NCBI GenBank assembly: GCA_044358545.1
Contig: JBIKNS010000001.1
Span: 1-50,105, forward strand
Source: Phycisphaerales bacterium
GTDB lineage: Bacteria; Planctomycetota; Phycisphaerae; Phycisphaerales; SM1A02
Reading direction: 5' to 3'
DNA length: 50,105 bases
Shown here: positions 1-50,105 of the stretch, one piece after another
Position numbering within the stretch: position 1 is the stretch's first letter
Layout of the letters: each line of letters begins with the position of its first letter
Made by a program: the position numbers and the translations under genes
The notes under the pieces: model-generated
The model's database searches: none
Seen by the model: only the letters and a program-made list of their open reading frames with translations
Told to the model about the DNA's origin: nothing

Positions 1-2433
1 GGCGGATCCCCAGGCGGCAAGCACTACGGTGAGATCAGCGCTGCCGACCTGCGAGTCGCCGTTGATGTCAGCAGGGCAACTCGACGCCTCGCACACGCCG
101 ATGGACACGGCAAAGTCATCGACGCCTGCTTCGAGCAGTCCAGCCGTGCCTGTGTCCTGCGCCACAAAGCGCACTCGGACGCTCGCGCCTGGTGCTGCAA
201 AGTCGGAGATGGACCACTCGGACCTTGTCCACACCCCGGTGTTCGCGGTGACAGTCTCTGCACGCACCCAGGCCCCGTTGTCCACGGAGATCTCCACGGC
301 AAGCAGGTCAGGCTGCGTCGCGGTCGATGTGTAGTACCAGCGCCAGTAGCTCACGACCGCGTCCTGGCCTCCCGTTGTGATGGCGGGCGACGTCAGAGTG
401 GTCGGACCGCCGTCCACGTCGTTGGCGCCTGCAGACTGGCCAGGCAGCGCGATCTGGGTGATCCATGCATTCACGCCCGGCGTCGGCGTGCGGTCGTCAG
501 GGGGCTCGCACACGGCGCCCGCGTTGGTGGTACCGCCCGGATCGCCGCGTTGCCACGCGCCCGCCGTCAGCGCGGGTGCGTTGGTGACTGTCCAGCCGCG
601 ATCGGATTCCATGTCGTCCGCGAAGGTCACGTCGGTGCCTGTCGTGGGTACGAGACTGAAGGCCTGTGCGGGCGCGGCTTCCGGCAGTCGGAACGTCGGG
701 TTCCCAGGAAGGTTCATCTGCGCCTGCAGGTAGTAGCTGAGCGTCTGGCCGCAGGAGACCCCAGGAAGCGTGGCGAGGTACTCGGTCGGGGACGCGCCTT
801 GCGCAAGAGCCGCCTCGACCCATGTGCCGCCGTCAATCCGGTAGACGCACTTTGCGCTGCCCGTAAGCACCGTGCCGCCGGTCGCGACGATCGAAACTGG
901 AAAGGACAGCGACTGGCCGGGCGCAGCAGTCGATGGCGCGCCATCCCGCAAGGTGATGGCCAAGTTCTGCGGCGGCGTGTTGATCCACACCTTGATGCCC
1001 GAGCATCCACCCGTGACCATGTCGGGCCAGCCGTCACCGTTGAGGTCAAGCACTGCGATGTCGTAGAGCGCGGCAAGGTCGGCGAGCGGCAGCACGGAAC
1101 TGGGCTCGGCGAGCAGCGCTCCGGCAACCCCCGTGTTCCGGTAGAAGTGCGTCCGGCGACCCGTGGTAGGGCAGAACGGACCAAGATCCGCGTCGACATC
1201 GCACACGATCACGTCCTTGCGCCCGTCGAGGTCGAGATCCTCGATGATGATGGCGTTGCCGAACTCGTTGAGGCTGTCGTTGATGATTGAGATCGAGAAG
1301 ATCGCCTGACCGGACGCATTGTTTCCGGTGTGAAGCGCGTACCTGTCCTTGCCGTCATCAGCCACCACGAAGTCGAGGCGTCCGTCGCCGTTGATGTCCC
1401 CAGTCGCAAGTCCATAGGGCGCGAGGTTCGGGTAGACGGAGACCGGTCCCGTCCATGATCGGCCCGGTCCGGTGCCGGTATCGCGGTTGTAGATGACGGC
1501 GACATCCTGTCCGCCCGTGAGCGTGTTGACACGCATGACGTCCATCAGTCCATCCTGGTTGAAGTCGCCCGATACGCACGCGTTGCCGAACTCGCTCGCG
1601 AGCTGCGCAGAGGTCATGCTCGTGGTGCCGGTGTCGAAGAAGTGACCCGGTCCAGGCCCGCCGGCGCTGTTCCCGCGGTTGAACAGGAGCCGATTGTTGT
1701 AGTCGTTCGTGGCGTTCTCGCCCGGGGACTGGTTGCACTCCCCGGGGTCAGCCGTCGAGCCATTGCCGTTGAGGTCGATGCAGATGGTTCCGGAGGTTTC
1801 GGGCGTGTCGTAGTCGACGTAGAAGATGTCGACATATCCGTCGCCGTTGTAGTCGCCCACCGCAATCTCGCAGAAACGCGGATTGGCCGCAGTGCCGGAG
1901 TTCGCCACCATCGTCGGGATGCGCGCATCCTCGAACCGGAACCCGCGCCAGTTCCCCCCGTCATCGTCGCCCAAGTTGATGTAGACGCGGGGCTGCCCAA
2001 GCATCGCACTCACGGTGTCGGACATTGTGGTGGCCGTGACAAGATCGAGCCACCCGTCATTGTCAACGTCGACGACCTTCACGTCTCGGGTGTTTGTCGC
2101 GTCAAGCATCCCCAGCGATCCTGCGGCATCGGCGGCCTGCCCGTAGGCCGCAGTCCGGTCCACAAGCACCCCGCCCTCGTTCATGAGCAGGAGCTTGGCG
2201 CGACCCCCCTCGATGGACCCGGGGAACTTGCGCGCGCAGATGACATCGGTGTCGCCGTCGCGGTCAAAGTCGCCGGTCGCGAAATCCTTCTCGAGGTTGT
2301 CGCCCACCACCATGGATGGTGGCGCCACGAGCCGCGAAGCGGTCTGGTTCGAGAAGGTGACCCAAGACTGGGCCATAGCTGTGCCCGTAGCGCATGCGGC
2401 GGCAGCGATCGCGATCGAAAGGTGAATGCGCAT
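1..2433 (-). CDS. Secreted FG-GAP/VCBS-repeat (integrin-like beta-propeller) protein with a C-terminal jelly-roll/lectin-like region and dockerin-like tail. The 3' end is truncated by the window edge.
   Basis: Manual translation of the minus strand from the ATG at 2433, preceded by GAGGAG. It gives MRIHLSIAIAAAACATGTAMAQSW (signal peptide). Repeated Ca-binding FG-GAP cores follow: GDFDRDGDTDV, VDVDNDGWLDLV, GDYNGDGYVDIF, GDFNQDGLMDV, GDINGDGRLDFV, EDLDLDGRKDVI, LDLNGDGWPDMV. The last residues in the window read DINGDSQVGSADLTVVLAAWGS. 2433 nt is exactly 811 codons, and the frame was open wherever I translated. It is absent from the ORF track because there is no stop in the window. No track ORF ends at 2433, which is consistent with this. 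Confidence 0.75.
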   Translation of the reverse strand, partial: MRIHLSIAIAAAACATGTAMAQSWVTFSNQTASRLVAPPSMVVGDNLEKDFATGDFDRDGDTDVICARKFPGSIEGGRAKLLLMNEGGVLVDRTAAYGQAADAAGSLGMLDATNTRDVKVVDVDNDGWLDLVTATTMSDTVSAMLGQPRVYINLGDDDGGNWRGFRFEDARIPTMVANSGTAANPRFCEIAVGDYNGDGYVDIFYVDYDTPETSGTICIDLNGNGSTADPGECNQSPGENATNDYNNRLLFNRGNSAGGPGPGHFFDTGTTSMTSAQLASEFGNACVSGDFNQDGLMDVMRVNTLTGGQDVAVIYNRDTGTGPGRSWTGPVSVYPNLAPYGLATGDINGDGRLDFVVADDGKDRYALHTGNNASGQAIFSISIINDSLNEFGNAIIIEDLDLDGRKDVIVCDVDADLGPFCPTTGRRTHFYRNTGVAGALLAEPSSVLPLADLAALYDIAVLDLNGDGWPDMVTGGCSGIKVWINTPPQNLAITLRDGAPSTAAPGQSLSFPVSIVATGGTVLTGSAKCVYRIDGGTWVEAALAQGASPTEYLATLPGVSCGQTLSYYLQAQMNLPGNPTFRLPEAAPAQAFSLVPTTGTDVTFADDMESDRGWTVTNAPALTAGAWQRGDPGGTTNAGAVCEPPDDRTPTPGVNAWITQIALPGQSAGANDVDGGPTTLTSPAITTGGQDAVVSYWRWYYTSTATQPDLLAVEISVDNGAWVRAETVTANTGVWTRSEWSISDFAAPGASVRVRFVAQDTGTAGLLEAGVDDFAVSIGVCEASSCPADINGDSQVGSADLTVVLAAWGSA

Positions 2434-2441
2434 GAATCTCC

Positions 2442-4115
2442 TCATCGGCAGGGACCCCACGCCGCGAGCACCGCCGTGAGGTCGAGTCCGTCAATCGTTC
2501 CATCCTGGTTCAGGTCCGCAGCGCCCGGGTTGCCCCATCCCGCGAGCACCGCCGACAGGTCAAGCCCATTGACGATGCCGTCCCCGGTCAGGTCGGCGCC
2601 GCATGCCGCGCACGAGTCAGGAAGGCCGTCGCCATCGTTGTCAGGCATGCCACCGACTGCGATGTCGACAAGGTCGTTGACGCCATTTGCGTTGCAGTCC
2701 GTCAGCGTGCCGTCAAACGCGCCCACGAAAGCTGCCACGTCAATGGCATCCACGACGCCGCTCTGGTCAATGTCGGCAATCGCACAGGGCTGGTTCGGGT
2801 TGGTCGCTCCCGCCGCGAGGCACTGCCTCATGAGGGTGAAGTCATCGAGATCCACCCCGTTGTCGCCGTCGAGATCGAACTCGATGCGGCCGAGGGAGTC
2901 GAGGAACGCGATCAGCTGCTGGCGCTCCGTGACACCTAGCGCCGCGAACGCCGCAGCGCTCGATGCGCCCTCGCCAAGCGGTCCGTGGGCAACGATCGCC
3001 TGCGTGACGCGCGCCTCAAACGTCCCGCCCGCGGCCCGGCCGTCATGCAGCATCGGGTCGCGGCGGCGGAGTCCCCAGAGCACGGGAGTCCTCATCTCCG
3101 TCTCCGACGCATCGTCCTGCTGGATCCCATCGCCGAGCAGTCCCATGTCATGGATGAGGAAGTCGGAGTAGGGCCGGAATGTCTTGCCGCGGATCGCATC
3201 CTCAAGCGACGGATCCACGCCCGACGACCACGAGGGCACGTGGCACTTCGCGCAGCCGATCGACGCGAAGACAGCCTCGCCCGCCATCCCGGATCTCGGG
3301 GTTTGCGGCGGTGCCGCGAGGTAACGCTGGAAATGGGTCACACGGTCGATGAATGCAAACCCCTGTTCATCGGCCACATCCTCGATGTCCTCGACAGGGT
3401 CACACTCGGGCAGGCGCGCAGTGTCGTTGTTGGGTGCGTTCTCGTGAGGCTCGAGCCGGTTCGTGAAACCCATCTCGTTGCGCGCCGCGTCCGCAGAGAA
3501 CGTGAGCACTGTCGCGACTTGCGCCTTCCAGCCGAAGCGTCCCGCGCGCGGAGCGCCGCCCGGCGTCTCGAGCGGCACCACCCAGTGCACTCGGCCGCTG
3601 ATGCCATCGCCATTCGCGTCATCGGGATCGGCGTTCGCGGCGATCGCGCTGTCGGGAATCGCCTCAACAAGCCCGAAGGCCATGGAGCTGTTCGTGACGC
3701 GGGACCTCACGACCGTGGCGTCCGCGGGAATCGTCTCCGCGCAACCCTGCGAGACCGACAGCAGCTGGAACAGGGACTGGGACTCGCCCGGATACACCTC
3801 GAACTCGCCTTTGTTGTCGATGCCAAAGTGGGTGACGGCGATCGAGCCCCAACCGCCGGTGGGGTTCGTGTGGCACGAGCTGCAGTTGGACTTGTTCATG
3901 ATGGGACCAAGCCCATCCTGGATCGTCAGTGGTCTCCCAAAGAGTTGGCGTCCAATGGTGAACCGTTCGAGTTCGGTGGCGCTCAGCCCAGGAAGGGGTT
4001 GGCCCATCCGAGGCTGCAGGGGTGGAGTGGCCCGGATCGATTGCGCCAGCGCACACGCCGCAAGTGCGCCAGCTGCCATGCAGAGGTATCGGGACTGCGA
4101 TGGATGCCGAGTCAT
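2442..4115 (-). CDS. Di-haem cytochrome c family protein (DUF1111 / thiol-oxidoreductase-like) fused to C-terminal dockerin/EF-hand-like repeats
   Basis: Track ORF 2442..4292, trimmed to the internal ATG at 4115 (MTRHPSQSRYLCMAAGALAACALAQS, a signal peptide), with AGGAGA about 9 nt upstream. Two CxxCH haem motifs are present (NCSSCHTNPTGGWGS and GCAKCHVP). The C-terminus carries repeated D-x-D/N-x-D-G modules: DLDGDNGVDLDDF, DIDQSGVVDAIDVAAF, DLTGDGIVNGLDLSAVLAGWG, DLNQDGTIDGLDLTAVLAAWGPC. Its stop lies 8 nt upstream of the next gene's start, so the two probably form an operon. Confidence 0.8.
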   Translation of the reverse strand: MTRHPSQSRYLCMAAGALAACALAQSIRATPPLQPRMGQPLPGLSATELERFTIGRQLFGRPLTIQDGLGPIMNKSNCSSCHTNPTGGWGSIAVTHFGIDNKGEFEVYPGESQSLFQLLSVSQGCAETIPADATVVRSRVTNSSMAFGLVEAIPDSAIAANADPDDANGDGISGRVHWVVPLETPGGAPRAGRFGWKAQVATVLTFSADAARNEMGFTNRLEPHENAPNNDTARLPECDPVEDIEDVADEQGFAFIDRVTHFQRYLAAPPQTPRSGMAGEAVFASIGCAKCHVPSWSSGVDPSLEDAIRGKTFRPYSDFLIHDMGLLGDGIQQDDASETEMRTPVLWGLRRRDPMLHDGRAAGGTFEARVTQAIVAHGPLGEGASSAAAFAALGVTERQQLIAFLDSLGRIEFDLDGDNGVDLDDFTLMRQCLAAGATNPNQPCAIADIDQSGVVDAIDVAAFVGAFDGTLTDCNANGVNDLVDIAVGGMPDNDGDGLPDSCAACGADLTGDGIVNGLDLSAVLAGWGNPGAADLNQDGTIDGLDLTAVLAAWGPCR

Positions 4116-4278
4116 CGTGAGCATCTCTCCTGAGTCGCTTCCAACCGACTGGCCGCTCCGCACGACAGGCGAAGTGAAAGCCGCGAATCCGGGGCGTGTG
4201 GTGCCTGCCCGATCCCCGAATGTAGACCATGAACGGGGTTTCGCCCACACAGAGGTCCGGGAATAGGATGCCATCCCG

Positions 4279-6756
4279 ATGTTCCTCGCCATCTGGTCCG
4301 GATTCGTCCACGGCCTGCCGGGAATCGTGCTCGTTGGCGCGGGGGTGTTCCCGGAGGCGTCTTGCGCGGGTTGGATGCCGATTGCCCCTGATCAGCAAGC
4401 GAGATCCGAGGGGGTAACGGTCCCGAACCGCACGACCTCCCCGCCCCAGGTCGTCGAGTCCGCATTCGTCGACCATCCAAGCGTTCCGGTGGTCCAGCGC
4501 CTGTTGCTGTCCTCCCAGTTCGCACAGGCTGAAGTCGTGGCGCGCGCAGCCCTTCGTGAGAAACCCGAATGCGCGCGAGCCTCATTCCTGCTCGGCGTGG
4601 CGGTGCAGAAGCAGAAGCGCTACGCAGAGGCGCGCGACTTGCTGGTTGCGGCACAGGCTTCAGGGCAACCCTTCCCGGAGGCGCGTCAGACGGATCACTT
4701 TCTCGGCTGGGCCAACTACTACCTTGGCGACCTTGCGCTGGCGAAGCGGCACTTCCAGTCGCACGTTGGGGCGATGCCGACGGCCGACGACTCATGGTTT
4801 GGTCTCGGTGTTGTCGCGATCGAGGAGAGCAGGCTGGGCGATGCCGAGGGTGCACTTCAGCGCGCGCTTGACCTTGCGGGCGATGGTGTGCCAGGCCGGC
4901 CCATGCGCGCGAAGACCCTCGTTCGTCTCGGCGATGTGGCGGTGCTCCGTGACCGCTTCGCCGATGCGGTCGACCTTTACGAGGAGGCCGTGTCGCTGCG
5001 GCCTGACCAGCCGGAAGTGTGGACGAAACTGGCCCGTGCCTATGAGCGAACGAACCGGGCAGACGACGCCTCCGCGGCTCGCGCGCGCGCGGATGCGATG
5101 GCGGCCGCGACGCCCTCGACTGCCCCACAGGGTCCCGGTAGCGAGGTGCCGCCTGCACCTGCGGCCGTCTTCCGCCTGCGGGAGGCCACGGCAGCAAGCG
5201 GTATCGACTTCAGCACGACCTCCGGGCAGCTTCCGCCCACGCAGATCATCGAGGTCAAGGGTGGGGGCGTGGCCCTGATCGACTTCGATGGCGATGGAGA
5301 CGAGGACCTTTTCTTCCCCAACGGAGCGACACTCGCGTCGCCCAACCGCGGTCCGGGAGCGCGTCTCTACGAGAATCTTGGCAACCTCACCTTCAGGCGC
5401 ATCGAGCCGGACCCTCCGCTTCACGCATGGGCATTTGGACCCGCAGTCGGCGACTTCGACGCCGACGGTCGCGAGGACATTGTCGTGGCGTGCCACGGAT
5501 CCATTCGACTGCTGCTGAACTCGGGAAAGGGCACATTTGTGGACGCGTCGGACCGGCTGCCCGGCACGGCACAGGACCCTTCGGCATGGAACACGTCCGT
5601 GGCCGCAGGCGATCTTGATGCTGACGGCGACCTCGACCTGTACGTCACGCGGTATCTGCGCATCGACCCGAAGGCACCCCCGGGACCGTCGCTCTTCAAG
5701 GGCGTCGCGGTCATGGCGGGACCGCGTGGACTCGATCCACAGCGGGACGTCCTGCTGCGCAACGCGGGCGGCGGCCGGTTCGAGGACGCCACGACCGCGA
5801 GCGGCGTGGCGGCGCTCCCCGCCGCGTACGGGCTCAACTCTGCGATCGCGGACTTCACGGGCGACGGCAGGCCCGACATCCTTGTGGCCAACGACTCGCA
5901 GCCGGACATGCTGCTGCGCAACCTCGGCGACATGCGCTTCGAGGATGTGGGCCGGACGATGGGAGTTGCGACCAACATGGAGGGCACCGACCAGGCATCG
6001 ATGGGGATTGCGATCGGCGACGTGAACGGCGACGGTCTGCCCGATGCCCACATCAGCGTCTTCTCGAGCGACACCAACACGATGCACGAGTCGCGCGAGG
6101 GCCGGTTCTTTGATGATCGCACTGGCCTTCGTGGCGTCGGCGTGCCAAGCCGCAGGCTCTGCGGGTGGGCCAGCGCCTTCGCGGATCTCGACCATGATGG
6201 CGACGAGGATCTCGTCACCGTCAATGGCCACGTCTATCCGCAGGCGACCTTGGCGCTGATGGACTCGGAGTGGGAGCAGCCCATACTCGTGCTCGAGCGG
6301 CGCGCGGAGCGCTTCGAGCCGGTCGACCCCGATGCGCTCGGTCCAGGCCTCGGTGACCCCCGTCGCGACCGCTCTGCGGTGTTCGCCGACCTCGACCTTG
6401 ACGGGGATCTTGACGCGGTGGTGACCGGGCTGAATCAGCCCGTCCGCGTGATCCGCAATGCGCATGACCTGACCGGCGACTGGATCGCCATCCGCCTCGA
6501 TGACGCGCGTTCCCCAGGAAATCGCGCAGCGCGCGGCGCGCGCATCCAGCTTCAGGGTTCCGGCGTGACCCAGACGAGGTGGCTTGCGGGCGGGGGACCC
6601 TTCCAGTCCAACCGGTCCGTCGAGGCGCACTTCGGCATCGGCGCTGCCCGCGGTCCGTGGACCGTGGACGTCACATGGCCCGATGGTGCGCGCACGACGC
6701 ACGCCGTCGACATGCCCGGGCGCCACACCATCGGCAGGCCTACAGCAGGGGGCTGA
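4279..6756 (+). CDS. TPR + FG-GAP/VCBS + ASPIC/UnbV protein (CRTAC1 family), N-terminal membrane anchor or signal
   Basis: 825-aa ORF. The N-terminus is hydrophobic (FLAIWSGFVHGLPGIVLVGAGVF) and is followed by TPR-like helices. FG-GAP cores: IDFDGDGDEDLFFPNG, GDFDADGREDIVVA, GDLDADGDLDLYVT, ADFTGDGRPDILVAN, GDVNGDGLPDAHIS, ADLDHDGDEDLVTVNGH, ADLDLDGDLDAVV. The C-terminal UnbV/ASPIC-like segment reads ARGARIQLQGSGVTQTRWLAGGGPFQSNRSVEAHFGIG. Confidence 0.8.
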   Translation: MFLAIWSGFVHGLPGIVLVGAGVFPEASCAGWMPIAPDQQARSEGVTVPNRTTSPPQVVESAFVDHPSVPVVQRLLLSSQFAQAEVVARAALREKPECARASFLLGVAVQKQKRYAEARDLLVAAQASGQPFPEARQTDHFLGWANYYLGDLALAKRHFQSHVGAMPTADDSWFGLGVVAIEESRLGDAEGALQRALDLAGDGVPGRPMRAKTLVRLGDVAVLRDRFADAVDLYEEAVSLRPDQPEVWTKLARAYERTNRADDASAARARADAMAAATPSTAPQGPGSEVPPAPAAVFRLREATAASGIDFSTTSGQLPPTQIIEVKGGGVALIDFDGDGDEDLFFPNGATLASPNRGPGARLYENLGNLTFRRIEPDPPLHAWAFGPAVGDFDADGREDIVVACHGSIRLLLNSGKGTFVDASDRLPGTAQDPSAWNTSVAAGDLDADGDLDLYVTRYLRIDPKAPPGPSLFKGVAVMAGPRGLDPQRDVLLRNAGGGRFEDATTASGVAALPAAYGLNSAIADFTGDGRPDILVANDSQPDMLLRNLGDMRFEDVGRTMGVATNMEGTDQASMGIAIGDVNGDGLPDAHISVFSSDTNTMHESREGRFFDDRTGLRGVGVPSRRLCGWASAFADLDHDGDEDLVTVNGHVYPQATLALMDSEWEQPILVLERRAERFEPVDPDALGPGLGDPRRDRSAVFADLDLDGDLDAVVTGLNQPVRVIRNAHDLTGDWIAIRLDDARSPGNRAARGARIQLQGSGVTQTRWLAGGGPFQSNRSVEAHFGIGAARGPWTVDVTWPDGARTTHAVDMPGRHTIGRPTAGG

Positions 6757-8206
6757 ACAGCGCCGCGGTGTACTCCATGAGGCGCCGCGTCACAGGACGG
6801 CGCTCCCACTCCGAGAGGCGCACCGGAGAACTGCGGTCAATGTACGACTGCTGGAGCTGGCGCAGCTCGCGCGCTACCGCATCGTCGTAGAGGATCGCGC
6901 CAGCCTCGAAGTTGATCTCGAAGCTGCGGCGGTCGAGGTTCGCGCTCGTCACGATCGCGCAGCGGCGGTCGATCGTCACGGTCTTCGTGTGCAGGAGCCC
7001 GCCCCTGAACTCGTGCACCCGCACGCCCGCCGCGAGAAGGCGGTGGTAGAGCGCACGGCTGGCGAGCGCCACAAGCTTGCTGTTGTTCCGCCGCGGAAGC
7101 ACCAGGTGCACCTGGGTGCCGCGGCGCGCTGCGACCTCAAGGGTCGACACGAGCGAGGGGTCTGGCACGAAGTAGGGCGTCGTGAGCACGAGCTCCTCCC
7201 GCGCAAGCTGCGATGCCGCGAGCATGATGTCGGTCATCGCGCGGTTCTGGAAGTTCGGTCCCGACGCCACGACTTGGGCCGCAGCGCCGTTGGCGCGCGC
7301 AGGCGGCGACACTGCCGCCGGGTCGAGCATCTCGCCGGAGTCGAGCGCCCAGTCCTCCGCGAAGATGAGCTCCAGCTCGCGCACCACTGGGCCCTCGATG
7401 CGGATCATGCAGTCGACCCACGGCGCGTAGCGCGGCTGGATGGCGAACTCCGGTGCGGCGATGTTCATGCTGCCGATCCAGCCGATCGTGCCGTCGATGA
7501 CAGTGATCTTCCGGTGATTGCGGATATCGGCCCGGTTCAGGAACGCGCGCAGCAGGTGCACGGGCAGCGCGGCCACGACCCGCACCCCGTGGCGGCGCAG
7601 GTCCTCGCAGAGCGGCCCGTCGAGGAAGTCCGACGATCCATGACCGTCGACGAGCACCCTGCACCTGACGCCGCGCGACACCGCGCGCTTGAGCGCGGCG
7701 CCGACCGCCTGCCCCACGCGGTCATCGAGCCAGATGTAGGTGAGCAGGTGCACGTCGTGCGACGCCGCATCGATGTCGGCAATCATGCGTGCCACGATGC
7801 GGTTGGAGTCGCCCTCGACGCGGATGTCGTTGCCGTCCACGGGCCTGCTCTTGCTCGCCTCGGTGGCAAGCGCGCTGATCTGGCGGTCGATCACGTCCAT
7901 CCGCGTGGGCGCGAGACGCCCCTCCGGATCGGCGTGGTTCTCAGGCCTGTCGAGCGCTGCGAGCACCTCTGCATGTCGCTTGCGTCGGCGCAGGCCGAGC
8001 CACGTCTCGCCCAGCAGCAGGTAGGCCAGAATGCCCACGATCGGCAGCGTCAGCAGCAGCACTATCCAAGCCGTGGCGACCTGCGGTCGGTCGCCCTTGC
8101 GGTGCAGCACCCACAGGCACGTCACCACTCGGATGACGACGTCGATGGCTATTGCAAGAACGACCGCCGGCAGTGTGCGTGCGCCGGAGTCGACGAGTTC
8201 AGTCAT
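6740..8206 (-). CDS. cls: Cardiolipin synthase (PLD superfamily)
   Basis: 488 aa. Two N-terminal TM helices. Two HKD motifs: NHRKITVIDGTIGWIGSMNI and LHTKTVTIDRRCAIVTSANLD. The 3' end overlaps the convergent gene 4279..6756 by 17 nt. Confidence 0.9.
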   Translation of the reverse strand: MTELVDSGARTLPAVVLAIAIDVVIRVVTCLWVLHRKGDRPQVATAWIVLLLTLPIVGILAYLLLGETWLGLRRRKRHAEVLAALDRPENHADPEGRLAPTRMDVIDRQISALATEASKSRPVDGNDIRVEGDSNRIVARMIADIDAASHDVHLLTYIWLDDRVGQAVGAALKRAVSRGVRCRVLVDGHGSSDFLDGPLCEDLRRHGVRVVAALPVHLLRAFLNRADIRNHRKITVIDGTIGWIGSMNIAAPEFAIQPRYAPWVDCMIRIEGPVVRELELIFAEDWALDSGEMLDPAAVSPPARANGAAAQVVASGPNFQNRAMTDIMLAASQLAREELVLTTPYFVPDPSLVSTLEVAARRGTQVHLVLPRRNNSKLVALASRALYHRLLAAGVRVHEFRGGLLHTKTVTIDRRCAIVTSANLDRRSFEINFEAGAILYDDAVARELRQLQQSYIDRSSPVRLSEWERRPVTRRLMEYTAALFSPLL

Positions 8207-8234
8207 GCAGATGTCGGGAGTGCCCGCTCCGGCG

Positions 8235-8702
8235 CTACCCGATGATCTCGACCACCGTCAGCCGCCGCTCGCCGCGCGGCAGGTTGACGCGCACGGTCAC
8301 GCCCACGCGCACTTTCATCAGTGCCTCGCCGATGGGGCTGGTGCTCGTCACTTCGCGGTACTCGAAGTCGCCGTCTTCGGAGAGGCTCGACACGAGCTTG
8401 TAGACCTCCTCGGCGCCGCTACCCTCGTCGCGGATCCGGACCATCGCGCCAAGGAAGACCATGTCGGTCGGCATCTCGGACTCGTCCACAACCTTGATGC
8501 GTCCGAGCCTGTCCTCGAGCTCCTTGATCTTCCGGTCGTTGTGGGCCTTGTCCTCGCGGGCGGCGTGATAGTCGGCGTTCTCCTTGAGGTCGCCTTGGGC
8601 CCGGGCTTCGGCAATGCGGTCAACAAGGGAGCGGTCAAGCGCGCGCGCATCCGCGAGCTGCCGCTCGAGCCGTTCCTTGTCCTCTGCCGTGACAAACTCC
8701 AT
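8235..8702 (-). CDS. greA: Transcription elongation factor GreA
   Basis: Track ORF 8235..8927, trimmed to the ATG at 8702 (MEFVTAEDKERLERQL...). It contains GDLKENADYHAAREDKAHNDRKIKELEDRL and a C-terminal FKBP-like domain. At 155 aa the length is typical for GreA. Confidence 0.9.
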   Translation of the reverse strand: MEFVTAEDKERLERQLADARALDRSLVDRIAEARAQGDLKENADYHAAREDKAHNDRKIKELEDRLGRIKVVDESEMPTDMVFLGAMVRIRDEGSGAEEVYKLVSSLSEDGDFEYREVTSTSPIGEALMKVRVGVTVRVNLPRGERRLTVVEIIG

Positions 8703-8710
8703 GAGTGGAT

Positions 8711-9427
8711 CTACCTGCGGACAACGGTATCGGCGCTCGGGGCGCCGTGCAACCTTGGCCGGACCGAGCGGGCGCTCCACGCGACCCCGCCTCCAACGGC
8801 ACCAATCGACGCGACCGTAGCGCCGCCCAAGAGCGCGATCCACGCATCCTTCCACGCGCCCTGCTCGGGGAGCGAGCTCGTGGCGCGCATCGCATCGCCA
8901 ATCGACGGGAACCCGCCCCCGATCCACCGAGGCAGTGCAGCGGCGGCATCAGGCAGTCCTGTCGCCGCAAGCACAGAAGCGGGTCCTGCGGCCACAAGGA
9001 GGCATCCGGCCATCGCGAGACCCCTCGCCACGGCTGATCGCCACGGAAGGCCCAGCATCACGATGCCGCAGCATGCCAGCACATGGGCCACAAGCACCAC
9101 ATCGATGAGCGCCGTCCGCAGCGGACTCCATGTCGTCGCGAGTCGAAGGGGCCAGAGCACGGTCTGCAGAAGCACGACGACAGTCGCGGCGTCGAGGAGC
9201 ATGGAGCGAATCGGTGTGCGCGGGGCGGACTGGCACAGCCTCAGCATGGGCCACGCCACAAGTGCGCCAAGCGCGCAGCAGATGAGCATCGACCGAACGC
9301 CCGGAGTGAGAGCGCCCGCAGAGACCTGAAGCGGCATCCGAAGCCCGAACGACACGAGCCAGCTGGCCGCGATCCACGCCGCAGACAGCAGCACGAGCCC
9401 GCGCGGGGGCTCAACGGGCTCCGACAT
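8711..9427 (-). CDS. Polytopic inner-membrane protein of unknown function, about 6 predicted TM segments
   Basis: Track ORF 8711..9466, with the start moved to the ATG at 9427 (MSEPVEPPRG...). The sequence is strongly hydrophobic (LVLLSAAWIAASWLVSFGL, MLICCALGALVAWPML, VVVLLQTVLWPL, VVLVAHVLACCGIVMLGL, LAMAGCLLVAAGPASVLAA, WIALLGGATVASIGAVGGGVAW). I recognise no family. It overlaps the ftsQ stop by 17 nt. Confidence 0.5.
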   Translation of the reverse strand: MSEPVEPPRGLVLLSAAWIAASWLVSFGLRMPLQVSAGALTPGVRSMLICCALGALVAWPMLRLCQSAPRTPIRSMLLDAATVVVLLQTVLWPLRLATTWSPLRTALIDVVLVAHVLACCGIVMLGLPWRSAVARGLAMAGCLLVAAGPASVLAATGLPDAAAALPRWIGGGFPSIGDAMRATSSLPEQGAWKDAWIALLGGATVASIGAVGGGVAWSARSVRPRLHGAPSADTVVRR

Positions 9428-10238
9428 AGTCCACCGACAGGTCGAGCTGGCTTGTGCAGCCGGCATCCACCCGACTGCACGAATCGTGCAGGTATGCCAA
9501 GTACTTCAGCTTCTGGGCCGCAGGCACCTCCGCCGCAGCCTCCTCGCCAGGGGCGCGCCCCCACACAATCCTGCATCCGGTGTCTGTCAGCAGGTCCATC
9601 ACATGGCGTTCCTTGAACGACGAGACATCGATGCCGGTGATCTGACCTCGCCACCGCTGCGACTCCACAAGCCGCGCGAGGCCGATGCCTGCGGCGATGT
9701 CGGCGCCCATCCACTGCTGACCTGGCCGTGCGGGTCGGGCGACGCTCGCGCCCATGATGCGGGGGAACCCGGGACCAGTGCCCGTCAGGTAGGAGCGGGG
9801 AAGGAGCTTGCCGTCGACGTCGATGAGGTGCTCGCCCGCGGTGTCCACCACGAGCGCGAAGGGAACCGCGAATGTGCCATCGATGGTGATGTCCCCGGAA
9901 CCAGTGCGGCGCACCTGTGTCACGTCGGTGAACCAGCCTGTCTCTAGGAGCGCGGCACGCGCCTGCGAGCAGCCAACCTGGTCATAGGCGCCGCGCCCCG
10001 CCTCGCGCAGGACGAGCTCCTGGAGCGGCGCGAGGTCGGCGGCTGTCATCCAGCGCGGCGCATCGGAAAAGACCACCTCGATCCGCCCGTCTCGGATGGC
10101 TGCGGCCGCACTGTGCCGCAGTTGGGGCACCCACCAGCCGAACGCCCACACGGTGACGCCTGCCGCACACAGCCATCCGGCGCATAGCCCGGCGACACGA
10201 ATGTTCCTGGGAGCCTCAGCAATCGATGGCCACTTCAT
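9411..10238 (-). CDS. ftsQ: FtsQ/DivIB-like bitopic cell-division protein
   Basis: 275 aa. A single N-terminal TM (VAGLCAGWLCAAGVTVWAFGWW) is followed by a POTRA-like/FtsQ-type periplasmic domain. It occupies the canonical position directly after ddl, with an ATGA start/stop overlap. The call rests on topology and synteny more than on sequence motifs. Confidence 0.6.
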   Translation of the reverse strand: MKWPSIAEAPRNIRVAGLCAGWLCAAGVTVWAFGWWVPQLRHSAAAAIRDGRIEVVFSDAPRWMTAADLAPLQELVLREAGRGAYDQVGCSQARAALLETGWFTDVTQVRRTGSGDITIDGTFAVPFALVVDTAGEHLIDVDGKLLPRSYLTGTGPGFPRIMGASVARPARPGQQWMGADIAAGIGLARLVESQRWRGQITGIDVSSFKERHVMDLLTDTGCRIVWGRAPGEEAAAEVPAAQKLKYLAYLHDSCSRVDAGCTSQLDLSVDYVGAR

Positions 10239-11239
10239 GATGGGGAGTCCTCATGCGGGGTCGCCTCGGCAGCCGACGTGTCGGCGGCTGTCGCCACTGC
10301 CATCGAGGTCCGCTGCTGGCGCATCCGATTGCGGCGGCCGAGCGCCCGCATGGCGAGCCGCGCGCAGAGGTCAGGGAAGGCGATCCCGGCGTGCTGCGCA
10401 GCCTTCGGCACCAAGGAATGATCCGTCATGCCTGGCATCGCGTTGATCTCGAGAAACCACGCGCCATCCCCGTTGAGGATGAAGTCGACGCGGGCCACGT
10501 CGCGGCAGCCGATGCGCTCATACGCAAGGCGCGCCGCATGATTCATCTCGTCGGCCGCGCCCGGCGGAAGCTCAGGATCGACGATGTACTGCGTGTCGTT
10601 GCGCTCGTATTTCGCCTCGTAGTCGTAGAAGCGGACGGCAGGAACGATCTCAATGATGGGCAGCGTCTCGCGCTCGAGGATGCCGATGGTCATCTCGCGA
10701 CCGGTGATCAGCGACTCGGCCATGAGGCGCGGATGCTGTCCCTCAAGGTCGGTCCTCGCCTTCTCGACGTCCTCGGGCGTCACGCAGTGGCGCACGCCCA
10801 CGCTTGAACCGTCCTCGATTGGCTTGATCACGAAGGGCAAGGGAAGGTCAATCGGCTGCCCTTGGCGAACTTCGCGCGCCGGAGGCGTGCGCACTCCCGC
10901 CGCGCGCACAAAGAGCTTCGAGGCCATCTTGTCCATCGAAATCCGGGACGCGCGCGGGCGGCTGCCCACATACGGCCGACCATCGGCCTCAAGCACATCC
11001 TGCAGCGGGCCTCCCTCGCCCCACGGGCCGTGGAGCACGGGGAAGATCACCTCCGCTGGAATGGCGGCGAGCTCCTCGGTGGTGAGCCCATCAATAATGC
11101 GCTCCTCGACGGAAAACGACCCTGACTCGCGCAGCGCCGCGGCCACGCGGGATCCGGACCTGATGCTGATCTCTCGCTCCGCATCAGGGCCGCCCATCAG
11201 GACCAGCACGCGCGGCAGGGATTCGACAGTCTCGCTCAT
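10235..11239 (-). CDS. ddl: D-alanine--D-alanine ligase
   Basis: Track ORF 10235..11263, with the start set to the ATG at 11239 (MSETVESLPRVLVLMGGPDAEREISIRSG). That ATG forms an ATGA overlap with the murB stop. The ATP-grasp C-terminus reads FLEINAMPGMTDHSLVPKAA. Confidence 0.9.
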   Translation of the reverse strand: MSETVESLPRVLVLMGGPDAEREISIRSGSRVAAALRESGSFSVEERIIDGLTTEELAAIPAEVIFPVLHGPWGEGGPLQDVLEADGRPYVGSRPRASRISMDKMASKLFVRAAGVRTPPAREVRQGQPIDLPLPFVIKPIEDGSSVGVRHCVTPEDVEKARTDLEGQHPRLMAESLITGREMTIGILERETLPIIEIVPAVRFYDYEAKYERNDTQYIVDPELPPGAADEMNHAARLAYERIGCRDVARVDFILNGDGAWFLEINAMPGMTDHSLVPKAAQHAGIAFPDLCARLAMRALGRRNRMRQQRTSMAVATAADTSAAEATPHEDSPS

Positions 11240-12192
11240 GACATCTCCTCGTCTCGTGACCATACCACCACCTCTCGCTCGAGCCGAATCCCGCAGCGGT
11301 CATGGACTCGCGTGCGGATGCGCTCGACGAGCCGCAGCACGTCCGATGCGGTCGCCTGGGGCTTGACGCCAATGAAGTTCCCGTGCCTCTCGCTGACGAA
11401 TGCGCCACCCTCGGTGGCGCCCTTGAGGCCAGCCTCGTCGATGAGCTTGCCTGCGCTCACGCGCTCGTGCGTCCCGGGGTCGGTGGGATTGCGGAACATG
11501 CACCCCGCCGAGTGGTCTGCCATCGGCTGAGTGCGGCTCTTGTAGGCGAAGACCTCGAGCAGCTGGTCCCGGATGGTCGCAGGGTCGCCCGGCCGAAGCG
11601 AAAGCGCAGCCCAGATGACGATTGAGTCTGGGGGCAGGAGCGATCGGCGGTACGCGAATCCGAGCTCAGACGCCGGGTACACCGAAAGGTCACCGTGCCG
11701 GGACATTGCGCACACCGAGTGCACGACCTGGGCCATGTCGCCGTATGCGCCGCCTGCGTTCATGCGCACCGCACCGCCGACAGACGCAGGAATGCCTCCG
11801 AGGTGCCAGAGGCCGTCAAGCCCGCGCTGCGCGCTGTCGCGCACAAGCCGCATCAGGTCGGCCCCAGCGTGGGCGCGCACCGCCTCGACCGGCCCATGCG
11901 CGTTGAAGTCCACGCCCATGAAGCAGGGGGCATCGAGCTTGACGACAACCCCATCGACGCCCTCGTCGGCGACGAGGAGGTTCGCGCCTGACCCGAGCGT
12001 GCGCAGCCGCACGTTCGACTGCGCGCAGCGCCGCGCAAGCGTCGCGAGCGCCTCGACGCTCTGGGGCCGGACCAGAAAGTCCGCGCGCCCGCCCACGCCG
12101 AACCACGTCATCGCCCCAATGTGGGCATCGGTCTCCACCGACACGTCAAGGTCGGCAAACAGGGTGTGTCGGCTCCCGCTCATGAGGCTCAT
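11236..12192 (-). CDS. murB: UDP-N-acetylenolpyruvoylglucosamine reductase
   Basis: 318 aa. FAD-binding domain motifs are present (GGRADFLVRP, LGSGANLLV). The C-terminal MurB motif reads SAGCMFRNP. Confidence 0.9.
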   Translation of the reverse strand: MSLMSGSRHTLFADLDVSVETDAHIGAMTWFGVGGRADFLVRPQSVEALATLARRCAQSNVRLRTLGSGANLLVADEGVDGVVVKLDAPCFMGVDFNAHGPVEAVRAHAGADLMRLVRDSAQRGLDGLWHLGGIPASVGGAVRMNAGGAYGDMAQVVHSVCAMSRHGDLSVYPASELGFAYRRSLLPPDSIVIWAALSLRPGDPATIRDQLLEVFAYKSRTQPMADHSAGCMFRNPTDPGTHERVSAGKLIDEAGLKGATEGGAFVSERHGNFIGVKPQATASDVLRLVERIRTRVHDRCGIRLEREVVVWSRDEEMS

Positions 12193-12226
12193 CGGATCGT
12201 AGGTCTCCCCTCAGGTCATCTCGGCA

Positions 12227-13762
12227 TCAGCCAGGGTCGCGCGCGGCCGCGCTTGGCGGCACGCCTCCCGCCACTGCGGCACTGGGCCCGATGGAGCGTC
12301 CGCGCGCCACGAGCTCGTGCGCGATCTCCCACACGGGCCCGGCGCCCATGACCAGCACGAGGTCGCCGTCCTGGCACGTGCCCTCGAGCCGCTCGACGAT
12401 CGCATCGAACGACGCCATGTGCGTCGCATCGATGCCGCGCCGGCGCAGGCGCTCCACGAGATCTGTCGAGGAGACCTTGGCGCGTTCGGTCTCGCTGTCG
12501 CGCACGAAGTAGATGTCAGGCACGATCACGACATCCGCCCCCGTGAAGCTCTGCGCGAACTGCTCGAGCAGGAAGCGGGTGCGGCTGTGCTGGTGCGGCT
12601 GGAAGACACAGACGAGTCGACGTGGCTGCTCCGCGTGACGGAGGGCGGCGATTGTCTTCTCGCACTCGGTGGGATGATGGCCGTAGTCATCGACCACGCG
12701 CACGCGTGCGCCGGTCGGCAGCGTGCGCTCGCCGATGAGCTGCATGCGGCGGTCCACGCCCGCGAATGAGGCGAGCGCACCCTCGATGGCGCTGCGCGTG
12801 GCACCGAGCCATGCGGCCAGGATCCCGGCGGCTGCGGAGTTGAGCGCGTTGTGCTCCCCGGCCTGGGCGCATCGCCACACGAGGATCTCCTCGCCGTCAT
12901 GCGACACGCTGGTGATTCGGGTGACGGGATCGTGCTGCACCCGGTAGTCGGCGCTGGGAGCCCAACCGAAGGTGGACACTGCACAGCGAAGCCCGCTTGC
13001 CACGGCGCGGCGGTGCGCACCGTCGTGCGCGACCAGCAGTCGCCCGCCGAGGGACGCATCGGGCAGCAGTGCGGCGAAATGCCGGAACGCCGCGATGATC
13101 TCATCGAGCGATGCGTAGACGTCGAGGTGATCCTCCTCGATGTTGTTGATGAGCGCGAGCGTGGGCTGATGGTGGTGGAAGGACCGGTTGAACTCGCATG
13201 CCTCGGCGATCAGGATGCCTGGCGCGCCAGCCATCGAGCCGCGGGGGATCTGCAGCGCACCGCTTCGCGATCCGCCTCCGATCTGTTCGCAGCGGGCCCC
13301 CACGATGAAGGAGGGATCCAGGCCCGCCTGGATGCAGATGTGCGCAAGGAGCGCGGTCGTGGTGCTCTTGCCGTGCGTGCCTGCGATGCTGACACCTGTG
13401 CGTCCGCCCATGGCGAGGCCGAGCGCCTGCGCGTAGGAGATGCACTCGATGCCCGACTGGGTCGCAAGGGTTCGTTCAGGGTGGGACGCAGGGATGGCCG
13501 CGGAGTGCACGAGCAGGTCGGTGCCGTCGGGCAGCGCGCGCATCGCCTCGCCGGTGTGCACGGGTATGCCCGCGGCGGCGAGCGCGTCAGTGGTGGCGCT
13601 TGACGTGGCATCGCTGCCGGTGACCGTGCAGCCTCGCGAGCGGATCATGAGCGCAAGCCCGCTCATGCCGCATCCGCCAATGCCGGTGAAGTGGATCAAG
13701 CGGCCGGAGAGTGCATCCATGGGATGACCGCCGCTGCCTGACGCGTCCATGCGTGCATGCAT
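12227..13762 (-). CDS. murC: UDP-N-acetylmuramate--L-alanine ligase
   Basis: Track ORF 12227..13834. It contains GIGGCGMSGLALMIRSRG, a P-loop (GTHGKSTTTALLAHI) and Mur ligase middle and C-terminal domains. The start is ambiguous, with ATGs at 13762, 13750 and 13720. The track start at 13834 would overlap the divergent gene beginning at 13825. Confidence 0.85.
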   Translation of the reverse strand: MHARMDASGSGGHPMDALSGRLIHFTGIGGCGMSGLALMIRSRGCTVTGSDATSSATTDALAAAGIPVHTGEAMRALPDGTDLLVHSAAIPASHPERTLATQSGIECISYAQALGLAMGGRTGVSIAGTHGKSTTTALLAHICIQAGLDPSFIVGARCEQIGGGSRSGALQIPRGSMAGAPGILIAEACEFNRSFHHHQPTLALINNIEEDHLDVYASLDEIIAAFRHFAALLPDASLGGRLLVAHDGAHRRAVASGLRCAVSTFGWAPSADYRVQHDPVTRITSVSHDGEEILVWRCAQAGEHNALNSAAAGILAAWLGATRSAIEGALASFAGVDRRMQLIGERTLPTGARVRVVDDYGHHPTECEKTIAALRHAEQPRRLVCVFQPHQHSRTRFLLEQFAQSFTGADVVIVPDIYFVRDSETERAKVSSTDLVERLRRRGIDATHMASFDAIVERLEGTCQDGDLVLVMGAGPVWEIAHELVARGRSIGPSAAVAGGVPPSAAARDPG

Positions 13763-13824
13763 ACGGCAATGGTATCGGCGAATGTCCGTGACCTCCTTTC
13801 GATTCCTGCTCTTACAATCGGCGC

Positions 13825-15201
13825 ATGCCAGCATCCGCAGAGGAGGCGATTCGGGCGCAGGTGCTCATCGTGGACGATGAGCCCGAGCATGCCGAGACCA
13901 TGGCAGATGCGCTGCGGAAGCCGGGGCATGTGTGCACGATCGTCAACGGCAAGGCCCAGGCGCAGGCCGAGCTGTCCCACGGATCATTCGACGTCATTGT
14001 CACCGATCTTGTGATGGAGACCCCGCGATCGGGGATGGAGGTGCTGGCCTTGGCGAGGGAGCACCAGCCTGAGGCCGCCGTGATCATGGTGACCGCCCAC
14101 GGCGACATTCCCACCGCGAAGGAGGCGCTCCGCGGCGGCGCGTACGACTTCATCGTCAAGCCGCTTGACCTCGTGGTCTTCCGGAACCTCGTCCAGCGGG
14201 CGGCCGAGACGGTGGTGCTTCGGCACCAGAACGCCAGCCTGCGCGGTCAGGTCGAGGCGGCCTACGGGTTCGAGGGCATCATCGGCGACTCCCAGGCGAT
14301 CCGGCAGGTGATCGAAGCGATCCGGCGCGTGGCACCGAGCCAGATCCCGGTGCTCATCACGGGAGAGTCAGGCACCGGCAAGGACCTTGTGGCACAGGCG
14401 ATCCACCGGCACTCAAAGCGAACCGAACGCCGCTTCGTGCCCTTCAATGCGGCGGGCCAGGCGGAGAGCCTGCTTGAGGACCAGCTCTTCGGCCATATGC
14501 GCGGGGCCTTCACCGGGGCAGACCGCGATCGAGAGGGCATCTTCGAGTACGCCGACCGGGGCACCGTGTTCCTCGACGAGATCGGCGACATGCCGCTGTC
14601 GATGCAGCCCAAGCTTCTGCGCGTGCTCGAGAAGGGGGAAGTGGTTCGCCTGGGGTCCAACGAGCCTCGGCGCGCCGACGTCCGATTCGTGAGCGCGACC
14701 AACCGTGACCTGCGCGAGATGATCAAGGCGGGCACCTTCCGCGAGGATCTCTTCTACAGGCTGCGCGGCGTCGAGATCGCGCTGCCGGCGCTGCGCGAGC
14801 GGCGCGAGGACATCCCGATGCTGGTGCGCCACGCCGTCGGGAAGTTCGCGAAGGAGCTTGGCCGTCCGATGCCAAGCGTGTCCGAGCCGGCCATGATGCG
14901 CCTGCTCGGCTACCGCTGGCCCGGGAATGTGCGCGAGCTGATCAACGTGATCCACCAGATGGTCGTCACCTGCGGCGACGAGATCGCGCTGCGCGACATC
15001 CCCGCCGAGATCCGCGCCGACGATGGCGACGACGCCGGCTCCATCGGAAGCCTCGCCGGCGTCGGTCTTGACCGCCTCGAGAAGGAGGCGATCCGCCAGA
15101 CGCTGGCGATGACGGAGGGCAACCGCGAGAAGACCGCCCAGTTGCTGGGGATTGGCGAGCGCACCCTCTACCGCAAGCTCAAGGACTACGGCTTGCGCTG
15201 A
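13825..15201 (+). CDS. Sigma-54-dependent response regulator (REC + AAA+ + Fis-type HTH; NtrC family)
   Basis: 458 aa. The receiver has an acidic pocket (LIVDDEPE ... VIVTDLVM). Walker A is GESGTGKD and Walker B is VFLDEIGDM, and the GAFTGA loop is intact. The C-terminal HTH reads REKTAQLLGIGERTLYRKLKDYGL. No histidine kinase is adjacent. Confidence 0.9.
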   Translation: MPASAEEAIRAQVLIVDDEPEHAETMADALRKPGHVCTIVNGKAQAQAELSHGSFDVIVTDLVMETPRSGMEVLALAREHQPEAAVIMVTAHGDIPTAKEALRGGAYDFIVKPLDLVVFRNLVQRAAETVVLRHQNASLRGQVEAAYGFEGIIGDSQAIRQVIEAIRRVAPSQIPVLITGESGTGKDLVAQAIHRHSKRTERRFVPFNAAGQAESLLEDQLFGHMRGAFTGADRDREGIFEYADRGTVFLDEIGDMPLSMQPKLLRVLEKGEVVRLGSNEPRRADVRFVSATNRDLREMIKAGTFREDLFYRLRGVEIALPALRERREDIPMLVRHAVGKFAKELGRPMPSVSEPAMMRLLGYRWPGNVRELINVIHQMVVTCGDEIALRDIPAEIRADDGDDAGSIGSLAGVGLDRLEKEAIRQTLAMTEGNREKTAQLLGIGERTLYRKLKDYGLR

Positions 15202-15222
15202 GCGCACTGGCACGGACCTGCC

Positions 15223-16878
15223 ATGCCCTGGATCCTCCATCGCCACATGCTCGCGGAGGTCACGCGCGTTGTCGTGCTGACGACTGTGGTCGTGGTGATG
15301 GTGGTGGCCTTCGGCGCGGTCATCAAGCCCATGAGCTCGAACCTGCTGGGCCCTGGAGGCATCGCCAAGTATGTGGCGATTGCCACCGTGCCCATGCTTC
15401 AGTTCGCGCTTCCCTTCGCTGCGGGCTTTGGCGCCACCCTTGTCACGCACCGCTTTGCGGCGGAGAACGAGCTGCTCGCGATGAGTGCGAGCGGCATGCG
15501 CTGGAGCACCATTCTGCTGCCGCAGGCGGTGCTGGGGACGCTGCTTGGCGGGGTGATGTTCGTGCTGGTGCAGTCAGCGGTCCCGAGATTCTGGGGATTC
15601 GCGGAGCAGGTCGTGGCAGACGATGCAGCGCAGGTCTTCGTGGCCACGATCCGCCGGGGCGATGCCTTCCAGGCCGGCAACATGCTGATCTGCGCGGACT
15701 CCATCGCCATGGTCGAGCCGCCTTCAAGCTCCGAGGCCGAGCAGCGCATCGTCATGGAGGGTGTGGTGGCCGTCGAGACGGATCCTGCGTCAAAGGCAGT
15801 CACGGAGTTCGTCGCACGCGGCGCCACCGTTGACCTCTACGGTCGTGGCGGCGACCTGCTGATCAAGATCGCGATGAGCGACGCGACGGTGATCAGGCCT
15901 CAGGAGGGCACGGTGATCCGGCTTCCGACTGCAGAGCCGGGTGTCATGAGCATGGACCGGAGCTGGGAGCGCAGTCCCAAGTACCTGCCGTACATGGAGC
16001 TGCAGGCGGTCATCGAGAACCCGGAGCTCGGTCCGAGACCGCGCGACATGCGCGGCCGCATCGTTGACGCGCTCGGGCTCGCGCGCATCTACCGGTCTGT
16101 CGAGCGCGAGCTGGCGGAGGGTCGCCCCGGACGTGTCGATCACCCGGAGAGCGGCCGCAGCTACGAGATCGCCGATGCGCGCATCACGCCTTCGGGGATC
16201 ATGCCGGCGCCGCCTGCGCGCAAGGTCACGGTGCGCGAGTTCACGCAAGGGCGGCTGACGCGCGAGGCAGCCACGTCCCAGGTCACATTTGTGGCGACGG
16301 AAGGCGCGGGCAGCCAAGGCAGGTTCGACATGGTGCTGGTCGCGCCCGAGGCCCGGGCGGTACTTGATGGGCAGGGGCGACCCACCCGGTGGCCCGCACG
16401 CATCGTCGGCGTGCTGGCCCCCGGACTCACCGACGCGGGTGGCTCCGCGCGCGCGTCCGCAGCTGAGGCCGCGCCTGCGCTTCGTGCGGAGATAGAAGAG
16501 CTCTCGGCGAGCACGAGCGTGCCTTGGGCGGCATCGATGCGAGAGGTGAACGCGCTCCGTGCGCGCTGGGAGCACGAGTCGCGGCGCATTGTGGTCGAGG
16601 CGCGTTCGCACGAGTGGATGCGCATCGCGCAGAGCGTGGCCGTGCCGCTGGTCGTGATGCTCGGCACCGTGCTTGCGGTGCTGTTCCGCTCGAGCCTTCC
16701 GCTGACCGTGTACTTCCTCTCGTTCCTTCCCGCGCTCGCCGAGATCATCCTGGTGGCCAGCGGCCAGTCCATCTACCGCAACGGGTCCACGGCCATGGGC
16801 CTTGCGGTGATGTGGTCTGGGCACGGTGTGCTCGCGGTGCTGCTCGCGGTCTCGTGGTACCGGGTGGCGAGGCACTAG
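15223..16878 (+). CDS. LptF/LptG-family (YjgP/YjgQ) permease with an enlarged periplasmic domain
   Basis: 551 aa. The N-terminus (ILHRHMLAEVTRVVVLTTVVVVMVVAFGAVI) and the segment ...AENELLAMSASGMRWSTILLPQAVLGTLLGGVMFVL match the family pattern. Three C-terminal TM helices are present. The soluble region between the TM blocks is about 340 aa. Confidence 0.7.
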   Translation: MPWILHRHMLAEVTRVVVLTTVVVVMVVAFGAVIKPMSSNLLGPGGIAKYVAIATVPMLQFALPFAAGFGATLVTHRFAAENELLAMSASGMRWSTILLPQAVLGTLLGGVMFVLVQSAVPRFWGFAEQVVADDAAQVFVATIRRGDAFQAGNMLICADSIAMVEPPSSSEAEQRIVMEGVVAVETDPASKAVTEFVARGATVDLYGRGGDLLIKIAMSDATVIRPQEGTVIRLPTAEPGVMSMDRSWERSPKYLPYMELQAVIENPELGPRPRDMRGRIVDALGLARIYRSVERELAEGRPGRVDHPESGRSYEIADARITPSGIMPAPPARKVTVREFTQGRLTREAATSQVTFVATEGAGSQGRFDMVLVAPEARAVLDGQGRPTRWPARIVGVLAPGLTDAGGSARASAAEAAPALRAEIEELSASTSVPWAASMREVNALRARWEHESRRIVVEARSHEWMRIAQSVAVPLVVMLGTVLAVLFRSSLPLTVYFLSFLPALAEIILVASGQSIYRNGSTAMGLAVMWSGHGVLAVLLAVSWYRVARH

Positions 16879-16880
16879 TG

Positions 16881-17999
16881 ATGGGCATCCTTGACCGCCA
16901 CATCCTCGCGCGTTTCCTCTGGAACTTTGCGCTCCTCTTTGCGGCGCTCTACCTCTTCGCGGTCTCCGTGGACGTGATCATCAACCTGCCGCGCTTCGGG
17001 GAAGCCGCCCAGAAGGTCGCACCGGACGGGAAGTCAACGGTGATGGGCATCGTGCGCGCGATCTTGGCGTTTCACGGACCGCGCGTCTTCCAGTTCTACC
17101 AGTACATGATGGGCCTCGTGGCGATCGGCGCGGCGGGCTTCACCTGCGTGGGTCTTGTGCGCTCGCGCGAGTTCGTGGCGATGATGGCAGTGGGGCGGTC
17201 GCTCCCGCGTGCGACGCTCCCGATCGTCGCTGGCGCCGCGGCGCTGTGTGCGGTGCAGGTGGCGAACCAGGAGCTCATCATCCCACGGCTTGCGGACCGG
17301 CTCATGGTCGACAGCCACACGTGGGCTGGCGTGGATCGGATCCCCGGATGGCCCGTTCGGATGGTCGCCGACCCCAGCGGCATCAGGCTGAGCGCGCGCA
17401 ACTACGACCCCTCCACGCAGACGCTCACTGGCGTGTACGCGATCGAGCGACAGCAGGATGGGTCGATCGGCCGCCGCTTCGAGGCGGCCACTGCGACCTG
17501 GGACCGTTCGCGCGAACTGTGGCTTATGGAGTCGGGCATGGTGCAGTCACCTGGCACGGTCGAAGTCGGCGCTGGCGGCCGACCCGTCGCCGCCAGTCCG
17601 GCGACCGAGCTGCCCGTTCGAATCAGCCCGGATGCCCTGGTGATGAGGCAGAATGCGCTGTATGCGCACATGCTCGCATCCGATGACCTTGCGCGCCTGC
17701 GCGAGAATGGCGTCATCGATGTCGACTCGGCCCGTCGCACCGAGCTCTCAAGGTTCGCCGGTCCCGCGATCTCCCTGCTGATGGTGATGATCGCAGTGCC
17801 ATTCTTCGCGCTTCGCGAGCCGCACGGGCTCTTCCGGGGCGCGGTCCTCTGTGCGGCCACCACCACGCCCGCCATGATGGTGGCGCTGCTGATGATGGCG
17901 ATGAGCCTGCCAGGGATTCCGCCCGCGATCGGCGTGGCGCTTCCGGTCGCGTTGCTTCTTCCTGCCGCAGTCTGGCGACAGGTGTCGATGCCGACCTGA
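16881..17999 (+). CDS. LptF/LptG-family (YjgP/YjgQ) permease
   Basis: Track ORF 16524..17999, trimmed to the ATG at 16881, which is 2 nt after the upstream stop. The product starts MGILDRHILARFLWNFALLFAALYLFAVSVDVI, the typical family N-terminus. 372 aa. It is paired with the preceding paralogue, as in lptFG operons. Confidence 0.7.
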   Translation: MGILDRHILARFLWNFALLFAALYLFAVSVDVIINLPRFGEAAQKVAPDGKSTVMGIVRAILAFHGPRVFQFYQYMMGLVAIGAAGFTCVGLVRSREFVAMMAVGRSLPRATLPIVAGAAALCAVQVANQELIIPRLADRLMVDSHTWAGVDRIPGWPVRMVADPSGIRLSARNYDPSTQTLTGVYAIERQQDGSIGRRFEAATATWDRSRELWLMESGMVQSPGTVEVGAGGRPVAASPATELPVRISPDALVMRQNALYAHMLASDDLARLRENGVIDVDSARRTELSRFAGPAISLLMVMIAVPFFALREPHGLFRGAVLCAATTTPAMMVALLMMAMSLPGIPPAIGVALPVALLLPAAVWRQVSMPT

Positions 18000-18003
18000 G
18001 CTG

Positions 18004-19086
18004 TCAGGGCACCCGTCGCGCACCACGTGTGCGACGCCACGACTCTTCAAGCGATCGGTCGAAGATCGTCGGGTCAAGCCCGCGCACGATCTCGCGCTGG
18101 ATCCGGTCCATCTCGACTCGGTCCACAGCCAGCCGTGCGGTTCGCTCATTGTCTGCGCGTGCAGCCTCGGGTGCCACCGCGTCGCCCGCGATCTCCCCTT
18201 CGCATCGCACGATGATGTACCCGTCGTCGATCAGCACCGGGGCTGAATGCGTGCCGACCTCGATTGCCCAGAGCGCCTCGCGCACGGTGGCAGGCCATGT
18301 GGGGTCGAGTCTCGAGATGGGCGACACGAGCCCGCCTCGGTCGCGGCTTGTGTCGGTGGACAGCGCCGAGGCCACGTCGGAGAACGTCTCTCCGGCGGCG
18401 AGTCGCTCGGTGGCACGCTGAACCGATGCGAGGTCCGCCAGCACGATGATTCGCGCGTTGCGGCGGGGGCCATGCCTCACGTCATGCGCGGTGGCGATCT
18501 CGGCCTCTCCGACGGAGGACTGGTCGCGCGCGAGCATGCGGAGCGCGGCATTGCGCCACAGCAGCGACTTCCACCGCATCGCCCCGAGTCCTTGTGACGC
18601 GCGCAGCGCCTCGAGGAGCTGCGCGGCGCGGGTCGGCTCGGAGGAGAGCGCCTCGCGCGCCATCGACTCCTCCCGTGCAATCGCCAAGTCGTCGACTGTG
18701 AGTTCGCGCCGCGCGAGCTCGGTGCGGAGCGCACGCTCGATCAGCATCTCCTCGAGCACCAGCGCGCCGGCCGCCTCCATCGCGCGCGCGTCGAGCTCTT
18801 CACCCGGGATCGCGTCGTTGCGCCACATCGCCGGAGTGCCGTGCGACGCGCCGTCCGCCGCAGTGCCGCTCGCAGCGCTCGGGTCGCCCGCTGCAGTCGC
18901 GCTCGGGGTGCCACCCGCGTCGGCACGTGGATCTCCCTCGTGTGCGCTGGCCGCCAGCGCGCCGGTGCGCGTTGGCTCAAGCCCACGGCGCGCGCTGCAG
19001 GACATCAATGACGGCAGCATGAGGGCTGCGGCAAGCAGGGCGGCAACTCGGATCGCATCAGTCATTGGGGACATTATCTCGTTCAC
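18004..19086 (-). CDS. Parvulin-type peptidyl-prolyl cis-trans isomerase lipoprotein (SurA/PrsA-like)
   Basis: 360 aa. A signal peptide with a lipobox-like LMSC is present. The C-terminal parvulin domain reads FSDVASALSTDTSRDRGGLVSPISRLDPTWPATVREALWAIEVGTHSAPVLIDDGYIIVRCEGE. The GTG at 19086 overlaps the upstream stop (GTGA). Alternative ATGs lie at 19074 and 19065. Confidence 0.7.
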   Translation of the reverse strand: MNEIMSPMTDAIRVAALLAAALMLPSLMSCSARRGLEPTRTGALAASAHEGDPRADAGGTPSATAAGDPSAASGTAADGASHGTPAMWRNDAIPGEELDARAMEAAGALVLEEMLIERALRTELARRELTVDDLAIAREESMAREALSSEPTRAAQLLEALRASQGLGAMRWKSLLWRNAALRMLARDQSSVGEAEIATAHDVRHGPRRNARIIVLADLASVQRATERLAAGETFSDVASALSTDTSRDRGGLVSPISRLDPTWPATVREALWAIEVGTHSAPVLIDDGYIIVRCEGEIAGDAVAPEAARADNERTARLAVDRVEMDRIQREIVRGLDPTIFDRSLEESWRRTRGARRVP

Positions 19087-21353
19087 TCTGGCTCGAGAGA
19101 CACGAGCGCACCCTGGGGCCCGGTCCAGACGACTCGGCGGCCGGCGCGCATGCCCTCAAGCGCGGAGGGCGTCAGAACGGGGTCGACCCACCCGGACTTG
19201 GTCCACACATCGAGCATCACTTGGTCGATTGCGAGGTGGGTCCATCCCTCTGCGACCAGCAGCTTCGCCGCAGCGCTGCCATCGCCATCGCTGGCGGCGA
19301 GCCCCTGCGCGACGGCGCCGCGGTCCCATACCGAGCACCAGTCAAGCGCCACATCCGGCCGAACCCACGCTGTGGCCGCGAGCCCGACAGACGCGACTCT
19401 CGCGGATGAGGGATCGAGGGCATTGATTGCCTGCACGAGGTTTGCGGGCGTCGTTGGGGAGGCTCTCCGGCCACGCGTCTGGGGGTCAGCCTCTGGGTCG
19501 CGGGCGGTCGTCGGTGCAGGTGCGGTGCCCGCGAGGTCATGTGCTGCACCGATCCAGAGTGCGGCCACGCTCGGGTCGCGTCCATCGCGCAGGAACGCAA
19601 TCGCCGGCTGCGCGCTCCACGCGATCAGCGCGACCGCAAGCAGTGCCGAGTGGCCCACGCGCGGCATCCGTGCAAGCCCGAGTGCCACCAGGACCGCTCC
19701 GGGCACGACAGTCGGCAGCAGGAACCTGCTCTGCAGGTGCGTGGCGACCATCCATGCGACAAGCTGCACGGCGATGATGAGCGTGCAGAGCGCGTCTGGC
19801 GCGCGCACCACGCGTGCTCGCGCCAACCGGATGATCGCCCACGCCAGTGCCACGATCGCCATGACAGGCATCGCCGACCAGAGCGGCCGCCACGCGGCGC
19901 CCTGGGCCGGCGGCGCGCCCCAGCCGAACGCGATCCACTGCTGCCAGAGCGCTGCCCACATGGACGTGCCCTGCGGTGCAGCATGCGCTGCCGCAAACCG
20001 TGCGGACTGCTCTGCGCTCCATGCGCCCGCACCGAGCAGCGGCTCCGCGAATGGAAACAGCGGGTTCCCTGTCTCGAGCCAGTTGCGCATCCACCACGGC
20101 GCAAGCAGTGCGCCGGCGAGCGCGATGCATGCAGCCGCGTCGGTCGAACGAGCCCTAGCGCTGCGTCCGCGCCACAGGAGCAGCGTGCACAGAAGCAGGG
20201 GCATGCCGACAAGAACCGACGCGCTGGGCTTTGCGCCGAACGCAGCCACGGCGAGGAACGAGAGCGCCACGAGTTCGCGCCGCGCAAGCGCGTGTGCCCC
20301 AGCGCCACGCATAAGCAGGCATGTCGCCGCCGCGAGAGCGCACAGCATCAGGGACTCGCTGTACGCCAGGGTTCCAGTGACCGCGAGCCACGGGAGTCCG
20401 AGCACCAGTGCGGATGCCACGGCGGCCGCGCTCGCCGCTGCGCCAGTACCGCTGCCGAGGACCGTGCCCGCACCAGCGGCTGCAACCGGCCCATTCCCCG
20501 CACCGGCCACCCGCATGCCCACATCGACACTGCCCATCGCATGCCGCGCCGCAACACCCGTGCAGAGCGCGGCCACCACCGCCAGCGCAGCATGCAGCAT
20601 CTGCGCACTCACGAACCACGATGATCCCCCGACAGCGCGCCCGCCGCCGAGTGCCCTGATGTGCAGGTACGCGGCTTCCATCCACGATGGCATCCCCGAG
20701 TAGGCGCAGTGCCCGAGCGTCGCGATCCCATCGCCGGCGTGCCACTCCTGGGGCAGCGTCAGGTGGTAGCTGAGCGCGTCGTACGCGCCGAACTCGGTCG
20801 ACCACAGCACGCCAGGCTCGCTCGCGGCAGCCACGACGAGTGCGGGCAGCGCAATGCCAAGCGAGATGGCAAACCACCAGGGGCTCCGCGAGACTTCGCG
20901 AGTGCGCGAATGTCCCTCAGGGCTGGTGGCCGCACCGACACTGGGGCGGTCGGCGAGAAGTTGCCATGAAAGTGCGGCAATCCCCGGCAGCACGAGCGCC
21001 ATTGCCCACACCTGCGAGGCAGGACCGGAGAGCAGTCCAGCCCAGCCTGCGGCCGCATCAAGGGCTGCAATCGAACATGCACCAGTGGCCGCTGCGGCAG
21101 GCCACGCATGTAACGCAGGCCATCCGCATCGCACGGCGAGCCACCGGCCTGCACCGCAGGCCGATGCGATCCAGAGCGCCGCCGGCCACGCCAGCGCGCA
21201 CGCATCCGCGAGGGCAGCGAGGTTCGCCAGCCCGCCGGGCGCGCACGACCCGAGCGCCGCAAGAAGCGCCACGCCCACGGCGAGTGCCATGGGCGTGGAG
21301 AGCGATTCGAGTGGTGTCCGCCCGGCCGCCGCAGCGCGTTCAGCGGGCGGCAT
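19083..21353 (-). CDS. Large polytopic membrane protein; possibly a GT-C-fold (ArnT/PMT-like) glycosyltransferase
   Basis: Track ORF 19083..21410, with the start moved to the ATG at 21353 so that it does not overlap rplT (stop at 21364). There are more than 12 hydrophobic segments, followed by a roughly 200-aa soluble C-terminal domain. The functional guess rests only on overall architecture and an early loop (EFGAYDALSYHL). I saw no diagnostic motif. Confidence 0.45.
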   Translation of the reverse strand: MPPAERAAAAGRTPLESLSTPMALAVGVALLAALGSCAPGGLANLAALADACALAWPAALWIASACGAGRWLAVRCGWPALHAWPAAAATGACSIAALDAAAGWAGLLSGPASQVWAMALVLPGIAALSWQLLADRPSVGAATSPEGHSRTREVSRSPWWFAISLGIALPALVVAAASEPGVLWSTEFGAYDALSYHLTLPQEWHAGDGIATLGHCAYSGMPSWMEAAYLHIRALGGGRAVGGSSWFVSAQMLHAALAVVAALCTGVAARHAMGSVDVGMRVAGAGNGPVAAAGAGTVLGSGTGAAASAAAVASALVLGLPWLAVTGTLAYSESLMLCALAAATCLLMRGAGAHALARRELVALSFLAVAAFGAKPSASVLVGMPLLLCTLLLWRGRSARARSTDAAACIALAGALLAPWWMRNWLETGNPLFPFAEPLLGAGAWSAEQSARFAAAHAAPQGTSMWAALWQQWIAFGWGAPPAQGAAWRPLWSAMPVMAIVALAWAIIRLARARVVRAPDALCTLIIAVQLVAWMVATHLQSRFLLPTVVPGAVLVALGLARMPRVGHSALLAVALIAWSAQPAIAFLRDGRDPSVAALWIGAAHDLAGTAPAPTTARDPEADPQTRGRRASPTTPANLVQAINALDPSSARVASVGLAATAWVRPDVALDWCSVWDRGAVAQGLAASDGDGSAAAKLLVAEGWTHLAIDQVMLDVWTKSGWVDPVLTPSALEGMRAGRRVVWTGPQGALVSLEPE

Positions 21354-21363
21354 TGCCTGGCGC

Positions 21364-21729
21364 TCAGGCGTGCGCGTGCACCGCGCCCTTGGCGAGCGCC
21401 ACCAGCGCATCGAAGGTCGCGGGGTCGCGCACGGCGATCTCGCTCAGCATCTTGCGGTTGAGCACGCAGTTGGCGCGCGCAAGCGCGTGGATGAACTGGC
21501 TGTAGCGCATCCCGCGCATGCGGCATGCGGCAGTGATGCGGATGATCCACAGCGAGCGCATCTCGCGGCGGCGAAGGCGGCGATGACGCCAGGCGTTGCG
21601 ACCGGCGCGAAGCAGCGCGACCTTTGCCTGCTGCTTGTGGCGACTCTTCGTTCCGTAGTAGCCGCGGGCCTCACGGAGAAGGCGGCGACGAGCCTGTGTA
21701 CGGGCGGCTCCCTTGCGTGCGCGTGGCAT
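21364..21729 (-). CDS. rplT: 50S ribosomal protein L20
   Basis: 121 aa. The product begins MPRARKGAARTQARRRLLREARGYYGTKSRHKQQAKVALLRAGRNAWRHRR..., an unmistakable L20 sequence. Confidence 0.95.
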   Translation of the reverse strand: MPRARKGAARTQARRRLLREARGYYGTKSRHKQQAKVALLRAGRNAWRHRRLRRREMRSLWIIRITAACRMRGMRYSQFIHALARANCVLNRKMLSEIAVRDPATFDALVALAKGAVHAHA

Positions 21730-21801
21730 GGATCAATCCTCACTGTTCATCCGGCGGGGCCATCCACATGGATGGGCTTCGTGTCCCGACGGACATGCGT
21801 G

Positions 21802-21824
21802 TGCCGCAACGCGTGGTTGCGGCA
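21802..21824 (-). other. Perfect 9-bp stem / 5-nt loop hairpin in the rpmI-rplT spacer
   Basis: The sequence is tgccgcaac-gcgtg-gttgcggca. It begins 14 nt downstream of the rpmI stop. No U-tract follows it on the transcribed strand, so it is not a canonical intrinsic terminator. Confidence 0.4.
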
Positions 21825-21837
21825 GCCGGCAGCAGCG

Positions 21838-22104
21838 TCAGCTGTTGCCGTCGGAGGCCGCAGCCTCCTTGGCGGCGACTGCCGCCTCATGCTTCTCCTG
21901 CGAACGCAGGGGACGGAAGAGAAGCTTGCCGATGGCACGGAGGTCGCCCGCGCGCATGAAGCGCTTGGTGCGGTAGCTCTGCACGGTCGTGCCGGGCTTG
22001 TTGCTCTTGAGGTGCCGGCTGTGCGGGGCTCCGAACCGGACCTTGCCGGACTTGGTCACCTTGATGCGCTTCAGCAGACCCTTGTGGGACTTGTTCTTGG
22101 GCAT
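21838..22104 (-). CDS. rpmI: 50S ribosomal protein L35, with a roughly 20-aa C-terminal extension
   Basis: 88 aa. The product begins MPKNKSHKGLLKRIKVTKSGKVRFGAPHSRHLKSNK... It sits upstream of rplT, as in the canonical operon. Confidence 0.9.
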   Translation of the reverse strand: MPKNKSHKGLLKRIKVTKSGKVRFGAPHSRHLKSNKPGTTVQSYRTKRFMRAGDLRAIGKLLFRPLRSQEKHEAAVAAKEAAASDGNS

Positions 22105-22270
22105 GGTCGTCTCGCAGGTTGCGCCAGCTCACGCGAATCGCTCGCGCTGTGGCGGGTCGTCAAGTCTACAGCGCCTGCGCCTGCCGTGGAAGGGGGTGGG
22201 ACGTCCATAACCATTCCTGCGCCCGGCTGCGTGGGGATCCTGACTCTCGTCCTTGCCGCTGTCCGGCCGG

Positions 22271-23236
22271 TCAGTGCGCCAGAAAGACCTCGCCAGGACG
22301 CCTCGACATCTGCCGGAGATCGAGCCCTTCCGAGCCATCCCCGAGCTGGAAGAGCCAGATGTTGTCCAGACGCGAGATGCGAGGGTCCCGGAACATCGGG
22401 GTGGTCGTCCACACCGTGCTGCCATCGGTGAACAGCACGTTCTGACCGCGGCTGCCGTGGTTCGAGGAGTTCGCTGATGCGTCCGCATCGCGCTGTCCGC
22501 GGCGCATCGCCTCCACAAGCGGGTTGGCGTCAGACACGATCGGCGTTGCCGGGAGCACCGCAAGCCGGAGCTGCCGAGGGTGCGTGGCGATCCGGTAGCT
22601 GTAGGTGCGCGCGCCGTTGCACTTCGTGCAGCCCGCGACGCAGTAGCCCTTGTGCACGAGGGCGTCGAGCGATCGGTGGTGGCGCGTGAGGTCGTCCGGC
22701 GTGGGATTGCCTGCAGGGCTGAAGAGGGAGCCGAGTCCAGCCATCGCTGGAGCCGAACCCGCGTTGTCGGCCGCATACCCGTGCATCGCGCTGCCGAGCT
22801 TGCGCAGCGAGCTGCTGCACAGCGTCGCAGCGCTTGAGCTCCGGAACTGCTGCGCCATTGGGAACAGCACGCCGACGCCGAGGAAAAGCACCGCAGCCAC
22901 GGCGATCAGCTCGGGAAGCCTAAACGACCGTAGGCGAACGGCTGCAGGCTCCACTCGATTGCGATCGGCACGCTCGGCGTCCGCATCGGCGCGCGCGATA
23001 CGCACCAGCGTCGCATCGACGAGCGTCTCTGACGGTGGCGCGACTGCGTAGTTTGACAGGGGCGACATGGAGCTGCTGAGCCGTTCGATGCGCTCCTTGA
23101 GTTCGGGCGGTGCGCTGTCCACACCGGACATGTCAAAGCCATGCTCGACGAGCCAGTCAAGCGCGCGCTCATCGAGCGGGTGCAGCGCAGCGCCTTCAGG
23201 TCCTGCGGCGGGAATGTGAGGGGGAAGAGTGCTCAT
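22271..23236 (-). CDS. Putative anti-sigma factor fused, through a TM segment, to a DUF1559 / prepilin-like (H-X9-DG type) extracytoplasmic domain
   Basis: Track ORF 22271..23275, with the start set to the ATG at 23236 (MSTLPPHIP), which forms an ATGA overlap with the ECF sigma stop. The N-terminal cytoplasmic part is about 110 aa. Next comes SFRLPELIAVAAVLFLGVGVLFPMAQQFRSSSAATLCSSSLRKLGSAMHGY, which resembles the prepilin/DUF1559 N-terminus as I recall it. Near the C-terminus is NHGSRGQNVLFTDGS. Confidence 0.55.
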   Translation of the reverse strand: MSTLPPHIPAAGPEGAALHPLDERALDWLVEHGFDMSGVDSAPPELKERIERLSSSMSPLSNYAVAPPSETLVDATLVRIARADADAERADRNRVEPAAVRLRSFRLPELIAVAAVLFLGVGVLFPMAQQFRSSSAATLCSSSLRKLGSAMHGYAADNAGSAPAMAGLGSLFSPAGNPTPDDLTRHHRSLDALVHKGYCVAGCTKCNGARTYSYRIATHPRQLRLAVLPATPIVSDANPLVEAMRRGQRDADASANSSNHGSRGQNVLFTDGSTVWTTTPMFRDPRISRLDNIWLFQLGDGSEGLDLRQMSRRPGEVFLAH

Positions 23237-23859
23237 TCGCGGTTGTCCTTGCCTTGCCTTCGTGCGCGGCGCCACCGCTCGGAGAAGAGCGCCACTGCGG
23301 CATGCAGCCTGCTCTTCACCGTGCCCAATGGAATCTGCAGTACCTCCGACATCTGCTGGTAGCTCATGCGCTGGAAGTAGCTCAGCGCCAGGATCTCGCG
23401 GTGATGCTCCGGCAGTTCGTCAACCACCGCCTTCACGGCAGTGGCCTCGTCCTGCACCTCCGCGGGCGCATCGGGTGACGGTCCCCGCGACTCGATCATG
23501 CTCGAGAGCGGAGTTTCGCTGCCACCCGACTCCGACACCGGCGTGGACAGGCTGACCATCGCACGGCGCTTGCGCTTGCGGTGGAAGTCGCGCGCCTTGT
23601 TGGCGGCGATTGTGTAAAGCCACGGCTTGAACTGGCGTTCGGCGTCGAACGTCTCGGCCGAGAGGTGAACCTGCAGGAACGTCTCCTGGAACACGTCGTC
23701 GGCTGCGGCTGACGAGCCCAGAAACCGCGTCAGGAACCCGTGCAGTTCGCCCGAGTGCCTCCGGATGAGGAACTCAAGCGCCCGAGGGTCACCATCGATG
23801 TGGGACTGGAGCAGCGACTCATCCGATCGGTCGTCGTCGGCGGCGCGCACGCGCTCCAT
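23233..23859 (-). CDS. ECF-type RNA polymerase sigma factor (sigma-70 family, regions 2 and 4)
   Basis: Track ORF 23233..24075, trimmed to the ATG at 23859 (MERVRAADDD..., 208 aa). Alternative ATGs lie at 23910 and 23937. Region 2: DVFQETFLQVHLSAETFDAERQFKPWLYTIAANKARDFHRKRKRR. Region 4: LPEHHREILALSYFQRMSYQQMSEVLQIPLGTVKSRLHAA. Confidence 0.85.
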   Translation of the reverse strand: MERVRAADDDRSDESLLQSHIDGDPRALEFLIRRHSGELHGFLTRFLGSSAAADDVFQETFLQVHLSAETFDAERQFKPWLYTIAANKARDFHRKRKRRAMVSLSTPVSESGGSETPLSSMIESRGPSPDAPAEVQDEATAVKAVVDELPEHHREILALSYFQRMSYQQMSEVLQIPLGTVKSRLHAAVALFSERWRRARRQGKDNRE

Positions 23860-24140
23860 CGGAGCGATCCTACTTTGATCTGCGGTGCCTGCCTGCGCGA
23901 TGGCAGGCATGATGCTGGCGGCAACCGAGCAGGCCATACGCCTGAGGCGCAACGCTCCGCGCCGCGGACATGCTGGGGAACGTGCGTGCACAACCGCCGA
24001 GCGGTCGGAACGGTCGTGCCCCGGTCGGGTGCCGCGCGTCCAGTCGTCGCCACAGGTGATGCCAAGCGCCGCCATGACGCTGCTACGACGGGGGCGGGGA
24101 CCGGGTTCGGAGCAATCGACCCTGCTAGCATTCCGACCCC

Positions 24141-25304
24141 ATGCCCGTGCCGATCAGCCAGATGTGGACCGTCGCGACCTACGTGCTGGGGCAGCGCCTC
24201 AAGGGGCGCACCAAGTACCCCCTGGTCCTGATGCTGGAACCCCTGTTCCGCTGCAACCTGGCCTGCGCAGGTTGCGGCAAGATCCAGTATCCGGCCCACA
24301 TCCTCAAGAAGCACCTCTCGGTGGATGAGTGCGTCAGGGCGGTGGAGGAGTGCGGGGCACCGATGGTGTCGATTCCCGGCGGCGAGCCGCTGCTTCACCC
24401 CGACATCGGGCAGATCGTGAAGGAGCTGGTCAAGCGCCGCAAGTACATCTACCTGTGCACGAACGCGCTGCTGCTCAAGGAGCGGCTCGACGAGGGCGTC
24501 TTCACGCCTTCCAAGTACCTCACCTTCAGCGTGCACATGGACGGCCTTGAGGAGAACCACGACTTCGCGGTGTGCCGCGAGGGCACCTACCAGAAGGCCG
24601 TGACGGCGATCCGCCAGGCGGTGAACTCGGGCTTCCGCGTCACGACGAACACGACCTTGTTCGATGGCGCAGACCCCAACGCGGTGCGCGACTTCTTCGA
24701 CGCGATGATGGAGATCGGTGTCGAGGGCATGATGGTCAGCCCCGGATACGCCTACGACAAGGCTCCCGATCAGAAGAGCTTCCTCAAGAGGAAGACGACG
24801 AACGAGCTCTTCGAGATGATCCTCTCCAACCGCCGCGACGGAAGGCGGCGGTGGCGCTTCAACCAGTCTCCGCTCTTCCTCGAGTTCCTCATGGGCAAGC
24901 GCGAGTACGAGTGCACGCCCTGGGGCATGCCGACCTACAACCTCTTCGGATGGCAGAAGCCCTGCTACCTGCTGCAGGAGGGATACGCGGACTCCTTCAG
25001 TGAGCTGATGCGCGACACCCAGTGGGAGAACTACGGTCGCGCGTCGGGAAACCCCAAGTGCGCCAACTGCATGGTGCACAGCGGGTACGAGGCGAGCGCC
25101 GTCAACCACACCTTCGCCAGCTTTGGCGGGCTCTTTGCCACCGTGAAGGCGATGGTCTTCAACGCGTACGCGAACCCGGTCGCGCGGCGCAAGCTTGATG
25201 AGGAGAAGACGCGTCCGCACGGGCCGATCGCGCATCTGGTGCAGCTTGGGTTTGCGACTGACATCGATGCGGCGCGTGGGATGGCCCGCAAGGGCGCGGC
25301 GTGA
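24141..25304 (+). CDS. hpnH: Adenosyl-hopene transferase (hopanoid side-chain radical SAM enzyme HpnH)
   Basis: 387 aa. The product begins MPVPISQMWTVATYVLGQRLKGRTKYPLVLMLEPLFRCNLACAGCGKIQYP, which includes the CX3CX2C radical SAM cluster. The conserved C-terminal Cys-rich region reads GNPKCANCMVHSGYE. Overall it looks like HpnH as I recall the family. Confidence 0.85.
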   Translation: MPVPISQMWTVATYVLGQRLKGRTKYPLVLMLEPLFRCNLACAGCGKIQYPAHILKKHLSVDECVRAVEECGAPMVSIPGGEPLLHPDIGQIVKELVKRRKYIYLCTNALLLKERLDEGVFTPSKYLTFSVHMDGLEENHDFAVCREGTYQKAVTAIRQAVNSGFRVTTNTTLFDGADPNAVRDFFDAMMEIGVEGMMVSPGYAYDKAPDQKSFLKRKTTNELFEMILSNRRDGRRRWRFNQSPLFLEFLMGKREYECTPWGMPTYNLFGWQKPCYLLQEGYADSFSELMRDTQWENYGRASGNPKCANCMVHSGYEASAVNHTFASFGGLFATVKAMVFNAYANPVARRKLDEEKTRPHGPIAHLVQLGFATDIDAARGMARKGAA

Positions 25305-26575
25305 GCTTCAGGTCAGGCTCGATCTCCTGCGTGCGCTGCGCTGTTGCCTCGGGCACGGCGCCGCAGTCGGTGGACGACGCGCTCTTCGAGGCGCTGCAGG
25401 CCAATCGCATCCGGCCCGAGTCTGCGGGGCAGGGCACCGATACCGCTAGCGGTTGGATCGCGGGCCGCCATCTCCTGGACCTGTGGTTCGGGTACGAGGC
25501 CAACGCCTTCGGTGGCTGTCTTCTGGCGTCCATGCGATCCGACACCGCGAAGGTGCCCGCGGGATTGCTGCGCGCCTACCGCGTACTTGCGCTTGACGAG
25601 GCCGCCGGGATCGGCGGCCGGTCGCGCGCGGCGGCAGCTTCAGGCGGCGCAGGCACGGGCGAGCCGCGGCGCGTGACGCGTGCGGACCGTCTCGATGCCA
25701 AGGACCGCGCGGAGCGGCGCGGGCAGGAGGAGCTCTCGCAGGGACTGTGGCGGCGTATCGCGGAGCGACCGTTGCTGTGGGATCTTGCGCTCGGCACCAT
25801 CTGGTCGCCCGTCGGGTCCGACGCTGCGTTCGAGCAGCTGAACACGCTCGTCGACTCGACGTTCGGCTGCCGCATCGAGCGGCAGACTGCGGGTCGTCTT
25901 GCGGCCACCATCCTCAGTGCGCGCGGCCGCTCGCGCAACTTCGATGACCTGCTTCCCTCGGCATTCGTGCCTCCGCCGCAGGGTGTGGCCACCGACGAGG
26001 AGGGTGCGCCGCGCACACTCGGCGCGAACCCTGACGTGCCTTGGGCGACGATCCATCCGGCGGACTGGCTCGGCAACGAGTTCCTTCTGTGGCTCTGGTG
26101 GGCGACCGAGCGCCAGGAGGGAATCGTGGAGACGGAGGAGGGCGAGGTCGCGTTCGTGCTCGAGCGCTCCGTCGACCTGTCGTGCGCGTGGGGCGCCTCG
26201 GGCGAGAGCGCGGTACGCGGTGATGCGCCGACACGCACGCCCGAAGCGGCTCGCGCCCTGCTTTCGGGCAAGTGGCCTCGCAAGGTCGGCATGACGCTGT
26301 CGGCGCAGGGGCGCGCCTACCGCTTCACGCTGCAGGCCGACCGGCTCGAGTGCGCAGGGCTCGCGCTCCCGAAGCCGGAGGAGCCGCCGTCATCGGAGCG
26401 CGTCGCGATCGAGCAGCGAGTGGACTCGTTCCTGACCTTCGACCGCGCACTGGTGTCGCTCTACACGGCATTCCTCGTGCAGCGCACCGCAGACTCGTGG
26501 CCCGCGCAGCGCGACGCGATGAGGACATGGATGCACGAGCGCGCATCGTCGCGCGTGAGCGTCGCGACAAGTTAG
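25301..26575 (+). CDS. Conserved hypothetical protein, possibly RdgC-like (recombination-associated)
   Basis: 424 aa. A GTG start overlaps the hpnH stop by 4 nt. There is loose pattern similarity to RdgC in the N-terminal third (GW..G....L......G......R.D.AKVPAGLL, then a charged KD-rich linker). This comes from memory only and is not diagnostic. Confidence 0.35.
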   Translation: MSFRSGSISCVRCAVASGTAPQSVDDALFEALQANRIRPESAGQGTDTASGWIAGRHLLDLWFGYEANAFGGCLLASMRSDTAKVPAGLLRAYRVLALDEAAGIGGRSRAAAASGGAGTGEPRRVTRADRLDAKDRAERRGQEELSQGLWRRIAERPLLWDLALGTIWSPVGSDAAFEQLNTLVDSTFGCRIERQTAGRLAATILSARGRSRNFDDLLPSAFVPPPQGVATDEEGAPRTLGANPDVPWATIHPADWLGNEFLLWLWWATERQEGIVETEEGEVAFVLERSVDLSCAWGASGESAVRGDAPTRTPEAARALLSGKWPRKVGMTLSAQGRAYRFTLQADRLECAGLALPKPEEPPSSERVAIEQRVDSFLTFDRALVSLYTAFLVQRTADSWPAQRDAMRTWMHERASSRVSVATS

Positions 26576-26653
26576 GTCCCCACGGTCTCGGTGACGCCCA
26601 GCTCCGCAGCCCACTAGGTCCCGACGGGCACTGCGACGCCCAGCTCTGCAGCC
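26573..26653. repeat. 42-bp tandem duplication (33 of 39 aligned positions identical) spanning the stop codon of the rhomboid-TPR gene
   Basis: Copy A, 26573..26611: taggtccccacggtctcggtgacgcccagctccgcagcc. Copy B, 26615..26653: taggtcccgacgggcactgcgacgcccagctctgcagcc. The period is 42 nt. On the minus strand this reads ...AAELGVAVPVGT-TAG-WAAELGVTETVGT-TAA, all in one frame. Confidence 0.75.
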
Positions 26654-27858
26654 AGCGCGCGTGCCTGCTCGCCATGTTCGCTGTCGCGCAGGCGGGGCAT
26701 CCAGTCCGTGAGGATTCGCGCGGCACGCTCGGGCTGCCCGAGCCTTCGCGCCATCACCGCGGCGGCGAGCAGCGCCGTCGTCGGCGCCTGCGTGCTGCGC
26801 GGGAACCGGTCGATCATGCGTGACCACGCATCCGCAGCCGCAGCCACGTCGCCGTGCGCGTGCAGCATCGCGCCCGCATCGAGGAGCGTGCGCTCGGAGA
26901 GCGGCGTGCGCGGGTCGATCGCAGCGAGCGCGCGCCATGACTCGCGCACCGCGCCTGCATCCGCTGCAGCGATCGCCGCATTGAGCCTCGATACTGCGGC
27001 CTGCCGCGCTGGATCCTCAGCGGCTGCGCTGGTCGTCGAGGCCTGCGCGCCGCGTGCCGCACCCCCAAGTCGCGTCGACACGACGCGTGCCGACGTGTCG
27101 GCGGATGCGCTCGCCCAAGGCCCACCTGCGGTACCACGCACGGCGGTGCGCATCGCCTGCCTTCGTCGCCACTGAGTCCACATCGCGAAGAGGTCCATCT
27201 CCGTGCGCGGCAGCACGCGGGTCGCCAGCAGAAGGATGGCCACGCCGAGTCCCCACGCGTAGCCCGCGAGGTGCGCCGCGTACGCCACTGGCTCCTTCGA
27301 GCGGCCCAGGAAGTTGAGTCCCTGATTCAGCGCATCAATCGCCACGTAGATACCCACGAAGAGAAGGCTCGGCACCTCGTAGATCCCGATGAGGAAGAAG
27401 ATCACGAGCACCCGCACCGTGCTCCTGGGGAAGAGCGCCGCGAAGGCGCCGGTGGCGCCTGCAACCGCGCCGCTTGCGCCGATCATGGGATTGCTCGACA
27501 CGGCCGTCTGGCCGAGTGCCGCGACCGCGCCACCTCCGAGATAGAACGCCGCAAACCACCATGACCCGATGCGGCCCTCGACCGAACGGCCAAAGACCCA
27601 CAGGAAGATCATGTTGAAGGCAACGTGCGCGATTGACGAGGGATCGTGCAGGAACTGGTAGGTGAGCGGCTGCCACCAGCGGAAGTCGCTGCGGGTCGCC
27701 GTGAACGCGCCCTTCACGAGCGCGGCCTCGGCCCAAGGGGCGCCGGACCTCAGGCCGATCGTGACCGCCGCATAGGACAGGGCAGTCACGAGGATGATCA
27801 GGAGGGTGGCTGCCGGCAGCCGCTTCGGATCCCGGTCGGAGCCCACGGGGATGAACAT
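26614..27858 (-). CDS. Rhomboid-family intramembrane serine protease with a C-terminal TPR-like domain
   Basis: Track ORF 26614..28377, trimmed to the ATG at 27858 (MFIPVGSDRD). The long 5' extension would run antisense through gltA. Rhomboid motifs are present: HVAFNMIFLWVFG, GASGAVAG (catalytic Ser) and AHLAGYAWG (catalytic His). The C-terminal 160 aa or so are alanine-rich TPR-like helices. Confidence 0.85.
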   Translation of the reverse strand: MFIPVGSDRDPKRLPAATLLIILVTALSYAAVTIGLRSGAPWAEAALVKGAFTATRSDFRWWQPLTYQFLHDPSSIAHVAFNMIFLWVFGRSVEGRIGSWWFAAFYLGGGAVAALGQTAVSSNPMIGASGAVAGATGAFAALFPRSTVRVLVIFFLIGIYEVPSLLFVGIYVAIDALNQGLNFLGRSKEPVAYAAHLAGYAWGLGVAILLLATRVLPRTEMDLFAMWTQWRRRQAMRTAVRGTAGGPWASASADTSARVVSTRLGGAARGAQASTTSAAAEDPARQAAVSRLNAAIAAADAGAVRESWRALAAIDPRTPLSERTLLDAGAMLHAHGDVAAAADAWSRMIDRFPRSTQAPTTALLAAAVMARRLGQPERAARILTDWMPRLRDSEHGEQARALAAELGVAVPVGT

Positions 27859-27943
27859 GATGTGCCTAGGATAGGAATCCCGGCTCACGCTATCGTGGAC
27901 GGTCTTCACAACACGACGAGTTCCCCCCGAGACGGATGATCCA

Positions 27944-29116
27944 ATGACCACTGCCGCCGCGCCCGTGACACCCTCCGCACCATCGCTGCCGTTCCGCGAC
28001 AAGGGACTTGCGAACACCGTGGCGGCCGAGACGCAGATGTCGTTCATCGACGGCGTCAAGGGCGTCCTCGAGTACGTCGGCATCGACATCGACTCGCTGG
28101 CGCGACAGTCGACGTTCGAGGAGACCGTGTTCCTGCTCTGGAACCGGCGCCTCCCCAAGGCCTCGGAGCTCGAGTCCTTCTGCGCATCGGTGCGCGCCGA
28201 GTACTCCGTCGACGATCGCGTGCACGAGATTGTGCGCGCGCTTCCGCGCTCGACGCCCCCGATGCACGCGCTGCGAAGTCTTGTGTCCTGCCTCGCCCAC
28301 TTCGACCGCGAGGCGGACGTGAACACCCCCGAGGCGAACCGCCGCAAGGCGCTCCGCCTGCTCGCGAAGACTCCCACGCTGATCGCGATGTTCGACCGTC
28401 ACCGCAAGGGCAAGCCTTTCATCGCGCCCGATGCGTCGATTGGCATCGCGCAGAACTTCCTGTGGATGCTCAACGGCGCGCGCCCCACGGAGGCGATGTC
28501 GCGCGCGCTGGACATCTGCCTGGTGCTGCACGCCGACCACGGCCTGAACGCATCGACATTCGCGGCACGCGTGACGATCGCGACGCTGTCGGACATGTAC
28601 TCGGCGATCACCACCGCAGTGGGCACGCTGAAGGGTCCGCTGCATGGCGGTGCGAACCAGGAAGTGATGGAGATGCTGCTCGAGATCGGCGACATCTCCA
28701 AGGTTGACGACTACATCATGGGAAAGCTCTCGCGCAAGGAGCTCGTGATGGGATTCGGGCACCGCGTCTACAAGGCCTATGACCCGCGCGCAGGGTTCCT
28801 CAAGACCTTCGCCAAGCAGGTCGCCGCAGACACGGGCAACATCAAGCTCTACGACATGAGCCGGCGCATCGAGGAGATCATGGCGCGCGAGGTCGCGGCC
28901 AAGGGCATCTACCCCAACGTCGACTTCTACTCGGCGACCACGTACTACTCGCTCGGCCTCGATCTTGACCTCTTCACCTGCATCTTCGCGATGAGCCGCG
29001 TGGGCGGGTGGGCGGGCCACTGCATCGAGCAGCTTGAGTCGAACCGCCTCATCCGGCCGCAGGCCGACTACGTCGGTCCGCACGGCGTGAAGTACGCGGC
29101 GATCGCGCAGCGCTGA
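27944..29116 (+). CDS. gltA: Citrate synthase
   Basis: 390 aa. Motifs: LKGPLHGGANQEVMEML, GFGHRVYKAYDPRA and a C-terminal NVDFYSA. Confidence 0.9.
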   Translation: MTTAAAPVTPSAPSLPFRDKGLANTVAAETQMSFIDGVKGVLEYVGIDIDSLARQSTFEETVFLLWNRRLPKASELESFCASVRAEYSVDDRVHEIVRALPRSTPPMHALRSLVSCLAHFDREADVNTPEANRRKALRLLAKTPTLIAMFDRHRKGKPFIAPDASIGIAQNFLWMLNGARPTEAMSRALDICLVLHADHGLNASTFAARVTIATLSDMYSAITTAVGTLKGPLHGGANQEVMEMLLEIGDISKVDDYIMGKLSRKELVMGFGHRVYKAYDPRAGFLKTFAKQVAADTGNIKLYDMSRRIEEIMAREVAAKGIYPNVDFYSATTYYSLGLDLDLFTCIFAMSRVGGWAGHCIEQLESNRLIRPQADYVGPHGVKYAAIAQR

Positions 29117-29131
29117 ACGGGACCGCGCCCG

Positions 29132-29872
29132 CTAGCGCGCCTCGACCACATCGCCCTCCCGCAGGAGCGGCAAGGGGCATGATGCGGCATCGAAGTCGTC
29201 GGGTGCGTGAATGAGCCTGATCTTCCGGCGCACGTGCTCAGGCTGCGCCAGCAGGTCTGAGACCGGCGTATGGAAGGGGGGCGGACTGGTCTCGTGCACG
29301 ATGATGCCGCACCCGGCGAGCCAGTCCACATGGGCCTGCTCGAAGCCGGTGTCACTGCTCCACCCGATGCTCGACTCCCCATCGCGGAGGCGAAGCCCGA
29401 AGGTGGGGATCATGTGCGTGGTCTGGCGGCAGTCAACGTCGAGACCCGCGATGGTTGAGGGCTTCAAGGGGTCGAGCAGCCGGGGCTCGAAGTACTCATC
29501 AAGCGTGACGGTGCCTCCCTGGTCCATGGCAGGGGCCAGACGCTGCCACAGTCTCTCCATCACAGGGGGTGCGGCATGCACACGCGGTCTTGGTCGCGCA
29601 GGCTCCTGCCGCCGCAGGAGCCAATGCGTGAACCCGAACGCCTCCAGCCCGTTCACGTGATCGCCATGGAGGTGCGTGATGATCACGTCGAGGACGGACG
29701 GCACATCAAGCGGGAGCCCCGACTTCTCGCGCGCCTCGCGGAGCGCGCGGTGAATGGGATCCGGGCAGTCGATGAGCACGTGGCCCAGAGGACCTAGCAC
29801 CACGGCGGAACTGCCATAGTGCTGCGAGGAGAATGCATCCCCGCTACCGGTAATGACGATTCGCAGCGCCAC
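29132..29872 (-). CDS. MBL-fold metallo-hydrolase
   Basis: Track ORF 29132..30712 is heavily over-extended, running antisense to the next operon. The conserved part starts at VALRIVITGSGDAF (GTG at 29872), and an alternative ATG lies at 29974. The HxHxDH motif reads ITHLHGDHVNG. The exact start is uncertain. Confidence 0.65.
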   Translation of the reverse strand: MALRIVITGSGDAFSSQHYGSSAVVLGPLGHVLIDCPDPIHRALREAREKSGLPLDVPSVLDVIITHLHGDHVNGLEAFGFTHWLLRRQEPARPRPRVHAAPPVMERLWQRLAPAMDQGGTVTLDEYFEPRLLDPLKPSTIAGLDVDCRQTTHMIPTFGLRLRDGESSIGWSSDTGFEQAHVDWLAGCGIIVHETSPPPFHTPVSDLLAQPEHVRRKIRLIHAPDDFDAASCPLPLLREGDVVEAR

Positions 29873-29921
29873 GGGGCGGAGACTATGCGACCCAAGGCAG
29901 GGAGGAGATCCCGCAGCGAGT

Positions 29922-29935
29922 GGATCCGCGGATCC
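29922..29935. promoter_or_regulatory. Perfect 14-bp palindrome GGATCCGCGGATCC in the divergent intergenic region upstream of the barrel/giant/cyclase operon; candidate operator
   Basis: Read directly from the sequence; the reverse complement is identical. It sits about 40 nt upstream of the proposed start at 29975. It overlaps a GG-N10-GC arrangement (GG at 29930-31, TTGC at 29940-43). Confidence 0.3.
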
Positions 29936-29939
29936 GCGT

Positions 29940-29968
29940 TTGCCTAACCACTTGCCAGACGGGATACT
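29940..29968 (+). promoter_or_regulatory. Sigma-70-like promoter candidate: TTGCCT, 17-nt spacer, GATACT
   Basis: TTGCCT lies at 29940..29945, followed by a 17-nt spacer and GATACT at 29963..29968. The predicted TSS falls at about 29975, which coincides with the GTG start and would imply a leaderless or very short leader mRNA. This is a motif match only. Confidence 0.2.
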
Positions 29969-29974
29969 GCGCAT

Positions 29975-31492
29975 GTGCAGGGAGCGCCCCGCGCGACACG
30001 TCGGAGGCGGAGAGTGGTGGCGGCAGCTTCGGTGGCCGCGGGCTGTGTCGTCAAGGTTGCGTCCGGTCAGGGCACGGGCTTCGATGCGGCCCAGCTCCAG
30101 AGGCAGCTGAACGTTGAGGACGCCGAGCTGAGGCAGGCCTTCTTCTCCTCGACCCCGATTGCCGAGCGGCTGCTCGTCGACTACGGCGGGACGTTCCGTT
30201 ACGCCTTCAACATCATCCAGACGCCGCAGAGCCAGAACCAGATCCTGAATGTCTTCGACCTCCGTCTCTTCACGCGCGTGGAGCTTGACGGTGGCCACCG
30301 GTTCTTCGGGCGACTTCGCTTCCAGTACAACGCGTGGGACTACCTCGACACGCGGGGCATCGGCGTCGACTCGACCGAGGCTGACTGGCAGGACCCGATC
30401 GGCGAGATCTACTGGTACGAGTTCGACTACGCGGGACTGATGGCGGCGCAGACCGGGCAGCGTCCTGACTTCAACGTGAACCTCAAGGTCGGACGCCAGT
30501 ACGTGATCTGGGGGCAGGGGCTTTCGCTCAGCACCTACATGTACGCGCTGATGGGCGAGGTGAGCGCTGGCGACTGGAAGGTGGGTGCGCTCTACGGCGT
30601 GACCGCGGGCTCCGACACCGTGGACTGGGATCTCTCGAGGCCCGGATTCGACACCGACACGGACCGGATGTACTGGGGGGCGCGCCTGGAGTACTCGGGC
30701 TTCGCCGGGCACCGGCCCTACGTCTACATGCTCGGTCAGTCCGACGGGAATGCAGGTCAGGTGGCCGACCTTCCGCCCGGTCTGGGGACCTTCCCGACCG
30801 AGTTCAACTACCGCTCCTACTACGCGGGATTCGGGTCCACGGGATCGCTAGGCAGCAACTTCATCTACCGGGGCGAAGTGGTGTACGAGTGGGGAGCCAC
30901 CGAGACGGACCCAGTGGATCGCAACGACCCGACGCTCGCCGTGCCCCAGGAGATGGCGAGCGTGTCCGCGCTTGCGGGTCTCGCGGGTCTGACGTGGCTG
31001 ACGCGGGACACTGGCGACACGCGTGTGGACATCCAGGCAGCGATCGGTTCGGGCGACGACAACCGACTGGATTCGGGAAACACGTTCGGCGGAATCCCGC
31101 CCGGTCGCACGGACCATGCATTCAACTCGCTCGGATACGTTAACACCGGTCTCGTGCTTGCCCCGGAGATCACGAACCTCTTTTGCCCGTCGATCGGTGT
31201 CAGTACGACGCCATTCCCGGGTGTCGCGGAGCTTCGGCAGCTGCGCGTCGGCGCGACCATGTTCGGGTTCATGAAGGTCGATGGCGACGCGCCAATCTCG
31301 GTCCTCACTACGAACGGAACGAACCTTGTGGGTTCGGAGATCGACCTGAGCCTGGAGTGGCGCCTCCTGAGCGACCTCGACGTCAATCTGAGGTACGGTG
31401 CGTTCATACCCAATCAAGCGGCCTTCGCGGGACTCAACAACCAGGACAACATCCGTCAGTTCCTGTACGTGGGGGTGACGTATGCGTTCTGA
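29975..31492 (+). CDS. Outer-membrane beta-barrel protein, alginate-export (AlgE)-like family
   Basis: 505 aa. The N-terminus has an Arg-rich n-region and hydrophobic core (RRRRRVVAAASVAAGCVVKVASG). Amphipathic beta-strand patterning alternates throughout. A segment LKVGRQYVIWGQGLSLS resembles the Alginate_exp signature as I recall it. The protein ends VGVTYAF, the aromatic C-terminal residue typical of BAM substrates. Confidence 0.6.
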   Translation: MQGAPRATRRRRRVVAAASVAAGCVVKVASGQGTGFDAAQLQRQLNVEDAELRQAFFSSTPIAERLLVDYGGTFRYAFNIIQTPQSQNQILNVFDLRLFTRVELDGGHRFFGRLRFQYNAWDYLDTRGIGVDSTEADWQDPIGEIYWYEFDYAGLMAAQTGQRPDFNVNLKVGRQYVIWGQGLSLSTYMYALMGEVSAGDWKVGALYGVTAGSDTVDWDLSRPGFDTDTDRMYWGARLEYSGFAGHRPYVYMLGQSDGNAGQVADLPPGLGTFPTEFNYRSYYAGFGSTGSLGSNFIYRGEVVYEWGATETDPVDRNDPTLAVPQEMASVSALAGLAGLTWLTRDTGDTRVDIQAAIGSGDDNRLDSGNTFGGIPPGRTDHAFNSLGYVNTGLVLAPEITNLFCPSIGVSTTPFPGVAELRQLRVGATMFGFMKVDGDAPISVLTTNGTNLVGSEIDLSLEWRLLSDLDVNLRYGAFIPNQAAFAGLNNQDNIRQFLYVGVTYAF

Positions 31493-32147
31493 GGTACGCA
31501 CCGCCTGGACGATCCGATGTCGCGCGCAATGCGTCGCGGCCCTCTTTCTCTCCGGTTGTGTGGTGCTCGTCGGTGCGGGGTGCGATCGGCAACTCGCGCA
31601 GACCTCCGTCACGGACCGTTTCCCCCTACCGGAGCAGGAGCTCGACCATGCGGAGACCCTTGAGTCGACCGCCGTGGTGACGAACAACGACATGCTTCAC
31701 GGGTTCATCGTGTTCACCAGCTCGGAGGATCCGTGGACGACCTACGCGCAGCGGGTCCTTGACGCCCGATCAAGGGGATGGGTCCCTGAGGACTGGCGAG
31801 AGCCCGCGAACGAAAGCGCGACGGTGGGCCGGATGGCATCGATCGCCTCGCATATCGTCGAGATCAGGGGTGGGCTCTCGTTTATGATTCTCGGACCTAC
31901 CCCCCGATATGCCCTCCGCGAACTCATTTATCAGGACATTCTTCCGGCCCGAACCGAGAACCAGTCACTATCTGGGTTGGAGTTCACGGATTTCTTGAAC
32001 CGGCTCAGCAGAATGTCACGGTTGAAGGAGAGCGCGGCTGCGCGGGCAGCGTCCCGCGACAGCGCCGTGCCCCGTCCGCCATCGCTTCCGCCCTCGGGAA
32101 GGTCCGAACCGCCCTCGACAGACTCGACAGAAAAGACCTCGACATGA
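31482..32147 (+). CDS. Small lipoprotein of unknown function with a Ser/Pro-rich tail
   Basis: 221 aa. The N-terminus carries a lipobox (ALFLSGC). I recognise no domain. Its start overlaps the barrel gene by 11 nt, and its stop overlaps the giant gene's start (ATGA). The second half has visibly lower GC than its surroundings. Confidence 0.55.
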   Translation: MRSEVRTAWTIRCRAQCVAALFLSGCVVLVGAGCDRQLAQTSVTDRFPLPEQELDHAETLESTAVVTNNDMLHGFIVFTSSEDPWTTYAQRVLDARSRGWVPEDWREPANESATVGRMASIASHIVEIRGGLSFMILGPTPRYALRELIYQDILPARTENQSLSGLEFTDFLNRLSRMSRLKESAAARAASRDSAVPRPPSLPPSGRSEPPSTDSTEKTST

Positions 32148-35100
32148 GCAATCCGCAGAGCCACAGATTCATCGCGACCGCCTCAATGGCCGTCGCGTCG
32201 CTCACCATGCGTGTGGCCGAGTGTGCGTTGGCGCAGGAGACGTCGCCTGCCGATGCAGTGGCCGCAGCTGCGGCACCTGCGGGCACGGTTGTGCCCTCGG
32301 CCAACGCGACGCAGCTCCAGGCTCGCGTCATCGATGTGTCAGGCAAGGCGCGTTGGCGCGCGTCGCCGGATGGGGAGTGGAAGGATGCGGCGGTCAATGA
32401 CGACCTGTCGCCGGGTGCGGAGATTCGCACTGGCATGCGGTCGCGCGTGACGCTTCGCTTCCGCAACGCGACGGTGCTTGTCGACTCGAGCACGAACTTC
32501 GCGATTCCCACGATCGAGCAGGAAGGCGATGTGCTTCGCACGATTGCTGCCGTGCGCAGCGGACGCGCCGACTTCAAGGTTGACAAGGTCGGTCTGCAAA
32601 ACGACTTCAAGGTCGTGACGCCAAGCACGACGCTCGCTGTACGCGGAACGTCCTTCTCCACCATCTCGGGTCCGCTCAAGGGTGTCGAGATCGTGGGCTC
32701 GCGCGACAACGCGATCCGCGCGATCGAGGTGCGCTACGCCGCGCTCAACCAGACGGTCGAGATGTCTGGTGGCGCTGAGGCCAAGAGCAGCTCCGAGACG
32801 CCCAATCCCACCGAGAACGCGCTCAGTACGACATTCAATGCGCCGCAGTCTGGCATGGTGGCCAGCAAGGAGGAGGCGCAGCAGGGAGCGCTGAGCGGCA
32901 CGAGTGCCCCACAGACCCAGCGCCAGTCGACCACGACAGTCGCGGCGGTGGCGCAAGTCAGGCAGGACATCAACGCGGCTGAGCGTGGCGAGAGCGGCGG
33001 CAGCAGCAACCTGGCGCTCCTGATCGACATTGCGCGTGCGGCCGGGTTCCGTGGTGTGGCACAGGACGCGGGCGCGCTGCAGGCTCAGTCGCTGCAGGAT
33101 GTGCTGAATGCGGCACTTCAGGCGCAGGACCGTTTCGACGAGGCGACGGTAGCTGCGGATGGATTCGAGTCTGCGCGTGACGCAGCGATTGATGCGCTGG
33201 GGCAAGCGGATTCCGCGATGCAGGCGGCGCTCGCGTCGGCAGGCCTGGCGGTGTCCGGATCGCAGGCCGTGCGCAGCGAAGGTGCGTCTGCGCTCTCCGC
33301 CTTTGCGGCCCGCGAGGGATCTTCGGCGATCGCCGCACGCGTGTCCGCGGCGGGCGCGGCGGCACAGGCTGGATCAGGAGCCGCGGGCGAGGCCAGCGCG
33401 CACGTCGGGGGTGCGCAGTTGCGTGTGGCGGATGCGACGGCGCTCGCCGCTCCCTTGGCGGGACTGTCTGATGAGTTCAATCTGGCGCGCAGCGCGCTTG
33501 AGGCGGCCCGCGCAGCTATCGCTGGCCATACGGCAGATGTCGAGCAACTCCGGAGCGTGGCGCAGGCGGCGAGCGAGGCCGCGCAGGCGCTTGCGGCGGG
33601 TCGGAGCGTGCCGCAACTGACGCAGTCGGCGCTGCTTGCAGCGCAGGCGGCGGTTGAGGCTGCGCAGCGATTCGTGGAGGCCGGGACGGCCCGAGACCAG
33701 GCAGAGGGACTCGCAGCGGCAGCCCTCGAGCGTGCCCAGGAAATCGTCCGTACCGCGCTTGTGCAGGAGATCGAGGCTGCGAACTCCGCGCTCGCGTCCA
33801 CGGCGTCGGCAGTGTCTGCCGCAGTGAGCGCATCAGGGCAGGGTGAGGATGGGGCAGCGCTGCTCGACAGTGCGGTGAACGCCTTGCTTCAGGCCGAATC
33901 GGGCGAGCAGGGCGCGACACTCGCGGCCAGTGCGGCGTCCGATGCGAAGAACGCGGCCGAAGGCCGACGTCTTGCGGCGCAGTCTCAAGCTGATGTTGCG
34001 CGAAACCTCGGTGATCTGGTGAGCACCGAGCGTGCGTCTGCGCTGGTGGAGATGCAGAACGCGCTCGCCGCGCTGGAGCTGACGAGGGTGCACGCAGAGG
34101 CGACCTCCGAGTACGTACGAGCTGTTGACGAGGCGCTCACGCAGCCAACGCCCGATCTCGGGGCGGCGGGCACGGCCGCGACGCAGGCACTCGCGCAGGC
34201 AGATCTCGCGCAGGTCGAGTCGGGGTCGGCGACTCAAGCCGCGGGGCGCGCGGATGCGGCGGCCACTGTGGCGGGGGCGATTGCCGGATCCGAGGAGTTC
34301 ACCGGCTCCGAGTCCCTGTACGGCGATCTTGTGGATGCGATTGCAGGCGATGTCGCGGATGCGGGCGAGGCGCGCGATGATGCGTCCGCATCGGCATCGA
34401 CCGCAGCATCAGGCGCATCGGGAGCGGTGTCGCTGGCGGATCAGCTGGAGGCGGCATTCGGCTCGAGTGCACGCGACGCGGTGGCGCTTGCCGAGCGGCT
34501 GGGGCAGGATGCGGCGCAGCGCGCCTCGCAGGCCCAGCAGGCCTACGAGGATGCGCAACGCGCGTACGACGATGCGCTTTCCGCAGGACGTAGCTCCGCG
34601 CAGGTGACGGTGTGGGCCGCAGTGCGTGCGCTCGCCGCGCAGGCCCGGCAGGACGCTGACAAGGCGCTGGCTGATGCGCAGGTCGCACGAGACCTCGCGG
34701 CGGCTGCAGTTGAGCAGGCGCAGCAGGCCGACGAGCGGGTGGCCGTTGCGACTGGATCGTCCTTCGCTGCTGCGGCGCAGAACGCGGGCGCAGGGCAGCT
34801 GGTCCCGCTGCAGTCTGTGCTCGCGCTCGCTGAGGAGGCGCACGGGCACTTCGAGCAGTTGAGCACGGCCGCCGATGACTTTGCCTCGCTTCGATCGACC
34901 GCAGAAGATGCGCTCGCTGCGGCGCGTGCAGCGCTCGATGCGGCTGAGCAGGGTGCCCTCGATGCGCAGTCCGCGAACGAGGGTGTGAGCGACAGCGCGC
35001 GTGCGGCATTCCGTGCATTCGCATCAGGCGAGGCCGATGCATCCGTACGTGGTCACGTGTCTGCGGCCGCCGCTGATGGCAGTGCTGCCGCCGCGGCGGC

Positions 35101-38100
35101 AATGGCGGCAGGCGAGCGCGTCGCAGATGCTCAGTCCGGACTGGCTGGCGCCGAGAGCGCGACTGCGTTCTTGGTGGATGCTGCGGATCGTTTCGCGGCG
35201 GCGCGCGTGGCGCTCGACAGCGCGAGCGCCGCGATGACCAGTCCAGCGGCGCAGGTGTCCGACCTTCGCGATGCGGCGGTTGCGGCCAACGCTGCAGCCC
35301 AGTTGCTGGCTGGCTCCAGGAACATCCCGCAAGTGCAGCAGTCAGCGTTGGCGGCAGCGCAGGCGGCAGCGGAGGCGGTCCAGCGCGCGGTAGACGCTGG
35401 TGCGGCACGGGATGATGTCGCAGCCAAGGCTGCGCTCGCGCTCCTCCGTGCACAGTCCGTGGTGCGAGGTGCGATGGCACAGGAGATCGAGTCTGCGTCA
35501 CAAGGCGTGGCGGCCATGCAGTCGCGTCTGGCGGATGCATCTGAGGCGGCGGCGCAGGCACAGTCGCACATCAACCTGCTTGATCAGGCGATAGAGGGCA
35601 TGCTCGTGGCGCGCACGGGTGCCGAGGAGGCTTCTGCCGCGGCGAGTGCATCGCTGGCGTTCCAGGGACTGGCCGAGGGTCGGCGTGTGGCCGCTCAGGC
35701 GCAGGCCGACATCGCCGCGGGAGTTGGTGCGCTCGTGAGCAGCGACCGCGCCACAGCGCTCGCCGAGATGCAGCGGGCACTTGATGCGCTCGCACGCTGC
35801 GAGCTCAATGCGGCGGCAACATCAGCCCTTGCCAGTCAGGTGAGCCAGGCGCTCGGCCAGCAGTCGCCCGACGTCGGAGCGGCAGCGACAGGCGTGGCCC
35901 AGGCTGTCGCGCAGGCCGTGCTTGCGGATCACGAGGCAAGCCAATCGACGGCAGCAGCCGGCCGCGCGGACGCGGCGGCTCTGGCAGCCGCGGCGGCGGC
36001 ATCCGGCGAGGCACTCGTCCAGTCCGAGTCGCTCTACGCCAGCGCGGTGCAGGCCGCATCCGGCGACGTCGACGGTGCGGAGGCGGCACGTGACATCGCT
36101 GCCGATGCGGCACTCGACTCCGCAGGAGGTGCGGCGGCGGTCGCCACGATGGCGAGTGCGCTCGATGCAGCCTTCTCCCGGGATTCGGACTTCAGCTCCA
36201 GCGACGCGGGAGCCGCGCTTGCTGCAGCGCAGCAGCTTGCGGCTGATGCGGCGAATCGCGCGGCGGACGCCAACGCCGCGTACATCGCGGCGCAGGCGGC
36301 CTACGAGGGCGCGATGGCTGCGGGCCGGAGCTCCGCGGAGGTGACGGTGTGGGGGGCCGTACGTGCGCTCGCATCGCAGGCGCGGCAGGACGCTGATGCG
36401 GCACTCGTGGCGGCTGCCGAAGCGCGGCGCATCGCGAGCGCTGCGATGGCTGAGTCGATCGCCGCAGATGCAGCGGTGGTGAGCGCCGGCTTCCCGGCGA
36501 CGGGGTCGCGGTCTTCTGCCGCGGCCGAGTCGGCTCGTGCGTCGGCGGCGTCGGGCATGCAGGATGTGCTCGCACTGGTGCAGGCGCACCAGCAGGTGCT
36601 CGATGAGTCGGGAGCCGCGGTGGCTCAGGCACTCTCCACGCTCGGCAGCACGCTTTCGGCGACGGAGGTTGCGCAGAACTCGGCGAGCGGCGTTGCCGAC
36701 CGCCTTGCAGGTGCGCGGGACGCGATCATGTCATTCATCGCCGCGGATGAGGTCGGGGACGTTCCCGACTCGCAGATCGACGGCCTGCTCTCCTACCTGC
36801 TGAATGCGCGGAACGAGGGATTGGGTCTGGCGCTTGCTGCCGGCGCGAGTGCTGCGGACGCAGGGGCAGCCGTGGCCGGACATGCCGATGCCATTGCAGC
36901 CGCAGAGGCGGCCGCCGCGCAGTCGCAGGCCAGCGGCATTCAGGCGATTCTCGATCAGGTGGCGGCGTCCCTGGGGACGACCGAGGGCGACGCGAGATTG
37001 GCGCTGCTGCGCACGCTCAGGGACCGGGCGCTCGACCGGTCAGCGGATGTGTCCGGCAGCGCGGCTGAGACTGCCATCAGTGCTGCGGACGCGGGAAGTG
37101 CGCAGGCATCGTCCAGGTCTGCCTTGGCTGCGGCGGGGCTGTTCCCGACCTGGGGCGTTGGAGATGTCGATGCGTCATTCGGCAGCGATGTCGAGGGGGC
37201 AGCGGGCGCAGCTGCCGCGGCTGCCTTGAGTGCAAGCGATGCGGCACGTGGCGCGACGGTGCTTGTCGGCGTGCACGGTGCGGCTGCGGGTGCCGAGTCA
37301 TCAGTGCGTGCGAGCGAGAGCGGCATGGCTGCTGCGTACGAGGCGCGCGCCTTGGCGGAGGCCGCAGCAGACGTTGCTCGCTCAGCTGCGCAGCAGATGT
37401 CCGGAGCCGATGGCTCGGCGCGTGCGCAGGCATTGGCGTCGATCGCGCGGGTCCGCGGCCAAGTGACGGCCCTGGCTGCCCAGGCGAACTCCGACATCTC
37501 CATGGCTGGCAGTCGGCTCGATGCACTGCTGTCGCAGCTTGCGTCGGGCACGGTGGATGTGTCGGATGCGCGGGCTGGTCTCGCGGACGCCCAGGTGGCT
37601 GCATCTTCGGCGCGGGAAGGTGCGGACGAGGCTACGGCCGCCAGCGCTGGCGCCCTGTCGGTATCGGCGCAGTTCGAGCAGCTTGTGGCGTCGCTCGGTG
37701 TCGGCGGCGCGCAGGCAAGGGAGACGCTCGATCAGCTCGACCAGGTGCAGCTCGCAGCTGCGGAGTCGTGGCGCCAGTTGGCGGACGACCAGCGTGCGAT
37801 CGTGGACGCGCACGTCGCGTCCGTGCTCGCGGCTGCGGCAGGGGGCCAGAGCGTGGCGATCGCAGACCTCGCCTTCGCGGCGGCGTGGATCCGTCAGGTC
37901 ACGCTCGAGGAGTACCAGGCGCTTCAGACGTCGATCGCACTCGCGCAGGCTGCTCGTGCGGACGCGGCAGGCGCCGTAGGCGAGTTCGAGGCGGCCGCGC
38001 AGTCTGCTGCGGCACCGGTGGTGAGCGCTGCAGAGGATGCGGTCGCGGCCGCCGATGCGTTCCTGCGGCAGGTCATGGCGATCCAGATCGAGGTGGCCAT

Positions 38101-39793
38101 CGGCGAGCGTGCGATCGACGCTGAAGTCGCACGTGTCGCTGCAGGTGCGGTTGAGGTGCAGGTCGCGTCGCGCGTCACGCAGGTGGCCGCGACGGTGACG
38201 GCGATGCGCGATGCCATCGCCGAGTATCAGGGTGCCACGGCCTCGATGTCTGCGGCCTTGGATGCAGCCAACGCAGCCCGCGGCACGGCGGAGTCGAGGC
38301 TGCAGGATCTGGAGCTGGCGCTGTCATCTGCCGATGCGCGGCTCACGTCACTGAGGGTGAGCTTGGGCAACGGCGACCGTGCATCGGCCGGAAGCGACGG
38401 CACTGCGATCTCGGATGCCGCATCCGGGGCGGGCACCCTGGCGCAGGCCGCGGACGCAGCCCGCGCCGATGCACTTGCCGCACTTGCCGGGATCGACGCG
38501 TTGGGCGCGTCTGCGGCAGGTGCGGTTCTCCAGCTCGACGCGCAACTGCCCGACGCGGCTGGGCACCAGTTTGCGCTCTCATGGCATCAGGAGCAGGCTG
38601 AGGCTGCGCAGAATGATGCGTCGGCTGCGTCAGATGGCGTGGATGCAATGGTGGCCGAGGCGGGTACGGCGCGCAGTGGCGCGCTAGGCGCCCACGCACT
38701 CGCGGCAAGCGGCGAGGCCCTGAGCCGTGCCAGTGCCGCGCTCGCGGGGATTCTGTCTGCAGGCGGATCGCTTGAGAGCGCGCTCTCCGATGCGCAGTCG
38801 CTCGATCGCGGCCTCGCTGGATCGGTGGCGGCGCAGGCTGCGGACGTCCGAGACTGGGTGTCGAGCCTCGACTACGGATCGTCATCGATTCCAGCGGTCG
38901 TGGCCGACCGGGTGGTCGCCATGTCCGGCGTCGCGCAGGGGGCGATCGGCGCCTACGACGCGCGTACCGCTGCGCTCGCAGGCCGCGAGGCTGCCGAGCA
39001 GGCGCGTGACCGCGCGATCGGCGCCAACTACGTGACACTGGGCGCACTTGAGTCGCACCAAGCGGCCATGGTGGGGGTGAACCAGGAGTACGGCACAGCA
39101 CTCGATCAGCGCGGCGTCGCTGCAGTGGAGTGGATGAACGCAAGCCTCTTCCGCATTGAGGCGGGCTACTGGCTGCAGCAGACGCTCAGTTACGTCGAGG
39201 CATCGGACGCATCGTCTGCGGCATGGGCCGCCAGCTCGGCGGACGAGGGCGCGACCGGCGCTGAGAATGCCGCGGGCCGGGCTGACTACGCAGCGGCGCT
39301 CGCGGAGGCGGCAGGAGAGCGCGCAGTCGAGTGGGCCGGGATCAGCGCAACAGCGTTCGAGGTCGCCAGTGCGGCGGCATCGCAGGCCGAGAGCGAGCGT
39401 GACGCCGCGGCAGGGCTTGCCGCCGACGTCGTCGTGGCCGGTGGCGCATCGCAGAGCTTTGCAGCCGCTGCCGAGCAGTTCGCAGCGATTGCCGCGACTG
39501 CGGCTGCGGGGGACGCATCTGCGTTCGCTCGGCAGGCGCGCGACCAGGCGGTGGCGCAGATCGTGCTGGCGGAATCGGCACGGGATGCGGCACAGGCTGC
39601 TGCGGCGAGCGCGCGTAGCCACGCCGGAAAGATCGTCTTCGGCGCCGTCGCCGCGAAGGCCAATCAGACGGTTGCCCTCGCCTCGCAGGCCCGCGACTAC
39701 GCCGATGCCGCGCTCGTCCAGGCGGTTGAGGCGCGCACTGACGCCAACTCCGCGGTCGTTGCGGCGTCGTCGGCGGCGGGCGGCACGAACTGA
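32144..39793 (+). CDS. Giant (2,549 aa) secreted protein: signal peptide, FecR domain, then about 2,300 aa of alanine-rich, proline-poor, repeat-containing region predicted to be helical
   Basis: An uninterrupted 7.65-kb frame. The N-terminal signal reads MAVASLTMRVAECALA-QE. A well-formed FecR-type domain spans roughly aa 60-190 (nt about 32321..32714): GAEIRTGMRSRVTLRFRNATVLVDSSTNFAI...VRSGRADFKVDK...FKVVTPSTTLAVRGTSFS. The remainder is dominated by A/Q/S/D/E/R/L/V. About one residue in three is Ala in a 100-aa stretch I counted, and Pro, Cys and aromatic residues are rare. The start is ATGA-coupled to the upstream lipoprotein gene. Confidence 0.8.
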   Translation: MSNPQSHRFIATASMAVASLTMRVAECALAQETSPADAVAAAAAPAGTVVPSANATQLQARVIDVSGKARWRASPDGEWKDAAVNDDLSPGAEIRTGMRSRVTLRFRNATVLVDSSTNFAIPTIEQEGDVLRTIAAVRSGRADFKVDKVGLQNDFKVVTPSTTLAVRGTSFSTISGPLKGVEIVGSRDNAIRAIEVRYAALNQTVEMSGGAEAKSSSETPNPTENALSTTFNAPQSGMVASKEEAQQGALSGTSAPQTQRQSTTTVAAVAQVRQDINAAERGESGGSSNLALLIDIARAAGFRGVAQDAGALQAQSLQDVLNAALQAQDRFDEATVAADGFESARDAAIDALGQADSAMQAALASAGLAVSGSQAVRSEGASALSAFAAREGSSAIAARVSAAGAAAQAGSGAAGEASAHVGGAQLRVADATALAAPLAGLSDEFNLARSALEAARAAIAGHTADVEQLRSVAQAASEAAQALAAGRSVPQLTQSALLAAQAAVEAAQRFVEAGTARDQAEGLAAAALERAQEIVRTALVQEIEAANSALASTASAVSAAVSASGQGEDGAALLDSAVNALLQAESGEQGATLAASAASDAKNAAEGRRLAAQSQADVARNLGDLVSTERASALVEMQNALAALELTRVHAEATSEYVRAVDEALTQPTPDLGAAGTAATQALAQADLAQVESGSATQAAGRADAAATVAGAIAGSEEFTGSESLYGDLVDAIAGDVADAGEARDDASASASTAASGASGAVSLADQLEAAFGSSARDAVALAERLGQDAAQRASQAQQAYEDAQRAYDDALSAGRSSAQVTVWAAVRALAAQARQDADKALADAQVARDLAAAAVEQAQQADERVAVATGSSFAAAAQNAGAGQLVPLQSVLALAEEAHGHFEQLSTAADDFASLRSTAEDALAAARAALDAAEQGALDAQSANEGVSDSARAAFRAFASGEADASVRGHVSAAAADGSAAAAAAMAAGERVADAQSGLAGAESATAFLVDAADRFAAARVALDSASAAMTSPAAQVSDLRDAAVAANAAAQLLAGSRNIPQVQQSALAAAQAAAEAVQRAVDAGAARDDVAAKAALALLRAQSVVRGAMAQEIESASQGVAAMQSRLADASEAAAQAQSHINLLDQAIEGMLVARTGAEEASAAASASLAFQGLAEGRRVAAQAQADIAAGVGALVSSDRATALAEMQRALDALARCELNAAATSALASQVSQALGQQSPDVGAAATGVAQAVAQAVLADHEASQSTAAAGRADAAALAAAAAASGEALVQSESLYASAVQAASGDVDGAEAARDIAADAALDSAGGAAAVATMASALDAAFSRDSDFSSSDAGAALAAAQQLAADAANRAADANAAYIAAQAAYEGAMAAGRSSAEVTVWGAVRALASQARQDADAALVAAAEARRIASAAMAESIAADAAVVSAGFPATGSRSSAAAESARASAASGMQDVLALVQAHQQVLDESGAAVAQALSTLGSTLSATEVAQNSASGVADRLAGARDAIMSFIAADEVGDVPDSQIDGLLSYLLNARNEGLGLALAAGASAADAGAAVAGHADAIAAAEAAAAQSQASGIQAILDQVAASLGTTEGDARLALLRTLRDRALDRSADVSGSAAETAISAADAGSAQASSRSALAAAGLFPTWGVGDVDASFGSDVEGAAGAAAAAALSASDAARGATVLVGVHGAAAGAESSVRASESGMAAAYEARALAEAAADVARSAAQQMSGADGSARAQALASIARVRGQVTALAAQANSDISMAGSRLDALLSQLASGTVDVSDARAGLADAQVAASSAREGADEATAASAGALSVSAQFEQLVASLGVGGAQARETLDQLDQVQLAAAESWRQLADDQRAIVDAHVASVLAAAAGGQSVAIADLAFAAAWIRQVTLEEYQALQTSIALAQAARADAAGAVGEFEAAAQSAAAPVVSAAEDAVAAADAFLRQVMAIQIEVAIGERAIDAEVARVAAGAVEVQVASRVTQVAATVTAMRDAIAEYQGATASMSAALDAANAARGTAESRLQDLELALSSADARLTSLRVSLGNGDRASAGSDGTAISDAASGAGTLAQAADAARADALAALAGIDALGASAAGAVLQLDAQLPDAAGHQFALSWHQEQAEAAQNDASAASDGVDAMVAEAGTARSGALGAHALAASGEALSRASAALAGILSAGGSLESALSDAQSLDRGLAGSVAAQAADVRDWVSSLDYGSSSIPAVVADRVVAMSGVAQGAIGAYDARTAALAGREAAEQARDRAIGANYVTLGALESHQAAMVGVNQEYGTALDQRGVAAVEWMNASLFRIEAGYWLQQTLSYVEASDASSAAWAASSADEGATGAENAAGRADYAAALAEAAGERAVEWAGISATAFEVASAAASQAESERDAAAGLAADVVVAGGASQSFAAAAEQFAAIAATAAAGDASAFARQARDQAVAQIVLAESARDAAQAAAASARSHAGKIVFGAVAAKANQTVALASQARDYADAALVQAVEARTDANSAVVAASSAAGGTN
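33094..36556 (+). repeat. Two tandem, diverged copies of a 1.71-1.75-kb (about 571-583 aa) coding repeat inside the giant gene; a third, more degenerate unit starts at about 36557
   Basis: Unit starts align: LQDVLNAALQAQDRFDEATVAADGFESA (nt about 33094), LQSVLALAEEAHGHFEQLSTAADDFASL (about 34807) and MQDVLALVQAHQQVLDESGAAVAQAL (about 36557). Internal landmarks recur in the same order in units 1 and 2. They are: AGRSVPQLTQSALLAAQAA / GSRNIPQVQQSALAAAQAA; AEGRRLAAQSQADVA / AEGRRVAAQAQADIA; AAGRADAAA; SESLY; and AGRSSAQVTVWAAVRALAAQARQDAD / AGRSSAEVTVWGAVRALASQARQDAD. By eye, about half the positions are identical. Confidence 0.7.
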
Positions 39794-39835
39794 GCCCGAC
39801 TGGCGCGATCGCGAGTTTGCTGCGACCATGCGCCA

Positions 39836-42553
39836 GTGAGGATCCTGCGTAGCACAGCATTCGTCACCGGCATGGTCGCGACCCTCGCGGTGTGGCTGGC
39901 CGCGGCGGTCGGCGCATTCGACAAGCTTGAACTGCGAAGCGAGGATTCGCGCTTCCAGTCCTCGGCGCGACGGCAGGAGCCGCTGTCCGAGGAGATCGCC
40001 CTCGTCGCGATCGATGACGGTGCGCTCGCGTCCATCGGACGATGGCCGTGGCCGCGCACGCTGCTGGCATCAGCGATCGACGAGCTTGCGCGCGCTGGTG
40101 CGCGCACCGTTGCGCTCGACTTGCTGCTGAGCGAGCCTGACGCCGCAAACGCCGGAGCTGACGAGTCACTGGCCAGAGCTCTGGCGGATCGCACGATGGG
40201 CGGAGCGTCCCTTCGCGGGGTCGTGGGCGTCAGCACAGAGGAGGACGAGCGTCTCAAGGGACCGTGGCGGCTTCCTGGCGGCGATCACGAACTGAAGCTG
40301 CTCCTCGACGCGCTTGGCGAGGCGATTGACATGGAGCCCGCGGACGCCGCCGCGAAGGCGGGCCTCTCCACAGCGCGCCGCGAGTCCTTCCTTGCGCAAC
40401 CGATCAGGTTCAAGCAGATGGCGGCATGGCGCGTGCTGCGCAAGCTCATGGCGCCCGGGACGATGCCGTCCATGGACGACTTCATGCTGGTCCTCACGAG
40501 CGGGCGCACCAACCTCGGGGAGTTCGATGCGCGCGTGGCGGTCGACGAGATCTATGAGCGAGGTCGGGCATGGCACGCGCTCAAGCCCAAGCTCGGCGCT
40601 CCGATTGGGGGGGGCGCGCAGGACATCTTCGGCGAGGTGTCCGGCGCGGAGTCCTTCTCGATCGAGCCCTCCGTGCCCGTGCTTGCGGAGGCCGCAGCGG
40701 GTGTCGGCGTGGTCACAAGCGATGGATATGACGAGGACGGGGCAAAGCGTCGGAGCAAGGCAATCTGGCCGGTGCCAGGGGGCAGATGCGCGCAGTTCGG
40801 GCTCGCCGCCGCGGCAACCCACCTCGGGCTGCCTCCCGGCAGCATTGTCCAGGAGGAGCGCCGCATCGCGGTCGGCGACGTCGAGCTTCCGGCCGCCGCC
40901 GGCACCATGCTGCTCGACTGGCCGTCGTCGACGTTCGAGAGCTTCGCCGACTTCTCCGATGACCCTTCGGCGAGGCGGCCCACCATCTCGATCGCCGCGC
41001 TGATCAGCCTCTCGCGCCAGCGCACGGTGCTCGCGGGCATCGAGCGGGAGCGTGATGAGGCACTTGGGCGCGTGATGGCGCAGGTGGTCGTTGACGCACG
41101 CGCGCGCACGGACGCGGCGGTGCGCGCATCCGAGGCCCAGCGGCTGAGCGACCTCCGCATCGATGACCAGATCCCCCATGCCATTGAGCCGGACGTTGCG
41201 CGGTTCCTCGAGCTCGAGGAGAGCGCGTCCGATGGCGCTGCGCGCCTGGCCGAGGCATCGCAGAGGCTCGAGTCGATGGTGAAGGATCGACTCGTGTTCG
41301 TCGGCTGGATCGCCTCCGGTGCGCTGGCGGATCAGGTCACCACGCCGTACGGCCCACGCACGCCGGGGGTGTTCGTGCACGCGGTTGCCGCAGACATGGT
41401 GATTGGCCGTCATTCGCGCGCAGTCGCTCCCGCGTGGGTGTCTCCGACAGGCATCGTGGTGCTTGGTCTCGCGGCGTCGCTGGCCGCGGCGCTGCTGGGC
41501 GGATTCTGGTCGTTCCTCGTTACGGCGGGCATTGTCGGGCTCTGGTGGTTTGTCGCGGCACGCATGGCGTTCGACGAGTGGCGGGTGCTTGTGCCGCTGG
41601 TGGCTCCTGGCTCGTCGCCCGTGGTCGCGTGGGCGGCGAGCACCGCTGCGGTTGCGGTGTCGAATGCGCGCGACCGCGCCCGGATCACGCGGCAGTTCGC
41701 GGCACGGGTCTCGCCGCAGCTTGTCGAGCGACTCGCAGGGGATCCAGATGCGCTCTCGATGACCGGAGAGGAGCGCGAGATCACGGTGGTGTTCGGCGAT
41801 CTCGCGGGGTTCACGTCGATCGCGGAGTCGCTCGGCGGTCCTGGCGTCGTGGCCACGCTGAACCTCTACTTGGGGCGGCTTGCGGACGAGCTGGTCGATC
41901 GCGGCGCATACGTGAACAAGTTCCTTGGCGACGGGTTCATGGCGTTCTGGTCGGCCTTTGGCGCCGAGCCCGAGCAGGAGCGGCTCGCGGCGGAGAGTGC
42001 GGCGGCATGCCAGGCTGCCGTGGAGGAGCTCGGCTCGAGGGTGGAGCCTGGAGCGCCGCGCATTTCGCTGCGCATCGGCATCGCCACAGGTATGGCAGTC
42101 GTGGGTGACTGCGGCGCGCCGCCGCGACTCAACGACTACACCGCAATCGGCGACGTGGTGAACCTCTCGGCGCGGCTGGAGAGCGCGAACAAGCAGTTCG
42201 GCACGAAGGTGCTCATGGATGGCGCCACGCGCAGGGGCATCGACCGCATCGCGGCACGCACGCCTGGGGCGCAAGTGCCGCGCATGCGCTGCCTCGGCCA
42301 GGTCGTGGTGGTCGGACAGTCGAAGCCGATCGACCTGTACGAGGTGGTCGACGCATCCGCGAAGGACGAGTGGATCGCCGACACCGAAGGTGCGGTGCGC
42401 GCCTTCCGTGAGCGTGACCTTCCGGGCAGCCGGGTGCTCTGGCAGGCGTTCGAGTCGAGATGGGGTGCATCGAAGCTCTCGCAGGCATACATCGCAGCGA
42501 TCGACGCCGGTGACGGCGCCGAGGATGGCGTGCTGCGTCTGCGCGCGAAGTAG
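39836..42553 (+). CDS. CHASE2 sensor domain-containing class III adenylate/guanylate cyclase
   Basis: 905 aa. An N-terminal TM is followed by CHASE2 (IALVAIDDGALASIGRWPWPRTLLASAIDELARAGARTVALDLLLSEPD...) and then a cluster of TM helices at about aa 500-600. The cyclase catalytic domain contains REITVVFGDLAGFTSIAE, NKFLGDGFMAFW, LRIGIATGMAVVGDCG and GDVVNLSARLES. It lies 42 nt downstream of the giant gene on the same strand. Confidence 0.9.
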   Translation: MRILRSTAFVTGMVATLAVWLAAAVGAFDKLELRSEDSRFQSSARRQEPLSEEIALVAIDDGALASIGRWPWPRTLLASAIDELARAGARTVALDLLLSEPDAANAGADESLARALADRTMGGASLRGVVGVSTEEDERLKGPWRLPGGDHELKLLLDALGEAIDMEPADAAAKAGLSTARRESFLAQPIRFKQMAAWRVLRKLMAPGTMPSMDDFMLVLTSGRTNLGEFDARVAVDEIYERGRAWHALKPKLGAPIGGGAQDIFGEVSGAESFSIEPSVPVLAEAAAGVGVVTSDGYDEDGAKRRSKAIWPVPGGRCAQFGLAAAATHLGLPPGSIVQEERRIAVGDVELPAAAGTMLLDWPSSTFESFADFSDDPSARRPTISIAALISLSRQRTVLAGIERERDEALGRVMAQVVVDARARTDAAVRASEAQRLSDLRIDDQIPHAIEPDVARFLELEESASDGAARLAEASQRLESMVKDRLVFVGWIASGALADQVTTPYGPRTPGVFVHAVAADMVIGRHSRAVAPAWVSPTGIVVLGLAASLAAALLGGFWSFLVTAGIVGLWWFVAARMAFDEWRVLVPLVAPGSSPVVAWAASTAAVAVSNARDRARITRQFAARVSPQLVERLAGDPDALSMTGEEREITVVFGDLAGFTSIAESLGGPGVVATLNLYLGRLADELVDRGAYVNKFLGDGFMAFWSAFGAEPEQERLAAESAAACQAAVEELGSRVEPGAPRISLRIGIATGMAVVGDCGAPPRLNDYTAIGDVVNLSARLESANKQFGTKVLMDGATRRGIDRIAARTPGAQVPRMRCLGQVVVVGQSKPIDLYEVVDASAKDEWIADTEGAVRAFRERDLPGSRVLWQAFESRWGASKLSQAYIAAIDAGDGAEDGVLRLRAK

Positions 42554-42574
42554 GGGACCGCGGAGACCGCAGCG

Positions 42575-43915
42575 CTAGGCAAGCCGCCGGACGATGACGG
42601 CGGTCCGGTCATCCGCCGTGGAGGGCGCCTGGCTGAACGAGAGCGCGCCAGCGTCAAGGGCGTCGAGGATCTCGGAGCAGGGGCGGTCGCGGAGCGTGCG
42701 CACCACGTCAAGCACCGCGGGGTCTCCCCACTGCGTCCCGTCCGGGCTCATGGCCTCGTAGTAGCCATCCGTGAGCACAAGAAGCAGGTCGCGCGGACTC
42801 AAGTTGATCCGCTGCGACTGTTCGCACGGGAAGCCGAAGTCGATCACGCCGAAGGGTGGCGCATCCGTGTCGATGGGCTCAAAGCGATCTTCCGCATAGC
42901 GGTACACGAAGAGCGGTCCCTGGCCGGCACTGAAGCTCTCGACCGAGTGCGTGCGCCCATCGAGAAGCCCGAGCCACGCGGTGACGAAGCGCCCTGAGGG
43001 CAGGTCCTGGCAGAGCTGGTTGTTGACCTCGCGTGCCGTGTCGAGCAGTCCGGTGCGCAATCGCGCGCCAACGCGCGCCATGCCACGCGCCTGCATCGAC
43101 GAGAGTGCCGGTCCCACCCCGTGGCCTGTGGCGTCGGCGAGAAGGAACATCACGCGTGCCGCGGCGGCCCCTTGCGCAACCACACCACTGTCGTCGATGC
43201 CGATGCAGTCGTACGCGTCACCGCCGCAGTCCTCGGCCGGCGTGCTGCGCGCCGCAATCTCGTACCCGTCGACCTGCGGAAGCGCGGTGGGGAACGATCC
43301 CTGCTGGATCGTGCGCGCCACATTCATCTCCTCCTCGAGCTTGGCGCGCGCGAGATGGTCCTCGATCAGCGCTGCACGGCGCAAGGCGACAGCGGCTTGC
43401 GCGGCAATGCCCCGCGCGAGCCACTCGTCACGGCCGTCAAAGGGTCCGCTCGCCTTGTTGAGCACCTGCGCCACGCCGACGAGCGCCCCCTCATGGTCCA
43501 TCAGGGGAACGGCGAGGACGCTGGTCGTGCGGTATCCGGTGCGCTGGTCCACGGACCGGTCGAACCGCGCGTCGGCGTACGCGTCAGGAATGTTGACGAT
43601 CTCGCGCGATTCCGCCGCAGCGCCTGCGATGCCGCGGTTGGCAGGGATCCTGATCACCTGTCCGCCGCCGCCGATGCCGTGCGCGACGTGGATGACAAGC
43701 TCGTGCGTCGCGGCGTCGTACGTGAACACGCTGGCCCGGTCCGCGGTGAGGAGGTCGCGGAGCGCATCGATGATGATGCTGAGCACCTGCGACAGGTCGG
43801 ACGACTCGCCAAGTCGCCGCGAAATGGCGAGCAACTTCTCGAGTGCGGCGATCGCGGACAGCTCGGCGCTGGCCGGCTGCAGCACGGTCCCATGACCAGT
43901 GCGCTGTGCGCTCAT
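42575..43915 (-). CDS. GAF domain-containing PP2C/SpoIIE-family serine phosphatase
   Basis: Track ORF 42575..43987, with the start set to the ATG at 43915 (MSAQRTGHG), which forms an ATGA overlap with the upstream gene's stop. The GAF region reads LSQVLSIIIDALRDLLTADRASVFTYD...VAQVLNK. PPM/SpoIIE motifs are present: CGGDAYDCIG, FLLADATGHGVGPAL, LLVLTDGYYEA. Confidence 0.85.
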   Translation of the reverse strand: MSAQRTGHGTVLQPASAELSAIAALEKLLAISRRLGESSDLSQVLSIIIDALRDLLTADRASVFTYDAATHELVIHVAHGIGGGGQVIRIPANRGIAGAAAESREIVNIPDAYADARFDRSVDQRTGYRTTSVLAVPLMDHEGALVGVAQVLNKASGPFDGRDEWLARGIAAQAAVALRRAALIEDHLARAKLEEEMNVARTIQQGSFPTALPQVDGYEIAARSTPAEDCGGDAYDCIGIDDSGVVAQGAAAARVMFLLADATGHGVGPALSSMQARGMARVGARLRTGLLDTAREVNNQLCQDLPSGRFVTAWLGLLDGRTHSVESFSAGQGPLFVYRYAEDRFEPIDTDAPPFGVIDFGFPCEQSQRINLSPRDLLLVLTDGYYEAMSPDGTQWGDPAVLDVVRTLRDRPCSEILDALDAGALSFSQAPSTADDRTAVIVRRLA

Positions 43916-46245
43916 GAGCCCGGGTTGGCGCTCGCGGCACCGCCGCCTGCGCGCATCTGCGGGTAGAGCAGCACCCGGTCGTGGCACATCAGGATGACGT
44001 CCTCGGCACCGTCTCCGGTGACGTCGGCAATGATCACCTGCGACGGCTCGAACTCGCGCGGCTCGCCGCCGGAGAAGAGGCGGCTCTCGAAGATCCTGAA
44101 GCTCTGCGCGGGCATCAGCTTCATGCCCTCGCTCACGGCGAGGATGTCGAGCATCTGCTTGCCGGCATCGAGCGCGATGACATCAGTGAGGCCGTCGCCG
44201 TTGACATCGCCCGCCCCGAACTCGTGCGGCACGCGCTCGTTGCCGTCCGGTCGCCAGGAGTCGAGCTGCTGCAGCGAGCGTCGCGTGCCGCCGAAGCGGA
44301 TCACGCCGAAGCCGTCGTCCCCGACAAGCAGGATGGCGTCGTCGCCTCCACCGGCGAACTTGCCGGCCTCGATGGAGTTGAACTTGAACCCCTTTGTGTC
44401 GATCGAGTCCTGTTGGGACCACTGGCCGCCGGAGTTGCGCGCGAAGATCAGCATCTTGCCGTTCTCGCGGTCGGCTGCGACGATGCGGTCGCCCATCAGC
44501 GCCATCGAGACCAGCTTGGCATCGCCGCGAGGCGCATTGATCTGCTCGACCACCTGCCATCCCGCCGCGGGGTCGTACCGGAGCGCGCGGATGAAGTTGC
44601 GGTCGGCGACCAGCAGCTCCGCGTTGCCGTCGCCATTGATGTCCGCCACCGCGGTGTTCTGGGCATTCGCCGCCTGCGCCAGGCCGAACTGCGCCATGTC
44701 CTTGCTCTCGAGCAGCGTGAACGAGGGGACGCCCTCCTTCTCCCCGGAGCGGCGCAGCATCATCATCGGCTTCTCAGGCGTGAAGAGCAGGAGGTCGGTG
44801 AGCCCGTCGCGGTCGGCATCCACGGCGAGCACCGTGTCCGGTGCGCGGCTGAGCGAGCCGAGCGGCACGGCGACACGCTTCGCCTCGCCCGACGCGGACT
44901 GCAGCTCAAGGGCGTAGTTGCGCCCATCCTTGGCCACCACGGCCACCCACGGACGTCCATCGAACTGGACCACGCCAAGCGCCACCGGCACGCTTCCCCC
45001 CGGCATGGGAATCGTGGCGGGGAAGCCGAGGGCACCATTCGCGCCGGGTTCGGACCGCCCCACGACGCCCTCCTTCTCGCTGGATACGAAGACCTCCGCG
45101 CGTCCGTCGCCGTTGACGTCACGTGCCGAGATGTAGTCGAGGTCGCTGTACGCGGGCGCATTGGCGTATGTGACGAATCCCCGTCCCGGCACTTGCAGGA
45201 AGGTGGAGATGGCGTTGGATTCGGTGTTGGTCGCCACGAGGTCAGGCAGGCCGTCGCCGTTGATGTCCGCGAGCGCGGTACGCCGCTTCCGATTGGACGG
45301 GTCCGCAAAGCTCCACGTCTGAAGCCCCGCCTCGCGGTCAGCATCGGACGTGGCGGGCCTCTCCTCGATGCGGTAGAGCACGGCGCGCCGCGATGGACGC
45401 TCGATCGTGCCAAGCATCGCGGCCTTCTGGCCATTCAGCCGCACTGCGGACGCCTCTCGCAGCGGCGGCATCTCGAAGCGCATCTGGGGCCCGAGGCTTG
45501 CGGTGCCGCCCACATCGGAGCCGAACCAGGCGCGCACTGGAGCGGCGTCGTCCGGAAGCACTCCCACGAGATCCTGCGTTCCGTCGCCGTCAAAGTCCTC
45601 GACGATCAGCGCCACAATGTTGCCGGTGCCCGCCGAGAGCTCGGTGGGGGACCCGATGTCCGTGCCGTCGAGCGGCCAGATCTGAATGCGCCCGGACACG
45701 ATGCCGATGAGCTCGGGCGCCGCGTCGCCAGTGACATTGGCGATCGCGAGCGCATCGCGCGTCGGGTTGAGGTTGCGCACGGTGTGCTTGCGGGCCACAT
45801 CGAAGGTGCCCGGCGCAGTCTGACGCATGAACACGACGCGTCCAGGCGCGCCGGCGTACACAAGGTCCATCATCCCGTCACGGTCGAAGTCGTAGGGAAG
45901 CACGGCGCCCACCTCCTCGGCCACTGGAACCTCAACTCGGCGGTAGCGCCAATGCTGCGGGATGTCGTTCACCGACTTGAGCGGCGGCGGCGGGTCATCC
46001 GGCGACGCGCCAGCCTTCTGCACAAGCACATCGATCCGGCTGTTGCGGTTGTTGACTGCAACGATGTCGCGCTTGCCGTCGCCGTCCATGTCGGCAGTGA
46101 CCATCGGACCCGCTCCCTTCTCGATCTTGACCACCTCGAGGGGATCGAATCCGTAGTGCTCCGCGAGCGACTGGCCCGGTGCCGAGGCGCATGCAAGGAG
46201 GGCGGAGACGGTGGCGAACGTCATGGCAGCGTGTCTGTGGATCAT
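43912..46245 (-). CDS. Secreted or lipoprotein FG-GAP/VCBS-repeat beta-propeller protein
   Basis: Track ORF 43912..46353, trimmed to the ATG at 46245 (MIHRHAAMTFATVSALLACASAPGQS, a signal peptide with a lipobox-like LLAC). An alternative ATG lies at 46224. Repeated cores: ADMDGDGKRDIVAV, YDFDRDGMMDLVYA, EDFDGDGTQDLVGV, ADINGDGLPDLVAT, RDVNGDGRAEVFVS, VDADRDGLTDLLLF, ADINGDGNAELLVA, GDVNGDGLTDVIAL, ADVTGDGAEDVILM. Confidence 0.8.
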   Translation of the reverse strand: MIHRHAAMTFATVSALLACASAPGQSLAEHYGFDPLEVVKIEKGAGPMVTADMDGDGKRDIVAVNNRNSRIDVLVQKAGASPDDPPPPLKSVNDIPQHWRYRRVEVPVAEEVGAVLPYDFDRDGMMDLVYAGAPGRVVFMRQTAPGTFDVARKHTVRNLNPTRDALAIANVTGDAAPELIGIVSGRIQIWPLDGTDIGSPTELSAGTGNIVALIVEDFDGDGTQDLVGVLPDDAAPVRAWFGSDVGGTASLGPQMRFEMPPLREASAVRLNGQKAAMLGTIERPSRRAVLYRIEERPATSDADREAGLQTWSFADPSNRKRRTALADINGDGLPDLVATNTESNAISTFLQVPGRGFVTYANAPAYSDLDYISARDVNGDGRAEVFVSSEKEGVVGRSEPGANGALGFPATIPMPGGSVPVALGVVQFDGRPWVAVVAKDGRNYALELQSASGEAKRVAVPLGSLSRAPDTVLAVDADRDGLTDLLLFTPEKPMMMLRRSGEKEGVPSFTLLESKDMAQFGLAQAANAQNTAVADINGDGNAELLVADRNFIRALRYDPAAGWQVVEQINAPRGDAKLVSMALMGDRIVAADRENGKMLIFARNSGGQWSQQDSIDTKGFKFNSIEAGKFAGGGDDAILLVGDDGFGVIRFGGTRRSLQQLDSWRPDGNERVPHEFGAGDVNGDGLTDVIALDAGKQMLDILAVSEGMKLMPAQSFRIFESRLFSGGEPREFEPSQVIIADVTGDGAEDVILMCHDRVLLYPQMRAGGGAASANPGS

Positions 46246-46328
46246 GGTGAAAGGTGGCCCTGGGCGCAGGTGCAGTGACTGGTTGCCGGCGCGGTAGCGC
46301 AGGTTGCGGATGGTACCCTTGCAGCCCC

Positions 46329-47369
46329 ATGACACAGTTTGCCGAGCGTTCACTGACTTGCGTGGCCGCGTGCCTTGCGCTTCTCGCTGGCACGTGCGCC
46401 GAGGCGCGCTCTTCCGAGGGTGCCGGGAACCCGGCAGGTGCGCCCGTCGGCGCAGCCGCGGACACGTCCGGCACGGATGTGCTGACGCTCAAGAGCGGAC
46501 GCAAGCTCGAGGGCGAGGTGCTCAAGCGCACGGACAAGAGGGTGTGGCTCGATGTGGGCGCCGATGTGCTCGTGTTCGACATGTCCGATGTGGCTGATGT
46601 CACCAACGACGCGTCGGGAGCGCCGGTGCGCACCGTCGAGCAGTCGCTCTACTCGGTTGCCGTTGACCTTCCTGAGCTCAGCCCCAAGGAGCACGCGAAG
46701 ATCATCGGTCCTGCGGTGATCAAGGTGTCCACGCCGTCAGGCCTTGGCTCTGGAGTCATCATCCACCGAGACGGGTTCGCGATCACGAACGCGCACGTGG
46801 TGCAGGGCGAGACCAATCTCCGCGCCACGATCTGGGTGGCGCAGCCCGACGGTTCGCTCAAGCGCACTGAGCTTGACGATGTGGAACTCATTGCGGTGAA
46901 CAACCAGATCGACCTCGCGCTCGTCAAGCTCAAGAGCCCCGACGGATCGCCCTTCCCGATTGCGCCCATCGTTGGCGCCGAAGGCCTGGAGGTCGGTCAG
47001 CCGGTCTTCGCGATCGGCAACCCGCTGGGTCTCGAGCGCACACTTACGCAGGGCGTCATCTCGACCACCAGCCGGAACTTTGACGGCCTGACCTACATCC
47101 AGACTGACACGCCGATCAATCCGGGAAACTCCGGCGGGCCGCTCTTCAACACCCGTGGCGAGGTGATCGGCATCACCAACATGGGTATCCGCGGCGGTGA
47201 GGCGCTCGGCTTTGCGATCCCGGCCCGCTACGTCACCGACTTCATCCGCAATCGCGAGGCGTTCGCGTACGACAAGAACAACCCCAACTCGGGCCACAAC
47301 TACCTGCAGCCGCCGCCGCGCAAGGACTTCAATGCGCCGCCGCAGCTCAGGGACTCGAGCTCGCGCTGA
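46329..47369 (+). CDS. Trypsin-like serine protease (S1C, HtrA/DegP-like catalytic domain); no PDZ domain recognisable
   Basis: Track ORF 46254..47369, trimmed to the ATG at 46329 (MTQFAERSLTCVAACLALLAGTCAEA, a signal peptide). The catalytic triad context is ITNAHVV, IDLALVKL and NPGNSGGPLF. Confidence 0.8.
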   Translation: MTQFAERSLTCVAACLALLAGTCAEARSSEGAGNPAGAPVGAAADTSGTDVLTLKSGRKLEGEVLKRTDKRVWLDVGADVLVFDMSDVADVTNDASGAPVRTVEQSLYSVAVDLPELSPKEHAKIIGPAVIKVSTPSGLGSGVIIHRDGFAITNAHVVQGETNLRATIWVAQPDGSLKRTELDDVELIAVNNQIDLALVKLKSPDGSPFPIAPIVGAEGLEVGQPVFAIGNPLGLERTLTQGVISTTSRNFDGLTYIQTDTPINPGNSGGPLFNTRGEVIGITNMGIRGGEALGFAIPARYVTDFIRNREAFAYDKNNPNSGHNYLQPPPRKDFNAPPQLRDSSSR

Positions 47370-47411
47370 CGTTGGCGCGAAGGATCAACCACCACACAGG
47401 GAGCTCACGCA

Positions 47412-49304
47412 ATGACCGACCACCTGACTCGTGCATCGTGCCTCGTGTCGGCAACGCTGTGTGCCGTCCTCGTCCCGCTGGCGCATTCTCAGGACACCCC
47501 AGCGGCGGCGCCTGTCGCAGGAGCGGTCGCTCAGGGTGCGACTGCGTCCGGAGGGGCGCAAGTGGCGGATGCTGTCGCGCAGCGCCAGCTTCCTCCGGTA
47601 GAGGAGCTTGCGCCGAAGTCGACATTCCTCGCGCTTGGCGTCAGGGACATGGCTGCGCTTGCCGAGAGGTTTTCCGCGACGCCGCTCGCCAAACTGCTTG
47701 AGGATCCGAAGGTCAAGGCTCTCATGGACGAGCCCGAGCAGGCTGCCGAAGCCGAGGAGCGCAAGAAGCGGCTCGCGGAGATGGGCATCGACGGCGACAG
47801 CGTGCCTTGGCCGGGCGCCGTCAGGCTTGCCGTCTTCCTGGACCGCGATCCTGAGCTGGATGCTGACGCGATTGGCATCATGCTCTGCGCTGACTACGGC
47901 GACCGTGCCGATGCGGCTGCGAAGATGGTTGACGGCGTCATCGCGCAGCTTGAGCGCGAGTCGGGGCGCGGCACCGAGCAGGTTGACATCGGTGGAGGTC
48001 GCCGCGCGACTGTGATCCCGCTGCCCAAGGCCGATGAGGAGCTTGGCGATGGCGGTCGTCAGCGGCCGCAGGCGAACCCGCTTGAGGGGCTCGGTCAGGT
48101 CGCCGCAACTCCGGACTCGCTGTTCTACCTGCGGGACGGGAGCCGCTTCTGGGTCGCCAGCTCAGTCGCGTCACTTGAGGACGCGCTTGGCGCCGCGGAG
48201 GGCCGCGGCGAGACGCTCTCGTCCCTGGAGGACTGGCAGGGCGCGTCGGCGCAGCTCGGCGGCACGGATGTGCAGGCGATCTTCTTCACGGCGCCGCTGC
48301 AGCCGCTGGTGCGTCCGTTGCTCGCCGGACCCATGGGGCCAATGCAGCCCCTGATCCAAAAGCTCTTCGGCGATATCCGTGCGTGGGGATTTGGTCTGTC
48401 GGTCGGGGGCGAGCGCGGCATGGTGGAGCTTTCCTCGACCGTGTTCGTGCCCGGCGAGAAGCTCGGTCTCGTGTCCCTCGTGTCCGAAGGGGTCGAGGTC
48501 GATGCGCCGCCCGCGATGTGCGGCGACGACGCCATCAGCTACCAGCGACTGAATGTGCGCTTCGACGGCATCATGAAGCTGCTCGAGGATGCGCTCGCCG
48601 CGCTGCCTGACATGCAGGCGGAGCAGATTGCGCCGCTGCTCGAGCAGTGGGGGCCTGGCATGCGCAAGGCCTTCGGCGCGATCGGGCCGACGATGTGGTC
48701 GTTCACGAATCCTGTGCCGGGCACTGAGGGGGGAACTCGCTCGGTGACGGTCATGCGGTGCAGCGATGAGCGTGCCGCGACTGCACTCATCGCGCTGGCC
48801 GCCCCGAGCGCGGGCTTGATGCCGCGCGACTTTCAGGGTGGGCAGATCTACAGCGGTGATGGCGTGCCGATGGCGATCGGGCTTGGCGGGAGTGCGGTGC
48901 TCTTCGGCGACCTTGCGGCCGTGGAGCAGGTCATGCGCGCATCGACCGACGCCTCCGCGCGCAGCCTCTCCGAGAACGCCGTGTACAAGCGCGCCGCGTC
49001 GAGCGTGCCGCCCGGTCCCGTGAGCGGATGGGGCTACGTCGATGCGGTGCGCAGCTTCGACCTCAACCGCAAGCAGATGCTCGCCGAGGATGGGCTGATC
49101 GGCCGCATTGACGAGGCGATCGACGACCGGGAAGCGGTGACCGACATGCTTCCGGCTCAGTTGCCGCCGTCGCTTCGTGATGCGCTTCAGGAGGTCGATG
49201 CCGCATTGCTTGCGCGCTACCTTGGACCGGTCGTGTACGAGATGCGGCCCAGCGACCGGGGTCTCGCCATCAGGGCGTGGTGGCTTCCGCCCGCGTCGCC
49301 TTGA
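47412..49304 (+). CDS. Secreted hypothetical protein (630 aa)
   Basis: The N-terminal signal peptide reads SCLVSATLCAVLVPLAHS-QD. I can name no family with confidence. It lies 42 nt downstream of the protease gene on the same strand. Confidence 0.5.
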   Translation: MTDHLTRASCLVSATLCAVLVPLAHSQDTPAAAPVAGAVAQGATASGGAQVADAVAQRQLPPVEELAPKSTFLALGVRDMAALAERFSATPLAKLLEDPKVKALMDEPEQAAEAEERKKRLAEMGIDGDSVPWPGAVRLAVFLDRDPELDADAIGIMLCADYGDRADAAAKMVDGVIAQLERESGRGTEQVDIGGGRRATVIPLPKADEELGDGGRQRPQANPLEGLGQVAATPDSLFYLRDGSRFWVASSVASLEDALGAAEGRGETLSSLEDWQGASAQLGGTDVQAIFFTAPLQPLVRPLLAGPMGPMQPLIQKLFGDIRAWGFGLSVGGERGMVELSSTVFVPGEKLGLVSLVSEGVEVDAPPAMCGDDAISYQRLNVRFDGIMKLLEDALAALPDMQAEQIAPLLEQWGPGMRKAFGAIGPTMWSFTNPVPGTEGGTRSVTVMRCSDERAATALIALAAPSAGLMPRDFQGGQIYSGDGVPMAIGLGGSAVLFGDLAAVEQVMRASTDASARSLSENAVYKRAASSVPPGPVSGWGYVDAVRSFDLNRKQMLAEDGLIGRIDEAIDDREAVTDMLPAQLPPSLRDALQEVDAALLARYLGPVVYEMRPSDRGLAIRAWWLPPASP

Positions 49305-50034
49305 GCCCGAGCGCAGCGACCGCATCGGCCGTCCATGAAGGATGGCCCGTACCGATCGAGTCGTGGTCCGCGTCTGAATCCACGAGGAGCGTGGCCTGGC
49401 TGCCGTGCGCGCGCGCGCGCGCGTGAAGTGCCCTTACGGCATCGGGCGGCACGATGGCATCCTCGGTGCAGGTGATCCACACGGTAGGGATCGATCCACT
49501 CCCGATCACGCGCAGCGAGTCTTCGATGGGGGTCTCTCGGCCGCAGAGCGCCCACACCGCGCGTGCGGCGATCCACACGGCGGGAAACGCAGGCATGCCC
49601 ATGTGCGACAGCCGGCCCGTGAGCGGCACTCGTACGTCGGGATAGGGGCACATCAGCAGTGCACCGACGATCGGCGTGCCTGACGCCTGCAGGGCTGCGG
49701 CGGCACGTACCGCGACGGATGCGCCGAGGGAATGCCCGGCCACCACCCATGGCACGTCGGGCCGCGTGCGCACCGCGGCGCACGCATCAGCGACATCGGC
49801 CGCACCAAGCGTGGAGGGACCGGCCGGCGCATCCCCATGGCCCCGCAGGTCGAGGACGCAGGCGAAGCGCACATGAGGAAGGAGCCACGGCAGACGCCTG
49901 AGCGAGTCGATGCGCGAGCGCCGCCAGCCGTGGAGCAGCAGCAGCGCTGGACCTTCCGGGCTTCCGCCGGTCACGGTCCACATGGGAAGCGCTGTGCCAT
50001 CCGTGCATGTCACGGTGCCTTCGGACGCCTCCAT
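49270..50034 (-). CDS. Alpha/beta-fold hydrolase
   Basis: Track ORF 49270..50085, with the start tentatively placed at the ATG at 50034 (MEASEGTVT). An oxyanion-region LLLLHGW and a nucleophile elbow VAGHSLGAS (GxSxG) are present. The 3' end overlaps the convergent gene by 35 nt. Confidence 0.7.
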   Translation of the reverse strand: MEASEGTVTCTDGTALPMWTVTGGSPEGPALLLLHGWRRSRIDSLRRLPWLLPHVRFACVLDLRGHGDAPAGPSTLGAADVADACAAVRTRPDVPWVVAGHSLGASVAVRAAAALQASGTPIVGALLMCPYPDVRVPLTGRLSHMGMPAFPAVWIAARAVWALCGRETPIEDSLRVIGSGSIPTVWITCTEDAIVPPDAVRALHARARAHGSQATLLVDSDADHDSIGTGHPSWTADAVAALGLKATRAEATTP

Positions 50035-50105
50035 GCCCGCCTCCGATGGGTGCGTGGCCAGCCCGCGCGCAAGGGCCCAGCCCACGGTCGCGCGTGAGGG
50101 ATGGC

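Follow-up and report, generated by a model that had tools for sequence, protein, structure and literature searches.

Four closely packed genes on one strand raise the question of whether an AlgE-like barrel, a lipoprotein, a giant FecR-domain protein and a cyclase form one envelope-to-cyclic nucleotide signalling system, as a preliminary description had proposed, and whether such a system is new. The window analysed here is the whole stretch of 50,105 nucleotides at positions 1–50,105 (forward strand) of contig JBIKNS010000001.1 from Phycisphaerales bacterium GCA_044358545.1. On balance, we favour the reading that these genes form a cassette for envelope-to-cAMP signalling on the chromosome of freshwater, uncultured Phycisphaerae.

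The genes and their products

The features of the locus are as follows:

29132..29872, minus strand: Apyc1-family MBL-fold hydrolase, candidate cNMP phosphodiesterase (HxHxDH motif, Pfam, PDB match)
29975..31492, plus strand: Alginate_exp (AlgE-like) outer-membrane beta-barrel, 505 aa (Pfam PF13372 match)
31482..32147, plus strand: lipoprotein of an unnamed family, 221 aa (conserved lipobox Cys)
32144..39793, plus strand: secreted FecR-head protein with giant tail, 2549 aa (Pfam FecR, signal peptide)
32144..32233, plus strand: Sec signal peptide of the giant protein, aa 1–30, cleavage between ALA and QE (read from sequence)
32312..32833, plus strand: conserved head domain, aa ~57–230, including the Pfam FecR match
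33047..34762, plus strand: tail repeat unit 1, aa 302–873
34763..36478, plus strand: tail repeat unit 2, aa 874–1445
36479..39793, plus strand: remaining acidic, Ala-rich helical tail (periodicity, composition)
39836..42553, plus strand: predicted membrane CHASE2 adenylate cyclase, 905 aa (Pfam, hydropathy, alignments)
42575..43987, minus strand: GAF-SpoIIE (PP2C) phosphatase, candidate cNMP-regulated output (Pfam)

The ORF coordinates bear out the four same-strand ORFs of the preliminary description, with junctions of −11 nt (barrel/lipoprotein), −4 nt (lipoprotein/FecR-head protein) and +42 nt (FecR-head protein/cyclase). Its domain calls (Alginate_exp, FecR, CHASE2 and Guanylate_cyc) were all confirmed by Pfam profile search, and the export signals it had reported on the first three products were all found, i.e. 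a terminal Phe on the barrel, a lipobox Cys and the signal peptide of the giant protein. The setting is that of the core chromosome, with genes for a Mur ligase, Ddl, LptF/G and citrate synthase.

The barrel scores 36.8 bits against Alginate_exp (2.6e-9; cut-off 25.2) and ends in TYAF, the terminal Phe being present in 58/59 aligned homologues. Sec-type N-termini are present in these homologues. The barrel has 121 homologues in total, and all of those with a source name belong to Planctomycetota/Phycisphaerae. Translation of the barrel gene may start at 29975 or about 30014. In the lipoprotein (43 homologues) the lipobox Cys, at aa 34, is conserved and is followed by a conserved all-helical core (aa 36–175) and a Pro-rich, disordered C-terminus; there was no match in a Pfam search, and no TPR repeats were found. 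Its AF2 model (pLDDT 86) retrieved SLH-domain trimers as all of the top 11 Foldseek matches in the PDB (E 0.05–0.26; TM 0.37–0.57); sequence searches gave no sequence-level support for an SLH identity, and this protein is a new family whose fold we tentatively regard as SLH-like. Asp occupies position +2 of the lipoprotein, a residue that in Escherichia coli would mean inner-membrane retention, so that a place for this protein at the outer membrane is tentative.

The giant protein carries a FecR match at aa 93–172 (5.5e-6; 27.2 bits; cut-off 24) within a head domain whose alignment contains 33 invariant columns. At E ≤ 1e-30 this domain occurs in 166 representative clusters; among the 150 best-scoring matches listed, it is N-terminal in all but one. 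Homologues have signal-peptide A-x-A sites at the equivalent position, and no membrane anchor was found in the protein beyond the signal peptide. Chance or an assembly artefact is ruled out as the origin of the ORF: base composition gives a probability of about 4e-22 for a stop-free run of 2549 codons at about 70% GC, and an independent ENA assembly encodes an intact 2550-aa orthologue with 94.4% identity from end to end.

The preliminary description had rightly noted the Ala-richness of this protein (31% overall; 33% in the tail). The 2249-aa tail is nearly free of Pro (14 residues) and Lys, contains 266 D+E as against 124 R+K (net charge about −142) and shows a hydrophobic periodicity peaking at 3.5 residues (z = 10.8). 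Units 1 and 2 are a tandem duplication: they share 47% identity across 572 aa and are offset by just one indel, of 7 aa. Only one unit is present in the 1976-aa protein of a relative. AF2 modelled a unit as helix almost throughout, at low confidence (pLDDT 54), and no TPR match was obtained in the tail. The same description had treated the giant tail as a defining part, which did not hold, the FecR-head orthologues spanning 307–2549 aa. Tail length is steady inside clades (e.g. 1183–1207 aa in a dozen species), the tail evolves faster than the other cassette parts, and the C-terminal extension of short-tail orthologues is a short Gly/Pro-rich, disordered stretch. The tail is thus a lineage-specific expansion of a hypervariable C-terminal extension, achieved partly via the tandem duplication, and is likely a spacer or ligand-binding arm outside the core relay.

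The cyclase, a protein of the inner membrane, matches CHASE2 (3.8e-38; aa 15–546) and Guanylate_cyc (7.5e-11; aa 647–787), and hydropathy and Pfam together place TM1 at aa 10–28, followed by a periplasmic CHASE2 region, a hydrophobic block (aa ~529–610) and the class III catalytic domain. The class III catalytic residues, six in number (D, K, D, T, N and R), do not vary across 46 sequences. In structure alignments with Cya2 and CyaB, the Lys of VNKFLGDG corresponds to Glu in the guanylate cyclase Cya2 and to Lys in the form of Cya2 engineered into an adenylate cyclase, giving a Lys/Thr specificity pair typical of class IIIb adenylate cyclases. With this pair and the complete catalytic set, the predicted product is cAMP.

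Conservation and linked genes

We compared 68 species-level loci, all from the class Phycisphaerae. All four genes occur in 42/68 loci, and a further 17/68 end before the cyclase. Order and strand are identical in 42/42 complete loci, including distant ones in which the cassette persists between differing flanking genes, so the earlier view of the four genes as one unit stands. Identities across complete loci range over 36–93% for the barrel, 35–81% for the lipoprotein, 41–84% for the head and 32–86% for the cyclase. In locus L081, overlapping genes encode a barrel, a lipoprotein and a CHASE2 cyclase with no FecR gene; FecR is therefore dispensable in at least one relative. Humisphaera borealis encodes the barrel and lipoprotein in surroundings that contain neither a FecR nor a CHASE2 gene.

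The unit of four had overlooked two linked genes, and these strengthen the cyclic nucleotide reading. Upstream, divergent from the barrel gene and found in 44/47 loci with room for it, lies the MBL hydrolase, whose HxHxDH motif reads THLHGDH. It scores above the Pfam cut-off for Lactamase_B_2 and, at 3e-11, below the curated cut-off for Apyc1, and its best PDB sequence match, covering almost the whole protein, is Apyc1 (7u2r; 1.2e-19). Gene calls made independently also put it on the minus strand (246 aa). Its start may be 29872 or 29929; a plus-strand ORF at 29211–29660 was rejected as a shadow of this gene. Downstream, the GAF-SpoIIE gene converges on the cyclase gene, 21 nt separating it from the cyclase stop; it was found ≤ 700 bp from the cassette in 27/30 loci with room for it and is retained in flipped orientation (same strand) in L061 and L080. 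Its GAF motif N-x5-F-x3-DE is largely conserved, with the Lys often replaced, and is no proof of cNMP binding. Much of the linkage of both genes falls in wider synteny that also takes in citrate synthase, rhomboid and FG-GAP genes, beyond which it is seen in only 7 loci (MBL) and 10 loci (GAF). A close relative has DUF2142 downstream in place of GAF-SpoIIE, and in L075 a different protein with a cNMP_binding domain occupies that position.

A proposed relay and its alternatives

All functional claims for the cassette rest on gene order and analogy; the cassette itself is a real module, the mechanism of which we infer largely from Sinorhizobium meliloti. There the outer-membrane protein NsrA is required for signal perception by CyaK, the signal being an extracellular protein (PMC7529298; PMC13001267), and pCyaD1-deltaCHASE2, named for its CHASE2 deletion, gives constitutive cAMP production (PMC5498481). 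On these grounds we propose that the FecR head is a periplasmic partner that would touch CHASE2 and relieve or impose control of the cyclase. At the outer membrane, the relay would begin with the barrel and lipoprotein. The cAMP would be removed by the Apyc1-like candidate phosphodiesterase and read, at least partly, by the PP2C phosphatase through its GAF domain, which would probably feed a partner-switching circuit.

The preliminary description had instead cast the giant protein as a periplasmic or surface-exposed fibre, exported or anchored by the barrel and lipoprotein, whose FecR head gates the cyclase. In the surface form of this model, the tail, threaded through or anchored by the barrel, would act as an antenna or adhesin, and the periplasmic head would signal to CHASE2 when the fibre is pulled, bound or lost. 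We consider this unlikely, even though an acidic, Pro- and Lys-poor, fast-evolving tail fits surface exposure, nothing beyond a signal peptide anchors the protein, and the disordered ends of short-tail orthologues could thread a pore. AlgE-type pores are moreover known to carry polyanions, RcsF threaded through OmpA, OmpC or OmpF offers a resemblance, and in L075 another CHASE2 cyclase adjoins a TPS-domain filamentous giant. However, we found no precedent for protein export via an Alginate_exp barrel, the clade-steady tail length also fits a periplasmic spacer, and L081 has barrel, lipoprotein and cyclase without a FecR-tail protein. That locus bears equally on the idea, to which we give a low probability, that barrel and lipoprotein are a general outer-membrane unit (a porin or an exporter, tethered to the cell wall) that merely sits beside a self-contained, uncoupled FecR/CHASE2 pair: there, overlapping genes join the barrel pair to a CHASE2 cyclase with no FecR gene between, which links that pair to the cyclase as such. 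Such independence would explain H. borealis, proteobacterial FecR/CHASE2 pairs work without an Alginate_exp barrel, and some of the synteny is inherited, since all loci come from one class; yet the coding regions overlap, and order and strand hold in every complete locus down to 36% barrel identity with rearranged flanks.

It is very improbable that the barrel exports an exopolysaccharide, with the giant protein as an AlgK/AlgX-like periplasmic scaffold and cAMP only regulating production. No glycosyltransferase, polymerase or copolymerase gene occurs in or beside the cassette in the window or its relatives, and neither lipoprotein nor tail has a TPR match, whereas helical repeat regions are joined to export barrels in BcsC, PgaA and PelB, NsrA-like proteins likewise pair TPR repeats with a barrel, and the barrel score does exceed the Alginate_exp cut-off. 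A Pycsar-type anti-phage defence built from the cyclase and an Apyc1-like enzyme is more doubtful still, to the point of being hardly credible. PADLOC PycC models match the catalytic domain at 5.8e-26, as expected for any such cyclase given their shared class III fold, and Apyc1, to which the MBL protein next to the cassette is similar, is an anti-Pycsar enzyme; but the other cassette proteins have no PADLOC match, no cNMP-activated TM or TIR effector was found, the specificity residues are of the purine type (Lys/Thr), the sensor is extracytoplasmic and the neighbours are core-chromosome genes.

Relation to known systems

The barrel and its adjacent lipoprotein gene recall AlgE/AlgK, in which an Alginate_exp-scoring barrel is likewise paired with a lipoprotein gene, but the lipoprotein here is not a TPR protein, polymer synthesis genes are absent and the neighbours are signalling genes. 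With FecA-FecR-FecI of E. coli the cassette shares a periplasmic FecR-type domain and the passage from an outer-membrane event to an inner-membrane/cytoplasmic output; unlike that system, it has no ECF sigma gene or TonB-dependent transducer, and its FecR-head protein lacks a cytoplasmic anti-sigma domain and a TM helix.

The claim that FecR genes recur beside CHASE2 sensors is supported by published clusters (PMC5192318; PMC9239204) and by the Ensifer and S. meliloti loci that we inspected. Burkholderia BiofilmReg and Pseudomonas aeruginosa PA4035/PA4036 combine a LysM-FecR protein with a CHASE2 histidine kinase (PMC5192318). As in the cassette, the gene for a secreted FecR-domain protein lies directly upstream of the CHASE2 sensor, a small envelope protein (DUF4136) is encoded alongside, and the cell-wall-binding LysM module may parallel the tentatively SLH-like lipoprotein; the output is by contrast a two-component kinase, with no outer-membrane barrel and no long tail. 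Closer in content is a Campylobacterota cluster, proposed to be a single pathway, of a CHASE2 adenylate cyclase, a cAMP phosphodiesterase, a FecR-domain protein of the outer membrane and a TPR protein (PMC9239204), which matches the cassette in cyclase, phosphodiesterase, FecR envelope protein and helical(-repeat) protein. This cluster, known only from gene neighbourhoods and compared here by description, is reported to have FecR inside the outer-membrane protein, and its description mentions neither an Alginate_exp barrel nor a lipoprotein of the cassette type nor a GAF-PP2C (PMC9239204).

The nearest parallel is NsrA/CyaK (also CyaD1/CyaD2). In Ensifer and S. meliloti, a gene for a protein with FecR, TPR and a C-terminal barrel lies directly upstream of the CHASE2 cyclase gene; the cassette shares the FecR-domain gene immediately 5′ of a CHASE2 class III cyclase gene, an outer-membrane barrel, a long helical region after the FecR domain, identical cyclase catalytic residues and, by prediction, the cAMP output. 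It differs in that the barrel is a separate Alginate_exp gene, an acidic, Ala-rich tail that varies in length and has no TPR repeats makes up the helical region, a conserved lipoprotein is added, the CHASE2 region has about 250 aa more, and the linked genes encode an Apyc1-like phosphodiesterase and a GAF-PP2C phosphatase in place of the Clr regulator. No similarity was detectable between the window barrel and the NsrA-type C-terminal barrel, so the parallel is functional, not homologous. Of the suggestion that the system is undescribed, the four-part variant stands, while the logic of barrel, FecR and CHASE2 cyclase was already present in NsrA/CyaK (PMC7529298; PMC13001267); by this analogy, the cassette looks like a split and rebuilt version of the rhizobial sensor rather than a wholly new kind of system.

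Gene content and conservation of the cassette

The window is chromosomal and GC-rich (64–71%), and its nearest relatives are freshwater Phycisphaerales metagenome-assembled genomes, the closest of them from Lake Mendota and Baikal lineages. Re-reading of its ORFs returned the same four cassette positions and junctions as the preliminary description, and each of the Alginate_exp, FecR, CHASE2 and Guanylate_cyc domains named there was matched by Pfam. In gene order, the first two junctions overlap by 11 and 4 nt, and 42 nt separate the genes at the third.

Genes of the cassette and its two flanking partners
29132 to about 29872, − strand: MBL-fold hydrolase with an HxHxDH motif (THLHGDH), divergent from the barrel gene
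29975–31492, + strand: Alginate_exp barrel, 505 aa (Pfam PF13372, 36.8 bits against a cut-off of 25.2)
31482–32147, + strand: lipoprotein, 221 aa, without a Pfam match
32144–39793, + strand: FecR-head giant protein, 2549 aa (Pfam FecR at aa 93–172)
39836–42553, + strand: CHASE2 cyclase, 905 aa (Pfam CHASE2, 3.8e-38; Guanylate_cyc, 7.5e-11)
42575–43987, − strand: GAF-SpoIIE (PP2C) phosphatase (Pfam), convergent, 21 nt from the cyclase stop

The last residues of the barrel are TYAF, with a terminal Phe in 58 of 59 aligned homologues, the lipobox Cys of the lipoprotein (aa 34) is kept across 30 aligned homologues, and the signal peptide of the giant protein shows its A-x-A site after aa 30. The giant ORF is genuine: an orthologue of 2550 aa in an independent assembly shares 94.4% identity over its whole length, and we calculate a probability of ~4e-22 for a run of 2549 codons without a stop at 70% GC. 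A promoter and terminator scan was uninformative in this GC-rich DNA.

Searching with a FecR-head profile, one genome per species, gave 68 loci; of the records with a lineage name, most are Phycisphaerales, Phycisphaerae or Planctomycetota (some bear other labels, which are probably mis-assigned). All four genes occur in 42 of the 68, with identical order and strand in 42/42; 17 further loci hold the barrel, lipoprotein and head and then reach a contig end, and only two true orphan heads were found. The arrangement stays intact down to identities with the window of 36% for the barrel, 35% for the lipoprotein, 41% for the head and 32% for the cyclase, and also where the flanks bear no relation to the window's. 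Every full cassette found belongs to an uncultured metagenome-assembled genome. The preliminary description had reckoned that the cluster would be coincidental if its neighbourhood was not conserved or the giant ORF was broken in long-read assemblies. Relatives do conserve the neighbourhood, and other assemblies carry the giant ORF unbroken; the cassette is real and conserved. Within it, the barrel and lipoprotein genes form a tight pair.

Some related loci depart from the four-gene layout or add to it. L081 (4861–10577) joins an Alginate_exp barrel and a lipoprotein homologue directly to a 954-aa CHASE2 cyclase, and the latter two genes overlap; the 15 kb of the locus hold no detectable FecR head. 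Behind the cyclase comes a secreted Pro/Ala-rich protein of 232 aa, and a STAS gene is found where the contig ends. The cultured Humisphaera borealis (CP063458; L073:10001–12340) has an isolated pair, a barrel of 33% identity and a lipoprotein homologue of 33% identity (E 6e-25), with no FecR or CHASE2 gene nearby, and could be a tractable host for work on this pair. L075 (1–8803) encodes a giant of more than 3218 aa that bears a two-partner-secretion TPS domain and DUF5649. Immediately after it comes an additional CHASE2 adenylate cyclase, shorter at 681 aa, and the two adjoin a full barrel/lipoprotein/FecR/CHASE2 cassette. Giant secreted filaments beside CHASE2 sensors may be a recurring theme.

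The conserved unit is larger than four genes and takes in the MBL gene upstream and the GAF-SpoIIE gene downstream. The former is divergent from the barrel in 44 of the 47 loci with room for it, and the latter was found in 27 of 30 loci with room. Two distant loci keep GAF-SpoIIE on the same strand as the cyclase, L075 has a protein with a cNMP_binding domain in its place, and one close relative has a DUF2142 gene there instead. The linkage is partly ordinary shared synteny, and citrate synthase, rhomboid and FG-GAP genes are likewise common to the closer relatives of the window. The best PDB relatives of the MBL protein are Apyc1 cyclic-nucleotide phosphodiesterases (7u2r, 1.2e-19 by phmmer over aa 2–229, almost the whole protein); it scores 43.7 against Pfam PF23023, under the cut-off of 50. 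Independent gene calls in relatives agree on the strand and size of its gene, and the + strand ORF at 29211–29660 (149 aa), despite tblastn matches in many relatives, is an antisense shadow of it, an annotation trap in this GC-rich DNA. In the GAF domain, a strict NKFDE regular expression matches 7 of 32 homologues; the alignment conserves N, F and DE while K varies, so we treat the motif as weak evidence. A perfect 14-bp palindrome in the MBL/barrel intergenic region (GGATCCGCGGATCC, 29922–29935) had no exact match in 78 related loci and is therefore probably not a conserved operator.

Elsewhere in the window lie two large FG-GAP/ASPIC-type repeat proteins (4279–6756, + strand; 43912–46353, − strand), and TPR repeats occur in one of the two. 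In many relatives the downstream gene keeps its synteny with the cassette; in more distant loci it is lost. An unusual combination of a di-haem oxidoreductase (DHOR) domain and a dockerin type I domain is encoded at 2442–4292 (− strand).

The FecR-head protein and the lipoprotein

Only the head of the FecR-head protein is conserved (aa ~57–230, 33 invariant columns). Its 49 distinct complete orthologues range from 307 and 311 aa, through 1183–1207 (a dozen species), 1707–1744, 1987 and 2025, to 2549 aa. A head search of 1.84 billion representative proteins gave 166 clusters at E<=1e-30, and all but one of the 150 best matches listed carry it at the N-terminus, with lengths from ~120 (fragments) to 2540 aa. 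Short orthologues end in Gly/Pro-rich disordered stretches and long ones carry Ala-rich tails. The tails also diverge faster: locus L005 shares 61–67% identity with the window in the tail, against 84% in the head, 86% in the cyclase and 93% in the barrel, and in the ~1200-aa class tails reach a median identity of 42% and heads one of 72%, although length is steady within clades. With the head alone conserved and the tail variable in both length and sequence, giant size is a lineage-specific extreme of a hypervariable extension and not a defining feature of the cassette. The giant Ala-rich tail, which the preliminary description had counted as a part of the system, is inessential to it.

The 2249-aa tail of the window protein is 33% Ala and acidic in balance (Asp+Glu 266 against Arg+Lys 124), with 14 prolines and a hydrophobic periodicity that peaks at 3.5 residues (z = 10.8 relative to shuffled sequences). 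It contains two tandem units of 572 aa that are 47% identical, with one indel between them; just one such unit is present in a relative whose FecR-head protein has 1976 aa. An AF2 model of one unit is nearly all helix, with helices of up to 80 residues, at a pLDDT of 54, a low confidence at which we used it for secondary structure only and do not trust the packing. Pfam at E<=10 returned nothing for the tail unit, and no Pfam match to TPR was found in the giant protein.

In some genomes, extra ORFs lie between the lipoprotein and cyclase genes. These were considered as free-standing tails following the FecR gene and proved to be second, tandem FecR-head paralogues, each with a signal peptide, head and tail.

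Tandem FecR-head paralogues (related locus and position)
L013:8565–11216
L014:8026–10854
L016:11953–14550
L030:6835–9564
L061:8981–10777

An orphan FecR-head paralogue (399 aa) stands outside any cassette in locus L052 (9863–12570), where it adjoins a convergent gene for a protein with HD-GYP-type HD_5 and PilZ domains; this arrangement may link the FecR-head family to c-di-GMP signalling.

The lipoprotein belongs to a family of 43 homologues, none with a Pfam domain; the few source names given are all Phycisphaerales or Planctomycetota. Its AF2 model is all-helical (pLDDT 86), and the top 11 Foldseek PDB matches are all SLH trimers, with probabilities of 0.96–1.0 yet marginal E values (0.05–0.26), TM of 0.37–0.57 and rmsd of 6–9 Å. 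SLH-domain trimers bind pyruvylated cell-wall polymers. In the lipoprotein sequence Pfam gave no match at E<=10, to SLH or to any other domain, and a profile search of PDB sequences returned no SLH protein; PDB sequence searches with the lipoprotein, barrel, head profile and tail unit gave nothing useful. We take the model as a lead that the lipoprotein might be SLH-like and cell-wall-binding. Peptidoglycan and an outer membrane are expected here, since the window also encodes a Mur ligase, Ddl and LptF/G. An Asp after the lipidated Cys is a Lol-avoidance signal in Escherichia coli, causing inner-membrane retention. The window's clade has this Asp (GC/DRQ; lipoprotein aa 34–35, window 31581–31586), whereas other clades have Q, M, E or A, so the lipoprotein may reside in either the inner or the outer membrane. 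An SLH-like role would parallel that of the Burkholderia LysM-FecR proteins that precede CHASE2 kinases (PMC5192318).

The cyclase and a proposed circuit

The cyclase consists of one N-terminal TM helix, a periplasmic CHASE2 region of ~500 aa, a hydrophobic block (aa ~529–610) and a class III catalytic domain. Among proteins of known structure, those closest to it in sequence are Synechocystis Cya2 and Pseudomonas aeruginosa CyaB, and specificity residues were placed by alignment to Cya2 (2w01/6fht) and CyaB (3r5g). The purine-specifying position is Lys (VNKFLGDG), which is Glu in the guanylate cyclase Cya2 and Lys in Cya2 engineered into an adenylate cyclase; Thr, shared with CyaB, occupies the other specificity position (DYTAIG). 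A Lys/Thr pair marks ATP specificity in class IIIb cyclases (CyaB, Spirulina CyaC). Both metal-binding Asp residues and the transition-state Asn/Arg pair are present, and the six catalytic residues (D, K, D, T, N and R) are invariant in 46 aligned cyclases. From this complete active site and the Lys/Thr pair, the protein is predicted to be an active adenylate cyclase.

Around the observed gene order, domains and catalytic residues we infer a most likely mechanism, including its protein–protein contacts, the nature of its signal and the sense in which regulation runs. Barrel and lipoprotein would form a complex in the outer membrane and, jointly with the FecR-head protein in the periplasm, control how active the CHASE2 adenylate cyclase is; cAMP would be cleared by the Apyc1-like enzyme, and the GAF-PP2C phosphatase would be a plausible cAMP reader. 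As it brings along a candidate phosphodiesterase and a candidate cNMP reader, the cassette would offer a compact, self-contained cAMP circuit for reconstitution. The tail may be a periplasmic spacer or binding arm, or may be surface-exposed via the barrel, as in the fibre of the preliminary description. A more elaborate reading, which we consider improbable, has the acidic coiled-coil tail threaded or exported through the AlgE-like barrel, with the SLH-like lipoprotein tethering the complex to the cell wall, to form a surface antenna of clade-tuned length (300 to 2500 aa), with its periplasmic FecR end switching the CHASE2 adenylate cyclase. If true, such threading would be a new route of protein display via an alginate-export-type porin and the first mechanistic handle on CHASE2 sensing. 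The series of tail lengths (307–2549 aa), the FecR-less variant and the variant with barrel and lipoprotein only serve as natural deletion experiments.

Comparison with known systems

Three known systems were considered for the cassette, and it is none of them. The FecR domain recalls the FecA-FecR-FecI system; in the giant protein, only a cleavable signal peptide precedes this domain, with no match to an anti-sigma domain, the barrel is of the Alginate_exp type and not a TonB-dependent receptor as in that system, and neither an ECF sigma gene nor a TonB-dependent transducer is found, the flanks being MBL, citrate synthase, GAF-SpoIIE and FG-GAP genes. The Alginate_exp β-barrel is a likeness to AlgE/AlgK-type exporters; the lipoprotein has no TPR, and no glycosyltransferase or polymerase gene lies nearby in the window or its relatives. 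As for Pycsar defence, the matches of the catalytic domain to PycC are generic to the fold, there is no effector, and the specificity residues are of the purine type.

CHASE2 is a widespread extracytoplasmic sensor domain of unknown ligand (PMC5192318). Its association with FecR, which the preliminary description had named as a recurrent adjacency, is published for the Burkholderia BiofilmReg operon and PA4035/36 (PMC5192318), and we also located it in Ensifer and Sinorhizobium meliloti. In S. meliloti, the response of the CHASE2 cyclases CyaK and CyaD1/D2 to a protein signal depends on NsrA, an outer-membrane protein (PMC7529298, PMC13001267), and constitutive cAMP is reported with a plasmid named pCyaD1-deltaCHASE2 (PMC5498481). 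In Ensifer and S. meliloti an NsrA-type gene lies directly upstream of the CHASE2 cyclase gene and encodes ~1190–1218 aa with FecR, TPR repeats and a C-terminal ...KVRF, an outer-membrane-protein-type ending. We infer the architecture of NsrA from this orthologue and from the S7 legend of PMC7529298, which places the barrel at aa 600–1200, in agreement with the orthologue.

The cassette resembles NsrA/CyaK in having an inner-membrane protein that joins extracytoplasmic CHASE2 to a class III cyclase of complete active site, and a FecR gene directly upstream of the cyclase gene. The parts differ: NsrA fuses FecR, TPR and β-barrel in one outer-membrane protein of ~1200 aa, whereas the window barrel is a separate gene, the giant protein has an Ala-rich tail in place of the TPR region, and the lipoprotein is an addition. 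Comparison of the 59-sequence barrel alignment with the NsrA-type barrel by hhalign detected no relationship (probability 0.1), at a sensitivity limited by the single-sequence Ensifer template, and Pfam at E<=10 found nothing in the NsrA-like C-terminus. The earlier interpretation stands in part: the cassette is a conserved unit, but its core FecR/CHASE2 association was already known and its giant tail is inessential. Noteworthy beyond this core are the new lipoprotein family, the linked candidate phosphodiesterase and GAF-PP2C genes, and the giant tail, which is plastic to an unusual degree.

The need of rhizobial CHASE2 cyclases for the FecR-containing NsrA is the only functional clue to CHASE2. 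The cassette is NsrA/CyaK-like FecR-CHASE2 signalling with different parts, the same logic being rebuilt in a distant phylum: the AlgE-like barrel has a gene of its own, the lipoprotein family is new and the FecR protein stands free. This argues for FecR and an outer-membrane barrel as the general partners upstream of CHASE2 and makes the cassette a useful comparative handle on what CHASE2 senses.

Follow-up and report, generated by a model that had tools for sequence, protein, structure and literature searches.

The window (the whole 50,105-nt stretch of DNA that was analysed) comes from an uncultured freshwater planctomycete and carries a cassette of four co-oriented genes in the order AlgE-like outer-membrane barrel, lipoprotein, FecR-type protein and CHASE2 class III cyclase. 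Gene 1 (29975..31492, + strand) encodes a 505-aa AlgE/Alginate_exp-like outer-membrane beta-barrel that ends in ...VGVTYAF; its Pfam match to Alginate_exp had an E of 2.6e-9 and scored 36.8 bits (cutoff 25.2). Gene 2 (31482..32147, +) encodes a 221-aa probable lipoprotein with the lipobox FLSGC and lipobox-like N-termini in its homologues; it had no match in Pfam or NCBIfam. Gene 3 (32144..39793, +) encodes a 2,549-aa FecR-headed, Ala-rich, acidic protein with a predicted helical rod. After a gap of 42 nt, gene 4 (39836..42553, +) encodes a 905-aa protein combining a CHASE2 sensor (Pfam E 3.8e-38) with a class III nucleotide cyclase (Guanylate_cyc, E 7.5e-11). No terminator-like sites were found within 29000-44000. 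On the opposite strand, the cassette is bordered by a gene for an MBL-fold (metallo-beta-lactamase) protein (29135..29926, −; Lactamase_B_2, 35.2 bits, cutoff 27) and by one for a GAF-SpoIIE (PP2C) phosphatase (42575..43987, −; Pfam), the latter being syntenic in distant relatives. The MBL-fold protein, which scored 43.7 bits against Apyc1, under the cutoff of 50, is possibly a cyclic-nucleotide phosphodiesterase, and the phosphatase is a candidate cNMP-responsive output.

Among the loci with enough flank, the barrel and lipoprotein genes accompanied the FecR-type gene in all 47, and the cyclase gene lay downstream of it in 36 of 37 loci. Cassette synteny held in the loci of four relatives at 23-69% identity, and the MBL-fold gene kept its place beside the cassette in the four relatives for which gene context was read. 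These data indicate that the giant gene is the third in a conserved four-gene envelope-signalling operon of Phycisphaerales-type planctomycetes. A preliminary description of this DNA had overlooked both the barrel-lipoprotein-FecR-CHASE2 cyclase cassette and its non-Fec character.

The giant ORF comprises 2,549 open codons plus a stop, and its start overlaps the stop of the lipoprotein gene (gacATGAgc), as the preliminary description had observed in calling the two genes coupled. Its codon-position GC, a check proposed there, was 0.77/0.59/0.75; GC2 was the lowest, which fits the expectation for a coding frame. The GC3 (0.75) was lower than that of the neighbouring genes (0.83-0.90) because the tail is richer in A/T-ending codons. 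The remaining five frames contained 21-48 stops each, and their ORFs were Arg/Pro-rich, the mere shadows they had been taken for. The tail had a dN/dS of ~0.15-0.20, indicating that the rod is under purifying selection; for the head, the three closest pairs gave 0.07-0.10. Additionally, dS was higher and codon usage more relaxed in the tail; together with the GC3, the codon use suggests weak codon selection and may reflect low expression. The giant protein and its relatives, which all derive from MAGs or metagenomes, are all named "hypothetical protein" in the databases.

A spurious ORF or a pseudogenised expansion generated by high GC might be read from a GC3 below that of the neighbouring genes and near GC1, and from the relative L067, in which the gene is divided into two overlapping ORFs. 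We assign this explanation almost no probability, since it is contradicted by ORFs that are intact across dozens of species at 23-69% identity, by dN/dS values well below 1, by the stops in each alternative frame and by confident helical AF2 models. The evidence from the intact homologues and the tail dN/dS indicates, in line with the earlier claim that no GC artefact is involved, that 32144..39793 is a genuine coding gene, and its product is predicted to be secreted.

Specifically, aa 1-30 (32144..32233, +) form a predicted Sec-type signal peptide (...VAECALA/QE) with similar N-termini in homologues; it has no lipobox, and AF2 modelled a helix at residues 13-30 within it. The following conserved N-terminal head, aa ~60-260 (32321..32923, +), is supported by invariant columns, dN/dS and representative matches. 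It contains the sole Pfam match in the 2,549-aa protein, FecR (PF04773) at aa 93-172 (32420..32659; 27.2 bits, cutoff 24), so that the single FecR domain first described was recovered. Among relatives, conservation extends beyond this match to a block of about aa 60-260, which carries the motif NDFKVVTPSTTLAVRGT. All 34 invariant columns of a 36-sequence alignment fell within aa 67-286, and the head was matched by 124 representative proteins at E<=1e-30. AF2 placed beta strands at residues 60-146 with pLDDT ~90, and aa 149-264 were below 50; the latter segment is the most conserved stretch of the protein, yet it was modelled with low confidence. A Ser/Thr/Pro/Gln-rich linker of low pLDDT (aa ~261-288; 32924..33007, +) follows the head.

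The FecR match and the presence of an ECF sigma gene 8 kb upstream (23236-24075, −) might point to a Fec-type anti-sigma regulator of the classical FecR/PupR kind that carries an unusual extension. This identity is highly improbable, being contradicted by domain, anchor and neighbour-gene evidence: the protein has neither a cytoplasmic anti-sigma domain nor a TM anchor, its N-terminus resembles a signal peptide (ALA/QE), and no DUF4974/STN-binding domain was detected by Pfam. Moreover, the neighbours are a barrel, a lipoprotein and a CHASE2 cyclase rather than a TonB-dependent transducer, and the only ECF sigma gene lies on the opposite strand with five predicted genes between.

The bulk of the protein is a predicted acidic, Ala-rich, all-helical rod (aa ~289-2475; 33008..39568, +), supported by AF2, periodicity, charge and dN/dS. 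The whole protein contains 785 Ala (30.8%), 9.8% Ser, 7.5% Leu and 7.5% Gly, with 27 Pro (1.1%), 2 Cys, 13 Lys and 2.9% Trp+Phe+Tyr, which agrees with the reported one-third Ala and scarcity of Pro, Cys and aromatic residues; beyond residue 300, the Ala density is 24-42 per 100 aa. The label of low complexity given to the tail holds for its biased composition (entropy of 3.24 bits per 100 aa versus 3.8-4.0 in adjacent genes) but not in the sense of a repetitive sequence, as TRF found no DNA tandem repeats in the gene and the tail has one large duplication. The tail is strongly acidic (net charge −142), and no TM-like or hydrophobic segments were found in it.

AF2 assigned well above 90% of the tail to helix, in individual helices of 24-129 residues separated by short turns, and the rare Pro residues coincided with the predicted breaks. 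The hydrophobic periodicity was 3.5-3.6 residues (amphipathic). The pLDDT exceeded 90 at aa 330-880 and in about half of the tail, and was 85-95 at aa ~1983-2549; aa 1483-1980 were also modelled as helical but at 40-70. Both lines of evidence favour the helical tail originally proposed, and the models gave almost entirely alpha-helix instead of the disorder that had been named as evidence against it. The single continuous helix of 345 nm that was also considered does not fit helices of this length with turns at the few Pro residues; the predictions fit its alternative, a several-fold shorter folded bundle. From the helix lengths, the tail is modelled as a soluble, polyanionic bundle rod of long helices, which would span an estimated ~110 nm with three helices side by side. 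The planctomycete periplasm can be greatly enlarged, so the great length of the protein relative to periplasmic width carries less weight as an argument in these organisms.

The rod is followed by a conserved C-terminal module at aa 2476-2534 (39569..39745, +), which contains ARSHAGKIVFGAVAAK and ASQARDYADAAL and was identified by alignment and HMM. This module of ~60 aa is common to all rod-bearing forms (aligned across proteins of 669-2,549 aa). An HMM built from the alignment gave terminal matches at iE 1e-11 to 1e-19, the scored sequences overlapping those from which it was built. The architecture indicated by these alignments is thus one of two conserved ends flanking a variable middle.

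Homologues combining a FecR head with an Ala-rich tail, which the preliminary description had recommended seeking, were found. All 35 homologues are long, and 34 of them carry a precomputed PF04773 match. Intact relatives of 1,450-2,557 aa occur in dozens of Phycisphaerales/Planctomycetota MAGs; the P0012 cluster, for example, comprises 16 near-identical (at least 90%) sequences of 1,727-1,744 aa, drawn from the contigs of many assemblies. Across the family, size ranges from 300-450 aa (rodless) up to 2,557 aa, and the tail from 0 to ~2,250 aa. The rod is accordingly placed by the family comparison as a lineage-specific extension of variable length, absent from basal members; because the short members work without it, it appears dispensable for the core function. 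By inspection, the sizes of the partner genes showed no obvious co-variation with rod length. That the tail is lineage-specific, varies in length and is capped by a conserved module had gone unnoticed before.

A tiled blastp search revealed a large tandem duplication in the tail, aa ~294-900 versus ~866-1482 (45-50% identity; 38-55% over the tiles, at an offset of 572), which had also been missed. This ~572-aa duplication is the only internal repeat of the tail. Copy 1 (aa ~294-865; 33023..34738, +) is limited to the giant protein and P0001, whereas copy 2 (aa ~866-1482; 34739..36589, +) is orthologous to the single module of the ~1,975-aa relatives, as placed by blastp and a unit tree. At least five lineages underwent independent duplications of 320-840-aa segments, one of which was subsequently lost, indicating that the rod has been repeatedly lengthened by tandem duplication of such segments and shortened at least once.

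Such plasticity raises the question of whether the rod is a neutral spacer, that is, tolerated, self-expanding filler of uninformative length between a functional head and C-terminal module, with selection acting only against misfolding or aggregation and thereby explaining the acidic, Pro-poor, helix-forming composition. Between clades, the tail sequence is indeed very poorly conserved while its composition is retained, its length varies from 0 to ~2,250 aa through both gains and a loss, and its relaxed codon usage and raised dS point the same way, as does the lower Ala content of tails such as that of L027, which may track genome GC. However, a tail dN/dS of 0.15-0.20 is well under neutrality, half of the tail is modelled as defined helices at pLDDT >90, long forms are kept intact in many species, and a 7-kb gene would be costly in lineages with reported reduced genomes (PMC6461901). 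We therefore regard neutral filler as unlikely.

Most likely, the protein serves the cyclase in the periplasm, as a co-sensor or a tether. We give about an even chance to the corresponding model, in which a Sec-exported accessory protein of the CHASE2-cyclase envelope cassette would act in the periplasm. There, the FecR-like head would partner with the CHASE2 domain, the barrel/lipoprotein pair, or both, and pass on an event at the outer membrane to the inner-membrane cyclase, by analogy with FecR, which is signalled to by FecA, and with NsrA, which provides input to the S. meliloti CHASE2 cyclases. As a spacer or tether, the rod would hold the head and the C-terminal module tens of nanometres apart; alternatively, it would provide a large anionic interaction surface. 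The cyclase would produce cAMP or cGMP, which might be read by the adjacent GAF-PP2C phosphatase and cleared by the adjacent MBL-fold hydrolase.

Alternatively, the protein could be a surface fibre or adhesin whose acidic tail, after Sec export, crosses the outer membrane, perhaps via the AlgE-like barrel. It would then extend outwards from the cell as an anionic antenna or adhesin, and the FecR head would remain in the envelope and signal to the cyclase. Relatives of AlgE-like barrels export a polyanionic polymer; the adjoining barrel exceeds the Alginate_exp threshold, and the tail is soluble and polyanionic throughout. The head also shows weak similarity to the Leptospira adhesin Lsa33 (NCBIfam E 7e-5, far under the family cutoff), the best Foldseek match of both models was the extracellular UmbC scaffold, and NsrA has been proposed to sense a basic protein by acidic surface loops (PMC7529298). 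On the other hand, C-terminus inspection and Pfam recognised no signal for translocation across, or anchoring in, the outer membrane (autotransporter, TPS, T9SS, PEP-CTERM or sortase-type), tailless family members have the barrel and lipoprotein just as often, and the Foldseek TM-scores of 0.1-0.2 reflect generic helical similarity only. Surface display is in our view doubtful.

Among known all-alpha rods, spectrin repeats, S. aureus Ebh and the UmbC stalk are likewise very long secreted or structural proteins with helices side by side. UmbC of the Streptomyces umbrella toxins (PDB 8w20) was the top Foldseek match for both models (E 1e-4 and 5e-3). The TM-scores of 0.10-0.21 and rmsd of 76-93 A, however, argue against identity with this scaffold, and no toxin, lectin or wall-anchor domains were found in the protein, nor any Umb-type domains or neighbours. 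Spectrin and Ebh rods consist of tandem sequence repeats of about 100-130 aa. Here, no short repeat (106 or 126 aa) was found, hhalign between rod segments gave probabilities <10%, the plectin spectrin-repeat match to the rod model had an E of 2.3, and the predicted helices (up to 129 aa) are much longer than those of spectrin-type repeats; a rod of that type was rejected despite its shared all-alpha nature. An alpha-pore-forming toxin of the ClyA/Hbl/Smh type was also rejected (Foldseek E >=0.057; tail without a hydrophobic segment).

As in FecR/PupR anti-sigma regulators, a FecR domain here accompanies a putative periplasmic relay from an outer-membrane protein to an inner-membrane output. 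In contrast to them, the giant protein lacks the anti-sigma domain, TM anchor and STN-binding C-terminal domain, FecI and a TonB-dependent transducer are absent, and the output would be a nucleotide cyclase. [quoted passage not shown] The likeness to NsrA is one of proposed role; the 505-aa, Alginate_exp-like barrel here had no tblastn match in the plasmid collection, in which the S. meliloti megaplasmids were expected. No requirement for a FecR-domain rod protein has been reported for NsrA signalling.

The known FecR partners of CHASE2 sensors are described as small proteins of LysM and/or FecR domains. In Burkholderia, FecR-domain genes adjoin those for CHASE2 sensors (PMC5192318), and in Campylobacterota they adjoin CHASE2-cyclase genes (PMC9239204). 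The COG4254-type LysM-FecR proteins (the Burkholderia 'BiofilmReg' operon and P. aeruginosa) and the Campylobacterota proteins are secreted PF04773 proteins whose genes directly precede, in the same orientation, that of a CHASE2 transmembrane sensor, and the giant gene likewise encodes a predicted exported FecR protein directly upstream on the same strand. The Campylobacterota CHASE2-cyclase cluster also has a cAMP phosphodiesterase, where an MBL-fold hydrolase adjoins the present cassette. Compared with these systems, the giant protein has no LysM domain (Pfam, E<=0.01) and adds a ~2,200-aa helical rod and a conserved C-terminal module to the FecR head, and its cassette is distinguished by the AlgE-like barrel and lipoprotein.

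The giant gene (32144..39793, forward strand) is open for 2,549 codons, and its start codon overlaps the upstream stop (ATGA). Its codon-position GC is 0.77/0.59/0.75, with the minimum at position 2, as fits this frame, and the other five frames contain 21-48 stops and ORFs that are Arg/Pro-rich. The preliminary description had thought a GC artefact unlikely, and these frame statistics agree with it. GC3 is below the 0.83-0.90 of neighbouring genes because A/T-ending codons are more frequent in the tail. GCA and GCT account for 29% of the Ala codons, compared with roughly 3-25% (mostly 12-16%) in comparison genes, and GAT for 52% of the Asp codons; the preferred codons GCG, CAG and GAG are common to the giant gene and its neighbours. 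GC skew is raised (+0.085 to +0.12) over the giant gene and the cyclase gene (32000..42000). In the giant gene, this probably stems from codons starting with G (Ala, Gly, Asp, Glu and Val) and is not a replication signal. No Rfam families or DNA tandem repeats were found in the region.

Judged by its signal peptide, the encoded protein is exported, and it is helical, acidic and soluble. It contains 30.8% Ala, 9.8% Ser, 7.5% Leu, 7.5% Gly and 2.9% aromatics, with 2 Cys and 13 Lys. Pro makes up 1.1% (27 residues, only 14 of them beyond residue 290), and each 100-residue block past residue 300 holds 24-42 Ala. FecR (aa 93-172; 27.2 bits, cutoff 24) is the sole Pfam domain. The only NCBIfam match, to Lsa33, was sub-threshold (22 bits against a cutoff of 420) and was set aside. 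The tail is compositionally biased (3.24 bits per 100 aa vs 3.8-4.0 in the neighbours) and strongly and evenly acidic (net charge -142, or -6.3 per 100 aa), and neither a TM-like segment nor a short-period repeat was found in it. One of the two main rival explanations takes the protein to be a surface-exposed fibre, against which stands the fact that an outer-membrane export signal is not recognisable.

Among 5.8 billion clustered proteins, a search turned up 35 relatives of 1,447-2,557 aa. A FecR domain is precomputed for 34 of them, and all have Ala-rich (22-30%), Lys- and Pro-poor sequences. Databases call these relatives hypothetical, and "hypothetical protein" is the only name on any member of P0012, a cluster of 16 near-identical sequences (>=90%; 1,727-1,744 aa) on contigs of many assemblies. 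In the closer pairs, dN/dS (Nei-Gojobori, against three relatives with available DNA sequence) was ~0.07-0.10 in the head and ~0.15-0.20 in the tail, indicating that the tail is under purifying selection, looser than that on the head. Together with the intact long relatives that combine FecR with an Ala-rich tail, the tail values confirm that the gene is real. They exclude both a GC artefact and a decayed expansion as its origin, and the spurious-ORF and pseudogene readings were rejected on dN/dS, the stops in the other frames, the intact relatives and the confident helical models. The second main rival, which regards the rod as an essentially neutral spacer, is opposed in its pure form by the selection on the tail. 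The head is the constrained part of the protein, and the rod is a selected, length-labile insertion between conserved ends. At one related locus (L067:6108-9306) the gene is broken into a 470-aa and a 622-aa ORF that overlap, by an assembly error or because it is a frameshift pseudogene.

AlphaFold2 was run with 36-sequence alignments on aa 1-900 and aa 1483-2549. The first model (mean pLDDT 77.9) contains a signal-peptide helix (aa 13-30), confident beta strands (aa 60-146) and a continuous run of helices across aa 289-881, mostly at pLDDT >90, with lengths of 100, 43, 24, 24, 44, 129, 43, 47, 8, 41 and 59 residues. The second (mean pLDDT 72.9) is well over 90% helix, with helices of up to 116 residues and pLDDT values of 85-95 in the last ~570 residues and 40-70 in the first ~500. 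The rare prolines 437, 490, 668/670 and 888 coincide with predicted helix breaks, and hydrophobic residues recur in the tail every 3.5-3.6 positions (spectral power 1.9-2.2 vs a shuffled maximum of 1.40 +/- 0.1). The predicted helices and this periodicity bear out the earlier expectation of a helical rather than disordered tail; a single helix of 345 nm, the span once calculated for it, does not fit a helix series with breaks at prolines. The models fit amphipathic helices lying side by side in antiparallel bundles, and with three helices abreast the rod would measure ~110 nm.

The most conserved motif of the family, NDFKVVTPSTTLAVRGT, falls in aa 149-264 (32588..32935). This stretch, with the sequence GRADFKVDKVGLxNDFKVVTPSTTLAVRGT..., is the best conserved in the family as a whole and was modelled at pLDDT <50, against ~90 for the preceding strands. 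This low value could be due to an alignment of little depth, or the segment may fold only in contact with a partner. Foldseek comparison of both models with the PDB gave generic helical matches (UmbC of the umbrella toxin, designed repeat proteins and the ClyA family; TM 0.05-0.2), from which no homology was read. PDB sequence searches gave no match at E<=1 for the head (aa 1-300) and none at E<=0.1 for the tail, and the only hit of the head profile, MtxA (4z29; E 0.016), was too weak to use.

Of 1.84 billion representative proteins scanned in full with HMMER, 124 matched the head on its own at E<=1e-30, and the number rose to 226 at E<=1e-10. In a neighbour-joining tree of 89 head sequences (midpoint-rooted, without support values), forms of 300-450 aa with tails that are not Ala-rich lie at the base, followed by clades of 560-730 aa and 830-950 aa and by a crown clade of 1,160-2,557 aa with tails of 23-33% Ala. 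Some short sequences within the crown are probably fragments from contig ends. A C-terminal module of ~60 aa is common to all 28 sampled rod-bearing forms (669-2,549 aa). It is single and terminal (iE 1e-11 to 1e-19), with extra internal copies in the relative P0031 and weaker ones in P0041. Since this module is shared and the head is conserved, the proteins have two conserved end-pieces around a variable middle.

The giant protein has one internal repeat, a tandem duplication of ~572 residues (aa ~294-900 vs ~866-1482, 38-55% identity). Independent tandem duplications were found with offsets of 572 aa (the giant protein and its relative P0001), 836 aa (P0011), 323 aa (P0020), ~581 aa (P0031) and ~600 aa (P0034). 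In a tree of the units, the two first copies group together, and the single units of ~1,975-aa relatives nest with the second copy of the giant protein, indicating one duplication event and a later loss of the first copy in the ~1,975-aa lineage. In P0011 (2,557 aa), which belongs to another lineage, the copies (residues 333-695 vs 1169-1531) are 73-89% identical. Identity of up to 89% indicates a recent duplication, and to judge from the sequences, lengthening of these giant genes appears to be ongoing. Comparison of six tail segments by hhalign revealed no older internal periodicity (probability <10%), and a suspected recurrence of the C-terminal motif (GRSSAEVTVW...) at module ends was dropped because its HMM matches were not significant. 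The head and the cassette thus stay the same over rod lengths of 0 to about 2,250 residues, and some relatives differ by one module only. Because short forms without the rod keep the whole cassette, the rod is an elaboration and not the core of the system. The family offers a clean example of giant bacterial genes that grow by segmental duplication yet remain under purifying selection.

The giant gene is the third in a co-oriented, tightly spaced set on the forward strand, across which no terminator-like site was found. The first gene (29975..31492) encodes an outer-membrane barrel of 505 aa with a Pfam Alginate_exp match above threshold and the C-terminus ...TYAF, and the second (31482..32147) a 221-aa protein with a lipobox and without a known family. 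The fourth (39836..42553), 42 nt past the giant gene, encodes a 905-aa CHASE2 and class III cyclase protein. Its CHASE2 match covers 532 residues against a 257-position Pfam profile, indicating ~270 residues of insertion in the periplasmic domain; part of this insertion looks helical and charged. The length of the CHASE2 protein is alike (~886-905 aa) at loci with and without a rod.

Scanning one genome per species yielded 65 loci, essentially all in MAGs that bear the label Phycisphaerales or Planctomycetota. Most come from rivers or from lakes, among them Mendota, Trout Bog and Baikal, and no cultured isolate was identifiable among the loci. The family appears confined to uncultured freshwater Phycisphaerales-type planctomycetes, most of whose genes, to our knowledge, have no assigned function. 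The barrel and lipoprotein genes precede the FecR-type gene in 47 of the 47 loci with enough upstream sequence, and the CHASE2 cyclase gene follows it in 36 of the 37 with enough downstream sequence. The giant gene is genetically coupled to these three partners. Six or seven loci carry two FecR-type genes in tandem between lipoprotein and cyclase.

Among those 37, the one locus lacking the cyclase (L059, 12.5 kb) has a short FecR-type gene (342 aa). Among the tandem pairs (L032; also L016, L019, L020, L030, L035 and L055), L032 has two giants (L032:5635-10845 and L032:10977-16592; stop-to-stop ORFs of 1,736 and 1,871 codons), and in others a copy of ~700-800 aa comes first and one of ~870-940 aa, which has a signal peptide of its own, second. 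Two divergent full cassettes (L001 and L004, encoding P0002 of 1,974 aa and P0017 of 1,834 aa) occur in assembly GCA_046766315.1. They lie on separate contigs and share their flanking synteny, which suggests a mixed bin rather than paralogues.

Rhomboid, citrate synthase, MBL-fold hydrolase, GAF-SpoIIE phosphatase and FG-GAP protein genes lie nearby, and this wider gene order is kept around relatives only 23-69% identical. The MBL-fold hydrolase gene (29135..29926, reverse strand), just upstream of the cassette, has sub-threshold similarity to the cyclic-nucleotide phosphodiesterase Apyc1; the GAF-SpoIIE (PP2C) phosphatase gene (42575..43987, reverse strand) lies just downstream, and synteny of both extends to distant relatives. 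The two and the cyclase would make up a set that produces, reads and degrades a cyclic nucleotide. A few genes upstream of the cassette, and syntenic in L001, is a gene for a radical SAM protein with DUF3463 (24141..25304, forward strand), an architecture we take to be that of the hopanoid-pathway enzyme HpnH.

In Fec-type systems, FecR domains relay signals across the periplasm. FecR-domain genes adjoin CHASE2 sensors in Burkholderia (PMC5192318) and CHASE2 cyclases, plus a cAMP phosphodiesterase, in Campylobacterota (PMC9239204). In S. meliloti, perception of a basic protein signal by the CHASE2 cyclases depends on the outer-membrane barrel NsrA, and the proposed binding surface in that system consists of acidic loops (PMC13001267, PMC7529298). 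By analogy with these precedents, we favour a role for the giant protein as a periplasmic co-sensor, its head working with the CHASE2 domain, the barrel-lipoprotein pair or both. The rod might serve as a spacer, a tether or an anionic interaction surface. A cyclic nucleotide would be the output, and the GAF-PP2C phosphatase encoded next to the cassette may read it.

A more specific proposal, which we consider unlikely, makes the rod a length-tunable molecular tether or ruler between envelope layers or partners, so that the cyclase reports strain, contact or spacing in the envelope. Of the two conserved ends, FecR head and C-terminal module, each would bind a different envelope layer or partner: one the inner-membrane CHASE2 cyclase, the other the barrel or lipoprotein at the outer membrane or beyond. 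Lineages would retune the span by gain or loss of 320-840-residue helical modules. Planctomycete periplasms are unusually wide and variable. If the proposal is true, cyclic-nucleotide signalling in planctomycetes would have an input that is mechanosensory or geometric in nature. We know of no established ligand or activation mechanism for CHASE2, an extracytoplasmic sensor domain found widely in bacteria, nor of a role for the FecR-domain genes that recur beside it. The natural length series makes it testable whether the spacing of the two conserved end-pieces matters for cyclase signalling, and the importance of the family would rise if rod length were shown to matter.

Tblastn searches of a plasmid collection gave no match for the barrel, by which a link to S. 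meliloti NsrA was sought, or for the head, by which annotated FecR-CHASE2 pairs were sought, and the searchable literature holds no description of the giant-protein family. Identity as a Fec-type anti-sigma regulator was rejected, as the protein lacks three of the four defining features of that group. It works like the helical rods of spectrin and Ebh but is not a member of that class, having no short repeats and no fold match. Its gene occupies the position that defines CHASE2-associated FecR-domain proteins, and LysM is absent. The FecR-domain partner of a CHASE2 sensor is an already known kind of protein; new are the helical rod of up to ~2,250 residues, the terminal module and the documented history of module gain and loss.
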